Origin: Candidatus Saccharimonadota bacterium
GTDB lineage: Bacteria; Patescibacteriota; Saccharimonadia; Saccharimonadales; JACOTW01
Direction: 5' to 3'
Assembly: GCA_016178135.1 (NCBI GenBank)
Contig: JACOTW010000003.1
Location: forward strand, 472 to 64,471
DNA: 64,000 nt
In this document: positions 1-64,000 of the stretch, in pieces
Numbering within the stretch: position 1 is the first letter of the stretch
Layout of the letters: the number at the start of each line of letters is the position of its first letter
The notes under the pieces: generated by a model
What the model was told of the DNA's origin: nothing
The model's database searches: none
Seen by the model: only the letters and a program-made list of their open reading frames with translations
Position numbers and translations under genes: made by a program

Positions 1-13
1 GTCAAAGTTTCAA

Positions 14-571
14 GTGGCCGAAGAACTGGCCGCATTGATGGTGTTTTGTTGGCAGCTCGCCCCATCAACAGGCGACCTGAAAATTAATAATCAAAGTGAA
101 CGTGAAATTGCTCAATTAGTCGTAAAGAGCCTGCATGAACAAGCATCAAATGACAGCGACACGGCGCAAATACAATATTCTTGGGCTACGAAGAATGTTA
201 TGCGGACATTAGGTATGGCGATTGTAGCACTTCAAGACAAGGATTATGCGACTAGGGATTTTACGGTCAATTTCAATTCTTTGCTTCACGCGAGCGGTTC
301 AGCCAAGCCAGGAGGCAAGGGGATGATAAGGGGCTCTAATGACGACGAGCACCTACGTAAAATTAACCAATTAGCAGCATGCAAGGGTTGTAGTCCGGAG
401 ATGTTTCAACCGGAAACCGAAGCCTCGCCTATAATAGAAGAAGCAAAAAAAGTATGTAGTGGGTGTGGCGTAAGAGATGATTGCCTGGATTATGCAATTT
501 CACATAATGCAACGGGTATTTGGGGTGGTACAACCGATCAGGAAAGAAAAAACTTGGCAAAAAAACACTAA
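14..571 (+). CDS. WhiB-like (Wbl) Fe-S transcription factor with ~110-aa N-terminal extension; possibly 5'-partial at window edge
   Basis: C-terminus CKGC..(n)..CSGCGVRDDCLDYA...GIWGGTTDQER matches the 4-Cys + G[VI]WGG signature of WhiB family. Confidence 0.65.
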   Translation: MAEELAALMVFCWQLAPSTGDLKINNQSEREIAQLVVKSLHEQASNDSDTAQIQYSWATKNVMRTLGMAIVALQDKDYATRDFTVNFNSLLHASGSAKPGGKGMIRGSNDDEHLRKINQLAACKGCSPEMFQPETEASPIIEEAKKVCSGCGVRDDCLDYAISHNATGIWGGTTDQERKNLAKKH

Positions 572-572
572 A

Positions 573-700
573 TAGGACTTACGCACTTTCTTACCACACC
601 AGACTTAACCTATGTGGCTACAAACGGCCCATGTTCTCTCGGTGTAGCTATGGCTACCCCTCCAGAACCTGAACCGTTTTCGCTCACCCAGCTACACTTT
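573..700. repeat. Degenerate copy of the window-wide MITE-like palindromic repeat (variant subfamily, same as 11376-11520)
   Basis: taggacttacgcac...ggctacaaac...tctcggtgtagctatggctacc...gttttcgctc; aligns by eye with canonical copies and with 11376-11520. Confidence 0.6.
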
Positions 701-704
701 GGCA

Positions 705-733
705 TTGGCAACAAAGTGCGAAAGTCCTATAAA
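705..733 (+). promoter_or_regulatory. Recurring promoter-like box TTGGCA-17nt-TATAAA (core AAAGTGCGAAAGTCCTATA) upstream of leuS
   Basis: Same AAAGTGCGAAAGT(C/T)CTATA(T/A)AA box recurs at ~10897, ~36270(-), ~36411, ~45558; sigma70-like spacing here. Confidence 0.5.
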
Positions 734-771
734 AATAAGTTTACCATGTGATAAGGTGTTATTTGTAAACT

Positions 772-3708
772 ATGAAACGTTATAATCCTAAAGAAATCGA
801 GCCAAAGTGGCAAAAAGTTTGGGAAGATCGAAAGATCTATCAAGCCTCTGAAGATCCAGCTAAGCCTAAACGCTATGTGTTGGAATATTTTCCGTACCCC
901 AGTGGTGCGGCCATGCACGTTGGGCATGTACGCAATTACACCATAGGTGACGTTGTGGCACGTTTTTACCGGATGCGTGGCTACAATGTTATGCATCCGA
1001 TGGGTTGGGATGCATTTGGACTGCCCGCCGAAAATTACGCCATTAAAAACAACATTAGCCCCCAGCAAGCGATAGCCGAGAACACTACCAGGTTTAAGCA
1101 ACAGCTTATGCGGATGGGTTTTAGCTATGATTGGTCGCGCGAAATCAATAGCTCTGACCCCAGTTATTATAAGTGGACGCAGTGGTTTTTCAAGCTGTTG
1201 TTCGATCGCGGGCTGGCGTACCAAAAAGAATCTCCCCAGTGGTGGTGCGAAACGGACAAAACGGTATTGGCAAACGAGCAGGTAGAATCCGGCAAGTGCT
1301 GGCGTTGCGGCAATGAAGTGACCAAAAAATCTCTCAAACAATGGTTTTTCAAGATTACAGATTACGCCGATAGATTAGTAGAAGATTTGGAAGATTTGGA
1401 TTGGTCAGATGCGATCAAATCCATGCAACACAATTGGGTTGGACGGAGCAAGGGTGCCGAGATCACTTTTGCAGTAGAAACTAGCAAGCAGAAAACAGCA
1501 AAGGAAGAAAAAATCATCGTCTTTACGACTCGGGCCGATACTTTGTTTGGGGCAACCTTCATGGTACTAGCCCCCGAGCACCCATTGGTGATGAAAATTG
1601 CGAAAGATTCGCAAAAATCAGAGGTGGAAAAGTACGTTAAACAGGCCCAGGTAAAGAGCGACATTGAACGGCAAGACACTGACCGCGAGAAAACAGGTGT
1701 ATTTACCGGTGCTTATGCAATTAACCCCGCCAACAACGAGAAGATTCCAATCTGGATAGCAGACTATGTATTGTACGGTTACGGTACAGGGGCCATCATG
1801 GCTGTGCCGGCTCATGATGAACGTGACTTTGAGTTCGCCGTGAAGTTTGATCTTCCGATCCGACAGGTATTTATGGAGTCGGGAGATGACCCGGTCAATC
1901 CACCGCAAGAAAAATTCAAGATGATCAAACGCAAAACAGTTGTTGTCCACCTGAGAGATCGTTCATCCGGCAAGTATGCGTTGCTTAATTGGCACGGGAC
2001 ATTAGAGGGTATCACAACGGCGATAATGGGAGGTATTGATGAGGGCGAGACGGCAGAAAATGCCGCGCTGAGGGAGATATCAGAAGAAGCAGGGATACAT
2101 AATGCCAAGATTGTAAAAACTGCCAGATGGATAAGCGCAGCCACCTACTGTGCATCGCACAAACAAGTAAATAGAAAATCAATTTCTACGGCTGTCTTAG
2201 CAGAAGTCGATAACTTGTCAAAACAGACCGAGGTAGCTGATTATGAAAAAAAGACCCATACCCTCATCTGGGTTACAGGTGATGCCGTAGAAGAATCGCT
2301 AATACCGATTAACCAAAAGCAAATCTGGAGTTATTTACAAAACGAGACCGCACTAACAGGTGAAGGTGAAGTCATTAACTCAGGAGAGTATGATGGTCTA
2401 TTGACATCAGATATGCGGGAAAAGATCGTGGCTGATTTGGCCAAGAAAAAAGTCGGCAAGGAAGTCGTCAATTACAAAATGCGCGATTGGCTCATTAGTC
2501 GGCAACGGTATTGGGGGGCACCAATTCCTATCATTCATTGCCCTAAAGATGGTGCCGTGGCGGTGCCAGACGATCAGTTACCGGTGGAACTGCCAGAGGT
2601 CAAGAGCTATCAGCCGACTGGCGAGGGGGCTAGCGTGCTGGCTGGCGTGGAGGAATGGGTCAATACAACTTGTCCTAAATGTGGCGAACCAGCCAAAAGA
2701 GAAACAGACACCATGGACGGTTTTGCTTGCTCCAGCTGGTATTTCCTGCGTTTTGCCGATCCGCATAATGATGTAGAGCCATTTAGCCCCCAAAAAGCCA
2801 AGTTTTGGTTGCCGGTAGATGATTACATCGGTGGAGCCGAACACGCCGTGATGCATTTGCTGTATGCTCGTATGTGGACCAAGGTTATGTATGATGCTGG
2901 ACTTGTAGAATTCAAAGAACCGTTTACGGCACTCCGCAACCAAGGTATGATTTTAGCTCCTGATGGTCAAAAGATGAGCAAGTCCAAGGGTAATACTATT
3001 GAGCCAGATGAGTTATTAGATCAAGGTTATGGTGCGGATTCGGTGCGTCTCATGGAACTTTTTATAGGCCCATGGGATCAATCAGCAGCCTGGAGCGTTA
3101 AAGGTTTGGGCGGTACGTATCGTTTTTTGAATCGTGTGTGGACTATCTGTCAAGAGCATATGACAGAAGTTACTAAGCTAGAAACTGAAGATCAAACTCA
3201 AAAAGTAGAAAATCAGGATATTAGCAAAGAATTGCGACGGGCTGTTCATCAGGCAATTAAGCGGGTTAGTGTAGACTTGCACGATATGGGCTTCAATACG
3301 TCTATAGCTACGCTTATGGAATTGACTAACGAGCTATATAAACTTAAAAGAAGCTATCCGGTAGGTTCGGCTGAATGGCACGATGCTTTAAGTATTTTGT
3401 TGCAATTGTTGGCACCGTTCGCACCCCACATTACCGAGGAATTATGGCAACAGTTAGGTGGACAAACATCGATACATACCAGCTCGTGGCCATTATGGGA
3501 CGATGCCCTGTTGGTGAATAACATCATGAAAATTATTGTGCAGATCAATGGTAAGTTACGGGCTGAAATCCATATTGCCACTGGTGCAAGTGAGATACAA
3601 GTTCTAGATACCGCTAAGGCTAACGAACGAGTAGCAAGCTATCTTCAGGATCACAAAATCAAGAAATCTATATATGTACCAAATAGACTAGTGAATTTTG
3701 TAGTCTAG
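772..3708 (+). CDS. leuS: Leucyl-tRNA synthetase, 978 aa, carrying an extra Nudix-fold insertion
   Basis: N-terminal HMGH class-I motif region (PYPSGAAMHVGHVRNYTIGDV), KMSKS (QKMSKSKGN), overall LeuRS architecture. Confidence 0.95.
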   Translation: MKRYNPKEIEPKWQKVWEDRKIYQASEDPAKPKRYVLEYFPYPSGAAMHVGHVRNYTIGDVVARFYRMRGYNVMHPMGWDAFGLPAENYAIKNNISPQQAIAENTTRFKQQLMRMGFSYDWSREINSSDPSYYKWTQWFFKLLFDRGLAYQKESPQWWCETDKTVLANEQVESGKCWRCGNEVTKKSLKQWFFKITDYADRLVEDLEDLDWSDAIKSMQHNWVGRSKGAEITFAVETSKQKTAKEEKIIVFTTRADTLFGATFMVLAPEHPLVMKIAKDSQKSEVEKYVKQAQVKSDIERQDTDREKTGVFTGAYAINPANNEKIPIWIADYVLYGYGTGAIMAVPAHDERDFEFAVKFDLPIRQVFMESGDDPVNPPQEKFKMIKRKTVVVHLRDRSSGKYALLNWHGTLEGITTAIMGGIDEGETAENAALREISEEAGIHNAKIVKTARWISAATYCASHKQVNRKSISTAVLAEVDNLSKQTEVADYEKKTHTLIWVTGDAVEESLIPINQKQIWSYLQNETALTGEGEVINSGEYDGLLTSDMREKIVADLAKKKVGKEVVNYKMRDWLISRQRYWGAPIPIIHCPKDGAVAVPDDQLPVELPEVKSYQPTGEGASVLAGVEEWVNTTCPKCGEPAKRETDTMDGFACSSWYFLRFADPHNDVEPFSPQKAKFWLPVDDYIGGAEHAVMHLLYARMWTKVMYDAGLVEFKEPFTALRNQGMILAPDGQKMSKSKGNTIEPDELLDQGYGADSVRLMELFIGPWDQSAAWSVKGLGGTYRFLNRVWTICQEHMTEVTKLETEDQTQKVENQDISKELRRAVHQAIKRVSVDLHDMGFNTSIATLMELTNELYKLKRSYPVGSAEWHDALSILLQLLAPFAPHITEELWQQLGGQTSIHTSSWPLWDDALLVNNIMKIIVQINGKLRAEIHIATGASEIQVLDTAKANERVASYLQDHKIKKSIYVPNRLVNFVV
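1867..2400 (+). other. Nudix hydrolase domain inserted in-frame inside leuS (after the CP1/editing region AHDERDFEFAVKFDLPIRQV)
   Basis: Perfect Nudix box GGIDEGETAENAALREISEEAGI (GX5EX7REUXEEXGU); segment ~130 aa longer than the equivalent E. coli LeuRS linker. Confidence 0.7.
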
Positions 3709-3796
3709 TTCAGTAATTTTGTCGTTCTGGAGTTCTGGTTGAGTTTTTGGTCAAAATCAGCTAAACTTATCCTAAGTATATAGGAGTATTGTTTTC

Positions 3797-3940
3797 ATGG
3801 GTAAACCAAAAAAACGCACTAGCCCCCGCCGAACAGGTATGCGCCGTAGTCATTTAGTACTGGAATTGGCTCGTGCGGTTAATGCCAAATCACCAGTAAA
3901 AGTTCGCACCACTAAACGCGAAACAGGCAAAAATATATAG
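3797..3940 (+). CDS. rpmF: 50S ribosomal protein L32 (47 aa), missed by ORF track
   Basis: MGKPKKRTSPRRTGMRRSHLVL: RRxxMRRSH motif typical of L32; AGGAG RBS at 3783-3787. Confidence 0.7.
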   Translation: MGKPKKRTSPRRTGMRRSHLVLELARAVNAKSPVKVRTTKRETGKNI

Positions 3941-3999
3941 TTTCTAAGTTTGAAAATACTATATACTGGTAGTAGTTACTAAAAGAAAGACTTAACAAC

Positions 4000-4473
4000 G
4001 TGGCATCTAATCGTCATCTTGGCCGTATAATTGCACTTCAGACGCTCTATGAACAGGATTTTCGCAGTGAATGCGAAGATAAGGGCTTTAATCTGGTCGC
4101 GGTGCTTGAACGCAATATTGGCAGGTATCGTGATATGCTTGACGGTGGTGATTTTACTGAAAGTCTGGTTAATGGTGTCAACGCGAAAGAAGTCGAATTA
4201 AATAAGTTGCTTAAGCCCATAGCCCCAGAAAGACCAATTGATCAGATTGCTCGCATGGACCTTATAGTATTGCACATTGGCGTTTACGAACTTCTATACG
4301 AACAAGGTACACCGCCAAAAGTGGTTATTAATGAGGCAGTTGAGCTGGCAAAATCTTTTGGCGGAGATAATTCTTCAAAATTTATCAACGGCGTATTAGG
4401 TACGCTGCTAAAACAAATAGAAGCCACTAAATCTACACCCAAATCAGTTAAAATTAAGAAAGACAATAAATGA
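4000..4473 (+). CDS. nusB: Transcription antitermination factor NusB
   Basis: IALQTLYE..., C-terminal [13 protein letters not shown] motif typical of NusB. Confidence 0.85.
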
Positions 4474-4486
4474 ACACTAATACTCT

Positions 4487-4646
4487 ACTGGACTTACGCA
4501 AAGCTCCCTCATCCCCAGACCAACTAACCTCGGCTACAAACAGTTTTTCCTCTCTCGATGTACCTTCAGGTACCTCTCCTTCAGATAAAACTGTTTTCGC
4601 TCGAGCTGATTCGCCCTGGGAACGGGGGATTTTGCATAAGTCCAGT
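4487..4646. repeat. MITE-like palindromic repeat, canonical copy (orientation B)
   Basis: ctggacttacgcaaagctccc..ccccagaccaac...ctctcgatgtaccttcaggtacctctccttcag...gctcgagctga..cctgggaacggg..ttttgcataagtccagt; terminal inverted repeats and central hairpin. Confidence 0.9.
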
Positions 4647-4735
4647 TTAGAATCATATAAACTGGATCAGATTCGACACACTATTCATAATACATATTAC
4701 GCAAGACACTCTAGGCAAGCGCTCGAGGTACAATC

Positions 4736-5233
4736 ATGAAACGACCAAAGCCAATCCAAGGTTTTAAAAAATTTGTTACTGACCGTAAACCAGTAATTAA
4801 CGAGGTAGTTCGTGAACCAACCGCCGGTGGAGTGATTTTTAGACATAATGATAAAAATGAAATCGAAATTCTACTTATTCAAGATGCCAGAAATCGCTGG
4901 ACCATTCCAAAAGGTCATATTGAAGAAGGCGAATCAGCGAAGCAGACTGCTGAAAGGGAAATTCGCGAAGAGACAGGCTTGGAGGAAGTGAAGATTTTGA
5001 GCTGGCTTGGTAAAATTAATTTTCGCTACCGTCGTCAACAAAGCCTGGTGCTTATGACAACCGAAATTTTTCTAGTAAAGGCTCTTAACAGGACCGATAA
5101 AATAAAGCCTGAAGATTGGATGAACGATATTAAATGGTTCACGGCAACCGAGGCGCTTGATAAAATTGAATATGATGATATAGGCAAGTTGATGTTGTTA
5201 GGACTAAAAAAGATTAGACAGGACAAGTTTTAA
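4736..5233 (+). CDS. Nudix hydrolase (MutT family)
   Basis: Nudix box GHIEEGESAKQTAEREIREETGL. Confidence 0.85.
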   Translation: MKRPKPIQGFKKFVTDRKPVINEVVREPTAGGVIFRHNDKNEIEILLIQDARNRWTIPKGHIEEGESAKQTAEREIREETGLEEVKILSWLGKINFRYRRQQSLVLMTTEIFLVKALNRTDKIKPEDWMNDIKWFTATEALDKIEYDDIGKLMLLGLKKIRQDKF

Positions 5234-5234
5234 G

Positions 5235-5930
5235 ATGCAAGAAGCTTCCGTGTACTTAGCCTTTGCCAGAGACAAACTGGGAGTTACTTTTAATAATATT
5301 GAACTTTTGATTACGGCTTTTACGCACCGATCTTATGTCAATGAGCATCGTAAAACGGTTAAAGAGCATAATGAACGTTTGGAGTTTTTGGGTGATGCCG
5401 TACTCGAGCTGGTGGTTACGGAATATCTTTTTAATAATTTTATTGATCCAGAAGGTACACTTACGAATTGGCGCAGTGCGCTTGTTCGTACGGAGAGTAT
5501 TAGTGCTGCCGCTACTCGTCATGAGTTCGAGCCATTACTGCGCCTAAGTCGTGGTGAAAAAAGGGGTACATCACGTGCTCGAGCACAAATCCTAGCCAAT
5601 TGTTACGAATCCGTTATTGGAGCCATTTATATTGATCAGGGTTATGAGGCGGCGAAACGGTTTATAAAAGATAGTCTGTTGACGACATTCAAAGACATAC
5701 TAGAGACTGGTTCATGGATGGATCCAAAGTCTCATTTGCAAGAATTAGCTCAAAGCCAAGAAAATGCCACGCCAGTTTATAAGGTGCTTGAAGAAGAGGG
5801 GCCTGATCACGAGAAATTGTTTTCAGTTGGTGTATATGTTGATGGTAAGCTAAAGGGCGAGGGCCAAGGCCCCAGTAAACAAGCGGGGCAGGTTGCCGCC
5901 GCCGAAGCCGCCCTATTGACTTATAAATAA
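5235..5930 (+). CDS. rnc: Ribonuclease III
   Basis: RNase III signature ERLEFLGDAVLELVV plus C-terminal dsRBD-like region. Confidence 0.9.
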   Translation: MQEASVYLAFARDKLGVTFNNIELLITAFTHRSYVNEHRKTVKEHNERLEFLGDAVLELVVTEYLFNNFIDPEGTLTNWRSALVRTESISAAATRHEFEPLLRLSRGEKRGTSRARAQILANCYESVIGAIYIDQGYEAAKRFIKDSLLTTFKDILETGSWMDPKSHLQELAQSQENATPVYKVLEEEGPDHEKLFSVGVYVDGKLKGEGQGPSKQAGQVAAAEAALLTYK

Positions 5931-5961
5931 ACATTTTGATGCACGCCTCCGGCTCGCTTGA

Positions 5962-5991
5962 GACCTACTTTTACCAGCAGCAGTAAAAGTA
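5962..5991 (+). terminator. Stem-loop (cctacttttac/gtaaaagtagg) just after rnc; weak T-run, so terminator role uncertain
   Basis: 10-11 bp inverted repeat with 9-nt loop 30 nt downstream of rnc stop. Confidence 0.3.
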
Positions 5992-6206
5992 GGCAAAAAT
6001 GCCGCAGCTGCCGTCAGTTCTTGATGACTTCACAGTCAAAGCGCACAATGCTCGGAGAACTCACCATTTCTTTTATTACTTTAAGATGAGAAATAGCTTA
6101 ACAACTCCTCGCATCTAATTGTGCTTTTGACATTCAGGCTTCAGGAACTTACGGATGCTGGGGGAGGCCATGGAATGCGCTCCTGCTGAGCGCGCATTAG
6201 TAATTA

Positions 6207-6365
6207 ACTCGACTTACGCAAAACTCCTCCATCCCCAGATCGAATTCTATCGGCTGCAAACAGTTTTTCTGTCCTCGATGTAGCCACAGCTACCTCTCCG
6301 CCAGATAAAACTGTTTTCGCTCGAGATAATTCACTCTGAGAACGGACGATTTTGCGTAAGTCGAG
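6207..6365. repeat. MITE-like palindromic repeat (orientation B, 'ctcgac/gatcgaattctatcggctgcaaacag' subfamily)
   Basis: actcgacttacgcaaaactcctccatccccagatcgaa...gatgtagccacagctacctc...ctgagaacggacgattttgcgtaagtcgagt. Confidence 0.9.
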
Positions 6366-6372
6366 TTAATAC

Positions 6373-7218
6373 TTATTTCATTAATAACAGCCCAATCAGG
6401 GCAATGAGACAACCAAGTATTTTGCGCTTTATGTGGTCTCGCTCGTTTAACCAGAGGGCTGCGGCCCCAAAAATAACCACAATCTTGAAAGTTGTAACTG
6501 CCGAAACAATACTCAAGTTGCCCACAATATTTAATAGCGTTACCCAGGAGATGGCTTGTAAAAACTTTAATCCGCCAGTCACCAGGGTATCTTTTCGGTT
6601 GTAAGTGGAATGGCTGCGAGTCAACAAGGTTATAAATCCCAACCCCAAGCATTGTGACCACCAGCTCAACAAGGTTCCTGCAGTAAAACCGGTTGTTTTC
6701 ATAAGTGCGCGCTCAGCGCTCAAAAGTATTCCAAGCAGAACTCCACTTGCCAACATCATTAAAAAGTATTTATCAAACTTGAAACGGCCAAGCTGGTGGT
6801 TTTTGGATACAATAATAACAGATGCAAGTAGTAGAGTCGTTCCAATGACTTGCAAAGGCGTTAGACCTTCACCTAGGAATAGCGTAGCAATGATAATGGT
6901 AACTGGCGTGTAGATATTGACAATTATGTTGGTCACAGTGGCATCTACGTGTCGCTGAGCAGTGTAGTTGGTAATAAAGTACGCTGAACCAGCACCCGCG
7001 CAAGTCAAAGCTAATAAAACCAAATGGGCCGTGTTGCCATGAATCCGAAAAGGCGAGAATAATGGCAACATCAAGCCGAGAACGGCAATTATAAGAGTGG
7101 TATGAAATGCAAAGGAAATTTGGTTGTCCTGTTCGCGTTTGGTTGCCAGCCAGCGCCTTTGCAACGGAGAAGCCGAAGCGGCAACAAAATAAAAAAGGTA
7201 GGCGAACAGAGTCATCAT
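6373..7218 (-). CDS. EamA/DMT-superfamily membrane transporter (10-TM)
   Basis: Two-repeat hydrophobic architecture; LFLGEGLTPLQVIGTTLLLASVII-type EamA helix motifs. Confidence 0.55.
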   Translation of the reverse strand: MMTLFAYLFYFVAASASPLQRRWLATKREQDNQISFAFHTTLIIAVLGLMLPLFSPFRIHGNTAHLVLLALTCAGAGSAYFITNYTAQRHVDATVTNIIVNIYTPVTIIIATLFLGEGLTPLQVIGTTLLLASVIIVSKNHQLGRFKFDKYFLMMLASGVLLGILLSAERALMKTTGFTAGTLLSWWSQCLGLGFITLLTRSHSTYNRKDTLVTGGLKFLQAISWVTLLNIVGNLSIVSAVTTFKIVVIFGAAALWLNERDHIKRKILGCLIALIGLLLMK

Positions 7219-7231
7219 ATGAGCTTAGTAT

Positions 7232-7391
7232 ACTGGACCTGTCGCAAAATCGCCCGTTCCCAGGCTAAATCAGCTCGAGCTGGGAGTAGTTTGACCGAAG
7301 GAGAGGTAGCCATAGCTACATCGAGAGAAGACAGACCACTATCAGTCGATACCAGTTGGTCTGGGGATGGGGGAGCTTTGCATAAGTCCAG
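7232..7391. repeat. MITE-like palindromic repeat (orientation A), abutting the start of the 6373-7218 gene
   Basis: actggacctgtcgcaaaatcgcccgttcccaggc...ctgaaggagaggtagccatagctacatcgagagaag...ctggggatgggggagctttgcataagtccag. Confidence 0.9.
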
Positions 7392-7434
7392 CTGACATTG
7401 CGGGATAACTTGTGGGCTTTTTTGGGATTTTTTG

Positions 7435-7463
7435 TTGACAACAGGGGTGATTATCTGTAGAAT
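7435..7463 (+). promoter_or_regulatory. Sigma70-like promoter for rpsP: TTGACA-17-TAGAAT
   Basis: ttgaca acaggggtgattatctg tagaat ~40 nt upstream of rpsP ATG; RBS gggaaggaaa. Confidence 0.55.
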
Positions 7464-7504
7464 TACTTGGTTATCAATTAATTTTTAACAGGGAAGGAAA
7501 TTGA

Positions 7505-7942
7505 ATGTTAGTCATTCGTATGCAGCGTACTGGCCGTAAGGGTTACGCTCAATTCCGCGTTGTAGTCCAAGACTCGCGCCGGACCCCTACTAGTGGGCGG
7601 GTTGTAGCTTTGCTCGGAAGTCTTAATCCGCACACTAAACAGGCAATTATCAATAAAGAAAAAGCCGTTTTTTATATGGAACATGGTGCTCAGCCTTCAG
7701 ATAGAGTTGTTCAGCTTTTTCAGGCAGAGGGCATAAAATTGCCCGAATGGGTTAAGGCTGCAACTATCAAAAAACGTGAAATTCGTAACTCTGAAAAATT
7801 ACGCAAAAATCGTCCAGCCGAACCGGAAAAAGAGACCTCTAGTGATCAGTCAGCTAATAAATCGGAAGAAGTTAAATCAGACGCTGTTGAGATTGAAGCC
7901 GAAGATCAATCTACCGATACACCAGCTTCCAAACCCGAATAG
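7505..7942 (+). CDS. rpsP: 30S ribosomal protein S16 with acidic/Lys-rich C-terminal extension
   Basis: MLVIRMQRTGRKGYAQFRVVVQDSRRTPTSGRVVALLGSLNP matches S16 N-terminus. Confidence 0.9.
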   Translation: MLVIRMQRTGRKGYAQFRVVVQDSRRTPTSGRVVALLGSLNPHTKQAIINKEKAVFYMEHGAQPSDRVVQLFQAEGIKLPEWVKAATIKKREIRNSEKLRKNRPAEPEKETSSDQSANKSEEVKSDAVEIEAEDQSTDTPASKPE

Positions 7943-7972
7943 CCCACAATCATCATTCCACCATTCCAGCAT

Positions 7973-7997
7973 CATTCCAGGGGTACCCCCTGGAATG
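7973..7997. other. Perfect 11-bp-stem hairpin CATTCCAGGGG-TAC-CCCCTGGAATG immediately after rpsP
   Basis: Exact inverted repeat read directly; no downstream T-run. Confidence 0.5.
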
Positions 7998-8024
7998 ATG
8001 TAATGGTTGTGGTATGAAGTCTTA

Positions 8025-8065
8025 CTGGACCTGTCGCAAAACTCCCTCGTTCCCAGAGTGATTTT
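8025..8065. repeat. Solo terminal fragment of the MITE family
   Basis: tactggacctgtcgcaaaactccctcgttcccagag then breaks off. Confidence 0.6.
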
Positions 8066-8069
8066 ATAT

Positions 8070-8404
8070 TGACTGGACCTGTCGCAAAGCTCCCCCATCC
8101 CCAGACCAACTAATCTCGGCTGGTAGCGGTCTGTCTTCTCTCGATGTAGCAAAGAGCTAATTAACATCTATCTATCGGCTAAAATCTTCAGGTCTGCCAC
8201 TTTTATTCTGTTTTTTGTTTTCGGTTCGTACCGATAGGTACGACCAAAAGCCAAGAAAACAGAATAAAAATCATGCCAGCTGCTAAAGATTCGCTATCAA
8301 CGGATAGATGTTAATTAGCTCTAAGGCTACCTCTCCTTCAGGCAAACCATTCCCAAATCGAGCTGATTTAGCCTGGGAACGGGCGATTTTGCGACAGGTC
8401 CAGT
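8070..8404. repeat. MITE-like repeat (orientation B) interrupted by a nested ~170-bp palindromic insertion in its central loop
   Basis: Left part 8070-8150 and right part 8321-8404 together reconstitute a canonical copy (…gatgtagc | … | aaggctacctctccttcag…). Confidence 0.85.
8151..8320. repeat. Nested palindromic element with perfect 18-bp terminal inverted repeats (agctaattaacatctatc / gatagatgttaattagct) and imperfect long internal hairpin
   Basis: Terminal IRs exact; internal ttttattctgtttt...aaaacagaataaaa arms. Confidence 0.75.
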
Positions 8405-8447
8405 TGAGGCCAATAAATTAAAGAGACAATTTTGCATTATAACGTAC

Positions 8448-8479
8448 TTGACCAAAACCCTCGGGGGGGGGGGTAAACT
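8448..8479 (+). promoter_or_regulatory. Putative promoter with 11-G homopolymeric tract (8463-8473) between -35-like TTGACC and -10-like TAAACT: candidate slipped-strand phase-variation switch
   Basis: ttgacc aaaaccctc G11 t aaactc; spacer 20 nt as written, would be optimal (17) with G8; ~45 nt upstream of ATG 8519. Confidence 0.4.
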
Positions 8480-8518
8480 CACATATAAAGGATAAGCATA
8501 AAAAGGAATACATAGCTC

Positions 8519-10135
8519 ATGGCACGACTTCCCACTCCTGGTTCAGATAATGGTACATGGGGAGACATCCTTAATGGCTACCTCAGATCCTCCCATAATG
8601 AAGATGGTACTCTCAAGTCTGGGGTAGTTGGCGTAGGCCAACTACAAGACAACTCAGTTACCATCGCGAAACTAGACACCAGTACCAAAGCCTCACTAAT
8701 AAAGGCCGACAATGCCCTAAGTACCACAACAGCTGACGCGGATTACCTTAAGAAAATGGATGCTAGTACGACCTATGTTCCGCGGAACATCGACGGTGAG
8801 CTTGAGCTGATTTTGACCGGCAAGAACCGCACGACGTCAGCGGGTGACGAGGCGGTGCTACGCGGCAGTGATGTCGCCTCTGCGGTGCTGGACCTGTCGT
8901 CCAAGACCGGCACGGACGAAGCTCTCGGTTCGGCCTATGAGGCGGTTTCGTTCACCGTCCCTGCCGGTATCACTACGTTTGGTAGCGTGCGGCTGCGGAT
9001 CAAAAAGACCGGCACTATCGCCGACACTGGGACCTACGTGCAGGCAGCACTACACGCGGACAACGCTGGCAAGCCCGGCGCTGCGGTCGGTCTGAACAAC
9101 GCCGTGCAGCGGATCTATGGCGGACAGATCGAGACGACTTACACCGACTGCGAGTTCCTGCTAAGACTGACTGTTGCGACTCCCGGTACCCGTATGTGGG
9201 TTGTGTTGACCGTGGTGGTCAGTGGCGGCGGCACCCTCAGCATGGACAGCACTGTCGGAGTGGCATCGAGTGGCAATCTCGCCGAGAGTGCCGACGCGGT
9301 GACATGGACAAACAAAGACGTAGACGCCTACGTGCAGGTGTACGGGCAGAACGTTGCCGGAATCCAAGGTAACTCGACCAACTATGTAGCAATTCGTGGC
9401 GACTCAACCAACTACTTCGGCGGCTACTTCACTAGCAAACGCGGGACCGGCGTTTACGGCTTCTCGAACAACCACCGGGGTGTCGAGGGCAGTAGCGACC
9501 ATGGCCCGGCTGGGTATTTCGATAGCCGTGGCGGCTACGGTGTCGAGGCGGTTAGCACCAATAGCATCGCCGTCTACGGCAAGGCCGCTGGCGGCGGCGT
9601 GAAGGGTGAGAGTCCGTCGGCCTTCCCGGCGGTTCTGGGTGACAACATACTGAGCGGTCCGGGCGTGCAGGGCAAGACCGTCACGGGCATTGCCGGGCTG
9701 TTCGAGCAGTCGGGGTCTACGACCGCCGCCGTGTTGGTGTCAAAGCTCGGCACGGGCGCGACTGGCAACATGTGGGAGGGTCGCAACAGTGGCAGCACCC
9801 GTCGCGTGTCGTTCGACGTGAACGGGAATCTAAGCTTCGTTAGCAACGGCACGATCACCGCCGAGACTGGCTATCTACTACTCCAATGCTCGCAGACAAC
9901 TCAGGACATCTACTTCGGAGCAACGGGCGACACCGGCACGGTGCAGGCTCGCCGGTCAATAACGATGAGCGACGCGAAGAACCTTATTCTCGGCACTGGG
10001 ACCGGCACGAAAATCGGCACTGCGACGACGCAGAAGCTCGGCTTCTACAACGCGACGCCCATCGTGCAGCAGCCTAGGCCGACGGATGCGGCCAGTATCA
10101 TCACGCTTCTAACTACGCTCGGATTGTGCGCGTGA
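8519..10135 (+). CDS. Glycine-rich beta-repeat surface / phage-tail-fibre-like protein; chimeric base composition (low-GC 5' ~280 nt, GC-rich remainder)
   Basis: Repeated G-x-Y-G / YGxSxxxxGVEG units, no TM helices; abrupt rise in G+C from ~8800 through 10260 visible by eye. Confidence 0.45.
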   Translation: MARLPTPGSDNGTWGDILNGYLRSSHNEDGTLKSGVVGVGQLQDNSVTIAKLDTSTKASLIKADNALSTTTADADYLKKMDASTTYVPRNIDGELELILTGKNRTTSAGDEAVLRGSDVASAVLDLSSKTGTDEALGSAYEAVSFTVPAGITTFGSVRLRIKKTGTIADTGTYVQAALHADNAGKPGAAVGLNNAVQRIYGGQIETTYTDCEFLLRLTVATPGTRMWVVLTVVVSGGGTLSMDSTVGVASSGNLAESADAVTWTNKDVDAYVQVYGQNVAGIQGNSTNYVAIRGDSTNYFGGYFTSKRGTGVYGFSNNHRGVEGSSDHGPAGYFDSRGGYGVEAVSTNSIAVYGKAAGGGVKGESPSAFPAVLGDNILSGPGVQGKTVTGIAGLFEQSGSTTAAVLVSKLGTGATGNMWEGRNSGSTRRVSFDVNGNLSFVSNGTITAETGYLLLQCSQTTQDIYFGATGDTGTVQARRSITMSDAKNLILGTGTGTKIGTATTQKLGFYNATPIVQQPRPTDAASIITLLTTLGLCA

Positions 10136-10372
10136 ACACCGCTGCCCTCCTAGCGCTGATCGCCGAGCTGTACGACCGACTCATGGCATCAGAGGCTCGC
10201 GTCCGCGAGCTGGAAGAAAAACTCGTCGTTCGCTCCCAGGATGCCGACCAAACTAGCAACTAGTCGGCACCTATCCTCACTGTACGTTGCCGGAAAATTC
10301 CCACTAACAATGCGACAAAGCTGACACAAAAGTAGCGACACCCGTATACTTTCGTTTAGGTTACTAAACTAA

Positions 10373-10699
10373 ATGAAAGGAGTGTCGCTAATGCGTACAC
10401 TAACACAGTACGAAGTAGCTTGGAATATGCACCAGGCTGGCTCAACTATTGAGCAAATAACTAAGGTGGTAAGCAAGCACCGGGCCACTGTTTACCGTTG
10501 GTTAAAACAAATCAATCTGGCCGGCATCCGTAAGTTCCTTCGTCGTAAAGAAACCTGCAAGATCCGACGACCCAAAGCCCAAACTCCCGAGACAACCATC
10601 CAGAAGATCGTTGACATCCGTAATGAGTTCGGTTGGTGCGGAGCCAAGATACGCAAAGAACTAAAAGAAAACCACGGCATTAGTCTCGCCCTAAATTAA
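10373..10699 (+). mobile_element. Truncated IS481/IS3-type transposase N-terminal (HTH) fragment; IS remnant
   Basis: HRATVYRWLKQ...RRPKAQTPETTIQKIVDIRNEFGWCGAKIRKELKENHGISL resembles the HTH + 'RRPxxSPxxTP...I..LR....G...I...L' leader of IS481-family transposases; catalytic DDE part absent. Confidence 0.5.
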
Positions 10700-10888
10700 A
10701 AGGGTCTCACCCTTAACATCACCCTTAACAGGGAAGAATTTTGGTGATTAGTGCCAAATCAGTTAGAAGACAGTCTTCTACAGGAGTCTTTTAGTGTCAT
10801 ATATCAGCTAACTGATACTTTATTGTTTCTGTCTAGGAAACATTATTCATGAGCTAACGAATACTATTTGGGAAAGATTTTATATGAG

Positions 10889-10921
10889 CTAAGTCGTGTT
10901 GCTGTGAAAAAGTGCGAAAGT
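10889..10921 (+). promoter_or_regulatory. Recurring AAAAGTGCGAAAGTCCTATATAAT promoter-like box upstream of KH-protein gene
   Basis: Identical core to boxes at 705-733, 36399-36433, 45548-45583. Confidence 0.5.
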
Positions 10922-10966
10922 CCTATATAATAGTTTCTACAGCCAGTAATTGAGGAGTATCAAATC

Positions 10967-11374
10967 ATGAATAGTACCATAGACCAACAGTTCATAGAAT
11001 TTATTGTTAAATCACTTGTCAACAAGCCAGATGCTGTAAGTGTTGAGCGTCGTATTGACGAGAAGGGTGTATTGCTTGAACTTACCGTTGATCCTGAAGA
11101 CCTTGGCCGAGTAATCGGAAAGCGCGGGGCGACTGCTCAAAGTCTGCGAACTCTGCTCCGAGCTCTTGGCACCAAGAATGACGCACGTTACAACCTAAAA
11201 ATTGTTGATAATGGTGAACAACCCGTAGCAACATTACCATCTGATCAAGGTACGCCATCCCCCGTGAGCAATAATGATGAAGACGTGGATGTTGCTGAAG
11301 ATGATACAGATCAAAACAGTGTTGTAAGTAAAACCCGAAAAGAACTTGATGATCTGGACGACTTAGATATATAA
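10967..11374 (+). CDS. KH-domain RNA-binding protein (YlqC/UPF0109-like) of the rpsP-trmD operon, with acidic C-terminal tail
   Basis: VERRIDEKGVLLELTVDPEDLGRVIGKRGATAQSLRTLL KH-fold GxxG motif; conserved position between rpsP and trmD. Confidence 0.75.
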   Translation: MNSTIDQQFIEFIVKSLVNKPDAVSVERRIDEKGVLLELTVDPEDLGRVIGKRGATAQSLRTLLRALGTKNDARYNLKIVDNGEQPVATLPSDQGTPSPVSNNDEDVDVAEDDTDQNSVVSKTRKELDDLDDLDI

Positions 11375-11375
11375 T

Positions 11376-11520
11376 AGGACTTACGCACTTTTTCACACCA
11401 CCCCAGACCAATCCTACAGGGCTGTAAACTGTTTATCTACTGTCAGTGTAGCTATGGTTGCCACTCCAGAAGCTCAACAGTTTTCGCTCCAAGTAGGATT
11501 ACTCTGGAATTGGCGACAAA
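11376..11520. repeat. Degenerate MITE copy (variant subfamily, cf. 573-700) ending in a diverged promoter-box-like terminus
   Basis: taggacttacgcactttttcacaccaccccagaccaa...gtgtagctatggttgccactcc...cagttttcgctccaag...ctggaattggcgacaaagt. Confidence 0.6.
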
Positions 11521-11623
11521 GTACAAATAGTTACTACATTATCAGCCGCAACCTTCGGTTAAAAAACAAAAATAGTATGGGCTCATGCGAGCGATTCGTA
11601 AGAATCGGAGCCTTATGTGACAC

Positions 11624-11657
11624 AAAAACCCTGGTAACTCCAGGGTTTTTGTGTTTT
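11624..11657. terminator. Rho-independent terminator-like hairpin, palindromic with T-runs on both strands
   Basis: aaaaaccctgg-taact-ccagggttttt gtgtttt. Confidence 0.65.
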
Positions 11658-11668
11658 AATAGACCCTT

Positions 11669-12313
11669 ATGAAGATTCAGATCATCTCTTTGTTTCCAGA
11701 GATATTTAAACCAATTTTGAGTACTAGTATGCTTCGGAAAGCTCAGCAAAAGGGTCTAGTTGAGTTTTCTTATATTGATTTGCGGGATTACGGGATCGGA
11801 CCACGAAAAACCGTTGATGATACGCCTTACGGTGGTGGCGATGGCATGTTACTAATGATAGAACCCCTTGTCGGTGCGATTGAGGCGGCTAGGGTCAACG
11901 ACCCTGACGCTATGGTCATCTTACCTACTCCACGTGGCAAATTGTATAAGCAGTCTGATGCCAAGCGACTTGCTGCTAATGAAAAAGGCTTAATACTGGT
12001 TTGTCCCCGTTACGAAGGCTACGACGAGCGAGTTACTAATTGGGTTGACCAGCAATATTGCATAGGCAATTACATTCTAACTGGTGGTGAATTGCCGGCC
12101 ATGATAATCATTGATAGCGTGGTTCGTTTAATTCCTGGTGTACTGGGGGGAGAGTTTTCGGCTGAAGTTGAGTCTTTCCAGCAAGACGATAAAAGTATTG
12201 AATTTCCACAGTACACCCGCCCAGAGGATTTCAAGGGCATGAAGGTACCGAAAATCTTACTAAGCGGAAATCATACAAATATTCAGCAATGGCGGGACAA
12301 GCACGGAGTTTAA
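11669..12313 (+). CDS. trmD: tRNA (guanine37-N1)-methyltransferase
   Basis: MKIQIISLFPEIF..., GYDERV, SPOUT-fold TrmD motifs. Confidence 0.9.
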   Translation: MKIQIISLFPEIFKPILSTSMLRKAQQKGLVEFSYIDLRDYGIGPRKTVDDTPYGGGDGMLLMIEPLVGAIEAARVNDPDAMVILPTPRGKLYKQSDAKRLAANEKGLILVCPRYEGYDERVTNWVDQQYCIGNYILTGGELPAMIIIDSVVRLIPGVLGGEFSAEVESFQQDDKSIEFPQYTRPEDFKGMKVPKILLSGNHTNIQQWRDKHGV

Positions 12314-12314
12314 C

Positions 12315-12941
12315 ATGGGAGAAGTTATACAATTGCCACAACGACATGCGACCACCAAAGAATGGGGGGCTATCCAAGATGGTGCGAACATGGTTACTGA
12401 TTATCTCGAAGAACCCCGGATACAGTTAGTCTTGCCAAGTTCGGGGTATTCTATGCGACGTGTCAATGATATTGACGATCAACTTTATGCGCCAGGGCGT
12501 GAGGGAGTCAAGGATTTCGCCACGGGCTTTAGGGAGGTTATACGATTAGATCGTGATATATCTGTACGATCAGGAGTTGCATACGGCGCGTATTATGCGG
12601 GGAAATTGGTCCTGCCGAATGTTCTTATGCCTTTTGATCAGCCAAATGAGGAATTTGAAAATTTAGTGAAGGTTGTTTCACGGCAATGTCCAGAACCTGA
12701 CTTTCCGGTAATCGCCGAGGCTATAACAACAAGAGCGGCAGCAACACTTACCTTGCTGGCATTGTGGAGTAAGTTTAAATTCTCACAAGACGAACGCTCC
12801 TCATTAACGGGTCGTATATTGGCAGGCAAATTTCCTCCGGCAGAGCCAAACATAGCATCTGCTTTTAAGAATCGCCTGCCCGAAACAAAACTATTGCCTT
12901 TATTGAAAAAACCAATTCCTACTCGTCTCAATAGAGTATAA
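12315..12941 (+). CDS. Hypothetical protein (208 aa), translationally coupled to trmD
   Basis: Long ORF, 1-nt gap from trmD stop; no recognisable motif. Confidence 0.4.
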   Translation: MGEVIQLPQRHATTKEWGAIQDGANMVTDYLEEPRIQLVLPSSGYSMRRVNDIDDQLYAPGREGVKDFATGFREVIRLDRDISVRSGVAYGAYYAGKLVLPNVLMPFDQPNEEFENLVKVVSRQCPEPDFPVIAEAITTRAAATLTLLALWSKFKFSQDERSSLTGRILAGKFPPAEPNIASAFKNRLPETKLLPLLKKPIPTRLNRV

Positions 12942-12950
12942 TGATACTGT

Positions 12951-13111
12951 ACTGGACCTGTCGCAAAATCGCCCGTTCCCAGGGCAAATCAGCTCTAGTT
13001 TATAGTGGTTTGACTGAAGGAGAGGTAGCTTTAGCTACATCGAGAGAAGACAGACCGCTACCAGCCGAGATTAATTGGTCTGGGGATGGGGGAGCTTTGG
13101 GTAAGTCCAGT
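12951..13111. repeat. MITE-like palindromic repeat (orientation A)
   Basis: actggacctgtcgcaaaatcgcccgttcccagggcaaatcagctc...gtagctttagctac...ctggggatgggggagctttgggtaagtccagt. Confidence 0.9.
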
Positions 13112-13187
13112 GTAAGCTTAACAATTTTCGCTTCAAGCAGAATTACTCTGGAATTGGCGACAAAGTGTGAAGATAAAAGGGGGTAGC

Positions 13188-13577
13188 ATGTTTAGAATCA
13201 AACCGGTTTACGCGCATTGTGATTTGCCGTGCGGTGTTTATGATCCGGCGCAGGCTCGAATTGAGGCGCAGAGTGTATTGGCAATTCAGGAAAAATACGA
13301 AGGGTTGGATGCAGATAATAAAACGCGCGCTATAATTATCAAAGAACAGCGTGCCGAACTTGTCAAACATCATTTGTGGGTTTTATGGACTGATTATTTC
13401 AAGCCGGAGCATTTGGGTAAATATCCAGATCTACACGATAAATTTTGGAAAGCTACTAAGCAAGCCGGGGAATGTAAGCATCACAATGAACCGGTCGAGG
13501 GTAAAAAACTTTTGGAGATGATTGATGAAATTGCCGAAATTTTTTGGGCAACCAAAAAAACCGTTAATCATACGTAG
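13188..13577 (+). CDS. sodN: Nickel-containing superoxide dismutase precursor (NiSOD) with short N-terminal leader
   Basis: Leader MFRIKPVYA then HCDLPCGVYDPAQARIEAQ nickel-hook motif; rest closely resembles Streptomyces NiSOD (IKEQRAEL.KHH..VLW.DYFKP). Confidence 0.9.
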   Translation: MFRIKPVYAHCDLPCGVYDPAQARIEAQSVLAIQEKYEGLDADNKTRAIIIKEQRAELVKHHLWVLWTDYFKPEHLGKYPDLHDKFWKATKQAGECKHHNEPVEGKKLLEMIDEIAEIFWATKKTVNHT

Positions 13578-13851
13578 AGTGCATGGTCACAGTATGATTC
13601 CCGTCCTGCCTCCAGATACTCTGGTATGGGGGTGGATGTGGTTTAGGAGCCTAAAAACTGGCGATGTTGTGATGTTTGAACACGCCAATAAAGAAAAAAT
13701 TAAACGTATAGATCACTTTGAGGACGATAAACTGTACTTACTTGGCGATCACTTAGAAACTAGTACTGATAGCCGGCATTTTGGCTTGCTTGACAGAAGC
13801 GCGGTAAAAGCTAAAATATTTTGGCCACGTGTGGGACCGATCAACCGTTAG
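13522..13851 (+). CDS. sodX: NiSOD maturation peptidase SodX (S26 signal-peptidase family); start codon uncertain (overlaps sodN 3' end)
   Basis: GHSMIPVL catalytic-Ser motif, GDVVMF, small S26-like size, immediately downstream of sodN. Confidence 0.7.
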   Translation: MMKLPKFFGQPKKPLIIRRVHGHSMIPVLPPDTLVWGWMWFRSLKTGDVVMFEHANKEKIKRIDHFEDDKLYLLGDHLETSTDSRHFGLLDRSAVKAKIFWPRVGPINR

Positions 13852-13858
13852 TTTTGTT

Positions 13859-14015
13859 CGACTTACCCAAAGCTCCCCCATCCCCAGACCAACTAATCTC
13901 AAGCGGTAGCGGTCTGCCTTCTCTCGATGTAGCTATGGCTACCTCTCCTTCAGTCAAACCACTATCAGCTCGAGCTGATTTGCCTTGGGAGCGGATGATT
14001 TTGTGTTAGTCCAGT
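13859..14015. repeat. MITE-like palindromic repeat (orientation B; inverted relative to 12951-13111)
   Basis: cgacttacccaaagctcccccatccccagaccaactaatctc...gatgtagctatggctacctc...ccttgggagcggatgattttgtgttagtccagt. Confidence 0.9.
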
Positions 14016-15229
14016 TTAGTGTCTAGAAATACAGAATTTGCTAGATTATCAGCACATTGAGGACAACTTTCTTCCTCGTCATCTTCCGATAGCCAACGCT
14101 TAGTGGCGATAAGCCAGGGTTGAAAGTCATGATAAGCGATGAGATCAGCCAACCGCCGTAAAATCCAGCCAATTTTTCCATAAAGTCTAATATTTCCCCA
14201 GAGAACAGCGGCCCAATACTTGCCTACCGGAGTTATATAAATAGGTTTTTTGGCCACATAAGGCAGGGGTAATTTTTTGTCGGCTAGTCGTATTAAATTG
14301 TTGGTAACTGTTACGGCATCGTGCAGGGCGGTTTGTGCCATACCGGAATATGGAGTGTCGGCGCTATCACCTATCACATAGATACCTGGCTCGGCTTGCA
14401 AATATTGGTCAACACGAACCTTTTTATTGCTCGCTAGCTGAAACTGATTTTCGGTAAAGAATGGATTGTTGGCTACGCCAGCGGTCCAAATGACCGTGTG
14501 GCTACGGATGGGTTTACTATTGATTATTAACGAATCTATGGTTTGGGCTTGAGCAGGTGTTTTGAGGTATAGTTTGATGCCGAGTTTGCGGAGTCGCCGC
14601 GTAACCTTGGCAGACAAATCCTTTGGCAGGTTTGGCAATAGTCTTGGCGCGGCCTCGACAAGGTCAATATGAAATTCTCGAGGCTTCAGGCCATGCCTTA
14701 TGCATATTTGCTTTAAATAGGCTGGTAAAGCGCCGGCTAGTTCTACACCAGTTGGTCCGCCGCCAATAATTACGTAACTAAGATCTGGTCGGTGGTCATC
14801 GAACAATTGTTTGTGTAGATGATTTTTTATCTCCTCTGCCTCCTCTAACGATTTCATACTATAGGATAGTTCGCTAAGTCCATTGATTCCGAAATAATTT
14901 GTTACCAATCCGATGCTTAAAATCAAAGCATCATATGAAAAGATTTGTCCGTTTTTTGTTTTCAGGCTATGGATTTTTCGGTCAATCAATACGACTTTAT
15001 CGCGAACAATAGTGATGCGTTTTTCATTGAATACTTCCGCAAGCGGAATACTAGAAATTTTGCGCTTACCACCAGTAGCTGTGCGATAAAGAGCTGGATG
15101 GAAGTCAAAACTATCGCTATCGCTGATTAGGGTTATGTGAAAGCGACCATCTTCCGCAAGGCGCAGAGCGGATTTTACTCCGCCAAAACCTCCCCCAACT
15201 ATTACTATTTGATGTTTTTTACTGTTCAT
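14006..15229 (-). CDS. ndh: Type II NADH:quinone oxidoreductase (NDH-2); the longer ORF-track extension to 15469 reads through an upstream repeat
   Basis: MNSKKHQIVIVGGGFGG first dinucleotide-binding motif at the proposed start, second GGGPTGVE motif, NDH-2 length ~407 aa. Confidence 0.75.
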   Translation of the reverse strand: MNSKKHQIVIVGGGFGGVKSALRLAEDGRFHITLISDSDSFDFHPALYRTATGGKRKISSIPLAEVFNEKRITIVRDKVVLIDRKIHSLKTKNGQIFSYDALILSIGLVTNYFGINGLSELSYSMKSLEEAEEIKNHLHKQLFDDHRPDLSYVIIGGGPTGVELAGALPAYLKQICIRHGLKPREFHIDLVEAAPRLLPNLPKDLSAKVTRRLRKLGIKLYLKTPAQAQTIDSLIINSKPIRSHTVIWTAGVANNPFFTENQFQLASNKKVRVDQYLQAEPGIYVIGDSADTPYSGMAQTALHDAVTVTNNLIRLADKKLPLPYVAKKPIYITPVGKYWAAVLWGNIRLYGKIGWILRRLADLIAYHDFQPWLIATKRWLSEDDEEESCPQCADNLANSVFLDTKLD

Positions 15230-15304
15230 GATGCTTGTGGTTGATATATGATAAGTGTACAGGTTTGGTCTATGTTTTGCCAGCTTCTGTATGTAATTGG
15301 CATA

Positions 15305-15453
15305 TAGTCCCCGCAAAACAAATTCGTGGGTTTTTGAAGCAATGATCTTTGAGCCAAAAACTGACTTTTCCGAGAGAGACATATCCTTAGATACGTTGAA
15401 CGAGGAAAGGCGGTTTTGGGCCAAAGAGGGTGATTCGAAAAGGCGATATAATA
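15305..15453 (+). repeat. Second repeat family (~150 bp), near-identical copy at 60059-60205; encodes a shared stop-free N-terminal leader MIFEPKTDFS(E/Q)RDISLDTLNEERRFWAKEGDSK
   Basis: tagtccccgcaaaacaaattcgtgggtttttgaagcaatgatctttgagccaaaaactgacttttcc.agagagacatatccttagatacgttgaacgaggaaaggcggttttgggccaaagagggtgattcgaaaag almost identical at both loci. Confidence 0.85.
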
Positions 15454-15470
15454 ACGCAAACGACTCCATT

Positions 15471-16196
15471 ATGCGCGTCAGAAGTGTTAATTATGATGAT
15501 GGCCAGCCAAATGGTTTTATAGTTGAAATAATGCTTGAAAAGCAAGGTCAATCGTCACCAAAGTCAGAGGTGATTATTAATACTGGACATAGCGGACATA
15601 TTTTATTCAATGATATGAATAATCTGTTCGCAGCTAGGGAAATAGCTCGAGACTTATGGCTTGGCAATGGTTCTGAAATTGACCCTGAAATTAGCGACAT
15701 GGCTAGTTATTTATTGGTAGGTATTAACGATATCTTAAACGATCCTAAGATGGCATATGCTACAGATAAAAAGATTGATAATTACGAATATTTGGCAGAT
15801 TGTGCTATGCAATTAATGAATAATGAAGATCGTCCATCGCTTACAATATTATCTATCGAATACGTAAAGAAATTGTCAAACGGCGACATAATCACAATTA
15901 ACAAAAGCGAGGTTCTAGAGGACTATATGGAGCCGGACGACACTAATGACACTAATGACCGACCTGCATACCAGATTAGTTTAATTAAACATCTACATAA
16001 AACAAGGTATGATTACATGAAAAATATGGCTGGTAAGCGCTTGTTGTATGTAACAGGTACTGAACCTGTGAATTGGGGGGAAGATTTGTTCGAAAGCGGT
16101 GTTGCTGACACGGTATTATCTGATTTATATGATCCTACCCCAAGAACTCATGACGTTATGATGTTGTTGGGTGCCCTAAATGAGGTGTCGCTGTAG
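15471..16196 (+). CDS. Hypothetical acidic protein; true start uncertain (ORF is open from 15297 through the family-2 repeat)
   Basis: ORF continuity; no motif recognised. Confidence 0.35.
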   Translation: MRVRSVNYDDGQPNGFIVEIMLEKQGQSSPKSEVIINTGHSGHILFNDMNNLFAAREIARDLWLGNGSEIDPEISDMASYLLVGINDILNDPKMAYATDKKIDNYEYLADCAMQLMNNEDRPSLTILSIEYVKKLSNGDIITINKSEVLEDYMEPDDTNDTNDRPAYQISLIKHLHKTRYDYMKNMAGKRLLYVTGTEPVNWGEDLFESGVADTVLSDLYDPTPRTHDVMMLLGALNEVSL

Positions 16197-16240
16197 ATAT
16201 TATCGTTAATCTTCTGCCACCATGTTAAAATATTCATAAC

Positions 16241-17893
16241 ATGTCAAATATAAAAATTAAGCTAACGAAAATTCTTGATGGAGATGTATATGAAAATCGT
16301 CGAATACGGGACGATTATAGTCATGATGCCAGTATGTTTGAGCTTTTGCCCGACCTAGTAATTGCCCCAAAAACCAGTCAAGATATTAAAAATCTGGTTA
16401 AGTTTGTGTCTACGCATAAACCAGAACTGCCCGAATTATCCATAACTGCACGAGGTGCCGGTACGGACATGAGCGGCGGCGCCATCAATAACTCGATAAT
16501 TATCGATATGAAAAAATATTTTAATAACATAGGTGAAGTTACATACGAAACAGCTCAAGTCCAGCCCGGCGTTTACTATCGTGATTTTGAATCCGAAACG
16601 CTCAAATACGGCGCACTTTTGCCACCATTTCCAGCTAGCCGTGATTTGTGTACCGTTGGTGGCATGGTTGCTAATAATTCTGGTGGTGAAAAATCTTTGC
16701 AATATGGTAAAACCGAAAAATTCGTACTTGAACTAAAAGTAATTTTTGCTGACGGCAATGAATATATAGTAAAGCCTATTTCCGAGCCCGAACTACGTAA
16801 AAAAATGCTTCAACAGGATTTTGAAGGCAAGATTTATCGTGATATTTTTCAAATAGTGGATGACAATTATGACGCGATAAAAGCCGCTAGACCAAAAGTT
16901 AGCAAAGACTCCACAGGTTATCATTTATGGAATGTATGGGATAGAAAAACGGGTGTTTTTGACTTGAATCAATTAATAATCGGTTCGCAAGGTACATTGG
17001 GTATAGTGACGGATATAAAATTCCGGCTAGTGCCAGCACCTAAAAACTCTGGTACTTTAGTAGTTTTTTTAAGGGATATTGATCAGCTAGGCGATATTAT
17101 TAATCGGGTCATGAAGTATCAGCCGGCAGCTTTCGAGGGTTTTGATAATTACACCTTAATGCTTAGCTTCGTGCTGTTTTACTATTTCAATAAAACATTA
17201 GGCTGGTGGGGCACTATTAAGCTTGGCATTCAATTGATACCTGATGCATTGAAGCTGTTTAGGGGCATTCCAAAAATGGTTTTACTTATTGAATTTAATG
17301 GCGATACTCGGGAAGAGGTTGCGGCCAAAGTTCGAGCCTGCCATAAGGGGCTTGGTAAATATGGTAAAAAAGCCATGTTTGAAGAAGATAATACTGCTGC
17401 CAAGGCTCGAAAATTCTGGATAATGCGCCGCGAGAGTTTTAATTTGCTGCGCCAAAAAGTCAAAGACAAGCACACGGCACCGTTCATAGATGATCTGGTG
17501 GTTAATCCTGAACATTTACCGCGTTTTTTGCCTGAATTGCGAGCAATTTTAAAGCGTTATAAATTATTAGCTACGATTGCCGGGCATATGGGCGACGGTA
17601 ATTTTCATGTTATTCCACTAATGAAAATTGAAGATACAATGGAGCGCATTAAGATAGTACCAGCCATGCGTGAAGTTAATGAACTGGTCCTAAAATATGG
17701 CGGTAGTTTAAGCGGTGAACACAATGATGGCATGACTAGGGGGCCATGGCTAAATCAGATGTATGGACCTACGGTAATGGGCTATTTCGTTGCCGTCAAA
17801 CAAATTTTTGATCCACAAAATATTTTTAATCCACACAAAAAAACTGATGCTGATTGGGATTACAGTGCATCTAAAATCCGAAGTCATTTTTAA
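16241..17893 (+). CDS. FAD-linked oxidase (GlcD/D-lactate dehydrogenase-like; FAD_binding_4 + C-terminal oxidase domain)
   Basis: LSITARGAGTDMSGGAINNSIIIDM FAD-binding PCMH-type motif. Confidence 0.7.
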   Translation: MSNIKIKLTKILDGDVYENRRIRDDYSHDASMFELLPDLVIAPKTSQDIKNLVKFVSTHKPELPELSITARGAGTDMSGGAINNSIIIDMKKYFNNIGEVTYETAQVQPGVYYRDFESETLKYGALLPPFPASRDLCTVGGMVANNSGGEKSLQYGKTEKFVLELKVIFADGNEYIVKPISEPELRKKMLQQDFEGKIYRDIFQIVDDNYDAIKAARPKVSKDSTGYHLWNVWDRKTGVFDLNQLIIGSQGTLGIVTDIKFRLVPAPKNSGTLVVFLRDIDQLGDIINRVMKYQPAAFEGFDNYTLMLSFVLFYYFNKTLGWWGTIKLGIQLIPDALKLFRGIPKMVLLIEFNGDTREEVAAKVRACHKGLGKYGKKAMFEEDNTAAKARKFWIMRRESFNLLRQKVKDKHTAPFIDDLVVNPEHLPRFLPELRAILKRYKLLATIAGHMGDGNFHVIPLMKIEDTMERIKIVPAMREVNELVLKYGGSLSGEHNDGMTRGPWLNQMYGPTVMGYFVAVKQIFDPQNIFNPHKKTDADWDYSASKIRSHF

Positions 17894-17904
17894 TTATTTA
17901 CGTA

Positions 17905-18816
17905 CTAGGGCAACCATTTATCAAGCGAAATCAAGATAGAAAACAATACATTGACTATTAAGGATAGGTTAAACATACGACGAGCCCAGGCGATATTATC
18001 AGTAGCCTTGAATCCAGCCAGCGCAAAACGTAGCCAAAAAGTACTTACTAGGGTCATAATTATTAGATAAGTATAGCCAGCGTAGCCGAATATCGTTAAT
18101 CCACTTGAAGCTACGAAAAATGCCAGAATATAATAAAATATTTGTTTTTTGGCCTCTAAAATACCATTTTTTACGGTTAAGATTGGCAATTTGGCTGCGA
18201 CATAATCCTCTCTGCGGTAGATACCAATAGAGTAAAAGTGCGGCATTTGCCAGCAAACTAAAATGACGAACAGTAAAAAAGCCCCCCCGTCGAAGCGGTT
18301 AGTAACGGCTACGTATCCGGCGACTAAAGGTGCAGCGCCTGCCAGGCTGCCTATAACTGTACTGTGTATGGAGCGTCGCTTACTAATACCATAAGCAATC
18401 AAATATACTACAACCCCAAAAATACCCATGACGACGGTTCGCCAATTAGTAAATGAAGCCAAAATAATAAACCCCGATAAGCCCAAAAAGGTAGCAAATA
18501 TTAGAGCATTAACCGCGGGAATTGCGCCTGTTACTAGTGGTCGTTTTTTTGTTCTGGACATTTTTTTGTCTACGTCGCGATCTATGTAATTGTTAAAGAC
18601 GCAGCTTGACGCTATAACCAACGCAGTACCGGACAGGACTGCGGCCAGTAGCCCCCAATTAACATTGCCGCGAGCGGCTAGTAAAAAGCCGGCCGTGGCG
18701 GTAATTAGGTTGCCCCGAACAATACCTGGTTTGGTTAATTCATAATAGGACTTAAAATCCATTTTCTTAATGACGGTATATTCCTTCCTCTTTTTGTATA
18801 AATTTTTCAGTTTCAT
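17905..18816 (-). CDS. ctaB: Protoheme IX farnesyltransferase (heme O synthase, UbiA family)
   Basis: NNYIDRDVDKKMSRTKKRPLVTG prenyltransferase motif; position downstream of cyoABCD. Confidence 0.85.
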   Translation of the reverse strand: MKLKNLYKKRKEYTVIKKMDFKSYYELTKPGIVRGNLITATAGFLLAARGNVNWGLLAAVLSGTALVIASSCVFNNYIDRDVDKKMSRTKKRPLVTGAIPAVNALIFATFLGLSGFIILASFTNWRTVVMGIFGVVVYLIAYGISKRRSIHSTVIGSLAGAAPLVAGYVAVTNRFDGGAFLLFVILVCWQMPHFYSIGIYRREDYVAAKLPILTVKNGILEAKKQIFYYILAFFVASSGLTIFGYAGYTYLIIMTLVSTFWLRFALAGFKATDNIAWARRMFNLSLIVNVLFSILISLDKWLP

Positions 18817-19129
18817 CCGGGGACATTTGTCTATAATTTAGGTTATTCATAATCCACAACGAACCAAATACTAGGACGATAACAACTAGCCCGGCGAATA
18901 AAAAGGCCATCAAATTCCAGCGTGGCTTGGATTCTTGACCAAGATTCAGGAAGAATATTAATTGTACGAATAATTGAATGATTGCTAGGAAGATTATAGC
19001 TGCCTTAATAACTCCATGGGTGCCAAAAGTGTGTGCCGATAGGACGTGGTGATTAACCAGCCAATAGGCCAATGAAGTTAGAACGATAGAAGCTATATAT
19101 CCGATTAAACTCGACTTACCCAAAATCAT
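18767..19129 (-). CDS. cyoD: Quinol oxidase subunit IV (CyoD/QoxD-like); proposed ATG lies inside a MITE copy, longer ORF to 19297 is MITE read-through
   Basis: ~110-aa 3-TM protein following cyoC; ATGATTTTGGGTAAGTCGAG start is the MITE terminus. Confidence 0.6.
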   Translation of the reverse strand: MILGKSSLIGYIASIVLTSLAYWLVNHHVLSAHTFGTHGVIKAAIIFLAIIQLFVQLIFFLNLGQESKPRWNLMAFLFAGLVVIVLVFGSLWIMNNLNYRQMSPDETEKFIQKEEGIYRH

Positions 19130-19263
19130 CCGCTCCCAGAGTGAATTATCTCGAGCGAAAACTGTTTTGTCTGAAGGAGAGGTAGCCCTAGTTGCATCGA
19201 CAGAAGAAAAACTGTTTGCAGCCGATAGAATTCGATCTGGGGATGAAGGAGTTTTGGGTAAGT
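19110..19263. repeat. MITE-like palindromic repeat (orientation A) overlapping the 5' end of cyoD
   Basis: actcgacttacccaaaatcatccgctcccagagtgaattatctcgagcgaaaactgtttt...gtagccctagttgc...gatctggggatgaaggagttttgggtaagtt. Confidence 0.85.
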
Positions 19264-19298
19264 TGATTTTGTAGGGCTTGGATGAACGGCTAGACATA

Positions 19299-19868
19299 CT
19301 AGAGAACTCCCATTAGATAAACCATTGTAAATATAAAAATCCAGACAATATCCAAAAAGTGCCAGAACATACTAAAGGCAGTTAAGCGTCTGTTGGTTGA
19401 TGATATTATGCCGCGTTGATAAATTTGTGCCATCAAAACAGTGGCCCAAATCAAGCCGATTGTAATGTGTAAGCCGTGTGTTCCTACCAGAGTAAAGAAG
19501 GCCGACAAAAAGCCACTACGCTGCCAGCCATATCCTTCGCTAATAAGTTTTGAAAATTCACTTATTTCTAACCCCAAAAAGGTTAAACCGAGTAAAGAGG
19601 TAGTCATCAGCCAAAGGAGTACTCTAGCACTATTACCACGTCGCGCCGCCAATATCATGAGGCTACTAGTGAAACTGCTGGTTAATAAGATTATTGTCTC
19701 GCTCAATACAAACGGCAATTTGAAAATATCATTTCCAGACGGCCCACCGTAAGTGTTATTTCTAAGGACTGCAAAAGTAGCGAACAGGCTGGCGAACAAC
19801 ACACAGTCAGTCATTAAGTAAATCCAAAATCCAAAAGTTGATCTATCATCTGACTTGTGCTGAATCAT
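19299..19868 (-). CDS. cyoC: Cytochrome bo3-type quinol oxidase subunit III
   Basis: 5-TM heme-copper oxidase subunit III pattern ([21 protein letters not shown]...). Confidence 0.85.
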
Positions 19869-21895
19869 GCGTGTTCCTTACTTTCGTTTATCATGATCTC
19901 AGCGACTGTTATGGTTAGCTCTGTATCGTCATCAGACAGGCGCTGGATCAGGCATATCAACCCGCCAATAAAGCCAACAGCCGCCAACCACCAGATATGC
20001 CAAATAATACTAAAACCAGCCACCAGACTAAAACCAGCCACAAACAAACCCGCACCGGTATTTTTAGGCAATTTAATATCTTTATATTGTGGTTTTTGAT
20101 CGTTGTCGGCAGTTTTTTTCATCGCCCAAAAGGCATCGCGTTCATTAACTTTGGGTATAACGGCAAAATTGTAGAATGGTGGTGGTGAAGTAGTTGACCA
20201 TTCCAGGGTACGACCATCCCACGGGTCGCCTGTTTTATCAAATTCACGTTTTCCAACCAGAGAATCCAGTTTGATTAAAATTGTTCGTCCAACTGAACGT
20301 AACAGTGGTTTATTCCAGGTGGTTTGCAAATCAAAGACACTGACAATAATTTGCAATATTTGCAGCCCTACGCCAATTATTATACACAGCCCGCCAATGG
20401 CCGACACGATAAATAAAGATTGCCAACCTAACGTTGCGTCATAATGATCAAGGCGCCTGGTGGCTCCCATTAAACCAAGAACGTAGAGTGGCATAAAGGC
20501 TAGTAGGAAGCCAATAATCCAAAACCAAAAAGCTAATCGTCCAACGCGTTCATTTAGAATAATTCCAGTAAACTTTGGAAACCAATAAGCCAGACCAGCA
20601 AAAAAACCAAACAAAACACCGCCGATAATCATATTATGAAAATGAGCTACCAGAAATAGACTATTATGAACCTGGAAATCAATGGCTGGCACGGACATCA
20701 AGACGCCAGTTGCGCCACCAATAGTAAAAGTCATCACGAAGCCTAAAAACCATAACATAGGCGTAGTAAATCGAATCCGACCACGGAACATAGTAAACAA
20801 CCAGTTAAATATCTTGACGCCAGTTGGAATGGCTATAATCATTGTCATAATGCCAAAGAACGCATTGACATCAGCTCCGGCACCCATGGTAAAGAAATGG
20901 TGAACCCAGACAATAAACGACAAAAAAGTAATCCCGCCTAGTGCTCCGACCATTGACTTATAACCAAATAATCTTTTACTGGAAAAAGTAGCCACAACCT
21001 CTGAAAATATACCAAACGCTGGCAAGACCAGAATATAAACTTCCGGATGTCCCCAGGCCCATATCAAATTAATATACATCATGGCATTACCGCCCCCGCC
21101 AGACGTGAAAAAATGCATGCCCAATAAGCGATCTAGTGATAGCATGGCAAGCGTGGCTGTTAAGATTGGAAAAGCAAATAGGACCAGCATCATACTGCCT
21201 AGGACGCTCCATATAAAGATGGGCATTTTCATTAGTGTCATGCCTGGCGCGCGTAGTTTGATGATCGTGACTAAGAAATTAATGCCAGACATCAAGCTAC
21301 CTATACCGGCAATTTGCAGGCTCCATATCCAATAATCCACACCTACACCTGGACTGAAGTCTATACCAGATAAAGGTGGGTAGGCCAGCCAGCCAGCGGC
21401 TGAAAATTCACCAACAACTAACGAAGAGTTTATTAGTAATATACCAGCAATGTATAACCAAAAACTAAGTGAATTGAGGAATGGAAAAGCTACATCACGA
21501 GAGCCAATTTGCAAGGGTACGATCAGGTTAAGTAGCCCAAACATAAAACCCATGGCAACAAAGAAGATCATTATTGTTCCGTGTGCCGAGAAAACTTGCT
21601 GAAAAGTATCAGTACTAATTATGCCATGCGATCCGCCCACCGATGTTGCTTGCTGAATTCGCATCATGGCCGCGTCAGCCGCACCACGGAGTAGCATGAG
21701 TGTAGCGGCAATGATATACATTACACCAATACGTTTCGGATCTAGTGATGTTAGCCATTCTCTCCAAAGCCATTTCCACTTTTTGAAATATGTTAGTAGT
21801 ACAATAATGGCCAAAATTGATAATAAGCCGCCGATTATACCGCCAGTTGTGATTGGATCATGTTTGAAGGCCTCTAAAGTTAATCTTCCAAACAT
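19865..21895 (-). CDS. cyoB: Cytochrome bo3-type quinol oxidase subunit I (heme-copper oxidase catalytic subunit)
   Basis: [30 protein letters not shown] and His ligand motifs of HCO subunit I. Confidence 0.95.
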
Positions 21896-21898
21896 TGC

Positions 21899-22792
21899 CT
21901 ACATACTCCCGTCATTTGATGAGTTTAATTTATGGGTATGTGGTCCAAATTTGTTTATAACTGATTGATATAGGTTGTCATTAAGTAACGAATATGACGT
22001 AACTGGGTTGTTTAGACTTGGTGTGGCCAAGTGGGCGTAGGCATTCATGTCTAAACGCTGCCTTGTTTGTTGGCTATCCGCTACCCACCTTTCAAAATCA
22101 TCCAATGAAGATGCTTGAGCGGTAAAATTCATGCTGGCGTGACCCATACCGCTTAAATTTGCTGAAACGCCTCGAAAAGTACCGATTTGAGTAGCCAAAA
22201 GATGCAATCTTGTTGACATCCCACTCATTGCGTATATTTGCCCACCTAATTCTGGAATCCAAAAAGAATTCATCGGAGCATCGGCAGTTAGTTCAAAATT
22301 TAGTGGTGTGTCTACCGGAAATCGGACTTGGTTGATAGTTGCTATGCCCTGTTCAGGATAAATAAATAGCCATTTCCACTGCAGGGCAACAACCTGAATA
22401 GTTAAAGGTTTTTTGTTAACCGATATGGCTCGCATTGGATCCAGGTCATGGGAGCTACGCCACGTTACAACTGATAGGATCAAAATAACAATCAGCGGAA
22501 TGCCCCACCAAGCCACCTCCAGATACCTGTTATTATCCCACTCCGGAGAATATTTGGCATTTTTGTTAGAAGCCCTGTAATGCCATGTAATGCCTATGGT
22601 GAGCAAGAAAACTGGCGCAATCACGAACAAGCTTAACAGAACAGCAAACATTATTAATTGGCGTTGTTCAAATGCGATAAAGCCTTTTGGGGATAGCACA
22701 GATATATTGTTGCCACCAAGCATAAAAACGCCACCAATGATAACGGTCATGGCTAATAATATAAAAACGGGCAGTTTATGACCCTGGCGCAT
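21899..22792 (-). CDS. cyoA: Cytochrome bo3-type quinol oxidase subunit II
   Basis: N-terminal 2-TM + cupredoxin-like domain, operon position upstream of cyoB. Confidence 0.85.
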   Translation of the reverse strand: MRQGHKLPVFILLAMTVIIGGVFMLGGNNISVLSPKGFIAFEQRQLIMFAVLLSLFVIAPVFLLTIGITWHYRASNKNAKYSPEWDNNRYLEVAWWGIPLIVILILSVVTWRSSHDLDPMRAISVNKKPLTIQVVALQWKWLFIYPEQGIATINQVRFPVDTPLNFELTADAPMNSFWIPELGGQIYAMSGMSTRLHLLATQIGTFRGVSANLSGMGHASMNFTAQASSLDDFERWVADSQQTRQRLDMNAYAHLATPSLNNPVTSYSLLNDNLYQSVINKFGPHTHKLNSSNDGSM

Positions 22793-22894
22793 CCCTCACC
22801 CCAATCTATGGTTATTCCTACACAAGCTTATATGATTGATAACGAGTTGGCAATCAGCAGGTTCGGGGTTTAAAGCACAGGGATTGGTCGGCGA

Positions 22895-24346
22895 ATGGAT
22901 TTTATTCGTGTAAGTCCGGTAAACTATCAATACATGAAAGTTACGATCGTTACATGCTACAAAGATCCTGATTATGTACGGGCTCGTACTTTGCGTGCGG
23001 GCTTGGCTGCCAATGCGGGAGTTGAGATGACTATCGTAAAAAACAAACATAAAAATATCTTGCGCTATCCAGAGACTATTATCCGACTAGTCATTGACCG
23101 CATTAACAATAGACCAGATGCTTATATCTTGACGTTTCGCGGTTACGAAATATTGCCTTTTTTACAGCTAATCGCTTGGTCAAAACCAATTATATTTGAT
23201 GAATTTATCAATCCGTTGGAATGGTTGGCGGAGCCACGGCACGAAAAATGGGTAGGGCTGATTCCTAAAAAGGCCCTGAAGAAGTTTTACGTCGCTTTGC
23301 TTGGGCGTTGTCGTTTTATCCTGGCTGATACTCAAGCGCACGCCGATTACAGCGTCAAATTAAGCGGTCAGCAAACAAATGTACTGGACTCACCCAAAAC
23401 CCCTCGTTCCCAGGGCGAATCAGCTCGAGCGAAAACAGTTTTATCTGAAGGAGAGGTAGCCTTAGCTACATCGAGAGAAGAAAAACCGTTTGTAGCCGAT
23501 AGAATTCGATCTGGGGATGAGGGAGTTTTCGACAGGTCCAGTAAATACTGGGCAATACCTGTCGGTACTGACGAGACGGTTTTTGATTATAAACTGGACT
23601 TACGCAAAATCGCCCGTTCCCAGGGCAAATCAGTTCGAGTTGGAAGTGGTTTTACCGAAGGAGAGGTAGCCATATCTACATTGAAAGAAGGCAGACCACT
23701 ACCAGCCGAGATTAGTTGGTCTGGGGATGGGGGAGTTTTGCGTAAGTCCAGTAAAGTTCGGGTTTTAGAAAAATACTTCCAAGTATTTTATTACGGCAAC
23801 ATGTTACCCCTTCATGGACTGGAATATGTTTTGGAAGCGGCTGTTTTATTGAAAAATAATCAAAACATAAAGTTTTTGATCGTTGGGGGCAACAGTAGAA
23901 CAGTTAAAATGATAAAAAACGCGCAACAACAAGGAGCAAAAATTAAGTATCAGAACTGGATTCCATTTGAAGAATTACCAAAAGTTATTGCCACTTCTAG
24001 TTTATGTTTAGGCGGGCCATTTGGTAAAACAAATCAAGCACAAAAAGTAATTACAGGTAAAACTTACCAGTTTTTAGCCAGCGGTGCGGCTACGTTGATT
24101 GGCAATACAGAAGCCAGTGCTTTGTTTATTGATAAGAAAAATAGCTTAGTTGTGCCGCTAGCCGATCCGCTAGCTCTAGCTACGACCATTGATTGGGCTT
24201 ATCAGCACCGGCAACAACTTCCGGCAATTGGTCAAGCCGGCAACAGGCTTTATCAGGAAAACTTTTCGGTGCGTATTATTACTGGCGAATTGTCAGCTAT
24301 TTTGACCAAACTTGCTTCTGGCATGAGTAATAATCGCCATCACTAA
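22895..24346 (+). CDS. GT-B glycosyltransferase (GT4-like) whose inter-domain region carries two in-frame MITE insertions
   Basis: C-terminal GT1/GT4-type domain (…FLASGAATLIGNTEAS…VPLADP…); ORF stays open across 23383-23752. Confidence 0.55.
   Translation: MDFIRVSPVNYQYMKVTIVTCYKDPDYVRARTLRAGLAANAGVEMTIVKNKHKNILRYPETIIRLVIDRINNRPDAYILTFRGYEILPFLQLIAWSKPIIFDEFINPLEWLAEPRHEKWVGLIPKKALKKFYVALLGRCRFILADTQAHADYSVKLSGQQTNVLDSPKTPRSQGESARAKTVLSEGEVALATSREEKPFVADRIRSGDEGVFDRSSKYWAIPVGTDETVFDYKLDLRKIARSQGKSVRVGSGFTEGEVAISTLKEGRPLPAEISWSGDGGVLRKSSKVRVLEKYFQVFYYGNMLPLHGLEYVLEAAVLLKNNQNIKFLIVGGNSRTVKMIKNAQQQGAKIKYQNWIPFEELPKVIATSSLCLGGPFGKTNQAQKVITGKTYQFLASGAATLIGNTEASALFIDKKNSLVVPLADPLALATTIDWAYQHRQQLPAIGQAGNRLYQENFSVRIITGELSAILTKLASGMSNNRHH
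23383..23542. repeat. MITE-like repeat (orientation A) inserted in-frame in the glycosyltransferase ORF
   Basis: actggactcacccaaaacccctcgttcccagggcgaatcagctcgagcgaaaacagtttt...gtagccttagctac...ctggggatgagggagttttcgacaggtccagt. Confidence 0.9.
23593..23752. repeat. MITE-like repeat (orientation A), second tandem in-frame copy in the same ORF
   Basis: actggacttacgcaaaatcgcccgttcccagggcaaatcagttcgag...gtagccatatctac...ctggggatgggggagttttgcgtaagtccagt. Confidence 0.9.
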
Positions 24347-25486
24347 CAGTAGTCCTAGTAATATTAAGTAGATTCCGCGGTCGAGTATATTGGCGGCGAC
24401 TATGGTGTCGCTGTTGATGTGGTGCGAGCGTTGCGAGAAAAATAAAAATGATTCGCGAAACCCTAGAGCTCCTGGGGTTAACGAAACGAACAAAGCAAAG
24501 TTAGCAGCTCCTGTATATGTCAAAACTTGGGAAAAAGAAACCGACACATTAGTAGCACGAATCTCAAAAAAATAGATAGTTGCCACAAGACTTATTTGTA
24601 ATAGTGTGAAAAGTGCTAATTTACTTGCCAGAATACCTTTTTTAGAAATTGTCATTGTTTTACTCGACCCACCCAAAACCTCCCCACCCCCAGATGGAAT
24701 TCTGTCGGTTGCGAACAGTTTTTCTTCTCTAGATGTAGCTAAGGCTACCTCTCTTTCAGACAAAACAGTTTTCGCTCGAACTGATTCACTCTGGGAATGG
24801 ACGATTTTGTGTGAGTCGAGGTTGTTTTTCTTAAAATAAAACAAAACTCCAAAGATGCCTGCCCCAAATATTAACAAAAATAGTACACTGTGCCATGAAG
24901 ATTGACTACCAAAAAATAGAAATGAGGCACTAATAAAGGCAAAAAAAGCGTAATAAAGTAAAGTTGCTCCAGAGTAGGCTTTTAGACTAACGCCATGTTG
25001 TTTTTTTAAATAAACCGCCCGAAACCCGGGCCCGCTCTGTAGTGGTCCAAAAAAATTGACTATCGATGAGTAAATAGTCAGCAACGAGTTTTCTTTTAGA
25101 GACAACTTAACTCCACAAAGCCTAAGAATCGTATCGTAGACAAGAATTAGCGATGCAATTGTTAATACATACAAACCGAGTATTAATATCAGGGTACCTA
25201 CGTTTATTTGTCGTAATTGATCAATAACGCCTGAATGAGTTTTGAGATAGTAAAAAAAAGTTCCCAAAGTTAGAGCTAGGACACTAATACCAAGAAAACG
25301 TTTTAACCATCCTATACTCGACTTACTCAAAATCCCTCCATCCCCAGATCGAGTTCTATCGGCTGCAAACAGTTTTTTCTTTCTAGATGTACCTTCAGGT
25401 ACCTCCCCTTCAGATGAGACAGTTTTCGCTCGAGCTAATTCACTCTGGGAACGGACGATTTTGCGTAAGTTGAGTATAACCACCAA
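24293..25486 (-). CDS. Polytopic membrane protein (lysyl-PG-synthase-TM/flippase-like, UPF0104-type) with two in-frame MITE insertions; start uncertain
   Basis: Multiple TM helices, ...SLTPGALGFRE... motif; ORF continuous through repeats 24662-24820 and 25316-25475. Confidence 0.4.
   Translation of the reverse strand: MVVILNLRKIVRSQSELARAKTVSSEGEVPEGTSRKKKLFAADRTRSGDGGILSKSSIGWLKRFLGISVLALTLGTFFYYLKTHSGVIDQLRQINVGTLILILGLYVLTIASLILVYDTILRLCGVKLSLKENSLLTIYSSIVNFFGPLQSGPGFRAVYLKKQHGVSLKAYSGATLLYYAFFAFISASFLFFGSQSSWHSVLFLLIFGAGIFGVLFYFKKNNLDSHKIVHSQSESVRAKTVLSEREVALATSREEKLFATDRIPSGGGEVLGGSSKTMTISKKGILASKLALFTLLQISLVATIYFFEIRATNVSVSFSQVLTYTGAANFALFVSLTPGALGFRESFLFFSQRSHHINSDTIVAANILDRGIYLILLGLLLVMAIITHARSKFGQNS
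24662..24820. repeat. MITE-like repeat (orientation B) in-frame inside membrane-protein ORF
   Basis: actcgacccacccaaaacctccccacccccagatggaattctgtcggttgcgaacag...gatgtagctaaggctacctc...ctgggaatggacgattttgtgtgagtcgag. Confidence 0.85.
25316..25475. repeat. MITE-like repeat (orientation B) at the 5' end of the 24293-25486 ORF
   Basis: actcgacttactcaaaatccctccatccccagatcgagttctatcggctgcaaacag...gatgtaccttcaggtacctc...ctgggaacggacgattttgcgtaagttgagt. Confidence 0.9.
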
Positions 25487-25537
25487 CCTACATTAACATA
25501 ATTTACATGCTCCAGTGTGTTAGTGTGATTTAATAAG

Positions 25538-27367
25538 ATGATGTTGAAGCAGCAGGAGAAAAAACGTGAAATTATTGATGTTGTCGCACGACTGTTGAGC
25601 TCGCGAAAATTTTTCTATATAACGATTGTTTTTTTTGTTTTTCAGGCAGCCTGGATAGCTTTGTCCGGACTTTATCCTATGGCTTTTGATGAGAATACTC
25701 ATCTTGGAATTATCAGGATATATGCTAATCATCTTTCACCTTTTTGGTCGAGACAGCCGGAAGGTACTGTTGTGTTAGGGGCTATTACTCGCGATCCCTC
25801 GTATTTTTACCATTACATTATGAGTTTTCCGTATAGGCTGATTGATGATGTTTTTCGCACGGAAATGTCCCAAGTGTTGGTACTTAGATTTATTAGTATA
25901 GTCTTTTTTGTTTGTGGCCTATTGCTTTATCGTCGGGTTCTCAAATACAGCAAAGCATCAGATCTAACTGTCAATGTCGTAATGGCGCTTTTGGTATTAA
26001 CGCCGGTTGTGCCATTTTTGGCTGCTCAAATCAATTACGACAATTTGATATTTGCACTTTGCGGACTGATTATCTTGCTAACATTGCAAATATCGGAAAG
26101 ACTTAACTGGACTTACGCGAAATCGCTCGTTCCTGGGGATAATCAGCTCGAGCGAGAACAGTCTCATCTGAAAGAGAAGCGCGTAAAGGTGCATCGAAAG
26201 AGAGAAAACTGTTTGCAGCCGAGGTTAGTCGGTCTGGGGATGAGGGAGCTTGCGACAGATCCAGTTGAACAGGGTCAAATTGACGCCAAACGAATCCTAT
26301 TGGTAATTATAGTTGGCTTGTTTGCCAGTATTGTGAAATATGCGTTTTTGCCAATTTTTATTGCAGTTTTAGTATGGTTAAGTTTTGATTTGAAGAAATA
26401 TGGTGGTGGTGCGATATTTAGACTGTTTGTGAATTCTTTTCGGAAGATTGTATGGCCAGTCAAAACCATACTTGTCATATTATTGATTATTGGAGCCGGA
26501 TTATTTACGGAACGCTACGGCATAAATACGCTACGCTACCATACGCCCACACCGGAATGCGACCAAGTTCTAAGTATTGAACAGTGCTTAGAATACGGAC
26601 CGTGGAGACGAAATTATCTCACCCATCAAGACAAAATCAACGGAAAACTTACTGTCAATAATGCTAGTGACCCTATTTCTTATACACTCAAAACATGGGC
26701 TGAAACAATGGTTTATAAATTGTTTTTTGTGAGTAATGGGCCGGCGAGTCAGTTTTGGATTGGTAATCCACTACCTGTACCGCTTGCTTTAGCCACGGGG
26801 TTTGGGATTGTTGGGGTTCTCTTGGCTTTGTGCTGGCAGAGAGAGTTACGCAAAAAATATAAACTGGGTCTTTTTGGTTTATTGACGGGTGTTTATGTAA
26901 TGGTTTTATGGGGTCAGAATTACATGGATTTTTTGCATATTGGTTATCCGTTTGCTATACAAGGACGATATTTGCTACCTATTTTGCCATTCGTATATCT
27001 TATATTAGTTCTAGCTATGAAGGCTCAACGACACACGAGTTTCGCACTTAGCCATTGCCCCAGATCACACCTGAACGGCTACAAACTTCCATCCCTCACT
27101 CAGCATAACTACAGTTATGCCTCCCTCGGATTAAAAGTTTTCGCTTGTTCAGTTGCAACCTGGCATCAACGGCTAAGTGCGAAACTCGTGCGACAGCTAA
27201 AAATAGGATTGGCGGTTACGATTTTGTTTATTTTGTTTATTCAGGGCGGTGGTCTGGTAACTTATATTGTTCGGAGTGACCAAACATGGTATTGGCCCAA
27301 TCAAACGATCGTGAATATCAATGATACCGCCCGCAAAATTCTTAAAACGTTTATTATTGGTTCTTGA
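25538..27367 (+). CDS. Large polytopic membrane protein, possible GT-C-fold glycosyltransferase (Pmt/ArnT-like); carries in-frame repeat insertions
   Basis: >12 predicted TM helices; first-loop AFDENTH (DE-type motif); adjacency to GT2 Ppm-like gene. Confidence 0.35.
   Translation: MMLKQQEKKREIIDVVARLLSSRKFFYITIVFFVFQAAWIALSGLYPMAFDENTHLGIIRIYANHLSPFWSRQPEGTVVLGAITRDPSYFYHYIMSFPYRLIDDVFRTEMSQVLVLRFISIVFFVCGLLLYRRVLKYSKASDLTVNVVMALLVLTPVVPFLAAQINYDNLIFALCGLIILLTLQISERLNWTYAKSLVPGDNQLEREQSHLKEKRVKVHRKRENCLQPRLVGLGMRELATDPVEQGQIDAKRILLVIIVGLFASIVKYAFLPIFIAVLVWLSFDLKKYGGGAIFRLFVNSFRKIVWPVKTILVILLIIGAGLFTERYGINTLRYHTPTPECDQVLSIEQCLEYGPWRRNYLTHQDKINGKLTVNNASDPISYTLKTWAETMVYKLFFVSNGPASQFWIGNPLPVPLALATGFGIVGVLLALCWQRELRKKYKLGLFGLLTGVYVMVLWGQNYMDFLHIGYPFAIQGRYLLPILPFVYLILVLAMKAQRHTSFALSHCPRSHLNGYKLPSLTQHNYSYASLGLKVFACSVATWHQRLSAKLVRQLKIGLAVTILFILFIQGGGLVTYIVRSDQTWYWPNQTIVNINDTARKILKTFIIGS
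26105..26265. repeat. MITE-like repeat (orientation A, diverged) in-frame inside membrane-protein ORF (read in a third frame)
   Basis: actggacttacgcgaaatcgctcgttcctggggataatcagctcgagcgagaacagtctc...ggtctggggatgagggagcttgcgacagatccagt. Confidence 0.85.
27034..27190. repeat. Variant palindromic element with 24-bp perfect terminal IR (cacgagtttcgcacttagccattg / caatggctaagtgcgaaactcgtg) and MITE-like core; in-frame in the same ORF
   Basis: IR read directly; core ggctacaaac...aaaagttttcgct resembles MITE interior; the right arm recurs inside the mosaic copy at 45301-45452. Confidence 0.7.
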
Positions 27368-28298
27368 GGTATGATCGTTTGGCGAGTTCCAATTGGTCTT
27401 CGGCAAGAATTCGGTTGGTTCTGGTGAGATCTGCCAAGACTCCTAGTACAAATGCCAAAAAAGCCCCAATCAATAATATGGCACCAAGAACTAATGATTG
27501 CAGATGGCTACCTGGTCGACTATCAATCATAAACCATACGTAACGAATGAATGGAATAAGTCCCAGGGCTAACAGTGTGCCACCTAGACTAAGGAACACT
27601 GCATACGGCCTATACATTGTGTAGGCTCGAATGATTGCCATCGCGGACTGAAAGACGTGCTCCCGCGTAGACTTAAACAGACGTGATTCGCGAGTTTTCG
27701 GATTGGTCGTAATAGGTATGGAGGTGATTGCCAGCTGTTTATTGCCGGCTTGAATTATGGTCTCCATGCAGTAGCTGAATCTTGTTATGGTGTTGAGTTT
27801 TATAATTGCTTCGCGTGAATATGCTCTAAAGCCGCTGGCAGCATCGGGTATGTCAGTTCCGGCAGCAATGTTGACGATTCGACTCCCCAGTTTTTGTAAG
27901 ATTTTTTTAAAAGGCGAAAAATGTGCAATGCGATCTGTTTGGCGATTTGCTACGACGATATCTGCTCGTCCTTCGATAATTGGTTGTATAAGGTTTCCGA
28001 TTTCGCCACTTGGGTATTGGTTGTCCCCATCGGTGTTAACCACGATATCTGCGCCCATTTCCAAGGCTTTTAGAACGCCATCGTGAAATGATTGTCCAAG
28101 TCCCATATTGCGCGTGTGCCGTACAAAGTGGTTGATGCCTAGTTGCCGAGCAACCTTGATGGTGTCATCAGTTGAGCCGTCATCAATAATCAATATTTCA
28201 ATTGTATCAATTCCTGCGATTTTTTTAGGTATGTCGTGCAGAACAAGCGACAGTGTTTTTGCCTCATTAAGACAGGGAATTTGAATAACTAATTTCAT
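27354..28298 (-). CDS. GT2 glycosyltransferase, polyprenol-phosphate mannose/glucose synthase-like (DPM1/Ppm1-type) with C-terminal TM helices
   Basis: IPCLNEAKTL...IIDDGSTDDT...VNTDGDNQYP motifs (DxD, GT-A fold). Confidence 0.75.
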   Translation of the reverse strand: MKLVIQIPCLNEAKTLSLVLHDIPKKIAGIDTIEILIIDDGSTDDTIKVARQLGINHFVRHTRNMGLGQSFHDGVLKALEMGADIVVNTDGDNQYPSGEIGNLIQPIIEGRADIVVANRQTDRIAHFSPFKKILQKLGSRIVNIAAGTDIPDAASGFRAYSREAIIKLNTITRFSYCMETIIQAGNKQLAITSIPITTNPKTRESRLFKSTREHVFQSAMAIIRAYTMYRPYAVFLSLGGTLLALGLIPFIRYVWFMIDSRPGSHLQSLVLGAILLIGAFLAFVLGVLADLTRTNRILAEDQLELAKRSYLKNQ

Positions 28299-28336
28299 TT
28301 ATAACTTTCTTTGGAGTGATGTACTCGATCTGGTTT

Positions 28337-28410
28337 GGCTTCGGGACTAGGATTCGAACCTAGATTGCTGGGACCAGAACCCAGTGTCCTACCGTTAGAC
28401 GATCCCGAAT
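28337..28410 (-). tRNA. tRNA-Gln (anticodon CUG), CCA encoded
   Basis: Reverse complement folds as cloverleaf: acceptor ttcggga/tcccgaa, D gtct/ggac, anticodon stem ctggg/cccag with loop ttCTGgt, T-arm ctagg-ttcgaat-cctag, discriminator G, CCA. Confidence 0.85.
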
Positions 28411-28413
28411 GAT

Positions 28414-28624
28414 TCATTCGACCTAAAAACTCCTCCATACCTAGACCGAATCCCATCGGTTATACCGGACTGACGAAAAACTCCCCCATCCCCAGACCAA
28501 CTAATCTCGGCTGATAGCGGTCTGTCTTCTCTCGATGTAGCTAAGGCTACCTCTCCTTCAGTCAAACCACTCCCAACTCGAGCTGATTTGCCCTGGGAAC
28601 GGGCGATTTTGCGACAGGTCCAGT
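28414..28624. repeat. Partial MITE fragment (28414-28469) followed by full MITE-like copy (orientation B, 28470-28624)
   Basis: …aaaaactcccccatccccagaccaactaatctcggctgatagcggtctg…gatgtagctaaggctacctc…cctgggaacgggcgattttgcgacaggtccagt. Confidence 0.9.
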
Positions 28625-28686
28625 ATAAACAATTTATCTTACATGGAAACTATTATTCCCCATTGTCGAAGATTTTAACAGATTAG

Positions 28687-29865
28687 CTAAAACAAGTCTA
28701 AGCCGTTTATTTCTGGGGGTAAAAAACCTTCGGGGTGTTTGAAGCCGGCTTTCCATTTAGTACCTTTGCCATAGCCCAGATCTTTCATGAGTTGGGTAGG
28801 TGCGTTGCGGAGATGAATTGGTACAGGAAGGTTGGGGTAATTTTTGGCGGTCTCTATGGCTTTATACATGGCGTTAGCTACGGCTCGTGACTTTTCACAT
28901 TTAGCAAGTACGGTAGCGCAGTGAAACAGATTGAATTGACATTCCGGCAAGCCAGTGCGTTCGACTGCCAAAAAAGTTGAAACAGCCAGATTCAAGGCTG
29001 CCGGTGCGGCAATACCGATGTCTTCGCTGGCGAAAATTACCATGCGTCTAGCGATAAATTTTGGATCTTCACCAGCTTGTATCATTCGTGCCATGTAGTA
29101 AAGGGCGGCATTAGGGTCATTGCCACGCAATGATTTTATAAAGGCACTGATTATGTTGTAGTGATTTTCTCCTTGCTTGTCATAGTCTGGAGCGCGCTTC
29201 TGAGCGGCCATAACTACTACTTCTGGTGTAATTGTGCCGTTGGTTAAACTTAATGCTAGCTCCAGATTGCCTAGGGCAATGCGGGCATCGCCACCCGATA
29301 GCTCGGCTATTAGATCAATACTGCGAATGGGTAAGCGTTTGGCAGTGATTTTTTCTGTCTTGGTGGCTTGTTTGATGATTTTAATAATTTCGGTTTTATC
29401 CAGAGGGTTTAATACTAGTACGCGCGAGCGACTAAGTAATGGTGCGATAACCTCGAAGCTGGGATTTTCAGTTGTTGCACCGATTAGTATTATGGTACCA
29501 GTTTCTACATGGGGTAAAAAGGCATCTTGTTGGGTTTTGTTGAAGCGATGAATCTCATCTACGAATAAAATAGTGCGTATACCCAGCCGCTGATTTTGTT
29601 GAGCACGATCAATAACCTTTGTTATGTCAGCTTTGCCGGAGGTTACGGCACTAAGTTCGGTGAATTCGACATCCAGCTCATTGGCCAGTATGCGAGCCAG
29701 GGTGGTTTTGCCAGAGCCAGGCGGTCCCCAGAGAATCAGGCTTGCGGGCTTATTTTTGGTAATAATTTCATGAACTATAGCCCCAGGAGCCAATAAGTGC
29801 TCCTGGCCGACCATCTGCTTTAATTTATCCGGCCGCATTCGTTCGGCCAACGGTCTTCTGTCCAC
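28687..29865 (-). CDS. rarA: Replication-associated recombination protein A (AAA+ ATPase RarA/MgsA)
   Basis: Walker A GPPGSGKTT, Walker B ILFVDEIHRFNK, sensor/arginine-finger region, C-terminal MgsA helical domain. Confidence 0.9.
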   Translation of the reverse strand: MDRRPLAERMRPDKLKQMVGQEHLLAPGAIVHEIITKNKPASLILWGPPGSGKTTLARILANELDVEFTELSAVTSGKADITKVIDRAQQNQRLGIRTILFVDEIHRFNKTQQDAFLPHVETGTIILIGATTENPSFEVIAPLLSRSRVLVLNPLDKTEIIKIIKQATKTEKITAKRLPIRSIDLIAELSGGDARIALGNLELALSLTNGTITPEVVVMAAQKRAPDYDKQGENHYNIISAFIKSLRGNDPNAALYYMARMIQAGEDPKFIARRMVIFASEDIGIAAPAALNLAVSTFLAVERTGLPECQFNLFHCATVLAKCEKSRAVANAMYKAIETAKNYPNLPVPIHLRNAPTQLMKDLGYGKGTKWKAGFKHPEGFLPPEINGLDLF

Positions 29866-29908
29866 CCTAACAGTATACCGGTTTTACTTAATACAACTAA
29901 AGTCCTGT

Positions 29909-30121
29909 CTACTCACCACCTTTTTGGACATAACCCTTCACAAACTCTTCAGCATTTTCTTCTAGTACTTCATCAATCTCATCCAGTAAACCGTCAAGTT
30001 CTTCTTTAATACCGGCACCCTTTGTGGCTGTTTCACCAACGCTATGCACTTGGTCTTCATTGGTTTCCTCTTCTCTACGGCGCTCTGGTGTTGGTACTCG
30101 TTTTTGTATACGTTCTGCCAT
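29909..30121 (-). CDS. pup: Prokaryotic ubiquitin-like protein Pup homolog (70 aa) ending in GGE
   Basis: C-terminal LLDEIDEVLEENAEEFVKGYVQKGGE aligns almost residue-for-residue with mycobacterial Pup (LLDEIDDVLEENAEDFVRAYVQKGGQ); strong RBS GGGAGG. Confidence 0.8.
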   Translation of the reverse strand: MAERIQKRVPTPERRREEETNEDQVHSVGETATKGAGIKEELDGLLDEIDEVLEENAEEFVKGYVQKGGE

Positions 30122-30248
30122 AGTTTGAGCCTCCCTTATGTTTATGAATCCAAAACCAGTATAACACCAGTTTCACACTTTTTCATTTGCCCGCGATTGG
30201 CAACGCGCATGTATAATACATAATATATATAAAAAAAAGGGGGGACAT

Positions 30249-30881
30249 GTGGCTGACCTAAAAGTAACCAAAACAGGAGTTAATTCAAAAATGATACAAA
30301 TTGGTAGCAAGAAATTGATGCTGGCATCACTAGTATTAATCTTGACTATAGCGATTGGTGGTGGTGCCTACTGGTGGCGTGATAAACAGGCCAAAGACGA
30401 TCGAGCTAAAAATGATAATGAAATTGTACAATTGCGACAAAAAGTGGCCAACCTAGAAAAACAACTAATTGATTCTAAGGCTAAATTGGCTACGGAGAAG
30501 CCAGTCGTTACAAATACAGCCCTTAATCAGGCCATGATAGACAATGTCAAAGCCGTTTTTGCTACCGGTAACACGCAGCCACTGGAGGGTTACATGACCG
30601 CCAAAGTAACGGTTATTATTGCTGCTTCAGAGGGTTTGGGTGAGCGTACTGCAGCGCAAGCGACCGCCGACATCACGTCCTATGTAGGTGGTGCCACTGA
30701 TGCTTGGAATTTTTCATTGCCGACAGCTACTATTAACGCCTACAAGAGTGGTGATTACGGCCAGTATTTTCCAGATGGTGCGTTGGTAGGTAAGTCAAAC
30801 AACATGGTTATTTCGTTTACGTTTAACGATGTGGGTAAAATTAGTACGGTTTTTATGACTAATAGTGCGCAACTTCTTTAA
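30249..30881 (+). CDS. Hypothetical membrane-anchored protein (single N-terminal TM, coiled-coil, extracytoplasmic domain); likelier start ATG 30291
   Basis: Hydrophobic LMLASLVLILTIAIGGGAYWW segment; RBS caggag before 30291. Confidence 0.4.
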   Translation: MADLKVTKTGVNSKMIQIGSKKLMLASLVLILTIAIGGGAYWWRDKQAKDDRAKNDNEIVQLRQKVANLEKQLIDSKAKLATEKPVVTNTALNQAMIDNVKAVFATGNTQPLEGYMTAKVTVIIAASEGLGERTAAQATADITSYVGGATDAWNFSLPTATINAYKSGDYGQYFPDGALVGKSNNMVISFTFNDVGKISTVFMTNSAQLL

Positions 30882-31259
30882 ATGATAAATATTGATGACC
30901 GGCAGTTTGAAGAATTCATAAATCAGGCAATGGACGAGTTGCCACGACAGTATATAGAGAAGCTGGACAATGTTGCTATTATTTATGAAGATGAGCCCAC
31001 TACTGAACAGCGACAGAAATTGCGTTTACGTTGTGATCAGGATTTATACGGCTTGTATGAAGGTATCCCCCTGACCAGACGTGGCGTTGGCTATAATCTG
31101 GTACTGCCAGATAAGATCACAATCTTCAAAAAAGCCATCTTGATGAGTGCCCATGACTTGCATCAGGTCAAAGCCCAAGTTAAACATACGTTGTGGCATG
31201 AAATCGCCCATTATTATGGTCTGGATCATGCTAGAATTCATTATTTGGAGCAAAAGTGA
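30882..31259 (+). CDS. Small HExxH zinc-metalloprotease-like protein (minimal MMP-like/COG3824-type)
   Basis: HEIAHYYGLDH motif near C-terminus. Confidence 0.45.
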   Translation: MINIDDRQFEEFINQAMDELPRQYIEKLDNVAIIYEDEPTTEQRQKLRLRCDQDLYGLYEGIPLTRRGVGYNLVLPDKITIFKKAILMSAHDLHQVKAQVKHTLWHEIAHYYGLDHARIHYLEQK

Positions 31260-31345
31260 TGGAGCAAAAGTGACACAAATCCTTAATTTGCTCATATAGC
31301 CATTCATCATGGAAACTTTTGTACTTTATAATAATTAGCGAGTAA

Positions 31346-31457
31346 ACTGGATTTGTCGCAAAATCGCTTGTTCCCAGAGCGAAAGTTCTATTTTATCTGA
31401 AGGTACATCGACCTGTTTGTCAGTTTGGGGATGATGGAATTTTGCGACAGGTCCAGT
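31346..31457. repeat. Shortened (~112 bp) MITE derivative (orientation A)
   Basis: actggatttgtcgcaaaatcgcttgttcccagagcgaaagttc...gtttggggatgatggaattttgcgacaggtccagt. Confidence 0.8.
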
Positions 31458-32251
31458 ACAATGTTCACAGTAATAGAAAGGCCTTCAAATTGGCAGATTA
31501 CAGACATGTTATTTTCTTTTCACTAGTTGGCGGAGTTTTTTCGTTAATCGGTGGAATTATATTATTGAGCAAAGAAAAATACGCCCAAGCATTAGCAAAA
31601 TACGCTACGCCGTTTGCGGCGGGGGCGTTATTGGCAGCTGTATTTTTGGATCTTATCAAAGAAGGTTTACAGGAATCCAATGCCAATACGGTGCTGACTT
31701 CGGCGTTGATTGGAATAGTAGTATTCTTTTTTGCGGAGCGGTTTTTGCATTGGTTTCACCACCATCATCAGCACGATGGCGCACCCGATGCCAGCGTTTC
31801 TTTGATAATTATTGGCGATACACTTCATAATGCGCTAGATGGGATAGCTATCGCGGCGGCATTTTTGGTCAGTATCCCAACTGGAATTGTTACGACATTT
31901 GCGGTGGCGGCCCATGAAATACCGCAGGAAATTGGTGATTTTGGCTTGTTATTACACAAGGGGCTGTCCCGAAAACGAGTGCTACTTGTCAATGTCTTGA
32001 GTGCCTTAGCAACTACCATGGCTGCCGTGCTGACGTTTTGGCTGGGCAGTGCTGACAGATTGCCGATAGGTGTTCTATTGGGACTGAGCGCCGGTCTATT
32101 GCTATACATTGCCATGAGCGATATTATCCCTGAAATCCATGAGCGATCAGACAACCAAAGACTGTTCGAGTGGCAACCGATTTTGCTCATGATTGGGGCA
32201 CTGGTTGTGGCCGTTTGCATCAATTTGGCACAACGATTTATTTCTGGATAG
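31442..32251 (+). CDS. ZIP-family divalent metal transporter (ZupT-like); start uncertain (possible TTG at 31442 or 31484)
   Basis: His-rich loop HHHHQHDG, HNALDG and HEIPQEIGDF ZIP signature helices. Confidence 0.75.
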   Translation: MRQVQYNVHSNRKAFKLADYRHVIFFSLVGGVFSLIGGIILLSKEKYAQALAKYATPFAAGALLAAVFLDLIKEGLQESNANTVLTSALIGIVVFFFAERFLHWFHHHHQHDGAPDASVSLIIIGDTLHNALDGIAIAAAFLVSIPTGIVTTFAVAAHEIPQEIGDFGLLLHKGLSRKRVLLVNVLSALATTMAAVLTFWLGSADRLPIGVLLGLSAGLLLYIAMSDIIPEIHERSDNQRLFEWQPILLMIGALVVAVCINLAQRFISG

Positions 32252-32266
32252 AGTACAATATTGTAG

Positions 32267-33343
32267 ATGATTGTAGTGGTTATTATTTTGGGGGTTTTGA
32301 ATGTGGGGTTATTGCTGTTTTTGATTGCTAAAAAGTCAAATGCTTCTGAAAGTGGTTCGGCGCAAATGCTCAAGGCTGATCTGACAGAGCTCAATAAAGG
32401 AGTTTTGGAATTAAAGGATTCTCTGAACGATAAAATTAGCGACAAGTTGGATAAAAGCCAAAAGCACATTAGTGATAGTATCCAGCGCCAGTTCGAACAA
32501 TCGGCCAAAATTATCACCGATATATCCGGTCGTTTGACTAAACTGGACGAGACAAACAAGCGGGTTGTAGATGTGGCGGATGAGCTAAAGAGCCTCCAAA
32601 ATGTGCTTCAAAATCCCAAACAGCGAGGAGTTTTGGGGGAGTTTTATCTAAAGCAAATACTCGAAAATATGTTACCGCCGGGGACTTTCGAATTGCAATA
32701 TCGCTTGGCGGAAGGGCTGGTGGTGGATGCCGTGATCAAGCTAGATGATAAGTTTTTGCCGATAGACAGCAAGTTTTCATTGGAAAATTACAACCGTTTA
32801 GTAGAAGCTAAGCCCGCCGAGCGTCCAGCGCTGGAAAAATTATTCAAAGAAGATCTCAAAAAACGTATTGATGAAACCGCCAAATATATTTTGCCCAAAA
32901 AAGGCACGCTGGAACAGGCGTTGATGTTTATCCCTAGCGAGGCAATTTATTATGATTTGTTGGCCAATAAGGTTGGAGTAGGTGGCGTGAACGGCCGGGA
33001 TTTGATGCATTATGCCGCCGTAGACAAGCGCGTAACGGTGGTTGGCCCGAGTACGTTATCCGCCATGTTGCAGATTGTTTCCCAGGGATTAAATAGTCTG
33101 GAAATTCAAAAAGACACCGAGCTCATCCGCAATAACGTCGAGCAATTGGGCAAACACCTTAAAAATGTCGACGGCTATTTTATCAGACTAGGCAATTCAC
33201 TCGGCGCGACTGTCGGGCATTTCAATAGCGCCCATAAAGAACTAGGCAAAGTCGATAAAGACGTGATAAAGATCAGTGGTGGCACAACACAAGTCGAACC
33301 CATTTTACTTGACCGACCAACTGTCGGGGAGGACATAGACTGA
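32267..33343 (+). CDS. rmuC: DNA recombination protein RmuC
   Basis: N-terminal TM + coiled-coil, RmuC core (…QRGVLGEFYLKQILENMLPPGTFELQY…). Confidence 0.8.
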   Translation: MIVVVIILGVLNVGLLLFLIAKKSNASESGSAQMLKADLTELNKGVLELKDSLNDKISDKLDKSQKHISDSIQRQFEQSAKIITDISGRLTKLDETNKRVVDVADELKSLQNVLQNPKQRGVLGEFYLKQILENMLPPGTFELQYRLAEGLVVDAVIKLDDKFLPIDSKFSLENYNRLVEAKPAERPALEKLFKEDLKKRIDETAKYILPKKGTLEQALMFIPSEAIYYDLLANKVGVGGVNGRDLMHYAAVDKRVTVVGPSTLSAMLQIVSQGLNSLEIQKDTELIRNNVEQLGKHLKNVDGYFIRLGNSLGATVGHFNSAHKELGKVDKDVIKISGGTTQVEPILLDRPTVGEDID

Positions 33344-33933
33344 TGAAAAACTGGACTATTGAAAAAGCATATCCGTACGTATTGCTCGTCACTGGGTTTT
33401 TGGGGCTAGTTGCTTCATTCATCCTGACCTATGACAAAATCATGATCCTGAAAGACCCTAATTTCATCCCTGACTGCAATATTAATCCAATTTTCAGCTG
33501 TGGTTCGGTCATGAGCAAGCCACAAGCTGAAGTATTCGGCATGCCCAACACGCTATTTGGGATAATCGCATTTAGCGTAATTGTAACCATAGCGGTCGCA
33601 ATGTTGTTCGGCGCAAAGTTTAAGCCGCTATTTTGGAAACTGCTTTTCGCTGGAACTTTGGCGGGGCTTGCTGGCGTTATCTATCTATTTTTCCAGGGGA
33701 TATACCGTATAAATGCCATTTGTCCTTATTGCGCTATGACCTGGGTCGTGGTCGTGGCGTTAGTCGTTTATACGTTTGTCTGGAATATAAAGCAAAAATA
33801 CATGACAGTGCCAAAAACTTTTGAGCAGTCGGCCAAGTTTGTTGTCCAAAACCACATCGGTGTCCTTGTGGTTATATATCTAATAATTCTTGGTTTAGTA
33901 TTGCAGCATTTTTGGTGGTATTTTGGTAGCTAG
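33343..33933 (+). CDS. Vitamin K epoxide reductase (VKOR) family membrane protein
   Basis: Loop cysteine pair CNINPIFSC and active-site CPYC in TM helix; ~5 TM helices. Confidence 0.7.
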   Translation: MKNWTIEKAYPYVLLVTGFLGLVASFILTYDKIMILKDPNFIPDCNINPIFSCGSVMSKPQAEVFGMPNTLFGIIAFSVIVTIAVAMLFGAKFKPLFWKLLFAGTLAGLAGVIYLFFQGIYRINAICPYCAMTWVVVVALVVYTFVWNIKQKYMTVPKTFEQSAKFVVQNHIGVLVVIYLIILGLVLQHFWWYFGS

Positions 33934-35270
33934 CCTTTGGTGCGCAATAGGTCAATTGCCAGGGCGGCGGTCCAGGAGAAGTTTTGAACGCCATCAGCAG
34001 TACCGGTTAGAGGATCAAAGTATTCGCTAAAACCCGATTTGGCCACTAGCTCAATGGTAGATTCTTGTAAGGCGGCAGCGTGATCTTTGAACCCCATACG
34101 GTTTAAGCCATCAATAATAAGCCAGTTGGTATTAATCCATGTCGGTCCCTGCCAGTAGGCCCCAGAATTAAACCAGGTAGAATTTATGGGTACACTTGGC
34201 ACCGGAAAGGCGGGTCCAAACAGATGTTGATTTTCTAACATTTTAACAAGGGTGTTGGCGCGTTCCTGGCTGATAGTACCTGCATACAAAGGTATTAACG
34301 CAGCTATACTGGGCTCTTTTAGCATTGTGTGCGTAACAAAATTTCGTGAATAATACTGGCTACTGTACGGATCCCATAGCTGTTCCAGGGCGGCTTCTGT
34401 TTTTTGCATTGAATCTAATAATTCATGAGGTAAATCAAATCGTATAGTTTTAGCCATATGCACTAAATGCTGGTTGGCCCTAATGAAAATACAGTTGAAA
34501 GTTAGATCTTCTATAGCGAATAAAGAGTGAGTTAGGACACGGCTAATATCGTAACGTTTACGTCTAAGTCGTCGTTGTGTGCTGTATAGGGCTAGTGCGT
34601 CTATTGTGTCCAGTCGTTGTTCGGCTGGTACATAATGAGTATCGCGCCGGAACATAGTTATCAAGAATTCGAGATGTAATTTCTTTATCAGAGTAATCCA
34701 GCCCGCCATTTGATGGTCATGCAGTTCGCTCATCCATGGTGGTGTATTATCAAGACCGGTTTCCCATGGGTGGATTTGTAATGCCAGACCTTCATTATGC
34801 GGATCGCGCTCTTTATACAGCCACTGGTGATGCTTGATCAGTGCTGGTAACACAGTCCTATACCAAGTACGTCGTTCTGGTAGGCTTAGTTTTTTACCGA
34901 TTTGTACAGCTGCTTCTGCTAAAACTGGTGGCTGGGTGATACCACTAGTATTGACGTCATCTGGTGAATATGGACTTAGCCAGCCACGCCAGATATTTTT
35001 GTCTCGAGCATGAACTTGATCGCTCAAAATATTATGCGGGATCATTCCGTTGCTCCATTGGCCACGTAACAGGCTTAATAACTCGGTTTTTGCTCGTTCA
35101 ACATCTAAATGACGTAATCCTATAGCTACAAAACAACTATCCCATAACCATTGATGAGGATAAAGGCCTTTGGCAGGTACAGTATAAGAACCCTGATCGT
35201 TCATTTCCAGTACTGTTTTAGCGGCTTCCAAGATAGTAGTTGATTTGGTATCCGACGATTGGTTTTTCAT
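33930..35270 (-). CDS. (alpha/alpha)6-barrel glycoside hydrolase (GH63/mannosyl- or glucosylglycerate-hydrolase-like, debranching-type)
   Basis: YPHQWLWDSCF…, IHPWETGLDNTPPW, C-terminal GFSEYFDPLTG…WTAALAIDLL motifs typical of six-hairpin glycosidases. Confidence 0.5.
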   Translation of the reverse strand: MKNQSSDTKSTTILEAAKTVLEMNDQGSYTVPAKGLYPHQWLWDSCFVAIGLRHLDVERAKTELLSLLRGQWSNGMIPHNILSDQVHARDKNIWRGWLSPYSPDDVNTSGITQPPVLAEAAVQIGKKLSLPERRTWYRTVLPALIKHHQWLYKERDPHNEGLALQIHPWETGLDNTPPWMSELHDHQMAGWITLIKKLHLEFLITMFRRDTHYVPAEQRLDTIDALALYSTQRRLRRKRYDISRVLTHSLFAIEDLTFNCIFIRANQHLVHMAKTIRFDLPHELLDSMQKTEAALEQLWDPYSSQYYSRNFVTHTMLKEPSIAALIPLYAGTISQERANTLVKMLENQHLFGPAFPVPSVPINSTWFNSGAYWQGPTWINTNWLIIDGLNRMGFKDHAAALQESTIELVAKSGFSEYFDPLTGTADGVQNFSWTAALAIDLLRTKG

Positions 35271-35295
35271 ACTATACAGTATACCGGACTTATGT

Positions 35296-35793
35296 TTAGC
35301 GATAATTGGTAAAGCTTAATGGGAAATTAAAATCTTTGGATTTAATTAATTGCATGATGGCCTGAAGCTCATCTTTGCTGTTGCTGGTGACTCGAACAGT
35401 GTCGCCCTGAATCAAGGGTTTTGCTTTTGGAAAATTGTCGCGAAGCAAGACAGTCAGCTGTTTAGCCTTTTCCCGATCAAGTCCTTGAATAAACGGCACT
35501 TCTTTGGTAGTTTTTAGATTAGATTCGACAGATTCCTTGGATGTGTCCAAAACTTTTTGATTCTGTTCGCGAGCAGCTAGTTTCTTGCGAATAATGTCTA
35601 GGATAGCATCAATTTGCCACTCGCCGCTACCAGTTACTTTGAGTCCGCTTTTAGCATCATTAAGCCATTCAATTGCCGCAGGAGTACCCTTAAAATCATA
35701 ACGACTATCCATCTCTCGCTTAGTCTGGTCAAAGACGTTGTTCATCTCTGCTTTATCATATTCACTAACTATATCAAAAGAAAAATTCGTCAT
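35296..35793 (-). CDS. yajQ: YajQ-family nucleotide-binding protein (UPF0234)
   Basis: FSFDIVSEYDKAEMNNVFDQTKREMDSRYDFKG matches YajQ N-terminus. Confidence 0.85.
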   Translation of the reverse strand: MTNFSFDIVSEYDKAEMNNVFDQTKREMDSRYDFKGTPAAIEWLNDAKSGLKVTGSGEWQIDAILDIIRKKLAAREQNQKVLDTSKESVESNLKTTKEVPFIQGLDREKAKQLTVLLRDNFPKAKPLIQGDTVRVTSNSKDELQAIMQLIKSKDFNFPLSFTNYR

Positions 35794-35796
35794 AGT

Positions 35797-36258
35797 TTAG
35801 GATAATTTAAGGGGTATCCCTTCCTTCTTAGCGATTGCTTGCGCCCAATTGACAATCGCTTGAAGCTTGTTTTGCATTTCGCGGAGTTCTATTTCGGTAA
35901 TATTCGGCAGTCTTTTTTCAATTTCTAGCAATCGGTCTAAAATTTCTTTGATATCATTGGTTTGGGCTTTTTGTTCGTTAGCTATATGGTCTACGGTTAT
36001 CTTCAGTTTGGTATACTGCCTCTCCAATCCGGCAATACGATTTACTAAACTGCCAACATTACCCTCTATATTTCCCATTCTAGTTTCCAACCCATCCATC
36101 CGACCATCCAACCCATCCATCCGATCTTCAAGTTTGCCCATGCGATTATCTAAACGGATAAAACCATCACTGGTCATCTGCATACTTTCTTGCAGAAGCT
36201 CCAGAATGTCATCGTTTGTTACAGGTTTTTGAGGCATAGCAACTATATTATAAGTCAT
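35797..36258 (-). CDS. Hypothetical coiled-coil protein with RMDGLxGRMDGLETRMGNIEG repeats; start at MTYNIV
   Basis: ORF with promoter-box copy (36266-36290, minus strand) ~8 nt upstream of ATG. Confidence 0.4.
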   Translation of the reverse strand: MTYNIVAMPQKPVTNDDILELLQESMQMTSDGFIRLDNRMGKLEDRMDGLDGRMDGLETRMGNIEGNVGSLVNRIAGLERQYTKLKITVDHIANEQKAQTNDIKEILDRLLEIEKRLPNITEIELREMQNKLQAIVNWAQAIAKKEGIPLKLS

Positions 36259-36295
36259 TCGGTTGCTATATAGAACTTTCGCACTTTTACGTCGC

Positions 36296-36376
36296 AACAG
36301 ACCACAGCTGACTGACTGCAAACTGTCTGTATTCTCTCGATGTACCTACGGGTACCCTTCAAGAATCCAAACAGTT
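36296..36376. repeat. Degenerate central fragment of the MITE family
   Basis: gctgcaaactgtctgtattctctcgatgtacctacgggtacccttcaagaatccaaacagttttcgt. Confidence 0.6.
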
Positions 36377-36398
36377 TTCGTACCAATCATCTGTACTC

Positions 36399-36433
36399 TG
36401 TTATCAATGCAAAAGTGCGAAAGTCCTATATAA
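36399..36433 (+). promoter_or_regulatory. Recurring CTGTTATCaATGcAAAAGTGCGAAAGTCCTATATAAT promoter-like box upstream of pheS (very short leader)
   Basis: Same box as 45548-45583 over ~35 nt; TATAAT ends 11 nt before pheS ATG. Confidence 0.5.
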
Positions 36434-36443
36434 TACATACCAA

Positions 36444-37481
36444 ATGAGTTATCAGAATAATAAAATTACGGAAGTTGCCGAGGCACTAAAAAAACGCTTT
36501 GAGGAGCTTCAGATAAAATCTGACATCTTAAAAGCTATTGAGCTCAAAGCTCTGTACGCAGAAATACCTAGTCTGGCCGCAGAAGAACGGGCGATGTTTG
36601 GTAAAGAGATCAATGACCTAAAAGCAGAGCTAGAGGACATGGTGGCAGCTCATAAAAATCAAGCAGAAGAGCTACCGTCAATTGATGTCACGGCACCATT
36701 TGACACTAATCTATCCCCAGAGAAGCGGCCAGCATTACTTGGTCCAGAGCTGGGTAGCAAACACCCCTTGATGACTGAAATGGAACTGGTTTTGGACATC
36801 TTCTATCGCATGGGCTTCAATGCTATAGAATCACGCCAGTTAGATGATGATTTTCACATGTTTGGTAGTCTAAATTTCCCAGAAGGTCATCCAGCACGCG
36901 ATGACTACGATACATTTATGACAACCGAAGGCCTGATTGCCCCCGCTCATACAAGCACTATGCAGAACCGTGTGCTCAAAAAATACATTGGAAATCTAGA
37001 AAAGGACGGCCCGATTGCTGTTATTATTCCTGGTCGAGTATTTAGGAACGAAGATCTTGATGCTCGCCACGAGCATACCTTTTATCAGCTCGAAGGTGTT
37101 TATGTAGGCAAAGGTATCCATGCCGGGAACCTAATCGCGACTCTCAAAACATTTCTGCAAGAGTATTACCAGAAAGAACTAGATGTAAAAACCCAACCGT
37201 TTTACTTTCCATTTACAGAGCCAAGTTTTGAATTTGCGCTTAGTTGTCCATTTTGTGACAAAAAAGGCTGCCATGTATGTAGCTACAGCGGCTGGATTGA
37301 GCTACTCGGCTGCGGCATGATTCACCCGAACGTGCTGAAGATGGCCGGCATCGACCCTAACACCTACACCGGATTTGCCTGGGGTTGTGGTATCGACCGA
37401 TTGGTGATGATGAAATATGACATCGAAGATATCCGGCACTTTGAGTCCGGCAAGTTAGAATTCCTGAGGCAATTCTCATGA
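36444..37481 (+). CDS. pheS: Phenylalanyl-tRNA synthetase alpha subunit
   Basis: Class II motifs (FRNEDLDARHEHTFYQLEG, FTEPSFEF, GFAWGCGIDRLVM). Confidence 0.95.
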   Translation: MSYQNNKITEVAEALKKRFEELQIKSDILKAIELKALYAEIPSLAAEERAMFGKEINDLKAELEDMVAAHKNQAEELPSIDVTAPFDTNLSPEKRPALLGPELGSKHPLMTEMELVLDIFYRMGFNAIESRQLDDDFHMFGSLNFPEGHPARDDYDTFMTTEGLIAPAHTSTMQNRVLKKYIGNLEKDGPIAVIIPGRVFRNEDLDARHEHTFYQLEGVYVGKGIHAGNLIATLKTFLQEYYQKELDVKTQPFYFPFTEPSFEFALSCPFCDKKGCHVCSYSGWIELLGCGMIHPNVLKMAGIDPNTYTGFAWGCGIDRLVMMKYDIEDIRHFESGKLEFLRQFS

Positions 37482-37819
37482 AAATTGTTGATAAAATTTC
37501 AGTAACTGAGCTTAAGGAAATGGCTAAGAAGATGGATGGCAATATAGTAAAAGCCGACATAGACATAGTCAGGAAAATAGTGATTGTTGATATGCCTATG
37601 CACTTTGAAGGTGAGCAAGAGTTGCTGGAGCAGGGCTCAAAGCAAAAAGATATTTGGGGCATTAACCTGGTACCGGCACAGTATGGATCGGACGGGTTTA
37701 TTCTGTTTGACTCCATGATAAACATCAAAGTTCATCATAATAACCCTTCGATGGATATTAAATCAGCAGAAATCCGGTCGCAAATAAAAGCTATTATTGA
37801 CGAGGTGACCCATGAGTAA
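37478..37819 (+). CDS. Hypothetical protein (113 aa) inserted between pheS and pheT
   Basis: ATGA overlap with pheS stop. Confidence 0.4.
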   Translation: MKIVDKISVTELKEMAKKMDGNIVKADIDIVRKIVIVDMPMHFEGEQELLEQGSKQKDIWGINLVPAQYGSDGFILFDSMINIKVHHNNPSMDIKSAEIRSQIKAIIDEVTHE

Positions 37820-38126
37820 TTACCATACGCAGGCGTTAGCCAACGCCGATATCTTCACTATTATGGGCTCTATTTATGCAGAAGTAGCACGCTATGATTC
37901 GGCAATTGCCGCTAACCGGCCCCAGCAAGCTGTGCAAGCTATCGAGAGGGCACGGGAAATTATTGACTTTTCTCAATCTTTGGGGCAAATAACTAGCGCA
38001 CAAAAACAAGAGGTCAAGACTTTTAGCAATGTTTTGGCAAAGCGGACAGCCAAGAGCTATAAAACAAATCTTGACGATTATTTACTACCTTTTGCCGTAG
38101 CAGCAAGAATGAGGCAATTCAAATGA
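37812..38126 (+). CDS. Hypothetical helical protein (104 aa)
   Basis: Overlapping start/stop with neighbours. Confidence 0.4.
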   Translation: MSNYHTQALANADIFTIMGSIYAEVARYDSAIAANRPQQAVQAIERAREIIDFSQSLGQITSAQKQEVKTFSNVLAKRTAKSYKTNLDDYLLPFAVAARMRQFK

Positions 38127-38560
38127 ACAGGTATGACTATATGATTGCCGGTAGATGGCGAAATCATGAGAACATACGCCCACTTCTGGAGGGATTGCGC
38201 AAAGCCGGCAAGAAAGTCTACTGCTTTTTAGACAATGCTTACGACGGTAATGGGGTCTTTATAGACAAAACTGGTAATGGCGTTGAGGATTTTATGACAA
38301 AGCTTGAGACCACAGAAGATTGGCAGACTAACTCTACTTTTCGTAAGATTTATGAGAATGATATGAACGGGCTACAAGAATCCAAAGAATTTATTTTAGT
38401 TTTTCCGGCTGGGTTGGCGGCACATATGGAGCTTGGTGTAGCATTTGGCGGGGGCAAAAAATGTTACGGGATTGGAGAGCCCGAGAAGTACGAAACTTTA
38501 TATCTAATGTTTGACAAGATTTTCCCTGATTCAAAATCATTCTTGGAGTATGCCAAATGA
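38123..38560 (+). CDS. Hypothetical Rossmann-like protein, possibly nucleoside 2-deoxyribosyltransferase-like
   Basis: YDYMIAGRWRNHEN…VFPAG…ELGVAFGGGKK pattern; weak. Confidence 0.3.
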   Translation: MNRYDYMIAGRWRNHENIRPLLEGLRKAGKKVYCFLDNAYDGNGVFIDKTGNGVEDFMTKLETTEDWQTNSTFRKIYENDMNGLQESKEFILVFPAGLAAHMELGVAFGGGKKCYGIGEPEKYETLYLMFDKIFPDSKSFLEYAK

Positions 38561-41073
38561 AAATATCTTTGAATTGGGTTAAGGAATACACCAGGGTTGA
38601 TTTGTCAGTCGATGAGCTGGTGAAGAAAATTGGGGCACAGCTGGGTGCGGTTGAGGAAGTCATAGACCTCGGTAAAAAATACCAGGGAATTGTTATAGCC
38701 AAAGTCATCACGTGTGAAAAGCATCCCAATGCTGACAAACTGAGCGTCTGTACTATTGACGACGGGGGTATTACACCCAATGTCAAGAGGGATGAAAACG
38801 GCCATGTGGAAGTAGTTTGTGGAGCGCCAAATGTGGCCGCGGGGCAGACCGTTGCGTGGCTGCCGCCTGGCACAACCGTACCGAGTACGCACGACAAAGA
38901 ACCGTTTGTGCTGGAGGCCCGTGAGCTACGCGGCGTGATCAGTAATGGCATGATCGCCAGCGCCCACGAACTGGCGATTAGTGATGACCATAACGGTATT
39001 GTAGTTTTGAATGACGAGCTGAAGCCTGGCAGTAGTTTTGTGGAAGCATTCAAGCTGAACGATTACATCATCGACATAGAAAACAAGATGTTCACTCACC
39101 GGCCTGACTTGTTTGGTCAGCTTGGAGTAGCTCGAGAAATTGCTGGAATTACCCACCAACAATTCAAATCCCCTAACTGGTATGTCAATGTTTTACAAAA
39201 TGTTTTGAATCAAGACGGCCAGATTATTCCGTTAGAGGTCAAAAACACCTTACCAGAATTAGTCTCACGTTTTATGGCGGTGGCTGTAAGCAATATAGAG
39301 GTAAAACCAAGCCCTATTTGGTTACAGAGCTACTTAAGCCGAGTCGGAATTCGGCCAATTAATAACGTCGTAGATATTACCAACTACATCATGATGGAAA
39401 CGGCTCAACCGCTTCATGCCTATGACGCCGACAAGCTGCGACAAGTAGCAAGTAGCAAGGATCAAGTGGCAAAACTGGAAACCAGAAAGTCGCGAAAGGG
39501 CGAAAAGTTACGCTTACTTGGTGGCAAAGAAATAGAATTCGAAGACGATTCGACTATTGTCATCACGTCTGGTGATGTGCCAGTTGGCATCGGCGGAGTG
39601 ATGGGCGGGGCAGACACCGAGGTGGATGAAAATAGCAAGAATATTGTGCTGGAATGTGCCAATTTCGACATGTACTCTATACGGCGCACAGCTATGAGAT
39701 ACGGTTTGTTTACCGATGCTGTCACTAGGTTCAACAAGGGCCAGTCACCCCTGCAAAATGATAGAGTATTGGCCAAGACTGTTAGCATGCTTTGTGAACT
39801 AGCTGGTGGCAAGATTGCCAGTACCGTTCAAGATGTAAACAATGGCCTACCATCACCTAAATCCGTAGCGGTTGACGCGCAGTTTATTAACTCTCGTCTT
39901 GGCCTTAACCTAGATGGCAATGAAATGGCTAGTTTGCTGCGAAACGTTGAGTTTGAAGTAGAGATACGCAATACAACTGCCGGAGCCGGACTTGATGTTA
40001 TTGCACCTTTCTGGCGCACTGATATTGAGATTCCTGAGGATATTGTTGAAGAAATTGGCCGGCTGTATGGCTACGACCATTTGCCGGTAGTCTTGCCAGT
40101 AAGGAGTATCACGCCCCCTAAGCGCGACGAGCTGCTAGACCTCAAAGCCAAAATCCGCGATGTCCTAAGTACGGCTGGCGCGAACGAAGTGCTCACCTAT
40201 AACTTTGTCCATGGGGACTTGATGAGTAAAGTGGGGCAGGACCGATCGCATGCTTTTGAGCTTAGTAATGCGCTTAGTCCGGATTTACAGTATTTTCGTA
40301 CAGGCTTGACATCAAGTTTGCTTGATAAGGTTCATCCAAACATCAAAGCTGGTTTCGATAAACTTGCAATCTTTGAGCTAAATAAAGTTCATTACAAAGA
40401 TGAATGGGAGCCTGATGAGCCAGATATACCGCTGGAGGATAATCACCTAGCTTTAGTTGTCGCATATGATGTTAAGAGTCAGCCAAGTGGCGCTCCGTAT
40501 TATCACGCCCGTAAATACCTGGACCAAGTAGCGCGGGGGTTTGTTAATAGCCTGGTGCCACTTGAGAAATTTGACTTAAGCAAAGACGAATGGGGTCGAC
40601 AGCTGACGGCGCCCTACGAGCCAAAACGCTCAGCGGTTATTGTTAAAGATGACCAGATATGGGGTGTTGTTGGTGAATTTAAGTCGTCTGTGCGTAGAGC
40701 CCTGAAACTACCAGCTTATATTGCTGGTCTAGAGATAAATCTCGGTGTTGCGGCGGTCTATAAGCCCAAATATCGTCCCTTATCGCGTTTCCCTAAAGTC
40801 GAACAAGACATCACGCTCAAAGTCCCAAGCGAAGTGGCACACGGTGAAGTCGCCACTTTGCTTGAGAGCGAACTCGTTACTCGGAAAAATCTAGTATATG
40901 AACTCGTGCCACTAGATATTTATCAGTCCGAGAAAGACCCGGGTCACAAAAACCTGACATTCCGCCTAATAATTGCTTCATACGAAAAAACTATGGTAGC
41001 CCCTGAAGTCAATGGTTTGCTAGATGAAATGGCAGGCTTAGCTAAAGATAAATTGGGTGCGGAGCGAATTTAA
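38557..41073 (+). CDS. pheT: Phenylalanyl-tRNA synthetase beta subunit
   Basis: tRNA-binding N-domain, B3/4, B5, class-II-like core, FDX-like C-terminal domain; 838 aa. Confidence 0.95.
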   Translation: MKISLNWVKEYTRVDLSVDELVKKIGAQLGAVEEVIDLGKKYQGIVIAKVITCEKHPNADKLSVCTIDDGGITPNVKRDENGHVEVVCGAPNVAAGQTVAWLPPGTTVPSTHDKEPFVLEARELRGVISNGMIASAHELAISDDHNGIVVLNDELKPGSSFVEAFKLNDYIIDIENKMFTHRPDLFGQLGVAREIAGITHQQFKSPNWYVNVLQNVLNQDGQIIPLEVKNTLPELVSRFMAVAVSNIEVKPSPIWLQSYLSRVGIRPINNVVDITNYIMMETAQPLHAYDADKLRQVASSKDQVAKLETRKSRKGEKLRLLGGKEIEFEDDSTIVITSGDVPVGIGGVMGGADTEVDENSKNIVLECANFDMYSIRRTAMRYGLFTDAVTRFNKGQSPLQNDRVLAKTVSMLCELAGGKIASTVQDVNNGLPSPKSVAVDAQFINSRLGLNLDGNEMASLLRNVEFEVEIRNTTAGAGLDVIAPFWRTDIEIPEDIVEEIGRLYGYDHLPVVLPVRSITPPKRDELLDLKAKIRDVLSTAGANEVLTYNFVHGDLMSKVGQDRSHAFELSNALSPDLQYFRTGLTSSLLDKVHPNIKAGFDKLAIFELNKVHYKDEWEPDEPDIPLEDNHLALVVAYDVKSQPSGAPYYHARKYLDQVARGFVNSLVPLEKFDLSKDEWGRQLTAPYEPKRSAVIVKDDQIWGVVGEFKSSVRRALKLPAYIAGLEINLGVAAVYKPKYRPLSRFPKVEQDITLKVPSEVAHGEVATLLESELVTRKNLVYELVPLDIYQSEKDPGHKNLTFRLIIASYEKTMVAPEVNGLLDEMAGLAKDKLGAERI

Positions 41074-41076
41074 TCC

Positions 41077-42912
41077 ATGAAGTTATTCAAGAAATTTATC
41101 AGCGCCTTGGCGCTGTGCTTGTTAGTTGGCCTTAGCTTGTCTTCGGTGGTATATGGCGATACCAACGCATTCATGATCACTAATTTTTCTGCTGATTACT
41201 ACCTGTCTAAAGATGATCCCCAGGGTAGCATGCGTGTGGTTGAGCAATTGGACGTTAATTTTACAGATAATAATCACGGCATACTTAGGGCTATACCAAA
41301 CAGCTACAAGGGTCAATATCTAAAACTACACATCAATAATGTATCCTCTAAAACTGGCGCACCCAGTGACTTTACGACCTACGGGCAGAATGGCAACACG
41401 GTTTTAAAAATAGGCGACCCCGACAGAACTGTTACTGGGGTCCAGCAGTACACCATAGATTACACTGTCCAGAATGTAATTACTTTTTACAATGACCATG
41501 ATGAGCTGTACTGGGATATAAATGGCGATCAGTGGGGGCAATCTTTTCTGGGTGTTACCGCCAATTTTCATTTGCCAAGTGGCTTGGAGGTAAAAGGTCA
41601 AAAATGCTTTGCTCCTGATTTAGATGGGACAGACAATGCTTGCTCCATAACAAATAGTTCCGACAAGGTAACAACAAGAACATACGGTAGTTTGGGACCC
41701 AGAAAGACACTGACTGTAGTTTTGGCCTTCCCTAGAGGTTATTTCGTCGCTCCGACCTTCAAAGATAAATTAGTTGATTTTCTAAATGGTTTCTGGAAAA
41801 TTGGCGCGCTACCGCTATTTACCCTGATTGTTGGTCTTGTTCTCTGGTTAAAGTTTGGGCGAGATGCTAAAGGCAGGGGCGTAATAATTGCAGAATATGA
41901 TGCTCCAGACGGTCTAAGCCCGCTTGAAGTTGGGGCTATTGCAGATTTTAAGGTAGATAATCGCGATATTTCTGCCACCGTGATAGATCTAGCCATCAGA
42001 AAGTATATTCGAATTATCGAAGAAGACAAAAAAAGTATATTCAAGAAAAATAAAAAATATTCGTTCGAGTTGATGGAGGATATACCGGACTCGCATAAAA
42101 TTGACAACCTAAAACCTCACGAATTAACTTTGCTACAAGGCATTTTTATTGACTTTGATACTATTGCACTAGCCGGCAAAAATGGTTACATGGCAAAAGG
42201 TCTGGCGGTTGGCCTAGATAGCTTAAAAACGAAGTTTTATATCACAGTCAAGAACATTCGTGATGATGTAGGCAAAAACCTAAAAACCAACGGATATTTT
42301 GCCTGGAATTCCGTCAAGTATGCCTCCATTATAGGAGGCTATTCTATATTTTCATATATTATGGCTGGGATAATTTTGTCGCAGTTATTTTCAAATTTCG
42401 AAAGCCTGGGCTTAGTTGTCGGACCGGGGTTGATCCTTAGTGTCACTATGATGATCGTTATAATAATTATATTCGTAAAAATAATGCCCAGCAGAACGTC
42501 CAAGGGCGTCCAGGTCAAAGAACATGCCGAAGGTCTTAAGCTGTATTTAGAGACTGCCGAAAAAGACCGTTTAGCCATGTTACAGTCTCCAGATGCACCC
42601 TATGCTGCAAAATCTTCCGATCCAAAACGAACTGTAGAACTTTTTGAAAAACTTTTACCATACGCCATAGTATTGGGGGTGGAAAAGCAGTGGGCCAAAC
42701 AATTCGAATCTATCTACACGACACCACCGGATTGGTATAGCGGTAACTGGACTACATTTAATGCCGTTTATCTGACTTCTAGTTTAAGTACTAGTATATC
42801 GGCAATGGGCGCCAATTTTAGCTCTCCCAGCAGTTCGGGAAGTAGTGGTTTTTCGGGCGGTGGCGGTTTTTCGGGTGGCGGAGGTGGTGGCGGTGGCGGT
42901 GGCGGTTGGTAG
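41077..42912 (+). CDS. DUF2207-type membrane protein with signal peptide, extracytoplasmic domain, TM helices and C-terminal Gly-rich tail ending GGW
   Basis: C-terminal SSGSSGFSGGGGFSGGGGGGGGGGGW tail characteristic of DUF2207 family. Confidence 0.6.
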   Translation: MKLFKKFISALALCLLVGLSLSSVVYGDTNAFMITNFSADYYLSKDDPQGSMRVVEQLDVNFTDNNHGILRAIPNSYKGQYLKLHINNVSSKTGAPSDFTTYGQNGNTVLKIGDPDRTVTGVQQYTIDYTVQNVITFYNDHDELYWDINGDQWGQSFLGVTANFHLPSGLEVKGQKCFAPDLDGTDNACSITNSSDKVTTRTYGSLGPRKTLTVVLAFPRGYFVAPTFKDKLVDFLNGFWKIGALPLFTLIVGLVLWLKFGRDAKGRGVIIAEYDAPDGLSPLEVGAIADFKVDNRDISATVIDLAIRKYIRIIEEDKKSIFKKNKKYSFELMEDIPDSHKIDNLKPHELTLLQGIFIDFDTIALAGKNGYMAKGLAVGLDSLKTKFYITVKNIRDDVGKNLKTNGYFAWNSVKYASIIGGYSIFSYIMAGIILSQLFSNFESLGLVVGPGLILSVTMMIVIIIIFVKIMPSRTSKGVQVKEHAEGLKLYLETAEKDRLAMLQSPDAPYAAKSSDPKRTVELFEKLLPYAIVLGVEKQWAKQFESIYTTPPDWYSGNWTTFNAVYLTSSLSTSISAMGANFSSPSSSGSSGFSGGGGFSGGGGGGGGGGGW

Positions 42913-42946
42913 CGCAAATTATCGATAGCGTGGTAATCTTTTACTG

Positions 42947-44722
42947 ATGAAGTATCTTTGGAGGATAATTAAATTTACCAGTTCGCTGAAGCGATACTAT
43001 TTGGCTATTTCCGTTATGACTATTTTGCTGGCGATTATGAGTCAACTCGTGCCGCTATTTACCAAGGCTGCTATTGATCAAGTAACTAAAAACGGTGGTC
43101 AAACAAACGTAGGCTTGGTTGCCCTCTACGCTTTTTTAATATTCTTAACAGATATTGGTCAATCGTTGTTCTCTAATATTAGTGGCTATTGGGGTGATAT
43201 TTTATCAGTCAAACTAAGGCAGTTTATGAGTAATAAATATTATGAACATTTGCTAAGTTTGCCACAGCGTTATTTTGACACTGAACTGACAGGTACGATT
43301 ATTAATCGTATGAATCGAGGCATTCAGGATATCAGTGACTTTATCCAGGTGTTTAGTAATAATTTTTTGCAGTTTATATTTAGTACTATTTTTACATTGG
43401 CGATCGTAGCTTACTATGCTTGGCCCGTAGCTCTTATGCTGGCGATGCTTTACCCTATATTTATTTGGATGACTGCCAAAACCAGCCATAAATGGCAGTT
43501 TTATCAAAGAAAAATCAACCAAGATATTGATATAGCTAGTGGTCGGTTCGCGGAAAGTATCGGACAGGTCAGGGTCGTAAAGAGTTTTATCCAAGAAGCC
43601 AGGGAGCTGAAGTTTTTTGATCAACAATTTCGTAAGGCTACGAAAACCGTTACTCCGCAGAGTCGTTACTGGCATGAGCGTGATAATCTACGCCGTACCA
43701 TATTGTCAGTAATCTTTTTCTTTGTATTTGTGTTTATTTTTGTGGAAACGGCTCGCGGTCGGTATAGCGTCGGTACCATGGTTTTGCTTATACAGTATTC
43801 TATGCTCATACGCATACCAATCTTTAGTATTAGCTTTTTAGTTGATCGTACCCAGCGAGCAGTAGCTAATAGTAAGGAGTATTTCGAGGTCATGGAACAG
43901 CAGCCGGATTTCACTGACAAACCAGGTGCAATGAAGCTGAAAGTTAAAGAAGGCCGGATTGATTTTGATAACGTTTCATTCAGCTATGACCTTAAACAGC
44001 CAGTCCTTAAAAATATAAATCTTGCTATTGCGCCGGATACAAAAGTTGCGTTAGTTGGTGAAAGCGGTGAAGGTAAAACAACCTTGACGAACCTATTATT
44101 GCGTTTTTACGAGCCAGAAAAAGGTCAGATACTTATAGATGATCAAAATATTAATGATGTTACTCAAGCCAGTTTACGTCAGCAAATCGGTGTTGTTTTT
44201 CAGGATTCAGCATTATTCAGCGGTACTATAAAGGAAAATATTTGTTATGCTAAGCCGAGCGTAACGGATGATCAGCTTCTTGCTGCTGCTAAAGCGGCTA
44301 ATGCTCATGAGTTTATTGAAAAATTACCGAACGGTTATGACACAGAGATTGGTGAACGCGGACTTAAACTGTCAGGTGGTCAAAAACAACGCATAGCTAT
44401 TGCACGTGCAATACTGAAAGACGCGCCAATATTAGTGCTGGATGAAGCAACCAGTAGTCTTGATAGTAAAAGCGAAAATATGGTTCAGCAGGCATTGGAA
44501 CGTCTCATGCGTGGACGCACCACTATCATTATTGCGCATCGGTTGAGCACTATTCAGAACGTAGATCAAATTATTACTATTAGAAATGGATGTATTGATG
44601 AAGTTGGTACGCCTAGTAAGCTTGCCCATAGCGGCGGAATCTACGATCAATTATTAAAATTACAACATGGGCAAACAGAGACAACCAAGAAGAAGCTTAA
44701 AGAGTTTGAAATTGCTGCCTAA
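42947..44722 (+). CDS. ABC exporter, fused permease/ATPase (MsbA-like)
   Basis: 6-TM N-domain; Walker A GESGEGKTT, signature LSGGQKQRIAIARA, Walker B ILVLDEATS. Confidence 0.9.
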   Translation: MKYLWRIIKFTSSLKRYYLAISVMTILLAIMSQLVPLFTKAAIDQVTKNGGQTNVGLVALYAFLIFLTDIGQSLFSNISGYWGDILSVKLRQFMSNKYYEHLLSLPQRYFDTELTGTIINRMNRGIQDISDFIQVFSNNFLQFIFSTIFTLAIVAYYAWPVALMLAMLYPIFIWMTAKTSHKWQFYQRKINQDIDIASGRFAESIGQVRVVKSFIQEARELKFFDQQFRKATKTVTPQSRYWHERDNLRRTILSVIFFFVFVFIFVETARGRYSVGTMVLLIQYSMLIRIPIFSISFLVDRTQRAVANSKEYFEVMEQQPDFTDKPGAMKLKVKEGRIDFDNVSFSYDLKQPVLKNINLAIAPDTKVALVGESGEGKTTLTNLLLRFYEPEKGQILIDDQNINDVTQASLRQQIGVVFQDSALFSGTIKENICYAKPSVTDDQLLAAAKAANAHEFIEKLPNGYDTEIGERGLKLSGGQKQRIAIARAILKDAPILVLDEATSSLDSKSENMVQQALERLMRGRTTIIIAHRLSTIQNVDQIITIRNGCIDEVGTPSKLAHSGGIYDQLLKLQHGQTETTKKKLKEFEIAA

Positions 44723-44756
44723 ATCCAGTACACTGGGACTATCTAGAAAGGGTTAG

Positions 44757-45293
44757 ATGGCAAAAACAAAACCATATGAACGTATTTTTGCGTTGACCGC
44801 TGCCTTAGTTTTTTTGACTACCACAGTCGCGATTAGTTTAGTGGTGGTGTGGCAGGCAAGACAAGATAACAAAGACAGCCAAACGGCTATTTCACAACAA
44901 GGGTCATTAAAGGAGGCTAAATTGGAAGGCACTAAATTAGCAGGCTTCACGCCGATAGACAAGGTAGAACAATTACAAATTTCTGATTTGCAGGTAGGCA
45001 CTGGAGCAGAAGTCAAAGAGGGTGCCACGGTAACGGCGCACTACACCGGAGCGTTAGCCAAAAACGGTACTATTTTTCAAAGCTCGCACGATGGCGCTAA
45101 TCAGCCAGTAGAATTTCCTTTGAATGGCGTAATTGCTGGCTGGACAAAGGGAGTGCCCGGCATGAAAGTAGGTGGCACGCGACGCTTAATTATTCCGGCC
45201 AGTTTAGCTTACGGAGAAAGTTCACCATCGGCAAATATCCCCCCAAACTCCGACCTAGTTTTTGATATAGAATTAACTGCGATCAAAAATTAA
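44757..45293 (+). CDS. FKBP-type peptidyl-prolyl cis-trans isomerase with N-terminal membrane anchor
   Basis: VTAHYTGALAKNGTIFQSSHD…GWTKGVPGMKVGGTRRLIIPASLAYGE FKBP motifs. Confidence 0.85.
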   Translation: MAKTKPYERIFALTAALVFLTTTVAISLVVVWQARQDNKDSQTAISQQGSLKEAKLEGTKLAGFTPIDKVEQLQISDLQVGTGAEVKEGATVTAHYTGALAKNGTIFQSSHDGANQPVEFPLNGVIAGWTKGVPGMKVGGTRRLIIPASLAYGESSPSANIPPNSDLVFDIELTAIKN

Positions 45294-45300
45294 AATTACG

Positions 45301-45452
45301 GAGATTCTATACTCGACTTACCCAAAATTGTCCGTTTCCAGAGTGAATTATCTCGAGCGAAAACTGTTTTCGCTCATCCAGCTGGAACCAAGGCATCAAT
45401 GGCTAAGTGCGAAACTCGTGTCCGGGAACGGGCGATTTTGCGTAAGTCCAGT
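45301..45452. repeat. Mosaic MITE copy: A-type left arm, B-type right arm, core replaced by the 27034-type IR segment
   Basis: actcgacttacccaaaattgtccgtttccagagtgaattatctcgagcgaaaactgttttcgctc…caatggctaagtgcgaaactcgtg…ccgggaacgggcgattttgcgtaagtccagt. Confidence 0.8.
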
Positions 45453-45547
45453 AAATACAAAAACACAACATGTAGCGTATTGCATAAGTATCAAAACGCT
45501 ATACAATAAGTCTTGCAAGCTTTTTTATAGGGCTTACGCATTACCCT

Positions 45548-45583
45548 GTTATCTATGTAAAAGTGCGAAAGTTCTATATAAAA
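45548..45583 (+). promoter_or_regulatory. Recurring CTGTTATCtATGtAAAAGTGCGAAAGTTCTATATAAA promoter-like box upstream of glutaredoxin-like gene
   Basis: Near-identical to 36399-36433 box. Confidence 0.5.
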
Positions 45584-45627
45584 AATTAACAAACAACGTA
45601 AAAGTATCAAAAGAAAGGGTAAATATC

Positions 45628-45876
45628 ATGGTTAAAAATATCACAGTTTTCACTACTAACACTTGCGCCTACTGTGGCATGGTTAAGAAGTGGCTTGGTG
45701 CCAAAGGCTTTACTTATGAGGAAGTTAATCTAGATCAAAACCCCGATCGACAACAAGAAGCGTTTGAAATGAGTGGTGCTTTGTCTGTACCAGTAACCAT
45801 AATAACAAAACATGACGATAGCCGTGAAGTAGTCATAGGTTACAATTTGGCCAAACTAGCTCCCGCAATAGCCTAA
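45628..45876 (+). CDS. Glutaredoxin-like protein (NrdH/Grx family, CxxC = CAYC)
   Basis: ITVFTTNTCAYCGMVKKWL thioredoxin-fold N-terminus; RBS aaagggtaa; the ORF-track start 45328 is upstream read-through. Confidence 0.75.
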   Translation: MVKNITVFTTNTCAYCGMVKKWLGAKGFTYEEVNLDQNPDRQQEAFEMSGALSVPVTIITKHDDSREVVIGYNLAKLAPAIA

Positions 45877-45881
45877 GATTT

Positions 45882-46829
45882 ATGAATGAAACTGAAATAC
45901 ACGATGTAGTTATAGTTGGGGCTGGTCCAGCGGCTTTATCGGCGGCGATTTACACGACACGTGAGGATATAGATACGGTATTGTTTGAAAAAGGTGTTAT
46001 TGGCGGTTTGGCCGCAGTTACCGATTGGATTGATAATTATCCTGGCTTTCCAAAAGGTATTGCCGGACTAGAATTGGCGGATGGTCTACGCGAACAAGCC
46101 GAGAGATTCGGTGCGGATATTCGCCTTGGAGAGGTTACAAAAATTATTAACAAGGGGGAGTATAAACAGCTAAATACAACCGAGGGCGAAATTAAAGCCA
46201 GGGCGGTTCTCATAGCTACAGGTAGTGACTACAAGAAGCTAGGCATTCCTGGAGAGCAAGAATATTATGCCCGTGGCGTTCACTATTGCGCAACTTGTGA
46301 CGGCGCTTTTTATCGCGATAAAAAATTAGTTGTAGTGGGCGGTGGTAACTCGGCCGTTCAAGAAGCAATGTTTTTGACTAAATTTGCCAGCCACATTGAT
46401 TTATTAGTTCGTGGTCCAGAGATGCGCGCCAGCGAGATTTTGCAGCATGAACTGAAAAAACAAAAAGATAAAATAACCGTACACTTAAATATTACGACTG
46501 ATCAAATAATTGGAGTTGACGGCAAGGTAGTTAAGGTTATTGGTACAAATATTAAAAGCAATCAACAAATAGAATTTTCAACGGACGGTGTTTTTGTATT
46601 TATTGGTCTTTTGCCGAATACGGCATTCTTGAAAGATTCCAAAATTGAGCTTGATCAAATAGGTATGGTCAAAACCAATTCCGATCTAGAAACTGCCGTG
46701 CCTGGTGTTTTTGCCGCTGGCGATGTGCGTTCTGGTGCAACTATGCAAATAGCAAGCGCCACTGGTGAGGGCGCCACAGCGGCTCTGATAATCCGCAAAT
46801 ACCTAGAAGGTAAAACAGTCGAGCAATAA
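45882..46829 (+). CDS. trxB: Thioredoxin-disulfide reductase
   Basis: GAGPAALSAAIY FAD motif, redox-active CATCDG, NADPH GGGNSAVQEA motif. Confidence 0.9.
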   Translation: MNETEIHDVVIVGAGPAALSAAIYTTREDIDTVLFEKGVIGGLAAVTDWIDNYPGFPKGIAGLELADGLREQAERFGADIRLGEVTKIINKGEYKQLNTTEGEIKARAVLIATGSDYKKLGIPGEQEYYARGVHYCATCDGAFYRDKKLVVVGGGNSAVQEAMFLTKFASHIDLLVRGPEMRASEILQHELKKQKDKITVHLNITTDQIIGVDGKVVKVIGTNIKSNQQIEFSTDGVFVFIGLLPNTAFLKDSKIELDQIGMVKTNSDLETAVPGVFAAGDVRSGATMQIASATGEGATAALIIRKYLEGKTVEQ

Positions 46830-46835
46830 ACGCTC

Positions 46836-46946
46836 GTACCTAGACTCTCAAGGGCGCTCTTTCACCTATGAAATTACTTGCTTATGGCAGGTAATTTCAA
46901 GGGAAGCGCTTGCCGACCCTTTCGAGTTCTAGGTACTCACCTTATT
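46836..46946. other. Nested long-range hairpins between convergent trxB and FNR-like genes (possible bidirectional terminator / structured RNA)
   Basis: Outer arms gtacctagactctcaagggcgct / agcgcttgccgaccctttcgagttctaggtac; inner gaaattacttgc-ttat-ggcaggtaatttc. Confidence 0.45.
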
Positions 46947-46949
46947 CGA

Positions 46950-47663
46950 TTATATGGATGGGTAGCCGGGGAAGTAGTCGGTGACGAGCCGACTGTTTGA
47001 GACGCCCTTTTCCTGAAGTTCGTCCACAAAAGTTTCGGTCATTGGTTCCGGGCCAGAGATAAATATTAGGCAGCCAGGCAGCTTTTTGGCATAGCTCAGA
47101 ATATTCTGAGTTGTAAGTCGCCTACCCACCACAGGAGTGAATTCTAACCCATATTTTACAAATAAATCCTGAAAGGCAAGTTCCTCAGGTTCATTGACAG
47201 CGTAAACAAGATGAATTTTGCGTTTTTCACTTGTGTCGGACAGCCATTTTACTATGCTGTGAAATGGCGTGATGCCAATACCACCAGCAATAAAAAGTAA
47301 GGGTATGGTTTTGTCTTTTGGTAGCACGAAATCGCCCATTGGGTCAGCCAGATTTAGCGTGGCGCCAGGCTTCAGCGAAGAGAGAGCCTTTTTGAAGCTG
47401 CTACCGTTTTCACTGGCAAATTTTGTGGTGATGCTTACCATGTCATCGGTTGGCGAAGAAGAGATGGTGAACCACCGTTTGTCACCGCGCTGGTCTACTT
47501 TTTCGTGCGACAAATGTATCTGAGTATATTGACCAGCTATATGCTTAGGGTGACGATCCTCTGGCTTGAACCAAAACGTCTTGATATTTTTTGCAGTTGA
47601 TTCTGCGTGGTCGAACATCACTCTCATCAGGAGTATAGTGTACAACACATAATGGCTAACCAA
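46950..47663 (-). CDS. Ferredoxin/flavodoxin-NAD(P)+ reductase-like oxidoreductase (FAD-binding + NAD-binding domains)
   Basis: RWFTISSSP (RxYS FAD motif), GGIGITPFHSIV NAD(P)-binding motif. Confidence 0.65.
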   Translation of the reverse strand: MVSHYVLYTILLMRVMFDHAESTAKNIKTFWFKPEDRHPKHIAGQYTQIHLSHEKVDQRGDKRWFTISSSPTDDMVSITTKFASENGSSFKKALSSLKPGATLNLADPMGDFVLPKDKTIPLLFIAGGIGITPFHSIVKWLSDTSEKRKIHLVYAVNEPEELAFQDLFVKYGLEFTPVVGRRLTTQNILSYAKKLPGCLIFISGPEPMTETFVDELQEKGVSNSRLVTDYFPGYPSI

Positions 47664-47755
47664 GCTGGATTGGCATAATGCCGCCAGTTATCGCTCGCTT
47701 AAGCTCGTAAAAGCAGCCAGGAAAGACCTAGACTGGATTTTATTAGAAAAATATG

Positions 47756-47783
47756 TTGACGTATAGTAAAAATCATGTATAAT
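47756..47783 (+). promoter_or_regulatory. Sigma70-like promoter TTGACG-16-TATAAT upstream of 47853 gene
   Basis: ttgacg tatagtaaaaatcatg tataat; RBS aaaggag before ATG 47853. Confidence 0.55.
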
Positions 47784-47852
47784 ATATTTTGATAAACCTG
47801 GGAAGCAAATATAACTAGGTTTTGGGCGGTTCGTAATAAAGGAGTTTCTTAG

Positions 47853-48656
47853 ATGACAATTAGCGGCTTACTAAATAAACCACAAACACCCGAAGGTCAA
47901 CTATACTTGGCCGGTACTCCTGATATTGCCGAAGCAATAGGCGTCACACTAGACGCCTACCGTGAACTTGGCTATACACCAAATGTAGATGACGCAACCC
48001 GAACCATGACTGAGGATTTTAACAGTAATGTCAAACTTGGCTACAATGGCCGATTGTTTGTGCCAGCACCCCAGGAAGTTAGCTTTGATCAATTGCTTGC
48101 CGCAGCTGAAGGCAAGCGTCCAAAAAACGTCCAGCCTATCTACAGGTACGCGAATCTTTGGACACCTGGCACTGAGCCCATGAGCTACACCGATGAAGAC
48201 CTAAACCAAGCTCCCATTGAAACAGTTGGTCGCATAGCATTGTTTAATGCAGACACTAACACCGGCCTAGACCCAATTTTGCACCACCCAGACACTCCAT
48301 ATGACTATAAACATGCCAAACTAGGCGAAGCAACCCAACTACAAAAAATCACCAAAGATATAGCGGAGTTCGAAGCAAAGCATACTGGCTATAATCTTTT
48401 GAGCCTAGACCACCGCGACTTTGCGTTGCTGGCCTTGATGGACCGCATTAGAGGTGTCAAGAAAGTTAAACTTGAGGATCAGATTCTTAGTAAAGGCATT
48501 ATGCGAACTGATAAACTAGGCCGAAGGTCTGTGGACGGCGGCTCGGTTGTCGGCGACGTGTACTCGTACGTCGGTCGGCTGGACTTGCGCGAGTCGAGTG
48601 GCGGCGCGTATCCGTACACTGGCGTCGGTCTCTCGGCGGAGCCAACTAAAGTTTAG
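47853..48656 (+). CDS. Hypothetical protein (267 aa) whose last ~45 codons are sharply GC-rich
   Basis: Intact ORF with good promoter/RBS; compositional jump at ~48520-48650 (gccgaaggtctgtggacggcggctcggttgtcggcgacg…). Confidence 0.45.
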   Translation: MTISGLLNKPQTPEGQLYLAGTPDIAEAIGVTLDAYRELGYTPNVDDATRTMTEDFNSNVKLGYNGRLFVPAPQEVSFDQLLAAAEGKRPKNVQPIYRYANLWTPGTEPMSYTDEDLNQAPIETVGRIALFNADTNTGLDPILHHPDTPYDYKHAKLGEATQLQKITKDIAEFEAKHTGYNLLSLDHRDFALLALMDRIRGVKKVKLEDQILSKGIMRTDKLGRRSVDGGSVVGDVYSYVGRLDLRESSGGAYPYTGVGLSAEPTKV

Positions 48657-48836
48657 GCTTTAGCTTTTGTAATTCTTTTTCTCTTTTCTTTTTTTATGTA
48701 GCGTAGTATAAGGTTTGTCCTTTGTATTGCCGCATACGGCGGTAGTTGGTGGGTCAGTTCTGTTGATAACCGGTAATTCATGCATGGTACAATTATGGCA
48801 TACCACTGGAAAATGTATAATGCAGGAGGAGAAAAT

Positions 48837-49370
48837 ATGACAGATTTTAATAAGGTTTTAGATGCGGGCGATGTGGTGAACGGGGTTATAAATACTGTTA
48901 TTGAGATCCCCAAATGGTCAACACTGAAAATTGAATGGAATCGTGAACTGGCTATTTTTGAGCTAGACAGGGTGGAACCGAGTATTTTTGCTAAGCCTAC
49001 TAATTATGGTTTTATCCCGCAAACGTTGGACGAAGATGGTGATGAACTGGATACGTTGGTACTCACTAACGATCCTATACCCACAGGTGTTTACTTGAAA
49101 GCCAAAGTTATTGGCGTTTTGAAGTTTGAAGATGATAGCGAAATGGATCACAAGATTGTATGTGTGCCAGCCGATGATCGAAACACCGACGATGCTATAA
49201 AAACATTTGATGATCTACATGATCGCTGGAAGCAAAAAATCGAACATCACTTTACTCATTACAAAGACCTCAAAAAACCCGATAGTACCAAAGTCCTAGG
49301 ATGGGGTGATGCCAATGATGCCACAAAAATCATCAATGAATGCATCGAGCGTTACAAACAAGGAGTCTAG
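48837..49370 (+). CDS. ppa: Inorganic pyrophosphatase (family I)
   Basis: IEIPKWS…KIEW…DGDELDTLVL…DHKIV family-I PPase motifs; RBS aggagga. Confidence 0.85.
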   Translation: MTDFNKVLDAGDVVNGVINTVIEIPKWSTLKIEWNRELAIFELDRVEPSIFAKPTNYGFIPQTLDEDGDELDTLVLTNDPIPTGVYLKAKVIGVLKFEDDSEMDHKIVCVPADDRNTDDAIKTFDDLHDRWKQKIEHHFTHYKDLKKPDSTKVLGWGDANDATKIINECIERYKQGV

Positions 49371-49374
49371 TACC

Positions 49375-49794
49375 GTGAAGGGTGCCCATGTAGTCGTCAA
49401 GATGCTACTACGAAACACTGGAGGCAACATTCTGCTTTTGCGTCGCAGTGCTACTGATACGCGTCGGTCCTTGGAGTGGGATTTACCTGGCGGGATGGTA
49501 GAAGAAGGTGAAGATTTCGTAACTGGGGTTGTACGAGAAACCAAGGAGGAGACCGGGTTAACAGTCCAAGCGAATACTGTACGCCTGGTGTATACGCATA
49601 CAGCTATGCGGGATTCTGGCAATGTTTGCTGGTTATTTTTTGTATGTTCGGGTAACACAACAGATGTAACAATTAGCTATGAGCATGATCAAGCAAAATG
49701 GGTTACCCTTCTGGAAGGCATAGAAATGATCAAGTATGATCTGCAAAGAAACTTTCTAATATATTTGAAGGATAATAAGTTGTTGGTCGAATAG
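49375..49794 (+). CDS. Nudix hydrolase (GTG start proposed)
   Basis: Nudix box GGMVEEGEDFVTGVVRETKEETGL. Confidence 0.75.
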   Translation: MKGAHVVVKMLLRNTGGNILLLRRSATDTRRSLEWDLPGGMVEEGEDFVTGVVRETKEETGLTVQANTVRLVYTHTAMRDSGNVCWLFFVCSGNTTDVTISYEHDQAKWVTLLEGIEMIKYDLQRNFLIYLKDNKLLVE

Positions 49795-49869
49795 TTGTTG
49801 CACTAAGGTAATTAACCCCGTACAATAATATTTGATTATGCTAATACTTAAACAGGGTGGGCAGAACAG

Positions 49870-50901
49870 ATGAAAACAAGAATTGCAATAAATGGGTTTG
49901 GTCGTATCGGCCGTATGGCTTTTAGGATAGGTTTTGAGCGCACAGACCTGGATATAGTGGGCATAAATGATTTAACGGATACAAAAACCCTTGTTCATCT
50001 CTTAAAACATGACACTAACTATGGTGAATATGATCACAAACTAGATTTTGACGATAAAAATATCATTGTTGATGGTAAAAAAATTCCAGTTTTTGCCGAA
50101 AAAGATCCCAGCATGTTGCCCTGGAAGGATCTAAAAGTAGACGTGGTTATTGAATCTACGGGGCGTTTTACGACTGGCGAAGCTGCCAGCGCGCACATAA
50201 AAGCGGGGGCCAAAAAAGTGGTCATTTCCGCGCCAGCTAAGGGCGAAGACGTTCAAACGCTAGTTATTGGCGCGAATGAAGACAAGCTAAGCGAAGCTGG
50301 CGATATCATTAGTAATGCCAGCTGCACAACCAATAGCGTGGCTGCGGTCATGGATATTATGGACCAGGAATTTGGAGTTGAAAAAGCTATGTTAACTACC
50401 GTGCATAGCTATACGGCTAGTCAGTCGTTGCAGGACGGTCCGGGTAAGGATTTAAGGGAAGCTCGTGCTGCGGCACAGAACATAGTTCCGACAACTACTG
50501 GTGCAGCCATTGCCGTTGCCCTAACAGTCCCTTCTCTTAAGAATAAGTTTGATGGTATGAGCGTACGTGTTCCAACTTCAGTAGTTAGTCTTAGTGATGT
50601 TACTATGTTGCTTAAGCGTAATACGACCAAGGAAGAAATCAACCAGTTATTTAAGAAGTTAGTCAAAGAGCCTTTTTATATGGGCATATTAAATGTTACT
50701 GAAGAGCCGTTGGTGAGTAGTGATTTTGTCGGCAGTAGCTACTCTGGTATAGTCGATTTGCTTTTAACGAACGTTGTGGCTGGCAATTTAGCCAAGGTCG
50801 TGGTCTGGTATGACAATGAGTGGGGTTATAGTAATCGACTAGTAGAACAAGTGGCTGACGTAGGTAAATATTTGCATGGGCAAGAACAAGCAAAAGAATA
50901 A
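49870..50901 (+). CDS. gap: Glyceraldehyde-3-phosphate dehydrogenase
   Basis: INGFGRIGR NAD motif, ASCTTN catalytic Cys region. Confidence 0.95.
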   Translation: MKTRIAINGFGRIGRMAFRIGFERTDLDIVGINDLTDTKTLVHLLKHDTNYGEYDHKLDFDDKNIIVDGKKIPVFAEKDPSMLPWKDLKVDVVIESTGRFTTGEAASAHIKAGAKKVVISAPAKGEDVQTLVIGANEDKLSEAGDIISNASCTTNSVAAVMDIMDQEFGVEKAMLTTVHSYTASQSLQDGPGKDLREARAAAQNIVPTTTGAAIAVALTVPSLKNKFDGMSVRVPTSVVSLSDVTMLLKRNTTKEEINQLFKKLVKEPFYMGILNVTEEPLVSSDFVGSSYSGIVDLLLTNVVAGNLAKVVVWYDNEWGYSNRLVEQVADVGKYLHGQEQAKE

Positions 50902-50949
50902 TTACCATACAAAACACGCTGTTAATTATCTATTTTCAGGGATTTATTC

Positions 50950-51393
50950 ATGAAAATCTTTATTGGTACCGATCATAATGGCTATAATTTGCGGGATGAC
51001 TTGGTAAGGCATCTTAAGCAAGCTGGTCATGAAGTAATAGATGATGGTGATAGCAACATAGACTCTAATGATGATTTTCCGATTTTTGCTGGCAAAGTTG
51101 CGGCTAACTTACTAGCTAGCGATGATCCTGACGCACGAGGTATTCTAATTTGCGGCAGTGGACAGGGTATGTGTATGGCCGCCAATCGTTTCAAGGGAAT
51201 TCGTGCGGCTTTGTTGTATGATCGTGAATCGGCTAAATCATCCAGGAATGATGATGATAGCAATGTAGCTTGCCTGCCATCGCGAGCACTTGAAAATAAG
51301 AAAGCATTGGAAATTATTGATATTTGGCTTAGTACACCATTTGCGGCTGCTAGTCGTTTTATGCGACGCATAAAAGAAATGGACGAGCTATAG
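50950..51393 (+). CDS. rpiB: Ribose-5-phosphate isomerase B (RpiB/LacAB family)
   Basis: MKIFIGTDHNGYNLRDDL…ILICGSGQGMCMAANRFKGIRAAL. Confidence 0.85.
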   Translation: MKIFIGTDHNGYNLRDDLVRHLKQAGHEVIDDGDSNIDSNDDFPIFAGKVAANLLASDDPDARGILICGSGQGMCMAANRFKGIRAALLYDRESAKSSRNDDDSNVACLPSRALENKKALEIIDIWLSTPFAAASRFMRRIKEMDEL

Positions 51394-51405
51394 TATGATT
51401 GGTGT

Positions 51406-52896
51406 ATGACGGTTATATGTTCAACAGTTCTAGCCAAAGAGCCGGATGATTTTAGAGAGCAAATGGAGCGAATTGCTACATTTGCCGAGCGTATTCAGAT
51501 TGATTTAACTGATGGTTTGTTTGCTGGTCCCAAATCAATTGATATAGATAAGGTTTGGTGGCCACATGGCGTAAAGGCCGATCTTCATCTGATGTATCAT
51601 AGGCCGGACTTGTTCATGGATAAAATAATAAAGCTTAGACCACACATGGTAATCGTTCATTCTGAAGCCGAGGGTGATTTGATTAAAATGGCTCAAAAAT
51701 TACAATCTCAAGATATTAAGTTTGGTCTGGCCTTGCTAAAAGATACGGAACCGGAAACCATTAAACCAATATTAGATAACATAGATCATGTTTTAATTTT
51801 TTCTGGCAATCTGGGTCATTTTGGAGGACACACGGATTTTAGTTTATTGAAAAAAGTCAAACGGCTTAAGAACTGGAAGCCGGAACTAGAAATTGGCTGG
51901 GACGGTGGTATTACAGATAAGAATGCTCAAAAACTTATTGATGGTGGCATTGACGTACTGAATGTTGGTGGATTTATTCAAAACAATTCCAGTCCAGAGA
52001 ATGCTTATGCTACACTAAAGACGATAGTTGGAACAGATATGAAACAAAAACTAACCATTGAAGAGCTTGAACTAAAAGCCAACGCAATCCGCGAAGACAT
52101 CATTAAGATGTTAGAAGCGGCAGGCAGTGGCCATAGTGCTGGACCTTTGGGCTTGGCTGATATTTTTACGGCTTTATATTTTGATGTCATGAAATATGAT
52201 CCAAAAAGACCTGATTGGAATGACCGAGATATTTTATTATTAAGCAATGGCCACTGCGTGCCAGTGCAGTACGCAACTATGGCGCATGCTGGTTACTTTG
52301 ATCGCAAGGAGCTGATGACACTGCGGAAGTTCGGGTCAAGATTGCAGGGTCATCCCGAACGAGAGAAATTGCCTGGACTAGAAAATACCAGCGGGCCGCT
52401 GGGTTGCGGATTGAGCCAAGCTGCTGGAATGGCATTGGCAATGCGTATGAATAAGGATCATCACCGCTGGATTTATGTGGTAATGGGTGATGGCGAGCAG
52501 GATGAGGGCAATGTTTGGGAAGCTGCCATGTTGGCCGCCAAATACAAACTGAACAACATTATTGCTATTACTGACAGAAACAACATTCAAATTGATGGAC
52601 CGACCGAAACAGTGATGCCGTTAGAAGATTTGAAAGCAAAATGGGAAGCCTTTGGTTGGCACGTTATAGAGATAGATGGTAACAATATAGATGCCGTGAT
52701 TGATGCCTGCGCTATGGGCCGGGCAATCGTAGAGAAGCCAGTGATGATTATTGCCCATACTATTCCTGGCAAAGGCGTGGATTTTATGGAATATGATTTT
52801 CATTGGCATGGCTCTCCGCCAAATCACGAACAAGCCGTGAAGGCTTTGCATGAAATTCGAACATTACAAGGCAAGATAAGGAGCGAGCATGAATAG
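51406..52896 (+). CDS. Fusion: ribulose-phosphate 3-epimerase-like TIM barrel (N-terminal ~200 aa) + transketolase N-terminal (TPP/PP-binding) half
   Basis: N-part: IQIDLTDGLFAGP…HLMYHRP…VIVHSEA…GWDGGI (Rpe-like); C-part: GSGHSAGPLGLADIFTAL…GHPE…GPLGCGLSQAAGMALA…GDGEQDEGNVWEA (TK N-half). Confidence 0.7.
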   Translation: MTVICSTVLAKEPDDFREQMERIATFAERIQIDLTDGLFAGPKSIDIDKVWWPHGVKADLHLMYHRPDLFMDKIIKLRPHMVIVHSEAEGDLIKMAQKLQSQDIKFGLALLKDTEPETIKPILDNIDHVLIFSGNLGHFGGHTDFSLLKKVKRLKNWKPELEIGWDGGITDKNAQKLIDGGIDVLNVGGFIQNNSSPENAYATLKTIVGTDMKQKLTIEELELKANAIREDIIKMLEAAGSGHSAGPLGLADIFTALYFDVMKYDPKRPDWNDRDILLLSNGHCVPVQYATMAHAGYFDRKELMTLRKFGSRLQGHPEREKLPGLENTSGPLGCGLSQAAGMALAMRMNKDHHRWIYVVMGDGEQDEGNVWEAAMLAAKYKLNNIIAITDRNNIQIDGPTETVMPLEDLKAKWEAFGWHVIEIDGNNIDAVIDACAMGRAIVEKPVMIIAHTIPGKGVDFMEYDFHWHGSPPNHEQAVKALHEIRTLQGKIRSEHE

Positions 52897-53884
52897 CGTC
52901 GTACATTTAATACCAGATACTCTTGCTAATGATATAATTTCTGAGCCAATTAGGAAGGGTTTTGGACGCGGATTATTAGCAGCTGGCAAATTAGATGAAA
53001 ATGTCGTGGCAGCTTGTGCTGACTTGGTTGAATCTACCCAAATTAGTTTGTTTGCCAATGAATTTCCTGAACGTTTTGTAGAAATTGGTGTGGCTGAACA
53101 AAACCTGGTGACGGTTGGTTCCGGTTTGGCAGCCATGGGTAAGATACCGTTTGTAAGTAGCTATGCTGCATTTAGTCCTGGTAGAAATTGGGAACAAATT
53201 AGAACAACAATTTGTCTTAATAATCGACCTGTTAAAATTGTTGGTTCACATGCCGGCATATCCGTTGGACCAGATGGTGCAACTCACCAAATGCTGGAAG
53301 ATATTGCCTTGATGCGTAGTTTGCCTAATATGGTGGTGATTGCTCCTGGCGATAGTGTGGAGTCCGAAAAAGCCACCCTAGCCATGGCTAAAGATAAGCG
53401 GCCTAATTATTTGCGCTTAGCTCGCGAAGCTTCACCTGTATTTACTACTAAAGATACGCCGTTTGAAATTGGTCGGGCATACGTTTTTGAGCCAGGTAAT
53501 GACGTAACAATAATCGCCACGGGCGTAATGACTTACCATGCGTTAGTGGCTGCCCAAAAAATATTTAAAGATGGTATAGACGTGGAAGTAATCCATTGCC
53601 CAACCATCAAGCCACTAGATACAGAGACAATTTTAAAAAGTGTTCGTAAAACTGGTGCAGTTGTAACTTGTGAAGAAGCGCAAATAAATGGCGGACTTGG
53701 TGGTGCCGTGGCTGAACTATTAGGCGAAGAATATCCGGTGCCACTGAAACGGATTGGCATAAAAGATCATTTTGGCGAATCAGGTAACGCGGCAGAACTG
53801 ATGGAGCATTTTGGTTTGACCGCTACTCATATAGCATTGGCAGCGCATGAAATTATTGAGAAAAAAGGAGCAAAACATGGATAA
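52889..53884 (+). CDS. Transketolase C-terminal half (pyrimidine-binding + C-terminal domains); split transketolase
   Basis: …VGSHAGISVGPDGATHQMLEDIALMRSLPNMVVIAPGD… Pyr-domain motifs; overlaps upstream gene by 8 nt. Confidence 0.85.
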   Translation: MNSVVHLIPDTLANDIISEPIRKGFGRGLLAAGKLDENVVAACADLVESTQISLFANEFPERFVEIGVAEQNLVTVGSGLAAMGKIPFVSSYAAFSPGRNWEQIRTTICLNNRPVKIVGSHAGISVGPDGATHQMLEDIALMRSLPNMVVIAPGDSVESEKATLAMAKDKRPNYLRLAREASPVFTTKDTPFEIGRAYVFEPGNDVTIIATGVMTYHALVAAQKIFKDGIDVEVIHCPTIKPLDTETILKSVRKTGAVVTCEEAQINGGLGGAVAELLGEEYPVPLKRIGIKDHFGESGNAAELMEHFGLTATHIALAAHEIIEKKGAKHG

Positions 53885-54908
53885 ACATAAGCTTGGAGAA
53901 ACGGCTAAATATTTAGCAAGTAAGGGTATACTGGCTGCTGATGAAAGTAACGCTAGCTGCCAAAAGCGTTTTGATGCTGTTGGAATAGAGTGTACAGAAG
54001 AGAATCGACGACTGTATCGACAGATATTGATAACTTCACCCCAGGCCAAAGAATCTTTAAGCGGTATAATTTTTTTTGACGAAACTTTTTGGCAAAAAAC
54101 CAACGAAGGTAAACCTTTTAGGGAATTCGTAGAAGAACAAGGGATTTTGCCTGGAATTAAAGTTGATGAAGGGCTTGTAGATTTGCCAGGTTTTGATGGC
54201 GAGAAAATCAGCAAGGGGCTTGATACTCTACCAGAAAGAATTAGTAAATATGCTGAAGCTGGTGCCAAGTTTGCTAAATGGCGTTCGGTAATTACCATTA
54301 GCGAAGCAATACCGACGCAAGAGTGTATTGGCGCGAACGTTTATGTACTGGCAAGATACGCGCGAATTTGTCAGGACGCCGGTATAGTCCCCATGGTAGA
54401 GCCAGAAATATTGTTTGACGGAACGCATTCAATTGAGAATTGCCAAGAGGTTATGATACGTACATTAGATGCTCTGTTTTACACTATGCGGGCTTTTCGC
54501 GTACATTTACCCGGTGCGATACTAAAAACCAGCATGATCTTGCCCGGTAAAGATTCTGGTAAACCCATTGACTATGTTGATGTTGCCGAGCGAACCGTCA
54601 AAGTTTTGCATGAACATGTGCCTGATGAACTTGGCGGTGTAGTATTTCTAAGTGGCGGGCAAACGTCTGACGATGCTTTTGCTAATCTTAGCCAAATTGT
54701 CCAAAAAGGTCCACATCCTTGGGGTATTACTTTTTCCTATTCTCGAGCTTTGCAAGACCCAGTCCTGCAAGCCTGGGCGCAGCATAGTACTACTGATCCG
54801 TCAGAACTGTTTGCCGAGCAACTTAAAAAGGCTTCGGTAGCTCATGCGGGAAAATTTAAGGCAACTAAAAAAGATGAAAGTTTCGTAAGCCATAGTCAGG
54901 ATTTATAA
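53877..54908 (+). CDS. fba: Fructose-bisphosphate aldolase, class I (eukaryotic-type glycolytic family)
   Basis: GILAADESNASCQKRFDAVGIECTEENRRLYRQ matches class-I FBA N-terminus; Schiff-base Lys region present. Confidence 0.75.
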   Translation: MDKHKLGETAKYLASKGILAADESNASCQKRFDAVGIECTEENRRLYRQILITSPQAKESLSGIIFFDETFWQKTNEGKPFREFVEEQGILPGIKVDEGLVDLPGFDGEKISKGLDTLPERISKYAEAGAKFAKWRSVITISEAIPTQECIGANVYVLARYARICQDAGIVPMVEPEILFDGTHSIENCQEVMIRTLDALFYTMRAFRVHLPGAILKTSMILPGKDSGKPIDYVDVAERTVKVLHEHVPDELGGVVFLSGGQTSDDAFANLSQIVQKGPHPWGITFSYSRALQDPVLQAWAQHSTTDPSELFAEQLKKASVAHAGKFKATKKDESFVSHSQDL

Positions 54909-55876
54909 TGTCAGATTTTATGCCAAAAATTATCTGTATAGGTGCGGCAGTTCAGGATGTTTTTTTACGGGGCAAAATCTTCTTGCCCCAACATGAGGCA
55001 GATGGTGATGTTGAAGAATTCAAACTTGGCTCTAAAAACGAAGTGGAAGAAGTCATATTTAGTACCGGCGGCGGCGCCACTAATGCTGCGGTTACGTTTG
55101 CACGCCAAGGTTTCCGGTCTTATTACATGGGAAAGGTTGGCACCGATATCGCTGGTACGGCGGTGCTTGACGCTCTTAGCAAGGATCAGGTAGATACTTC
55201 TATGACATCTGTCGTACAGGATACCGGAACGGGCTATTCGGTATTATTGCTTGCTCCAAGTGGCGAGCGGACTATTTTAACTTATCGTGGTGCCTCAACC
55301 CATTATGGAATACAGACGCAAGATTTTCATAATATAGAACCTGACTGGATTTATTTGAGCTCTTTGGATGGCAATTTCGCTGCGATGGAAGTTATTTTTG
55401 AATATGCTAACCAGCACAATATTAAGATCGCCATGAATCCAGGCACAAAAGAGCTTGAACAAGCTGATAGGTTGCGCCAATTTTTACCACAATTAACGGT
55501 TTTGAGCGTTAACAAAGAAGAGGCCAAGACACTTTTTTCAGGCAACACACTGATTGATCTGGTCAAAGCGGCTAATGCGATTGTGCCATATGTAATCGTA
55601 ACTGACGGACCCAGTGGCGAGGCGGCTGGTGATGGGGTCAAGATTATAACAGGGGGCATATATGAAGATGTACCGGTTATCGACAGGACTGGCGCCGGCG
55701 ATGCTTTTAGTAGTGGATTCGTGGCTATGATAGCAAGTGGCGAGTCGCTCGAACAGGCCGTACGTTTTGCTTGTGCCAATTCCACAGGAGTAGTCAGTGC
55801 AATAGGTGCCAAGACAGGTATTTTGCATAAAGGCGTACAACTCCACGATATGCCACTACAATCGGAAAATATCTAG
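54908..55876 (+). CDS. PfkB-family carbohydrate kinase (ribokinase/phosphofructokinase-B type)
   Basis: C-terminal DRTGAGDAFSSGF anion-hole/ATP motif; N-terminal GAAVQDVF. Confidence 0.75.
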   Translation: MSDFMPKIICIGAAVQDVFLRGKIFLPQHEADGDVEEFKLGSKNEVEEVIFSTGGGATNAAVTFARQGFRSYYMGKVGTDIAGTAVLDALSKDQVDTSMTSVVQDTGTGYSVLLLAPSGERTILTYRGASTHYGIQTQDFHNIEPDWIYLSSLDGNFAAMEVIFEYANQHNIKIAMNPGTKELEQADRLRQFLPQLTVLSVNKEEAKTLFSGNTLIDLVKAANAIVPYVIVTDGPSGEAAGDGVKIITGGIYEDVPVIDRTGAGDAFSSGFVAMIASGESLEQAVRFACANSTGVVSAIGAKTGILHKGVQLHDMPLQSENI

Positions 55877-55925
55877 TCTTATAGGCATAAGCGTGATAAA
55901 TTAAGGGTGGGTATAAAAAGTAAAT

Positions 55926-57182
55926 ATGTCGAAACATTTGAGTGAATTACTGGGCGCAACGGAGCCAATGTTTACCATTGCCCTCAAACAACTTGAGCAG
56001 GCAAGTGGTAATTTTAGCGTGGATGTTCGTTTAACGGCTGAAATTATTGGCAAAGTACACCTAAAAACTCGTGAACTTGGGCTTGATCCAAAAGATACTA
56101 CCGGCAAAGAGCTGTACCAAGCCTTATTAAATCTTGTTGAAAAACACGATGAGTTTTTGGTAAAAAGAATTGGCGGTACAAATCCAAGGGATGTGCAAGA
56201 TCTTATACCAAGAATGAAGAAGGCTATAGAAGAACTTGACGTTCCCAAAAAAGCTTGGGTCATAAAGCATAGCGTAGCTAAGCAATTATTAAAAAATATG
56301 CCACCTAGAACAGTCATGAGACACCTCGGTTATCGTTCAGTAGACTCTATGTTAAAACGCGAGAATCTGGCCGAAATATATGGCAGCCTAAGGTTCGCTG
56401 AAAGTCCGGAATGGCTTAATAAATTTATCCAAACATATAAAAAACTTAAACCGAGTGATTTTGAAACTCGTGAAATCGAGTTTGTGCAACTTGGTTCCGA
56501 GCGGTGGGGCAAACTAACAGCTGCTTTTACTCACAAAAAACTACATAACATTACTCACCTAAAAGAATTAGGCGTTATCTTGCTTTTGCCGATGCCGATG
56601 GTCGAATTGCGGGGCTTGACTATCTTCGCCTTCCCACTACTCATCCATTACATTAATGAGATTCGTCTCTATAGTACATTTTTTAAGTTTAAACAGGTTA
56701 AATCAAATTTTTCAGAGATTTTGATAGATACTCTTATAGCCGATCCGGGTAACCATACCATAATGGCTGGTCAGCAAGTTCATTGGCGAGTTATTCAGCG
56801 TTATTTTGCCCGTCTGGAAAATGAATATCATCCAGAGATTTTTGAACCACACGTACAACCAGAAGATCTTCATTGGCGCAAAGCAGAGGAAGTGCTATTC
56901 AAAATGGAGCCAGCACTACACTTTTGGTATGACATGGATTATGTGGCTGTTATGCATGCCGGGCGTCCGTTGCCTATAAGTCTACTGGATATAGCCGCGG
57001 ACTTTATAAACGACAAGCCTTACGAACAAAGAGCAATCTATCATTTTCGTGATTCGTTATGGAATGAAATATTCGTTCGCTATATGGGTCAAAAAACGCT
57101 GGAAAATCAAATTCTTAGACAGTTAGATAATGAAATGATTGCTCCAGAATCCATTGCTACCAGCTTGAGGTTTCAAAAATGA
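55926..57182 (+). CDS. Hypothetical protein (418 aa), operonic with downstream LOG-family gene
   Basis: ORF with ATGA overlap to 57179 gene; no motif recognised. Confidence 0.4.
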   Translation: MSKHLSELLGATEPMFTIALKQLEQASGNFSVDVRLTAEIIGKVHLKTRELGLDPKDTTGKELYQALLNLVEKHDEFLVKRIGGTNPRDVQDLIPRMKKAIEELDVPKKAWVIKHSVAKQLLKNMPPRTVMRHLGYRSVDSMLKRENLAEIYGSLRFAESPEWLNKFIQTYKKLKPSDFETREIEFVQLGSERWGKLTAAFTHKKLHNITHLKELGVILLLPMPMVELRGLTIFAFPLLIHYINEIRLYSTFFKFKQVKSNFSEILIDTLIADPGNHTIMAGQQVHWRVIQRYFARLENEYHPEIFEPHVQPEDLHWRKAEEVLFKMEPALHFWYDMDYVAVMHAGRPLPISLLDIAADFINDKPYEQRAIYHFRDSLWNEIFVRYMGQKTLENQILRQLDNEMIAPESIATSLRFQK

Positions 57183-57823
57183 GCCCGGAAATGCCCGGTC
57201 GCAAACACGTTATGCAATATTCCATTTGTGTTTCTGGGGCGCACAACGGGGAGACAGTCGAGAAATCAGCACTGTTAGCGGAGCGACTAGGAGAGGCAAT
57301 TGCTAAGAGAGGGCATATTTTGACAACAGGGGCAACCGTCGGGTTGCCGTATCACGCGGCTACAGGCGCCAAAAAAGCCAATGGCATAAGTATAGGTTTC
57401 TCGCCAGCTGGAAGTTTGCGGGAGCACTTGCGCAAATACCGTCTACCATATCATTGTTTTGATTTTATAAATTTTACCGGACTGAAATATGTTGGACGCG
57501 ACCTGTATCTAGTCCAATCCAGTGACGCCGTAATAACAGTCGGCGGTGGATTCGGTAGTTTGCACGAATTTACATCGGCCCTGGAATCAGGTAAGCCCTG
57601 CGGAATATTAATGGGTAGTGGCGGTACGGCCGACCTGATACCGCAGTTAATGGAAATACTGGAACCTCCGCAAAAAAACCTGGTTATTTATTCTGACAAC
57701 CCAGAAGATCTAGTCAATAAAATAATAACCATATTGAATAAAAATTACACAGACATAAGAGATCAGATTGCCCATGACGAGCACTGGTTCTTAGACACAA
57801 ACGCCAAGCAAACCAAGGGCTAA
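57179..57823 (+). CDS. LOG/TIGR00725-family Rossmann-fold nucleotide-binding protein
   Basis: VGGGFGSLHEFTSAL (PGGxGTxxE-like LOG motif), GATVGLPY. Confidence 0.55.
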   Translation: MSPEMPGRKHVMQYSICVSGAHNGETVEKSALLAERLGEAIAKRGHILTTGATVGLPYHAATGAKKANGISIGFSPAGSLREHLRKYRLPYHCFDFINFTGLKYVGRDLYLVQSSDAVITVGGGFGSLHEFTSALESGKPCGILMGSGGTADLIPQLMEILEPPQKNLVIYSDNPEDLVNKIITILNKNYTDIRDQIAHDEHWFLDTNAKQTKG

Positions 57824-57956
57824 CTTTTAGTACTTACTTCAGCTTAGGCACTCCCGCCGAACTATAGACTGCCATTGGGTGCGACCCAATAGTATCAATA
57901 TCAGTAATATGGGGTAATTTTTGTTGGGGGAGGTGAAACGAGTGTATGATTAGTAA

Positions 57957-59921
57957 ATGAGTCGATTTAGTCTTGAGTCAGATTATCAGCCTACCGGTGA
58001 TCAACCGGTAGCTATTGCTAAATTGACAAAAAATCTTGAGAAAGACGTTAAAGAGCAGGTTTTGTTAGGGGTTACGGGTTCGGGGAAAACATTTTCTATG
58101 GCCAATGTGATTCAGAACGTACAAAAACCAACACTTGTACTTAGTCATAATAAAACCTTAGCAGCGCAGTTGTATGGTGAATTTAAACGTTTCTTTCCAA
58201 ACAATGCGGTGCATTATTTTGTGAGCTATTTTGACTACTATCAGCCTGAAGCCTACATTGCCCGCTCTGATACTTTCATAGAAAAGGATTCTCAAATTAA
58301 CGAAGAAATAGATCGCTTACGGCACGCGGCAACCGATGCCCTATTAAGCCGAAAGGATGTAATAATTGTTGCTAGTGTGAGCTGTATTTATGGTATTGGC
58401 TCGGTTGAGGATTATGATAATCTTGCGGTTAATTTGAAACGAGGAGAGAGGCGCATTCGAGATAAGCTTCTTAGGCAACTTACAGACATACAGTATCGAC
58501 GCAACGATGTAGATTTTCATCGAGGCGTGTTTAGGGTACGAGGAGATGTAGTTGATGTTTTTCCGGCAGGCGAGGAAGTGGCGTATAGAATTGAATTCTT
58601 TGGTGAAGAAATTGATAAAATTACCAAAATCGATCCACTAACCGGTGAAATTATAGCCAACATTGACACGTTCAAAATATTTCCAAGTTCGCACTACGTT
58701 ACACCCCAAGAAAAATTAAAAATGGCTTTAGGTAAAATTGAACGCGAGCTTGACGAAAGGTTAAATTTGTTTAAGCAGACCGGTAAGTTGCTTGAAGCTC
58801 AACGGCTGGAACAACGTACTCGTTTTGACTTGGAAATGATGGAAGAAACTGGTTTTGTGAAAGGAATTGAAAATTATAGTCGCTATCTGACAAATCGTGA
58901 GCCTGGCGAGCAACCAGCCACTTTGTTGGACTATTTTCCGGATGATTTCTTGATGTTTGTTGACGAATCACACATGACCATTCCACAGATTCGTGGAATG
59001 TACAACGGCGATCGGGCACGCAAGGAAGTGTTAGTGGAGCATGGTTTTCGCCTCCCCAGCGCGCTGGATAATCGCCCGTTAACATTTACAGAATTCGAAA
59101 AGCACATAAATCAAGTCGTGTATGTGAGCGCAACGCCCGCACAGTATGAAATATCCCGTAGTCCAGAACCAGTTCAGCAGGTTATTAGACCGACTTGGTT
59201 GGTCGATCCGAAGATTGAAGTCCGGGCAATTGATGGGCAAATTGATGATTTAATTGGTGAAATTAGGGCAACGGTCGCCAAGCATCAACGTGTTTTGGTT
59301 ACGACTCTGACCAAAAGAATGTCCGAGGACTTGACCGAATATCTCAAGGAATTAAACATCAAAGTTACTTATTTGCACAGTGATGTGGATACGCTGGACC
59401 GGACTGACATTTTGCGTGATTTACGATTGGGGGTCTATGACGTGGTGGTTGGTATCAATTTGTTACGCGAAGGTTTGGACTTGCCAGAAGTTAGCTTGGT
59501 GGCGATTTTGGATGCTGACAAAGAAGGCTTTTTGCGAAGCGAGCAGGCACTTATACAAACAGTAGGCAGGGCGGCTAGACATCTTGATGGCAGAGTAATT
59601 ATGTACGCCGACCATATAACTGGCAGTATGCAGCGGACCCTGGATGAGACAGATCGTCGTCGTGCAATACAGCTTGCCTACAATAAGACTCACAATATTA
59701 CACCCACTGGCATATCTAAAACTGTAGAAAAAGGTATGCGACCAGATCTGCCAGAAGAAGCCAAAACAGCAAAACTTAACCTCAATAAAATTCCAAAAGA
59801 CGAGTACAAACATTTGATCAAAGACCTAACCGCCCAAATGGAACTGGCCTCCGCCAACCTAGAATTCGAAAAAGCCGCCGAACTCCGCGACATCATTGAG
59901 GATATCAAAAACAAATCTTAA
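57957..59921 (+). CDS. uvrB: Excinuclease ABC subunit B
   Basis: Walker [10 protein letters not shown], helicase motifs, beta-hairpin region, C-terminal UvrC-interaction coiled coil (…[12 protein letters not shown]…). Confidence 0.95.
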
Positions 59922-60058
59922 AACCGTGGATTTTCTAATGCCAGATTCACTCTTACGATATCAATGCCCGAATGTACTTAGTTAGACCTTGATGATTGTA
60001 ACCCAACAGGTTTTTCTGGACGACGTCTATATTGGACGTACCGTAAAAAGAAGGTATA

Positions 60059-60205
60059 GTCCCCGCAAAACAAATTCGTGGGTTTTTGAAGCAATGATCT
60101 TTGAGCCAAAAACTGACTTTTCCCAGAGAGACATATCCTTAGATACGTTGAACGAGGAAAGGCGGTTTTGGGCCAAAGAGGGTGATTCGAAAAGTGCGGT
60201 TTTTC
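60059..60205 (+). repeat. Second copy of repeat family 2 (see 15305-15453), forming the 5' region/N-terminal leader of hicB
   Basis: ~97% identity by eye to 15305-15453. Confidence 0.85.
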
Positions 60206-60408
60206 AGGAAGAAATCGCAGGAGGATTTTCGGTATGGGTGCCTGATTTGCCTGGTTGTGCATCTCAAGGCGAAACTTTAGAAGAAGCACTCAAAAATATT
60301 AAGGAAGCCATAGAGCTTTACCTGGAAGATAGCCCAGCCACCGAAGACGCGACCGACTATAACTATAGACGTCAGTTCGTGGTGCCCGTCAGACTAGCAC
60401 ATGCCTAA
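60094..60408 (+). CDS. hicB: HicB-family antitoxin (type II TA); start uncertain, ATG 60094 lies within repeat family 2
   Basis: …GGFSVWVPDLPGCASQGETLEEALKNIKEAIELYLED… HicB/UPF0150 core. Confidence 0.7.
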   Translation: MIFEPKTDFSQRDISLDTLNEERRFWAKEGDSKSAVFQEEIAGGFSVWVPDLPGCASQGETLEEALKNIKEAIELYLEDSPATEDATDYNYRRQFVVPVRLAHA

Positions 60409-60625
60409 ACTACCTCAAGTATCCGCAGCCGACTTAACGCATGCGTTTCGTAAGATGGGTTTTGTGAAAATCGGACAAAAAGGTAGCCACATTAAAATGC
60501 GTGACACACATGGACGAACAGCGATTATCCCCAACCATAAGAGTATTAAGCCCGGTACACTGAAGAAGGGTATATTAAACCCACTTGGCATTACTGTAGA
60601 GGAACTTATAAAACATTTAAAGTAA
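60401..60625 (+). CDS. hicA: HicA-family mRNA interferase toxin
   Basis: …LTHAFRKMGFVKIGQKGSHIKMRDTHGRTAIIPNHKSIKPGTLKKGILNPLGITVEELIKHLK matches HicA (YcfA-like dsRBD fold); overlaps hicB by 8 nt. Confidence 0.8.
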   Translation: MPKLPQVSAADLTHAFRKMGFVKIGQKGSHIKMRDTHGRTAIIPNHKSIKPGTLKKGILNPLGITVEELIKHLK

Positions 60626-60815
60626 TACCGTGGTGTAATCCTATTCGCAACCTATAGCAATCCCAAAACAAAACACACATTTTGAGACGTGCCTTGACGG
60701 CCCAAAATTGTCATTCCTCATTCACAGTATCTACCGATATGCTTTGTCGCAAAACAGTCATTTTTAGTCTACCTAGGGCTCATCTAAATTTCGTCATTTC
60801 GTTATGGGATGGCTA

Positions 60816-60882
60816 TAACCGCCCAAATGGAACTAGCCTCCGCCAACCTAGAATTCGAAAAAGCCGCCGAACTCCGCGACAT
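60816..60882 (+). repeat. 67-bp direct repeat duplicating the uvrB 3' end (59827-59893; 1 mismatch), bounding the hicBA cassette; continues as a diverged alternative UvrB C-terminus (…RDIVTDIKSKL*)
   Basis: taaccgcccaaatggaact(g/a)gcctccgccaacctagaattcgaaaaagccgccgaactccgcgacat present at both positions. Confidence 0.85.
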
Positions 60883-60942
60883 TGTGACAGACATAAAATC
60901 CAAACTCTAAAAGGTATCTTGGTAGACACTTATTATATAGGC

Positions 60943-61102
60943 TGGACCTGTCGCAAAACTCCTCCATCCCCAGATCGAATTATATCGGCTGCAAACAGTT
61001 TTTCTTCTCTCAATGTAGCTACGGCTACCTCTCCGCCAGATAAAACTGTTTTCGCTCGAGATAATTCACTCTGGGAACGGACGATTTTGCGACAGGTCCA
61101 GT
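60943..61102. repeat. MITE-like palindromic repeat (orientation B)
   Basis: ctggacctgtcgcaaaactcctccatccccagatcgaattatatcggctgcaaacag…caatgtagctacggctacctc…ctgggaacggacgattttgcgacaggtccagt. Confidence 0.9.
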
Positions 61103-61185
61103 AGACATATCAGATCGAATTATATATCGGGTATACTTACGGAATTTCGGAAGTCCTGTACAGCTCTGTTATACTAGGAGAACGT

Positions 61186-61479
61186 ATGGCGAAATTGTCT
61201 AAAGATGATGTATTAAAATTGGCTCGATTGGCTCGCTTGCAGTTAAGTGATGGCGAGGTTGATCAGTTTAGACAAGAAATTGAGGCGATATTAGGCTATG
61301 TTGAACAGCTTGGGGAGGTAGATTTGACTGACTTTGAGCCGACCAATCAAGTAACGGGGCTGACAAATGTTATGAGACCGGATGTAATTAAAAACTATGG
61401 GGTGACTCCCAGAGAGTTGCTGAAGAATGCTCCAGCTACTCAGGAGGGTCATATCAAAGTCAGAAGGATGCTGACTTGA
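61186..61479 (+). CDS. gatC: Asp-tRNA(Asn)/Glu-tRNA(Gln) amidotransferase subunit C
   Basis: LSKDDVLKLARLARLQLSDGEVDQF…LGYVEQL GatC pattern; ATGA overlap with gatA. Confidence 0.85.
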   Translation: MAKLSKDDVLKLARLARLQLSDGEVDQFRQEIEAILGYVEQLGEVDLTDFEPTNQVTGLTNVMRPDVIKNYGVTPRELLKNAPATQEGHIKVRRMLT

Positions 61480-62906
61480 GCCAGTGGCAATCGATTACTA
61501 AGCTAGCAAATGACGTTCAATCTGGCAGGACCAGCGCGAGTGCCTTGGTTGATCAGGCGCTTCAGACAATTGAAGACAAAAAAGAGTTTAACGCCGTAAT
61601 TGTGTCGATTACCGAGCGCGCAAGAGAGCGCGCCAAAAATATTGATAATCGGGTAACCAATGGTGAAACAATTGGCAGACTAGCTGGCGTTCCGTTTATT
61701 GCCAAAGATAATTTTTTGACATTTGGTTCAGACACTACCGCTGCCAGTAATATACTAAAAGGTTTCAAGGCTCCTTATCAGTCGACCGCCATTGAAAGAT
61801 TGGAAGCGGAAGGGGCGATTTGCGTTGCCAAGGCTAATCTGGACGCTTTCGCGCATGGCTCATCAACCGAAAATAGTGATTTTATGACGACCAAAAATCC
61901 TCATGATCCTACCCGTGTGCCCGGCGGCTCTTCTGGTGGATCGGCGGCGGCGGTTATTTTAGATATGGCGCCATTCGCCCTCGGCACGGACACCGGTGGC
62001 TCTATCCGTTTGCCAGCGTCCTTTTGTGGTGCCGTTGGCTATAAGCCAACTTACGGTTTGGTTTCACGTAGCGGTGTTGTGGCTATGGCGAGTAGCACGG
62101 ACGTGATTGGGCCATTGACTCGGACGGTAGAGGATGCGGCTCTGGTTTTGGATGTCATGGCCGGTAAAGATGCCTTAGATTCAACCACGATTGATCGTGA
62201 TCCGACCAGTTACCAAACATCTACTACCAACTACAAATTGGCTAATGCCAAAATCGGTGTTATTCGTGAATATATGGCCGAGGGGCTTGATCCTGGCGTA
62301 AAAAAACAAATTGAAAACGCTATTGAAAAACTGAAAGTTGCCGGAGCTACAGTTAGTGAAATCAGTCTGCCATCACTTCCACTGGCGTTAGCTTGTTATT
62401 ACATAATCATGCCGGCAGAAGTTAGTAGTAACTTGTCGCGCTATGATGGTCAGCGTTATGGATTTTCACACCCCAAAGCAACGTCTTTAGACGATAGTTA
62501 TAATTGGTCTAGAACAGAGGGGTTTGGCAGAGAAGCCAAGCGACGGATTATGATCGGTACTTATGTTTTAAGTAGTGGCTATTACGATGCTTACTATAAA
62601 AAAGCTCAACAACTACGCACTAAGCTGATTGACGAGTTTAGCCAGGCTTTTCGTACGGTTGATTTTATGATTGGCCCAACAGCGCCTACACCTGCGTTTG
62701 AGATCGGGCAAAATATTAGCGATCCGCTCAAAATGTACCTAACGGATATTATGACGGTCGCCGCTAATTTAGTAGGTCTACCAGCAATCAGTATTCCGAT
62801 TGGCCAGATTGATGGTTTACCGATTGGGTTGCAACTTATGGCTGCCCAAAATAAAGATCGGCATTTACTTGGACTAGCTAAAGCAACTGAAGGGATTTTG
62901 AGTTGA
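61476..62906 (+). CDS. gatA: Asp-tRNA(Asn)/Glu-tRNA(Gln) amidotransferase subunit A (amidase signature family)
   Basis: GGSSGGSAAAV amidase signature, Ser-cisSer-Lys triad region. Confidence 0.9.
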   Translation: MSQWQSITKLANDVQSGRTSASALVDQALQTIEDKKEFNAVIVSITERARERAKNIDNRVTNGETIGRLAGVPFIAKDNFLTFGSDTTAASNILKGFKAPYQSTAIERLEAEGAICVAKANLDAFAHGSSTENSDFMTTKNPHDPTRVPGGSSGGSAAAVILDMAPFALGTDTGGSIRLPASFCGAVGYKPTYGLVSRSGVVAMASSTDVIGPLTRTVEDAALVLDVMAGKDALDSTTIDRDPTSYQTSTTNYKLANAKIGVIREYMAEGLDPGVKKQIENAIEKLKVAGATVSEISLPSLPLALACYYIIMPAEVSSNLSRYDGQRYGFSHPKATSLDDSYNWSRTEGFGREAKRRIMIGTYVLSSGYYDAYYKKAQQLRTKLIDEFSQAFRTVDFMIGPTAPTPAFEIGQNISDPLKMYLTDIMTVAANLVGLPAISIPIGQIDGLPIGLQLMAAQNKDRHLLGLAKATEGILS

Positions 62907-63343
62907 ATACAGGAGTTTTAATTATGATTGCTACAGGAGGCGTTTTATTGTTTATTGGCGGATTGTTGATATTGCGACGTATGCCCAAAAAACTGAAACC
63001 GGAATATTTTACTGCAAACTGGCGAGAGCTTCAATCACTATGCGGTGATAGAGCTACTTGGCCACTGGCGCTCTTAGATGCTGATAAGTTACTCGATACA
63101 GCACTAAAGCGTCGACGATTTAAAGGTAAAAGTATGGGTGAGCGTATGGTTTCCGCGCAACGAGTTTTGACGGAAAACGACAGTGCTTGGTATGCCCACA
63201 ATCTAGTAAAAAAAATTGTCGCACGGCCCAATGCTAAATTATTGAAAAGAGATGTAAAACTTGCACTTATGGGTTTCAGACGAGCCTTAAGAGATTTGGG
63301 AGCACTACCAAATGAACACGAGGTAAAAAATGAAAAGTTCTAA
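62903..63343 (+). CDS. Hypothetical N-terminally membrane-anchored protein inserted between gatA and gatB
   Basis: ATGA overlap with gatA; TM segment GVLIMIATGGVLLFIGGLLIL. Confidence 0.4.
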   Translation: MNTGVLIMIATGGVLLFIGGLLILRRMPKKLKPEYFTANWRELQSLCGDRATWPLALLDADKLLDTALKRRRFKGKSMGERMVSAQRVLTENDSAWYAHNLVKKIVARPNAKLLKRDVKLALMGFRRALRDLGALPNEHEVKNEKF

Positions 63344-63361
63344 TGGGACCTGGAGAACTAA

Positions 63362-64000
63362 ATGATTTCAGACAAAGTGCAAAAACAATACACTCCAACC
63401 ATTGGGATTGAGTGCCATGTTCAACTTAAAACTAAAACTAAACTGTTTTCGGCGGCCGGCAATGACGCGCGAGAAGCGCTACCTAATACTTTGATAAGTC
63501 ATATTGATCTTGGTATGCCGGGTGCATTACCGGTTTTAAATGAAAAAGCCGTTGAACTGGGGATGAGGGCTGCTTTTGCACTAAATACAAAACCGCAGAA
63601 ATTAAGCACTTTTGATCGTAAACATTATTTTTATCCTGATTTGCCTACGGGTTATCAGATAACTCAATTTTATAATCCGATAATCAAAGGCGGTCATGTC
63701 ATAGTCAATGTAGATGGCAAGGAAATTAAGGTTAATATACACGAGGCCCATTTGGAGGCAGATGCTGGTAAAAGCATTCATCCGACCGGAAAAGACTATA
63801 GTTTAATAGACCTTAATCGTGTTGGTACGCCACTACTTGAGATTGTCTCCGAGCCTGACATGCATAGTGCCTTAGAGGCCAAGGCTTATGCCAAAGAACT
63901 TTATCTGCTTATGCGTTATGCCGAGGTGTCTGATGCTAATTTGTTTTATGGCAACATGCGTTTTGATGTAAACGTATCTATTAGTACTGATACCAATAAA
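63362..64000 (+). CDS. gatB: Asp-tRNA(Asn)/Glu-tRNA(Gln) amidotransferase subunit B, 3'-truncated by window end
   Basis: MISDKVQKQYTPTIGIECHVQLKTKTKLFS… GatB N-terminus; frame open to 64000 (not in ORF track because no stop). Confidence 0.85.
   Translation, partial: MISDKVQKQYTPTIGIECHVQLKTKTKLFSAAGNDAREALPNTLISHIDLGMPGALPVLNEKAVELGMRAAFALNTKPQKLSTFDRKHYFYPDLPTGYQITQFYNPIIKGGHVIVNVDGKEIKVNIHEAHLEADAGKSIHPTGKDYSLIDLNRVGTPLLEIVSEPDMHSALEAKAYAKELYLLMRYAEVSDANLFYGNMRFDVNVSISTDTNK

Follow-up and report, generated by a model that had tools for sequence, protein, structure and literature searches.

Introduction

Phase-variable promoters with a homopolymer in the spacer between the -35 and -10 hexamers drive the porA and opc genes of Neisseria meningitidis, and the vlp genes of Mycoplasma hyorhinis have phase-variable promoters with a poly-A spacer. 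The modular exchange of phage and tailocin tail fibres is likewise a general principle. Saccharibacteria, the subject of the present study, are tiny bacteria that live attached to other bacteria. A homopolymer tract is also documented in the promoter of N. meningitidis nspA (PMC6389960), and recombination in the carotovoricin tail fibres of Pectobacterium (PMC13195805). The literature that we searched contained no report of a homopolymer promoter-spacer switch in Saccharibacteria.

The locus described here lies between rpsP and a KH-domain gene of a Saccharibacterium, within a stretch of 64 kb that was analysed as a whole and is called the window below. Like the phase-variable spacer promoters, it has a long homopolymer between the promoter hexamers, the length of which is 11, 9 and 9 among near-identical sequences. 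It further resembles the vlp genes of Mycoplasma in belonging to a reduced-genome, host-dependent bacterium in which several genes have a near-identical promoter and 5' end and divergent distal parts.

Results

The left anchor of the locus is rpsP (7505-7942, +; Pfam Ribosomal_S16, E 1e-9) and the right anchor a KhpA-type KH-domain gene (10967-11374, +; Pfam KH_KhpA-B, E 2e-23), both outside the insertion; the identity of trmD (11669-12313) was confirmed by Pfam. The rpsP product, ribosomal protein S16, has a C-terminal tail that is long and acidic. From rpsP to KH the distance is 3024 nt in the window, against a median spacer of 95 nt across 66 loci (the window, a sister strain and 64 further species of Saccharibacteria) and a range of 42-174 nt in 54 of the 64 other species. 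Unrelated insertions occur between the two genes in about 16% of the other species, with genes different from those of the window, and in none of the 64 does the fibre gene or the transposase fragment, both described below, have a relative between rpsP and KH. Two statements of the first-pass annotation are borne out: that rpsP and KH, normally adjacent, are split here, and that the DNA between them is an accessory insertion, which includes horizontally acquired DNA. The same annotation had read the region as a single island of about 3 kb. The insertion stands, but the single island does not, because only about 1.5 kb (8770-10265) is compositionally foreign and the parts differ in age; we see instead a mosaic of at least four separate events. 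A classical genomic island, in the sense of a single integrative element, was also considered and rejected: no integrase was found (the sole tRNA is at 28336), the composition is not uniformly foreign and the parts are of different ages.

The insertion had also been described as disrupting a core operon. A strong promoter-like site of rpsP (TTGACA-17-TAGAAT) is found at 7435-7463, and a long hairpin (7953-8017, +; dG -37.9 kcal/mol, z -5.8) directly 3' of the rpsP stop codon, with a core consisting of a 14-bp perfect stem (7970-7983/7987-8000) and a UAC loop, without a T-run. Strong hairpins (z < -3) lie within 90 nt 3' of rpsP in 16 of the 66 loci, window and sister strain included, and T-runs accompany several of those in related loci. 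The perfect hairpin of the earlier description is thus present, but it is probably not part of the inserted DNA, since relatives have strong terminator-like hairpins as well; it is probably the native 3' terminator or stabiliser of rpsP. Before KH there is another promoter-like site (10904-10931, +; GTGAAA-16-TATAAT), carried by a solo MITE2-family end motif, AAAGTGCGAAAGTCCTATATAAT; five long ORFs in the window have this motif, correctly oriented, 10-49 nt upstream. Given this site and the presence of a TGnTAnAAT promoter motif before KH in 39 of the 66 spacers, rpsP and KH are probably separate transcription units, in which case the insertion would occupy a permissive gap between terminator and promoter and would break no operon. 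The order of the gene cluster in relatives is as had been described, and probably no transcription unit is broken.

Next to the hairpin lies a solo MITE1 terminal inverted repeat (CTGGACCTGTCGCAAAA...; 8019-8064, +; repeat families D8/D9), which matches MITE1 ends elsewhere in the window by blastn and agrees with the solo MITE end reported at first pass. A MITE1 copy on the minus strand (8067-8404) was delimited by repeat matches; its halves (8067-8154 and 8321-8404) are 88-98% identical to other MITE1 copies, such as those at 13034-13099 and 28541-28624, and enclose, as had been proposed, a nested element. The latter is a palindromic MITE of about 171 nt (~8155-8325, no strand assigned) with perfect inverted ends of 18-20 nt (GAGCTAATTAACATCTATC), sitting at a TA/TAA site in the MITE1 centre, and apart from its own inverted ends it has no other copy in the window. 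The sister strain L099 carries a second copy (1772-1944) within a MITE1 upstream of rpsP, where the window has an empty site at ~7311. On this comparison the nested MITE is evidently an insertion polymorphism between strains, which is evidence of mobility for the nested element only and not for MITE1. MITE1 itself is about 165 nt long, with imperfect ends of ~32 nt, and in 64 kb it occurs 17-22 times, in full or in part. The elements are short and non-coding, bounded by terminal inverted repeats and present in many copies, and they share with known MITEs the inverted ends, the copy number and the insertion polymorphism; the families found here, however, are unnamed and very dense, at roughly one copy per 3-4 kb.

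Downstream of the MITEs lies a low-GC 5' cassette (8447-8585, +) recognised by its identity to a paralogue and comprising a promoter, a 5' UTR with a ribosome-binding site and the first ~22 codons of a long gene. It is 93-97% identical to positions 9931-10067 of L083, upstream of and into the paralogue HY003_03715 of the same genome, which is isolated too, sitting after rpsB-tsf-mazEF; outside the cassette, identity to the paralogue locus falls to 27-57% on both sides. To judge from composition, the promoter and first ~22 codons common to both loci have the low GC of the genome itself. The promoter (+) consists of TTGACC (8448-8453), 9 nt, a tract of 11 G (8463-8473, +) and TAAACT (8474-8479), the hexamers being assigned by consensus only and the -10 TAAACT being a weak consensus match. 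The poly-G tract noted earlier is present, and it is the sole G/C run of at least 8 in the 64-kb window, where ~0.006 runs of at least 11 are expected by chance. Tract length is G11 in the window, G9 in L099 (the rest of the locus being ~99% identical) and G9 in the paralogue, counts that come from assembled consensus sequences and not from reads, one of the assemblies being possibly long-read and hence error-prone in homopolymer lengths. A consensus scan called the G9 copy of the paralogue a sigma-70-like promoter with an 18-nt spacer; in the window G11 copy, with its 20-nt spacer, the same scan called none. With the tract placed between the -35 and -10 hexamers, any G added or removed by strand slippage would alter the spacer length, and the arrangement predicts a likely on/off switch by phase variation. 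Given that the rpsP hairpin has no T-run, transcripts started at the strong rpsP promoter could run on into the gene and express it at any tract length.

The gene behind this promoter, HY003_01905 (8519-10135, +), encodes a protein of 538 aa for which Pfam, PHROG and NCBIfam gave no match. Modules and fold matches nevertheless suggest a phage receptor-binding protein of the tail-fibre type, and in this the glycine-rich tail-fibre or adhesin-like gene of the earlier description is borne out. The protein is laid out as an N-module (aa 1-76), a beta-sandwich (~115-280), Gly-rich repeats of ~11 aa (~280-400) and a C-module (~480-538). The N-module recurs on proteins of 538 and 569 aa from two IMG/VR viral contigs of 62-63% GC (L089, L090) and, over 34 aa, has 65% identity with a collagen-repeat protein from Streptomyces phage BRock; BppL_N, BppU_N, phage-tail-repeat and pectate-lyase-like domains are found on proteins that share the N- or C-module. 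In the AF2 model pLDDT exceeds 90 for about aa 121-240 and aa 251-270, with a whole-model mean of only 69. Foldseek matched it to a baseplate chain of phage phi812 (E 1.4e-5), to CBM6/4/35/61, to minor tail proteins of Gordonia phages and to gp20 of Mycobacteriophage Douge; its top matches in BFVD are phage proteins. Douge gp20 is a central fibre. The central domain family comprises 138 representative clusters without a Pfam model, and no full-length homologue was found in 50,697 phage genomes or, by pattern scan, in IMG/VR. An N-module shared with viruses, together with a predicted lectin- or CBM-like distal fold of a kind seen in phage tail proteins, is what would be expected of a receptor-binding protein, and the product may function as a glycan-binding fibre or adhesin. 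No signal peptide is visible on inspection of the hydrophilic N-terminus, nor a lipobox. The gene lies outside any tail-gene module, its neighbours being EamA, rpsP, KH, trmD, leuS, rnc and cytochrome oxidase: the 10 large ORFs that were scanned within about 20 kb are all of housekeeping type, with no gene for a tail, baseplate or capsid among them, the examined part of the genome amounting to 64 kb plus 13.5 kb.

Composition changes abruptly within this reading frame. GC3 is 0.40-0.52 up to ~8770 and 0.66-0.82 beyond it, which agrees with the chimeric GC content noted at first pass, and the GC and GC3 profiles delimit a block (~8770-10265, +) of about 60% GC against 43% for the window. With a GC3 of 0.7-0.8, as opposed to 0.3-0.5, the block is by composition foreign and horizontally acquired. 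Within it lie the fibre gene's body and 3' end and a small coiled-coil-like ORF (10132-10263, +), of 43 aa if started at the GTG at 10132 and of 45 aa if started at 10126, so that the GC-rich tail segment of the earlier description is present, extends to ~10265 and includes this ORF. The small ORF overlaps the fibre stop codon, has a GC3 of 0.72, is called as a gene in Logan contigs (L101, 1659-1790) and has no family match in Pfam, PHROG or NCBIfam; it was co-transferred within the high-GC block. The closest homologue of the protein, P0002, is 74% identical over aa 77-518, diverges by 27% at the nucleotide level and is encoded on a contig of 69% GC, where it adjoins a gene resembling a siphophage virion structural protein. 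Between the two genes dN/dS is 0.21, and aa 317-356 (at least 40 residues) are fully conserved. The next relative, P0032, is on a contig of 70% GC beside LysM and tail-lysin-like genes, and its C-terminus matches minor tail proteins of Curtobacterium phages. The nearest relatives of the block are found within tail modules on phage-like contigs of 66-70% GC; its source could be a higher-GC Saccharibacterium or a phage of such a bacterium instead of an actinobacterial phage.

The remaining part of the insertion is a segment of 612 nt (10286-10897, +), delimited by blastn and MAFFT against L099, which has 15 nt in its place. It contains an IS fragment, a partial small MITE and AT-rich repeats, and the alignment marks it as a later, strain-specific addition with a possible GTTG target duplication at its junctions. 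An IS481-like element is represented at 10291-10699 (+; HTH_29, HTH_32, HTH_23) by its left end and a truncated transposase gene, the left boundary at ~10291 being the alignment start of copies from other genomes. The transposase ORF runs from a conserved ATG over 10391-10699 (10373-10699 as listed), encodes the N-terminal HTH only (102-108 residues) and scores 29 bits against the IS481 model, for which the cut-off is 224. Its homologues extend into the catalytic core, and the longer ones have IS481 as their best match, at E 6e-19 and in collinear order over model positions 9-159, still falling under the cut-off because they are truncated themselves. The transposase fragment reported earlier is therefore present, with IS481 as its best family once longer relatives are used. 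In the HTH and in the early catalytic core of its relatives the fragment resembles the IS481 family of insertion sequences, whereas the copy found here has neither a catalytic domain nor a right end, no significant inverted match to the left end being found in the AT-rich stretch. An intact IS481 element was accordingly rejected, in view of the missing catalytic domain and right end and of the lack of a proven target-site duplication. The transposase gene is truncated by the left end of a third small MITE (GGGTCTCACCCTTAACAG...; 10700-10760, +), which contains a 12-nt tandem duplication (10707-10730) and of which a complete copy with both inverted ends is found at 9712-9830 of L083. In the AT-rich stretch (10803-10892, +), the motif ATsAGCTAACnrATACT and a 29-nt unit each occur twice as degenerate direct repeats, the 17-nt units at 82% and the 29-nt units at 76% identity. 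Three direct repeats of ~14 bp had been proposed here; the AGCTAA motifs do exist, but the repeats are weak and form two degenerate units, and Tandem Repeats Finder made no call on them.

Discussion

As its cargo, the rpsP-KH spacer carries an intact orphan gene with the architecture of a phage receptor-binding protein, in which three layers can be told apart. Our preferred explanation, which combines a landing site, a modular imported fibre gene with a G-tract switch and a glycan-binding function, we hold as a whole to be slightly better than an even call. The rpsP-KH spacer, which in other species typically has a terminator-like hairpin behind rpsP and a KH promoter, has become in this Saccharibacterium lineage a place where accessory DNA lands. 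The first layer is the low-GC 5' cassette, whose second copy in the genome fronts a different fibre-like gene; the second, an import of ~1.5 kb of high-GC DNA encoding a CBM-like beta-sandwich, the Gly-rich repeats, the conserved C-module and the coupled 43-aa ORF; the third, later MITE and IS481-like insertions that differ between strains. Recombination at conserved module boundaries may have assembled the gene and brought in the new binding part, a proposed swap for which the modular exchange between phage fibre genes offers a parallel. The promoter would be stronger at G8-G9, with a spacer of 17-18 nt, and weaker at G11, with 20 nt. Finally, and this is the least certain step, a glycan-binding fibre would recognise the surface of another cell, the likeliest target being the bacterial host of the episymbiont.

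It is conceivable, if rather unlikely, that the gene is instead a spare fibre for a prophage, a tailocin or an infecting phage, supplied in trans or serving as a recombination donor and thereby altering the host range of the particle, with the conserved N-module docking the protein to the baseplate. Proteins with this N-module do occur in viral contigs, where large genes lie upstream as well, the module partners include baseplate-related domains, and two loci have the same docking end with different distal parts; the lack of a signal peptide is expected for a virion protein, and a small ORF coupled downstream is an arrangement typical of phages. However, none of the ten ORFs scanned within about 20 kb is phage-like, the paralogue is isolated as well, and a separate promoter with a variable G tract for each copy would be unusual for a late phage gene. 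Doubtful, in our judgement, is the proposal that the gene is dead cargo, a functionless remnant of a decayed prophage or stray foreign DNA persisting by chance at a permissive site. The truncated elements surrounding it (the solo MITE end, the truncated IS and the partial small MITE), the presence of the phage tail module as a fragment only and the weak promoter predicted from the current G11 spacer would all fit such decay. The reading frame, on the other hand, is intact over 538 codons in two strains, and of the eight nucleotide differences between the fibre genes of the window and the sister strain seven are synonymous, leaving one differing amino acid. Together with the dN/dS of 0.21, held over a long divergence from P0002 with aa 317-356 fully conserved, this suggests that the fibre gene has been maintained as a gene; its dedicated promoter cassette is conserved between two loci, and the genome is small and reduced, so that loss of useless DNA would be expected.

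The remaining explanations concern the reality and the age of the arrangement. An old origin of the intervening genes, followed by their loss from other lineages, might be suggested by the inserts that about 16% of the other species also have at rpsP-KH, but those inserts hold unrelated genes, no fibre or transposase relative is found there in any of the 64 other species, the composition of the block is foreign, and part of the region varies even between strains that are ~99% identical; synteny and composition refute this ancestral arrangement, to which we assign very little probability. Practically none is left for an artefact of assembly or binning, by which a high-GC segment of another organism would have been joined on via repeats. 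The sharp GC change and the MITE repeats flanking the gene do invite such a suspicion, but the step from low to high GC falls within a single uninterrupted reading frame and is reproduced by the Logan contigs L002, L101 and L102 and by the second MAG, L099. The first of these, found in three samples, extends over 8482-10358, which includes both GC junctions; in L101 and L102, which come from other runs, the fibre gene is joined to KH and trmD, and the second MAG has rpsP, the fibre gene and KH in the same order on a contig of 654 kb (the GCA_040960765.1 contig carries the locus), so that the adjacency of fibre gene and KH is reproduced in L099, L101 and L102 and the artefact is effectively refuted.

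Returning to our preferred explanation of a modular imported fibre gene under a G-tract switch, the comparison with known systems shows both its precedents and its peculiarities. Unlike the porin and lipoprotein systems with phase-variable promoters, the gene controlled here encodes a phage-fibre-like protein without a signal peptide or lipobox, and switching is predicted from the sequence. As in tail-fibre exchange, a conserved N-terminal anchor is combined with a distal binding part that was swapped in, with the breakpoint at a module boundary, and a small downstream ORF moves with the distal part. In contrast to those systems, the gene is placed between housekeeping genes, with no tail, baseplate or capsid gene among the 10 scanned ORFs, and the proposed swap crossed a compositional gap of 43% versus about 60-70% GC. 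From the minor tail proteins of actinobacterial phages (those of Gordonia and Curtobacterium, Streptomyces phage BRock and Douge) the protein differs in having no full-length match in the 50,697 phage genomes or the IMG/VR pattern scan and a central domain without a Pfam model. It resembles them in the N-module shared with BRock, in the folds of the Gordonia phage proteins and Douge gp20, and in the C-terminus that links P0032 to the Curtobacterium phages.

Insertion between rpsP and the KH gene

The exact protein matches of the window, whose GC content is 43%, belong to the Candidatus Saccharibacteria MAG GCA_016196105.1 (locus tags HY003_); an exact-sequence look-up of rpsP returned no record. 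Pfam identifies rpsP at 7505-7942, a KhpA-type KH gene at 10967-11374 and trmD at 11669-12313. We retrieved 80 related loci with a TrmD query, located rpsP and KH in each, and measured the spacer between the rpsP stop codon and the start of KH in the 66 loci that have both. The median spacer, with the window and its sister strain included, is 95 nt, and the two largest are those of the window (3024 nt) and the sister strain (2425 nt). Among the 64 other species the spacer is 42-174 nt in 54 and 394-2200 nt in ten; the four long spacers examined (L033, L058, L059 and L040) all hold unrelated genes, and a relative of the window's fibre gene or transposase fragment lies between rpsP and KH in none of the 64. 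These counts indicate that the insertion is real and lineage-specific, and that the rpsP-KH site is a recurrent landing place. The first-pass annotation, which had proposed a mobile island of ~3 kb at 7943-10966 splitting an rpsP-KH-trmD operon, was correct about the inserted DNA (3024 nt against a median of 95 nt), and its interpretation holds in part.

The claim that a core operon was split probably fails, given the terminator-like hairpins after rpsP and the promoter motifs before KH in related genomes. A hairpin with a 14-bp perfect stem follows rpsP at 7953-8017 (dG -37.9 kcal/mol, z -5.8), and many relatives carry strong, often T-tailed, terminator-like hairpins at the equivalent place. 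TGnTAnAAT occurs ahead of KH in 39 of the 66 spacers, and the window has a promoter-like site for KH at 10904-10931, on the motif AAAGTGCGAAAGTCCTATATAAT; five long ORFs in the window have this motif 10-49 nt ahead of them. On these grounds we assign the hairpin to rpsP as its 3' element and take the gap for an insertion-tolerant space between terminator and promoter, so that the insertion probably breaks no operon.

The end motif of the second MITE family (MITE2), AAAGTGCGAAAGTCCTATA(T/A)AA, occurs at 713-731, 10909-10927, 36412-36430 and 45560-45578 on the plus strand and at 36269-36287 on the minus strand, correctly oriented upstream of five long ORFs, leuS and KH among them. It resembles a portable promoter that faces outward, or perhaps a regulatory site that has been conserved. 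Pfam places a NUDIX domain (E 1.8e-8) within the leucyl-tRNA synthetase itself (772-3708), as an insertion at residues 392-506.

A modular fibre-like gene

The main inserted gene, HY003_01905 (8519-10135), encodes a protein of 538 aa for which, as for the small ORF coupled to it, Pfam, PHROGs and NCBIfam hold no match. A search of 5.8 billion proteins revealed its modular construction. The N-module (aa 1-76, starting MARLPTPGSDNGTWGDILN) is common to many proteins with DUF5907, BppL_N, pectate-lyase-like, fn3 or glucanase domains, and is found also in the high-GC viral contigs L089 and L090 of IMG/VR and in Streptomyces phage BRock. The body (aa 77-518) is 74% identical to one protein only, P0002. 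The C-module (aa ~480-538, KLGFYNATP...) recurs beside BppU_N, phage-tail-repeat or glycine-rich domains. In another Saccharibacterium the N-module heads a 360-aa collagen-like protein with G-x-y repeats (L049, 4384 onward), whose gene follows trmD at a distance of ~0.9 kb.

With the body as query, an exhaustive HMMER search yielded 138 representative clusters that share a central domain of ~300 aa; Pfam has no model for this domain and gave no hit to it in its nine best relatives. A pattern scan of IMG/VR with the protein body found no relative, and in 50,697 phage genomes the tblastn matches were confined to the first 34 residues. The AF2 model, built from a 44-sequence alignment, predicts a confident beta-sandwich, with pLDDT >90 over about aa 121-240 and aa 251-270, and after it glycine-rich repeats of ~11 aa (pLDDT ~80; overall mean 69). 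Its Foldseek matches in the PDB are a baseplate chain of Staphylococcus phage phi812 (E 1.4e-5), carbohydrate-binding modules and Mycobacteriophage Douge gp20; those in BFVD are mainly phage proteins, Gordonia phage minor tail proteins among them. The module partners and the modelled structure together support a phage-type receptor-binding protein that binds glycans.

The composition of the gene changes along its length. In the first two 150-nt bins GC3 stays at 0.40-0.52; from about 8770 it rises to 0.66-0.82, and the high-GC block continues through the small coupled ORF (10132-10263, GC3 0.72), ending at about 10265. In neighbouring genes GC3 is 0.32-0.50. P0002 lies on a contig of 69% GC (GC3 0.90), just after a gene whose product shares 35% identity with virion structural proteins of Bacillus siphophages. 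LysM and tail-lysin-like genes precede the next relative, P0032 (43% identical), on a contig of 70% GC, and the C-terminus of P0032 matches Curtobacterium phage minor tail proteins. Between the fibre gene and P0002, dN is 0.205 and dS 0.96 (ratio about 0.21), and one stretch of at least 40 residues (aa 317-356) is fully conserved. Judged from such substitution patterns, the gene has been under purifying selection and was not recently transferred from the lineage of P0002. One of the 138 clusters, P0082 (L098 3975-5633, on a 66% GC contig), also joins the N-module to the same central domain, with a lower GC (0.53) in the upstream region and the first ~240 nt. Such a reversed mosaic is a hint that the modules travel both ways.

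Could the mosaic be an assembly artefact? Logan contig L002, seen in three samples, equals window 8482-10358 and covers both GC junctions; Logan contigs from other runs link the fibre gene to KH and trmD; and a second MAG, GCA_040960765.1, carries rpsP, the fibre gene and KH in identical order at locus L099 on a 654-kb contig. Together these rule out such an origin. The fibre gene of that sister strain differs at 8 of 1617 nt, and six of the eight differences fall within a 100-nt stretch of the C-module (window 9961-10061), a cluster that could be a short gene-conversion tract. Mutagenesis of the DGR type was rejected because nearly all of the few strain differences clustered in the C-module are synonymous changes at third positions.

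The 5' cassette and its G tract

The low-GC start of the gene has a counterpart in the same genome. Window 8447-8585 is 93-97% identical to the region before and into HY003_03715 (P0019; L083 10001-11605, on another contig), with identity of 27-57% on both sides. HY003_03715 is a second fibre-like gene, located after rpsB-tsf-mazEF, and its distal part has 56% GC against 44% for its locus; like the fibre gene, it adjoins translation genes. The shared cassette consists, in order, of TTGACC, 9 nt, a poly-G tract, TAAACT and a 39-nt leader.

The tract length, as given by consensus sequences and not by reads, is G11 in the window and G9 in both the paralogue and the sister strain. G11 is the sole G/C run of at least 8 in the 64-kb window, against a chance expectation of ~0.006 runs of at least 11. 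Related loci totalling 1.09 Mb contain only two runs of at least 9, the paralogue tract and a G10 in L048, from another Saccharibacterium. Between KH and trmD in L048 lies an inserted accessory gene of 511 aa, which has this G10 run (6434-6443) at its start and whose product shows, by inspection, a hydrophobic stretch in its N-terminal sequence. In a consensus scan the G9 version was called a promoter, with an 18-nt spacer, and the G11 version, with a 20-nt spacer, was not. The parts of the cassette are arranged as expected for a slipped-strand promoter switch. The exact 25-nt 5' UTR sequence was sought in a metagenome scan, which gave no match.

A sequencing artefact was rejected as the source of the tract, which is internal, has unique flanks, and occurs at two loci and in two assemblies. 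Nor was the start of L002 at 8482 attributed to the tract, as the paralogous repeat and k=31 explain it; two other Logan contigs, L101 and L102, begin exactly after the tract and were counted as proving nothing.

Mobile elements on both flanks

Nearly every intergenic gap of the window is occupied by MITE1, a family of ~165 nt with imperfect inverted ends of ~32 nt and 17-22 full or partial copies in 64 kb (for example 4475-4656, 6195-6376, 7226-7391, 12945-13110, 13844-14025, 23376-23751, 28452-28633 and 60930-61111), a density that is unusually high for a reduced genome. The left flank of the fibre gene holds a solo MITE1 end (8019-8064) and a MITE1 copy split into 8067-8154 and 8321-8404 by a nested palindromic element of ~171 nt (~8155-8325), which is unique in the window. 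The sister strain has a second copy of the nested element inside a MITE upstream of rpsP (L099 1772-1944), where the window has an empty site (~7311); the nested element has thus moved recently. It seems to target the MITE1 centre at TA/TAA.

On the right flank, a transposase element has its left end at 10291, where copies from other genomes begin to align. Its ORF (10391-10699, counted from the conserved ATG) ends at residue 102, where relatives run on into the catalytic core. A third small MITE, of which a complete copy lies upstream of the paralogue HY003_03715, cuts the gene short with its left end. The fragment alone slightly favours IS630 and does not separate it from IS481; the IS630 assignment was abandoned because longer relatives, 75-76% identical, have IS481 as best match (E 6e-19). 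In three independent contigs from other genomes (L093-L095), the same small HTH ORF, there 126 aa long, is preceded by a CdiA_C toxin-domain gene and followed by an IS3-like orfA/orfB pair.

The segment 10286-10897 has no equivalent in the sister strain, where 15 nt stand in its place; either the window's strain gained it later or the sister strain lost it. Local alignment of the left IS end with the right end of this 612-nt segment is no better than shuffles, and the segment is therefore not a complete IS. The AT-rich direct repeats described there earlier exist as a stretch at 10803-10892, in the form of a weak, degenerate duplication that Tandem Repeats Finder does not call. Elsewhere in the window, a direct repeat of 140 nt at 99% identity has its copies 44.7 kb apart (15303-15442 / 60055-60194), and another of 97 nt at 86% identity, 1 kb apart (59827-59923 / 60816-60912), looks like a duplicated gene 3' end.

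Discussion

The locus contains an intact, selected and modular fibre-like gene in which a low-GC promoter cassette shared within the genome precedes a foreign distal part, and which sits in a permissive gap decorated by still-active mobile elements. Such a gene would have been assembled by recombination at module boundaries, would be controlled by slippage of the G tract, and its product would bind a cell-surface glycan, the host cell of the episymbiont being the most attractive target.

What could a Saccharibacterium gain from a phage-like fibre? Known hosts of Saccharibacteria are high-GC Actinobacteria, and host recognition and switching by ultra-small episymbiotic bacteria are, to our knowledge, largely unknown. 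Phages have been predicted to interact with both Saccharibacteria and Actinobacteria (PMC10746230). One can imagine that the bacterium domesticated the receptor-binding part of a fibre from phages of its own, probably actinobacterial, host, and uses it as a host-attachment adhesin that the poly-G promoter turns on and off, with new specificities swapped behind a fixed 5' cassette at several chromosomal sites. We consider this full scenario improbable. The more general reading, of a glycan-binding fibre under a G-tract switch, has four main weak points: the fibre protein has no signal peptide, the analysis covered 64 kb plus 13.5 kb of the genome, the G counts derive from consensus sequences, and transcription may read through from rpsP. 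The literature, covered incompletely and so weak as evidence, offered no report of phase variation or fibre-like adhesins in Saccharibacteria.

The strongest rival explanation has the protein working for a phage or tail-like particle whose genes lie elsewhere. The ten large ORFs scanned within ~20 kb of the fibre gene are of housekeeping type (leuS, rnc, oxidoreductases, UbiA, cytochrome oxidase, a glycosyltransferase and MgsA among them), so that no phage module lies nearby.

Gaps between conserved translation genes in these reduced genomes are, on the evidence of this locus, active landing sites, where strains of ~99% identity differ in their mobile elements and promoters seem to be provided by some MITE ends. 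The locus is also a concrete, testable candidate for episymbiont host recognition: an intact gene of receptor-binding type, with its binding part from a high-GC source, behind what looks like a slipped-strand switch. This more exciting functional reading is unproven, and if it is wrong, the locus is a well-documented but ordinary mosaic insertion. In either case it joins phenomena that are each of a known kind, namely the exchange of fibre modules, a putative homopolymer switch in a promoter spacer, and decoration by MITE and IS elements.

Follow-up and report, generated by a model that had tools for sequence, protein, structure and literature searches.

Poly-G tracts of variable length between promoter-like hexamers upstream of receptor-binding-like genes in Saccharibacteria: a candidate slipped-strand switch

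This study focused on an uninterrupted run of 11 G residues that lies between two promoter-like hexamers upstream of a 538-aa gene in the chromosome of a Candidatus Saccharibacteria metagenome-assembled genome (MAG), a groundwater species. The window, i.e., the whole 64,000-nt stretch of this chromosome that was analysed, carries one copy of the arrangement (locus A), and two paralogs in the same MAG (loci B and C) carry it as well, so that TTGACC-9 nt-G(n)-TAnnnT is present at three paralogous loci. We consider it reasonably likely, from the comparison of these loci, that the tract is a promoter-spacer slipped-strand switch of the porA/fetA/vlp type, that it drives the 538-aa gene, and that switches of this kind are present at at least three paralogs. 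In the proposed mechanism, a sigma-70-type promoter (-35 TTGACC, -10 TAAACT) would drive the gene, with the G tract forming the length-variable core of its spacer. Slipped-strand mispairing during replication would lead to the gain or loss of G residues, changing the distance between the two hexamers as well as their rotational phasing, and transcription would in this way be switched or graded (transcriptional phase variation or 'volume control'). Since each paralog has its own tract, cells could express different combinations of the proteins.

Like other CPR bacteria, Saccharibacteria live as obligate episymbionts and have genomes of around 1 Mb, and how they recognize and switch hosts is little understood. 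Contingency loci are a hallmark of small-genome, host-adapted pathogens such as Neisseria, Campylobacter, Haemophilus and Mycoplasma. No report of such loci in Saccharibacteria or CPR bacteria was found in a literature search and, as far as that search shows, a slippage-driven promoter switch of the kind suggested here would be previously undescribed in them. The mechanism itself is textbook, and any novelty would concern the organisms in which it acts and the genes under its control, the way it works being already familiar. If true, it would explain in concrete and testable terms how Saccharibacteria/CPR could achieve phenotypic heterogeneity and hedge their bets on host range, with poly-G promoter switches acting on a multicopy, receptor-binding-like gene family fed by horizontal transfer.

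The coordinates of the tract, its flanking elements and the downstream gene are given in Table 1, together with the tract-length alleles of the three loci. A sequence-only reading made beforehand had given the string as TTGACC, 9 nt, G11, a single t and TAAACT; its hexamers, its G11 and its coordinates of 8448-8479 stand, but the additional t is not present, as TAAACT abuts the tract directly. The 20-nt spacer between TTGACC and TAAACT with G11, and the position about 45 nt upstream of ATG 8519, were both borne out when the coordinates were re-read, the ATG lying 45 nt past the end of the tract. That reading had also noticed no other G-run of 8 or more in the window, which proved to be true for both G and C. 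The runners-up in the 64 kb are a single C7 and five G6, and a first-order Markov model gives an expectation of only ~0.007 G runs of 11 or more for the window. An in-frame TAG at 8513-8515 places the tract outside the coding region of the downstream gene. A minus-strand ORF that spans the tract (8327-8482) was rejected because neither locus B nor locus C conserves its part upstream of CTTGACC. An artefact of poly-G sequencing and a chimeric join were likewise dismissed, the junction being reproduced in independent assemblies and at three loci.

Table 1. Elements of the tract-bearing region of the window, and tract-length alleles at loci A, B and C (window coordinates, except where a source is named)
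Feature	Position or source	Strand	Sequence or remark	Tract	Spacer
538-aa gene, NCBI HY003_01905	8519..10135	+	intact ORF		
High-GC segment, gene body	8700..10350	+	GC profile; 58-65% GC vs ~43% in flanks		
5' module common to paralogs A and B (promoter, tract, 5'UTR, first ~31 codons)	8447..8612	+	alignment with L003		
-35-like hexamer	8448..8453	+	TTGACC; same at loci A, B and C		
Fixed spacer part	8454..8462	+	AAAACCCTC; 9 nt at loci A, B and C		
G11 homopolymer, variable spacer part	8463..8473	+	GGGGGGGGGGG; sole G/C run >=8 in window	G11	
-10-like hexamer, abutting tract	8474..8479	+	TAAACT; key T, A and final T present		
Second -10-like hexamer, possible P2	8484..8489	+	TATAAA; family-type promoter position in relatives		
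Ribosome-binding site	8502..8508	+	AAAGGAA; 11 nt before ATG; direct reading		
Nested MITE-like palindromic repeat	8022..8404	.	ends 43 nt before TTGACC; not part of switch		
Locus A, 538-aa gene between rpsP and khpA	window		TTGACC-AAAACCCTC-G(n)-TAAACT	G11	20 nt
Locus A ortholog, P0033	L090, GCA_040960765.1		TTGACC-AAAACCCAC-G(n)-TAAACT	G9	18 nt
Locus B, P0019, HY003_03715, after tsf-mazEF	L003, same MAG		promoter sequence as in window	G9	18 nt
Locus C, P0041, HY003_03115, after alaS	L097, same MAG		TTGACC-AACTCTCCA-G(n)-TATTAT	G9	18 nt
Locus C, same gene	L098, Logan SRR12113388		promoter as in L097	G10	19 nt

Alignment of the five sequences in Table 1 showed TTGACC, and the TA and final T of the -10 hexamer, to be invariant. 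The sister strain L090 differs from the window by one substitution in the spacer prefix (AAAACCCAC versus AAAACCCTC). Loci A and B share a 5' module of about 165 nt at ~94% identity, which begins at CTTGACC (C8447), one base before the hexamer, and no homology was found between locus A and locus B (L003) upstream of that point. Locus C differs from A and B in its spacer prefix, its -10 hexamer and its UTR, which is 16 nt longer, while the layout and the 18-nt spacing have been kept.

Tract length varies within loci, giving spacers of 18 nt for G9, 19 nt for G10 and 20 nt for G11; a G8 allele, with the optimal 17-nt spacer, was not among the alleles seen. At locus A, the tract is the sole indel between the window and L090 in ~7.4 kb (2,974 + 1,622 + 2,835 aligned nt), the three blocks aligned with GCA_040960765.1 being 98.8-99.9% identical and carrying 42 substitutions. 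At locus C, L097 and L098 have no mismatches in 1,666 nt apart from G9 versus G10, a one-base difference that could be a miscall, given that every sequence compared at either locus is a consensus assembled from short metagenome reads, which can get the length of a homopolymer wrong. Comparing tract lengths among strains had been proposed with the original observation, and the pairs of alleles (G11 and G9 at locus A, G9 and G10 at locus C) differ as a switch predicts. Among the contingency repeats of Neisseria, homopolymers of at least 8 nt, and G/C tracts especially, dominate the strong candidates (PMC5084427), and length polymorphism with otherwise identical flanks is a criterion by which such loci are nominated (PMC5084427). 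The tract described here combines three properties of promoter-spacer switches, being a homopolymer long enough to slip, situated at the sequence level between recognizable -35 and -10 elements, and polymorphic in length with conserved flanks. The recurrence of TTGACC-9 nt-G(n)-TAnnnT at three paralogs, along with this polymorphism, lends support to the idea of promoter-spacer phase variation with which the analysis began.

The pattern TTGACN-N20-TANNNT is no rarer in the window than expected by chance (about 3 per spacer length in shuffles), so the promoter reading is built on comparative evidence and not on consensus alone. No spacer length was enriched in a consensus-only promoter scan of the whole window, and two scans with the exact promoter-module pattern, one of them relaxed, found no match in genome and metagenome contig collections without this species. 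TAAACT is a weak -10, agreeing with the consensus at four of six positions. What argues for the two hexamers being functional partners is the invariance of TTGACC and TAnnnT, the constant 9-nt prefix, and the spacing of 18 nt that is found with G9 at all three loci. By comparison, the distance from TTGACC to the -10-like element farther downstream varies, being 28-30 nt at loci A and B and 44 nt at locus C, which indicates that TATAAA is not the partner of TTGACC and also argues that the tract is the spacer of TTGACC/TAnnnT. The distance from the end of TAAACT to the ATG, 40 nt, agrees with those of the promoter-like sites of the neighbouring genes, 42 nt for rpsP and 36 nt for khpA, and the site of rpsP, adjacent to the locus A gene, is TTGACA-17-TAGAAT. 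We infer that TTGACC/TAnnnT may be an active promoter, that the length of the tract may alter expression, and that switching could be frequent and reversible within the population. If so, G9 (18 nt), the commonest allele, is probably the expressing state, and the G11 copy of the window, with its 20-nt spacer, is probably expressed weakly, at a low level or not at all (OFF).

The tract could also act in the promoter region in a manner other than as a -35/-10 spacer, which we regard as very unlikely. It might part an activator or UP-like site (TTGACC) from TATAAA at 8484-8489, as does the poly-C tract of Bordetella fim, or it might be a protein-binding or structure-forming G-rich element. In two relatives (L054 and L070), the -10-like elements sit just before a leader, AAAGGAT...AAAAGGAAT, homologous to that of the 538-aa gene, and at locus C a family-type CTTATGTTATTAA element is found downstream of the tract, both of which favour such a role, as does a 7-mer enriched upstream of family genes (described below) that suggests a dedicated regulator. 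With TATAAA at the family-type promoter position, the 538-aa gene may be transcribed independently of the tract. On the other hand, TTGACC stands at differing distances from the downstream -10-like element but, with G9, 18 nt from the abutting hexamer at each of the three loci, and TATAAA lacks a TG extension and a -35 of its own. It is also conceivable, if rather unlikely, that the tract is a hypermutable but neutral homopolymer that was inherited with the duplicated 5' module and slips without regulatory consequence. The A/B module has been recently duplicated or converted, so that two of the three occurrences are not independent, and a tract is absent from all 80 of the family members of other species that were surveyed (the best 80 of 253). 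Even so, the diverged locus C has kept an uninterrupted G9 that abuts TAnnnT and begins 9 nt past an invariant TTGACC. A long homopolymer without function would be expected to shrink or to become interrupted, and the lack of any other G/C run of at least 8 nt in the 64-kb window also speaks against neutrality.

The remaining explanation is that the true tract is of one fixed length and that the differences are sequencing or assembly miscalls, to which we assign a low probability. Every source is an Illumina metagenome assembly, a single G separates L097 from L098, and two contigs, L091 and L092, end at the 3' edge of the tract, pointing to trouble for the assembler at that place. Set against this, the G11 and G9 of locus A differ by 2 nt between independent MAGs, which the 42 substitutions show to be different strains, and G9 is reproduced in three independent contigs. 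Reads that are ambiguous at the tract would, moreover, themselves be expected from a heterogeneous population. Breaks in two further contigs, L001 and L004, are fully accounted for by a shared 31-mer repeat and not by noise at the tract. These Logan contigs (k=31) start 37 nt before the ATG because of the repeat shared between A and B, the break coinciding with the first 31-mer that separates A from B (an a/c SNP), and they were rejected as a sign of tract heterogeneity. The Logan contigs L091 (SRR25508618) and L092 (SRR25508638), also k=31, have as their first base the one just 3' of the tract (TAAACTCACA...), a start that simple length heterogeneity would not yield.

The 538-aa gene carries an N-terminal MARLPxPGSDxGTWG module, a high-GC body and a C-terminal GTGTKIGTATxQKLGFYNATP module. 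It is intact in both strains, differs from its counterpart in L090 by seven synonymous changes and one non-synonymous change, and is under purifying selection, which fits reversible switching and not gene decay. Residues 77-518 are 74% identical to P0002, a protein encoded on a contig of 70% GC (L002) directly after an ORF that resembles virion structural proteins of Bacillus siphophages; both this closest homolog and a relative, P0004, are located in phage-like gene rows. The gene body (58-65% GC) stands in a genome of 43% GC, and paralog B is also GC-rich (55-60%). The GC-rich bodies and the match on a 70% GC contig point to horizontal acquisition of the variable domains, the probable donors being high-GC organisms or their phages. 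The gene is a chimera, its N-terminal module being conserved and its high-GC body resembling those of phage receptor-binding proteins.

The first ~35 residues (MARLPTPGSDNGTWGDILNGYL...) recur as a cap in 253 loci of the GTDB representative genomes (one per species), and nearly all of the best 80 of these 253 come from Saccharibacteria, in which one genome often holds many copies. A few Streptomyces phage proteins have the cap as well, and proteins that share the modules carry BppU_N, phage-tail-repeat (PTR), beta-helix or GDSL domains. When the 66-aa N-terminus was used as a homolog query, only one candidate was returned. Searches with the 538-aa protein found no match in Pfam, PHROG, NCBIfam or PDB sequences, nor, at full length, in IMG/VR or by tblastn against 50,697 phage records, and the C-terminal module had no match to phages. 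An AlphaFold2 model (31-sequence alignment) had a pLDDT of 46 and was unusable. The protein has no visible signal peptide, and there is no phage tail module around the gene, which stands alone between rpsP and khpA. The label 'surface/tail-fibre-like' given to it in the sequence-only reading is borne out only in part, by the similarity of its modules and by the phage surroundings of its closest homolog, and no Pfam, PHROG or PDB match backs it. Its receptor-binding-like resemblance consists of the shared modules and that context, with no family or structure match.

Two other features recur near genes of this family. Of 80 regions upstream of family genes (L010-L089, 120 nt), 22 contain the 7-mer CATAAGC/GCTTATG, against 17 of 1,609 control windows, an enrichment of ~26-fold. 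The 7-mer often takes the form GCTTATGCTAtaaT and overlaps an extended -10, and the copy in the window lies at 8491-8499 (GATAAGCAT). It is probably a cis-regulatory element specific to the MARLPxPGSDxGTWG family. Together with the family-type downstream promoter, this enrichment implies that the tract-bearing promoter may be one of two. The second feature is tatC, often with tatA, which lies no more than 1.5 kb from the family gene in 8 of the 80 surveyed loci and in three more contexts (the linked loci are L008, L017, L026, L058, L062, L072, L078, L087, L089, L099/L100 and L101). For a gene assumed to be present once per genome of ~1 Mb, this linkage is far above chance. The conserved N-terminus has no visible twin-arginine signal; the tatA/tatC neighbourhood hints at a cellular, exported role for these proteins.

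Several known systems invite comparison. The vlp lipoprotein family of Mycoplasma hyorhinis reportedly has a poly-A tract in the promoter spacer of each member, work that is attributed to Yogev et al. in 1991 and to Citti and Wise in 1995. It is the closest analogue in layout, being a multigene family of a reduced-genome, host-dependent bacterium in which a conserved 5' block (promoter and N-terminal coding sequence) with its own homopolymer in each member is joined to a divergent 3' part, as seems to be the case here. The layout of vlp permits combinatorial ON/OFF expression. The Saccharibacteria loci differ from it in having poly-G instead of poly-A, in being dispersed beside housekeeping genes (rpsP, tsf-mazEF, alaS) where the vlp genes are clustered, and in that Vlp are lipoproteins with signal peptides, none being visible in the 538-aa protein. 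Expression of the surface-structure genes fim2 and fim3 of Bordetella pertussis is said to depend on the length of a poly-C tract, as described by Willems et al. in 1990. That too is a G/C homopolymer in a promoter region, but the fim tract parts an activator (BvgA) site from the -10, whereas here a -35-like hexamer is at sigma-70 distance with G9. General context on fim2/fim3 is given in PMC1891110.

A passage of PMC5320596, which cites Carson 2000 and van der Ende 1995, states that fetA and porA are controlled by a poly-C or poly-G tract placed between the -35 and the -10. The present tract resembles those of Neisseria meningitidis porA (poly-G) and of Neisseria fetA/frpB and opc (poly-C) in being an uninterrupted G/C homopolymer, 9-14 nt long, between -35 and -10, with a length that differs between strains and sets the spacing, and in Neisseria hence, as that passage has it, the transcription of a surface protein (PMC5320596). 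The differences are that it occurs in Saccharibacteria/CPR and not in Proteobacteria, that the gene it may regulate does not encode an outer-membrane protein, that it occupies the 3' half of its spacer right up to the -10, and that length-dependent expression and within-strain switching are predictions here. Among proteins, phage tail fibres and receptor-binding proteins with exchangeable C-terminal modules are similar in that the cap is shared with Streptomyces phage proteins, the body is linked to phages, and relatives carry the domains listed above; the 538-aa gene is unlike them in having no phage genes around it and no family match, and in belonging to a family often found beside tatA/tatC.

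Beyond this species, G/C runs of at least 7 nt were absent from the 120 nt preceding the start codon in all 80 family genes surveyed (the best 80 of 253 loci), which makes the tract a lineage-specific feature. In the 329 kb of fetched loci there were two other G/C runs of at least 8 nt, one of them in an unrelated Anaerolineae locus and the other in L076, a contig of Candidatus Saccharimonas sp. (JBATSI010000013.1). At positions 57-91 of L076, TTGACA-TCAC-G9-TGAT-TAAATG has a spacer of 17, and a type IV pilin-like gene (..GFTIVELLIVIVVIAILAAI..) starts 16 nt after this promoter-like site. Its G9 is an independent poly-G tract in a promoter-like context, in another species of Saccharibacteria and ahead of a surface-structure gene.

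A broader proposal is that of a multi-locus, slippage-driven 'phasome', in which at least three dispersed genes of the family would have their own poly-G switches, providing clonal host-range bet-hedging, and poly-G switches would recur in the phylum. This is put forward tentatively, as something that we think somewhat doubtful. The family would be specific to Saccharibacteria and actinophages, with a conserved cap and interchangeable, horizontally acquired, receptor-binding-like bodies, and a clonal population of the episymbiont would express different combinations of host-binding proteins. The independent G9 of the L076 pilin gene would make poly-G promoter switches recurrent for surface genes in the phylum.

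The surroundings of the 538-aa gene are rich in repeats and insertions. The gene is within a ~3 kb insertion between rpsP (7505-7942) and khpA-trmD (10967 onward). An imperfectly palindromic intergenic repeat of ~165 bp (MITE/REP-like) has at least 12 copies in the 64 kb, including those at 7232-7391, 8022-8404, 12951-13111, 13868-14019, 23383-23547, 23592-23755, 28470-28624 and 60933-61105. For one copy, folding gives a long hairpin (z = -3.2), and the repeat matches no Rfam family. A second palindromic element, which contains a perfect 20-nt inverted repeat, is inserted at 8160-8320 and interrupts the copy that precedes the tract. Downstream of the gene, a 610-bp insertion (10286-10897) that is absent from the sister strain L090 carries a truncated IS630/IS481-like HTH ORF (10373-10699), and the motif AAAAGGGTCTCACCCTTAACAGGGAAGAATTTT is found again in L003, ahead of paralog B.

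Elsewhere in the window, a conserved box of ~23 nt (AAAGTGCGAAAGTCCTATATAAT) that ends in a consensus -10 occurs on the plus strand at 721-735, 10917-10931, 36420-36434 and 45568-45582. It lies upstream of at least four genes, these being leuS, khpA and two ORFs, one at 36444 and the other with its start near 45643. The leucyl-tRNA synthetase ORF (772-3708, plus strand) has a match to a NUDIX domain at aa 392-506 (E = 1.8e-8), inserted behind the editing domain.

What the first reader, a model, noticed from the sequence alone, without database searches (positions are those of the whole stretch)
8519..10262. Chimeric gene: low-GC 5' module fused to a strongly GC-rich (>60% by eye) glycine-repeat C-terminal module, with in-frame continuation beyond the TGA
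The first ~280 nt match the local base composition. From ~8800 on, the sequence turns abruptly GC-rich (ccgcacgacgtcagcgggtgacgaggcggtgctacgcggcag…) and stays so through 10262. This resembles tail-fibre/receptor-binding proteins, where a conserved N-terminal anchor is recombined with foreign distal domains. The high GC points to a high-GC donor (e.g. an actinobacterial host or its phage). After the TGA at 10133-10135 the same frame stays open for 42 more codons (NTAALLALIAELYDRLMASEARVRELEEKLVVRSQDADQTSN*), a coiled-coil-like tail of identical composition. This may be a decayed C-terminus, a separate chaperone-like ORF (ATG at 10183), or read-through.
Basis: partly seen in the sequence, partly recalled or inferred. 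Interest (0 to 1): 0.7.

Follow-up and report, generated by a model that had tools for sequence, protein, structure and literature searches.

The report
Mosaic phage-type fibre gene in Saccharibacteria
A tiny parasitic bacterium (Candidatus Saccharibacteria) carries, between two housekeeping genes, a phage-tail-fibre-like gene whose front end is native while its sugar-binding-like distal part and a small partner gene were imported from a high-GC phage, possibly to recognise host cells.

Summary
The composition step is real. GC rises from about 45% to 60-66% at nt 8774-8780 and falls back near 10270. This is the only such island in 64 kb (GC3 0.74 against a background of 0.40 +/- 0.05).

The gene (8519-10135, 538 aa) is a genuine mosaic of a phage receptor-binding-fibre type:
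- **5' part:** a native 5' cassette and N-terminal anchor, shared at 92% nt identity with a paralogue in the same genome.
- **Distal part:** a GC-rich cassette whose relatives lie in phage tail modules on 66-69% GC contigs.

The "in-frame continuation" is wrong. The quoted peptide lies in the +2 frame. It is a separate 43-aa ORF whose GTG (10132) overlaps the TGA (10133), and the closest high-GC relative shows the same arrangement. The TGA is the family's natural C-terminus.

The cassette is inserted between rpsP and khpA, which are adjacent in 73 of 80 related loci. It assembles independently from other sequencing runs and shows dN/dS of about 0.05 between strains.

The origin as a mosaic built by horizontal transfer is well supported. 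A role in binding the (actinobacterial?) host is inferred, not shown.

The parts
8447..8584 (+). Shared native 5' cassette: 72 nt of upstream sequence (including a Shine-Dalgarno-like AAGGA) plus the first 22 codons
   Evidence: 92% nt identity over 138 nt with the paralogue HY003_03715 on another contig of the same MAG (L007 7931-8066). Composition is native.
8463..8473 (+). Poly-G tract (11 G), 46-56 nt upstream of the ATG, inside the shared cassette
   Evidence: Read directly from the sequence. The paralogue has 9 G at the same place. Possible slipped-strand switch; untested.
8519..10135 (+). Mosaic fibre-like gene, 538 aa (NCBI HY003_01905, hypothetical protein)
   Evidence: No Pfam, NCBIfam or PDB sequence match.
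8519..8773 (+). N-terminal anchor module of native composition (residues 1-85; motif MARLPTPGSDNGTWGDILN..H..DGTLK)
   Evidence: GC3 0.424. The motif heads many Saccharibacteria proteins with different distal domains. It also heads a tail spike in phage contig L094 and a collagen-like protein of Streptomyces phage BRock.
8774..9960 (+). Foreign GC-rich central module: linker, CBM-like beta-sandwich (residues ~120-280), Gly-rich 10-11-residue repeats (~281-400) and a distal region
   Evidence: 74% aa identity (residues 77-518) and 73.8% nt identity (8774-10036) to P0002 on the 69% GC contig L001. Family members P0033, P0034 and P0038. AF2 pLDDT about 90 for residues 120-280. Fold matches to phage tail/baseplate proteins and CBMs.
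9961..10135 (+). C-terminal module (GTGTKIGTATTQKLGFYNATPIVQ...ASIITLLTTLGLCA), GC-rich, closer to different relatives than the central module
   Evidence: 75-76% aa identity to the C-termini of P0132 and P0153, which end at the same residue. 77-79% nt identity to L005 and L003. The unit is repeated in tandem in P0032 and P0035. Six of the eight differences between strains fall here.
10132..10263 (+). Small 43-aa ORF (VNTAALLALIAELYDRLMASEARVRELEEKLVVRSQDADQTSN); its GTG overlaps the fibre gene's TGA (GTGA), in the +2 frame
   Evidence: Codon-position GC is 0.73/0.36/0.71. The same junction and a homologous start follow P0002 in L001. L003 (43 aa) and L005 (71 aa) have analogous ORFs overlapping the stop. 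It was called as a gene in independent assemblies.
10286..10897 (+). 612-nt strain-specific insertion carrying an IS630-like ORF with the HTH domain only (10373-10699, 108 aa)
   Evidence: Absent from strain contigs L011 and L012, where 15 nt replace it. Pfam HTH_Tnp_IS630 and HTH_29 match, with no DDE domain.
8024..8404 (.). Composite copy of a MITE-like intergenic repeat family, directly upstream of the 5' cassette
   Evidence: Repeat families D2-D4 and inverted pairs I4-I8, I13 and I17.
7505..7942 (+). rpsP, the left housekeeping flank of the insertion
   Evidence: Pfam Ribosomal_S16. In 73 of 80 related loci the matched part of rpsP ends 104-783 nt upstream of khpA.
10967..11374 (+). khpA (KH domain), the right housekeeping flank, followed by trmD (11669-12313)
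   Evidence: Pfam KH_KhpA-B and tRNA_m1G_MT.

Best explanation
This is a real mosaic gene of the phage receptor-binding-fibre type, sitting as an orphan in the chromosome of a ~43% GC Candidatus Saccharibacteria bacterium.

**Anatomy**
- A resident 5' cassette (upstream region, ribosome-binding site and N-terminal anchor motif) is shared with at least one paralogue in the same genome.
- At a conserved TYVPR/K linker (nt ~8774-8780) it is joined to a distal cassette acquired from a high-GC tailed phage or prophage.
- That cassette has four parts: a CBM-like beta-sandwich domain, Gly-rich beta-repeats, a C-terminal fibre module, and a translationally coupled 43-aa helical protein (GTGA overlap).

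**History**
- The unit was inserted between rpsP and khpA.
- An IS630-like fragment sits next to it in one strain but not in another.

**Inferred mechanism**
- The protein would form a fibre or spike whose N-terminus docks on a carrier structure and whose distal part binds a cell-envelope glycan.
- The small ORF would be made by termination-reinitiation and would act on or with the fibre (assembly helper or partner).
- Because cultivated Saccharibacteria live attached to Actinobacteria, the most likely use is recognition of, or attachment to, a high-GC host surface.

**Shown:** the mosaic structure, the foreign origin, the phage-tail affiliation of all modules, the insertion, and purifying selection.
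**Inferred:** the direction and route of transfer, trimeric fibre assembly, glycan binding, the role of the small ORF, and use in host attachment (about 0.4 on its own).
For: **Composition and junction**
- GC and GC3 step at 8774-8780, unique in 64 kb.
- Nucleotide homology to the 69% GC contig L001 starts exactly there.
- P0002 is 74% identical over residues 77-518.

**Relatives lie in phage tail modules**
- P0002 follows a virion structural protein (phrog_37549, E 1e-26; Bacillus phage PBC1-like).
- P0034 lies four genes downstream of a tape-measure protein in the 66% GC contig L004. That tape-measure protein's tblastn matches are mostly to actinophages.
- P0132 follows a tail-fibre PHROG protein.

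**N-terminal motif**
- It heads a tail spike in a bona fide phage contig (L094: portal, protease, major head, adaptor).
- It also occurs in Streptomyces phage BRock.
- The same anchor is attached to many different distal domains: pectate-lyase-like, alpha-1,3-glucanase, DUF5907 and PTR.

**Fold**
- Residues 120-280 have pLDDT about 90.
- Foldseek gives E 4e-9 to a viral protein and weak matches to the Douge central fibre and CBM6.

**Small ORF**
- The GTGA junction and N-terminus are conserved in L001.

**C-terminus**
- It is identical in position to P0153 and P0132.

**Native 5' cassette**
- 92% nt identity with the paralogue.

**Insertion**
- In 73 of 80 related loci rpsP lies just upstream of khpA (104-783 nt), and none of the 80 has a fibre homologue within +/-5 kb.

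**Not an artefact**
- Logan contig L002 covers 8482-10358 with 0 mismatches.
- L011 and L012, from other runs, carry gene + 43-aa ORF + khpA + trmD.

**Selection**
- Eight strain differences, of which seven are synonymous. dN/dS is about 0.05, and P(<=1 non-synonymous | neutral) = 4.6e-4.
Against: - No signal peptide or transmembrane segment is visible at the N-terminus, so there is no evident export route for a surface adhesin.
- No carrier structure for the anchor was identified, and there are no other phage genes nearby.
- The donor contigs are unnamed metagenome fragments. An actinobacterial phage origin rests on GC content and weak tape-measure similarity.
- Some Saccharibacteria reach 56-57% GC (L006, L013), so an intermediate donor is possible.
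- The gene's GC3 (0.74) is lower than that of its relatives (0.90). This fits either amelioration or a less GC-rich donor.
- Outside residues 120-280 the structure model is poor.
- The small ORF has no detectable homologue beyond L001, and it is not alignable with the L003 small ORF.
- The selection signal could have been imported by recombination rather than arising in this genome.
Confidence: 0.8

Rival explanations
1. Inert leftover. The gene is a remnant of a phage or mobile element (perhaps brought by the neighbouring IS630-like element or by a Saccharibacteria phage with a mosaic fibre). It has no role in the cell and has simply not decayed yet.
For: - An IS630-like fragment and MITE-like repeats lie next to it.
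- It has no signal peptide and no partner genes.
- All modules are phage-type.
- The strains are only about 0.5% diverged, so there has been little time for decay.
Against: - The 538-aa ORF and the 43-aa ORF are intact in two strains.
- Seven of eight differences are synonymous (P = 4.6e-4 under neutrality).
- The 5' cassette is conserved between two paralogues.
- Intact orphan genes with this anchor recur in housekeeping contexts in several Saccharibacteria genomes, sometimes in tandem.
Confidence: 0.2
2. The donor is not a phage of Actinobacteria. The distal cassette would come from another high-GC lineage, from a higher-GC Saccharibacterium, or from a phage that interacts with both partners. 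The link to host recognition would then be coincidental.
For: - Donor contigs carry no taxonomic label.
- Saccharibacteria of 56-57% GC exist.
- The protein upstream of P0002 in L001 best matches Bacillus phage proteins.
- Liu et al. [quoted passage not shown]
Against: - The relatives sit at 66-69% GC with GC3 0.90, well above any Saccharibacteria locus sampled here (0.38-0.57 across 80 loci).
- Most phage records matched by the L004 tape-measure protein infect Actinobacteria.
- The N-terminal motif is present in a Streptomyces phage.
Confidence: 0.3
3. Assembly or binning chimera. A high-GC fragment from another organism was wrongly joined into the Saccharibacteria contig.
For: - The source is a metagenome-assembled genome.
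- The step is abrupt.
- Short-read contigs break near the gene.
Against: - Three independent Logan assemblies from different runs span both junctions. One continues 2 kb into khpA-trmD at 99.95% identity.
- The junction lies inside a continuous ORF, at a conserved linker motif.
- The contig breaks coincide with the repeated 5' cassette and the poly-G tract.
Confidence: 0.03
4. Native gene whose high GC simply reflects a Gly/Ala-rich protein or local selection, with no transfer involved.
For: Gly, Ala, Val and Thr are frequent in residues 86-538.
Against: - The step is strongest at synonymous third positions (0.74 against 0.40).
- Low-GC organisms encode the same domain family with Ser/Thr/Asn-rich sequences.
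- The locus is absent from 80 related genomes.
- There is nucleotide-level homology to a 69% GC contig.
Confidence: 0.02
5. Read-through, programmed frameshift or a decayed C-terminus that extends the fibre protein by the downstream peptide.
For: The downstream ORF overlaps the stop codon, has the same composition, and lies in the -1 frame.
Against: - It is not in frame: a TAG follows at 10151.
- There is no X XXY YYZ heptamer in the 10078-10135 overlap.
- Relatives end at the same ...LGLCA residue.
- The GTG-over-TGA arrangement is conserved in L001, and other relatives have overlapping start codons.
Confidence: 0.03

Closest known systems
Modular phage receptor-binding proteins (tail fibres and tailspikes with a conserved N-terminal anchor and exchangeable distal domains), for example actinophage minor tail proteins or tail spikes such as Bxb1 gp29 and the Douge central fibre
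   Same: - The N-terminal motif is shared with a phage tail spike (L094) and with a BRock fibre-like protein.
- The distal domain family is encoded in phage tail modules.
- The CBM-like beta-sandwich resembles domains of Bxb1 gp29, Douge gp20 and phi812 baseplate proteins.
- Mosaic junctions fall at module boundaries.
   Different: - It is encoded alone in a bacterial chromosome between rpsP and khpA, with no other virion genes.
- The host genome is a CPR epibiont of ~43% GC, while the distal part matches 66-69% GC phages.
- There is no sequence-level membership in any Pfam or PHROG tail-fibre family.
Small tail-fibre assembly helpers encoded just downstream of fibre genes (lambda Tfa, T4 gp38, T4 gp57A; from my own knowledge)
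   Same: The 43-aa ORF lies immediately downstream and overlaps the stop codon. Its position is conserved in the closest relative. It looks helical and coiled-coil-like.
   Different: - It is much shorter than Tfa or gp38.
- It has no sequence similarity to any chaperone family.
- The ORFs at the same position in L003 and L005 are not alignable with it.
- Activity is unknown.
Carbohydrate-binding modules of the beta-jelly-roll type (CBM6/35-like; Bacteroides BT0996-C CBM)
   Different: Sequence identity is 7-16%. There is no Pfam hit, and ligand-binding residues were not examined.
Glycan-binding adhesins required for epibiotic growth of Saccharibacteria (Wang et al., Cell 2023, PMC10633639)
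   Same: A predicted glycan-binding surface-recognition role in the same phylum. That study found multiple adhesins essential for growth on Actinobacteria.
   Different: In the passages read, those adhesins carry other domains (for example dockerin and fibronectin III). No phage-fibre-type protein is mentioned there. No orthology was tested here.

Membership tests
Phage tail fibre / tailspike receptor-binding proteins | N-terminal anchor shared with proteins of bona fide phages | tested here: met
   The motif heads a 538-aa tail spike (phrog_2234/7458) in phage contig L094, which also has portal, protease, major head and adaptor genes. There is a 64.7% match over residues 1-34 in Streptomyces phage BRock.
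Phage tail fibre / tailspike receptor-binding proteins | Distal domain homologous to proteins encoded in phage tail gene clusters | tested here: met
   P0034 lies downstream of a PF10145 tape-measure protein. P0002 follows a virion structural protein. P0132 follows a tail-fibre PHROG protein.
Phage tail fibre / tailspike receptor-binding proteins | Encoded within a phage or prophage structural module | tested here: not met
   The flanks are rpsP and khpA-trmD, with leuS, nusB and rnc nearby. No fibre homologue was found in 80 related loci. It is an orphan gene.
Phage tail fibre / tailspike receptor-binding proteins | Homotrimeric fibre or spike that binds a host receptor | not testable with these tools
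   Only a monomer AF2 model was possible, and it is confident only for residues 120-280.
Collagen-like / GXY glycine-repeat proteins | Gly-X-Y triplet repeats | tested here: not met
   The Gly-rich part (residues 281-400, 22.5% Gly) has degenerate units of 10-11 residues (GVxGxSxNxx). There are no GXY runs.
Tail-fibre assembly chaperones (small ORF) | Gene immediately downstream of, and coupled to, the fibre gene | tested here: met
   GTG 10132 overlaps TGA 10133. The same arrangement is seen in L001. L003 and L005 have overlapping downstream ORFs.
Tail-fibre assembly chaperones (small ORF) | Sequence membership in a known chaperone family | tested here: not met
   Only chance-level Pfam and PHROG hits (E >= 0.03). 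No NCBIfam hit. The homology search returned only the ORF itself.
Carbohydrate-binding modules (beta-jelly roll) | CBM fold | tested here: met
Carbohydrate-binding modules (beta-jelly roll) | Sequence family membership and a sugar-binding site | tested here: inconclusive
   No Pfam hit. Binding residues were not analysed.
Programmed -1 frameshift or stop-codon read-through extension | In-frame open continuation, or a slippery heptamer within the overlap | tested here: not met
   An in-frame TAG lies at 10151. No X XXY YYZ heptamer occurs in 10078-10135.
IS630-family transposase (neighbouring ORF 10373-10699) | HTH DNA-binding domain plus DDE catalytic domain | tested here: not met
   HTH_Tnp_IS630 scores 23.8 bits (cut-off 21.3) and HTH_29 32.3 bits. 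The ORF stops at 108 aa and no DDE domain follows. It is a fragment.

The most novel reading that the evidence does not exclude
Saccharibacteria may keep a family of orphan phage-type receptor-binding genes that share one expression and anchor cassette, here with a variable poly-G tract. Into this cassette they would capture distal binding or depolymerase modules from phages of their high-GC (actinobacterial) hosts. This would amount to 'receptor-binding-protein piracy' that sets or switches which host the epibiont can recognise. The neighbouring modules would recombine between strains and paralogues.
Probability: 0.2. Interest if true: 0.85.

Novelty: new variant of a known kind. Interest (0 to 1): 0.55.

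Why it matters
How ultra-small CPR/Patescibacteria epibionts recognise their hosts is largely unknown. Type IV pili and a few adhesins have been implicated in cultivated strains (PMC10633639).

A chromosomal orphan gene under selection, combining a lineage-typical anchor with a binding module taken from high-GC phages, gives a concrete and testable candidate for a host-range determinant. It also suggests that epibionts and phages of the same host may draw on one pool of receptor-binding modules. My searches of the held literature found no paper linking Saccharibacteria with tail fibres or tailspikes.

If instead it is only a phage leftover, it remains a clean example of recent cross-GC transfer into a streamlined genome, inserted in a conserved ribosomal-protein cluster.

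Tried and rejected
- **Family and structure searches on the whole protein.** Pfam, PHROGs, NCBIfam and PDB-sequence searches gave nothing usable.
- **Single-sequence AF2.** It failed, with pLDDT 32.
- **Locus scans for the central module.** Scans of genome, viral and metagenome collections found no relative.
- **tblastn of the protein against isolated phages.** Only the N-terminal 34 residues matched.
- **Search with the C-terminal 69 aa.** It returned only short stand-alone proteins of 58-121 aa carrying this module, not the long relatives.
- **Search with the 43-aa ORF.** It found only itself. BLASTP against the 43-aa ORF of L003 gave no alignment.
- **Promoter and terminator scan.** Uninformative: counts were at shuffle level and no promoter was found upstream of the gene.
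- **Rfam and tRNA scans.** Nothing near the locus.
- **L004 tail protein (754 aa) against phages.** No match.
- **Rejected explanations.** Assembly chimera, GC driven by amino-acid composition, read-through or frameshift, and collagen-like repeats (reasons are given under rivals and membership tests).
Full report
**Context**

The window is chromosomal DNA of a Candidatus Saccharibacteria MAG. The target protein is identical to NCBI HY003_01905, and a paralogue maps to assembly GCA_016196105.1. Overall GC is about 43%. The neighbours are housekeeping genes: leuS, nusB, a NUDIX gene, rnc, an EamA transporter and rpsP (7505-7942) upstream, then khpA (10967-11374) and trmD (11669-12313) downstream.

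**The observation**

ORF 8519-10135 encodes 538 aa. The composition step is real and sharp.
- 150-nt windows read 0.42-0.47 before 8774 and mostly 0.57-0.68 from 8775 to 10274. They read 0.43 afterwards.
- Outside the island, 300-nt windows average 0.429 (sd 0.036, maximum 0.56). The island reaches 0.663 and is unique in 64 kb.
- The step is strongest at third codon positions. GC3 is 0.424 for 8519-8773, 0.741 for 8774-10036, 0.758 for 10037-10135 and 0.705 for the downstream small ORF. For 37 other ORFs it is 0.401 +/- 0.052, maximum 0.505. Amino-acid composition therefore cannot explain it.
- The maximum-likelihood GC3 change point is codon 87, nt 8780.

The peptide NTAALL... is not an in-frame continuation.
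- In the gene's frame a TAG follows five codons after the TGA.
- The quoted peptide begins at 10135, the last base of the TGA, so it is in the +2 frame.
- It belongs to a separate ORF whose GTG (10132-10134) overlaps the TGA (10133-10135).
- No slippery heptamer lies in the 58-nt overlap of the two frames.
- "Glycine-repeat" applies only to residues ~281-400 (22.5% Gly). These are degenerate 10-11-residue units, not collagen triplets.

**Relatives of the distal part**

- The closest protein, P0002, is 74% identical over residues 77-518.
- Its 2.2-kb contig L001 is 69% GC with GC3 0.90.
- Nucleotide homology (73.8%) runs from window 8774 to 10036, so it starts at the GC step.
- A full HMMER scan of 1.8 billion representatives split the distal part into two families.
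  - The first covers residues ~100-400. It is found in high-GC proteins (P0033, P0034, P0038) and in low-GC Ser/Thr/Asn-rich proteins with clear STNxxGVxG repeats.
  - The second is a C-terminal module of ~60 residues. It occurs singly or as tandem ~65-residue units in many fibre-like proteins (P0032, P0035).
- P0153 and P0132 share 75-76% identity with the last ~60 residues. They end at the same ...LGLCA, and P0153 matches 21 of the last 22 residues. The TGA at 10133 is therefore the family's natural end.
- Their contigs are 65.7% and 67.9% GC, with 77-79% nt identity to window ~9962-10136.

**The relatives are phage tail genes**

- P0034 lies four genes after a 1337-aa tape-measure protein (PF10145) in a 66% GC, 123-kb contig.
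- That tape-measure protein matches 268 phage records. Most infect Actinobacteria: Propionibacterium/Cutibacterium, Arthrobacter, Microbacterium, Streptomyces and Curtobacterium.
- The gene upstream of P0002 is a virion structural protein (phrog_37549, E 1e-26). The gene upstream of P0132 matches a tail-fibre PHROG, and a gene next to P0034 matches a tail PHROG.

**The small ORF**

- Directly after P0002's stop, L001 reads GCGTGAACCCC..., which gives VNPAAILALISE in the overlapping frame. The window gives VNTAALLALIAE. The contig ends there.
- L003 has a 43-aa ORF and L005 a 71-aa ORF overlapping the fibre gene's stop. They are not alignable with the window's ORF.
- Codon-position GC of the window's ORF (0.73/0.36/0.71) fits coding sequence from the same donor.
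- Independent gene calls list it as a 43-aa gene.
- It is therefore a real, co-transferred and probably translationally coupled gene. Its function is unknown. No family matched.

**The N-terminal part**

- Residues 1-35 (MARLPTPGSDNGTWGDILN..H..DGTLK) head many Saccharibacteria proteins. Examples are P0003, P0004, P0017 and its tandem neighbour, and P0019.
- Proteins with this head carry very different distal domains: pectate-lyase-like beta-helix with FN3, alpha-1,3-glucanase, DUF5907 repeats and more.
- The motif also heads a tail spike in an 18-kb, 63% GC phage contig that has portal, protease, major head and adaptor genes. It also occurs in a collagen-like protein of Streptomyces phage BRock.
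- In the window this part has native composition.
- The 72 nt upstream plus the first 22 codons are 92% identical to the paralogue HY003_03715 on another contig. That paralogue is also GC-enriched in its distal part (GC 0.53-0.61 against flanks of 0.40-0.45; GC3 0.56).
- The shared cassette contains a poly-G tract of 11 G here and 9 G in the paralogue.

**Fold**

- With a 38-sequence alignment, AF2 predicts residues ~120-280 at pLDDT about 90 as a beta-sandwich. The rest of the model is poor.
- Foldseek agrees. It gives E 4e-9 to a viral protein and 77 viral hits at E <= 1e-3, and weak matches to the Douge central fibre and CBM6.

**Insertion and reality of the locus**

- In 73 of 80 related Saccharibacteria loci, the matched part of rpsP ends 104-783 nt before khpA. 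None of the 80 has a fibre homologue within +/-5 kb, and their GC is 0.38-0.57. In the window the gap is 3025 nt.
- Logan contig L002 equals window 8482-10358 with no mismatch.
- L011 and L012, from other runs, carry the 538-aa gene, the 43-aa ORF, khpA and trmD.
- These strains lack window 10286-10897, which carries an IS630-like ORF with the HTH domain only.
- The strains differ at eight sites, all between 9187 and 10061. The 2082 nt of flank show one difference (Fisher P = 0.003).
- Seven of the eight are synonymous. dN/dS is about 0.05, and P = 4.6e-4 under neutrality.
- Six of the eight fall in the C-terminal module, which suggests a separate recombination tract there.

**Interpretation**

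The gene is a mosaic of phage receptor-binding-protein modules. A resident anchor cassette is joined, at a conserved TYVPR/K linker, to a distal cassette from a high-GC tailed phage. That cassette is itself mosaic: the central part and the small ORF are L001-like, while the C-terminal module is L003/L005-like.

Natural competence of Saccharibacteria (PMC10633639) gives a plausible route for such transfer. So do phages targeted by both Saccharibacteria and Actinobacteria spacers (PMC10746230). Neither route is tested here.

I infer a fibre that binds an envelope glycan and a likely use in recognising a high-GC host. The missing export signal and the unknown docking partner are the main weaknesses of that functional reading.

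**Literature**

Full-text searches found no paper linking Saccharibacteria with tail fibres or tailspikes. Known epibiosis factors are type IV pili, a type IV secretion system and other adhesins.

Noticed in passing
window 6203-6370, 7226-7391, 8024-8404, 12945-13110, 13860-14003, partial 11437-11522; end matches at 28596-28625 and 61074-61103: A family of MITE-like, partly palindromic intergenic repeats of ~150-170 nt is scattered between housekeeping genes (73-97% identity between copies). One composite copy lies directly upstream of the fibre gene's 5' cassette.
   Followed up: partly
window 8463-8473; L007 ~7950: A poly-G tract lies in the 5' cassette shared by the two fibre paralogues, 46-56 nt upstream of the ATG. 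It has 11 G here and 9 G in the paralogue. Short-read contigs break at or just after it. This could be a slipped-strand (phase-variation) switch or simply an assembly-hostile repeat.
   Followed up: partly
L007 8001-9605 (same MAG, contig JACPYE010000013.1): A second orphan fibre/spike-like gene (HY003_03715, 534 aa) lies downstream of rpsB-tsf-mazEF. It has the same 5' cassette and a GC-enriched distal part (0.53-0.61 against flanks of 0.40-0.45). It has no Pfam hit, and its distal sequence looks like a beta-helix tailspike.
   Followed up: partly
window 10286-10897: A 612-nt presence/absence polymorphism between strains carries an IS630-like ORF with the HTH domain only (10373-10699). In strains L011 and L012, 15 nt (TTACGTCGACTGTAC) replace it. 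The bases GTTGC occur at both junctions in the window.
   Followed up: partly
window 772-3708: The leucyl-tRNA synthetase (978 aa) has a NUDIX-domain match (residues 392-506, E 1.8e-8) just after its editing domain. A separate NUDIX gene lies at 4736-5233.
   Followed up: no
proteins P0181-P0298: More than 100 stand-alone proteins of 58-121 aa consist essentially of the fibre C-terminal module (GTKIGTATTQKLGF.NATPV.Q...LGL). Some are on long contigs of up to 112 kb. Their role is unknown.
   Followed up: no
window 9961-10061 compared with L011: Six of the eight strain differences cluster in 100 nt of the C-terminal module (about 3.4% against 0.17% in the central module). This suggests a separate gene-conversion or recombination tract.
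   Followed up: partly
L013 6001-7770 and 7885-9603; L006 8001-11592: Other Saccharibacteria genomes (56-57% GC) carry tandem genes with the same N-terminal motif in housekeeping contexts. In L006 they sit beside a Kelch beta-propeller protein and a Laminin_G_3 protein.
   Followed up: no
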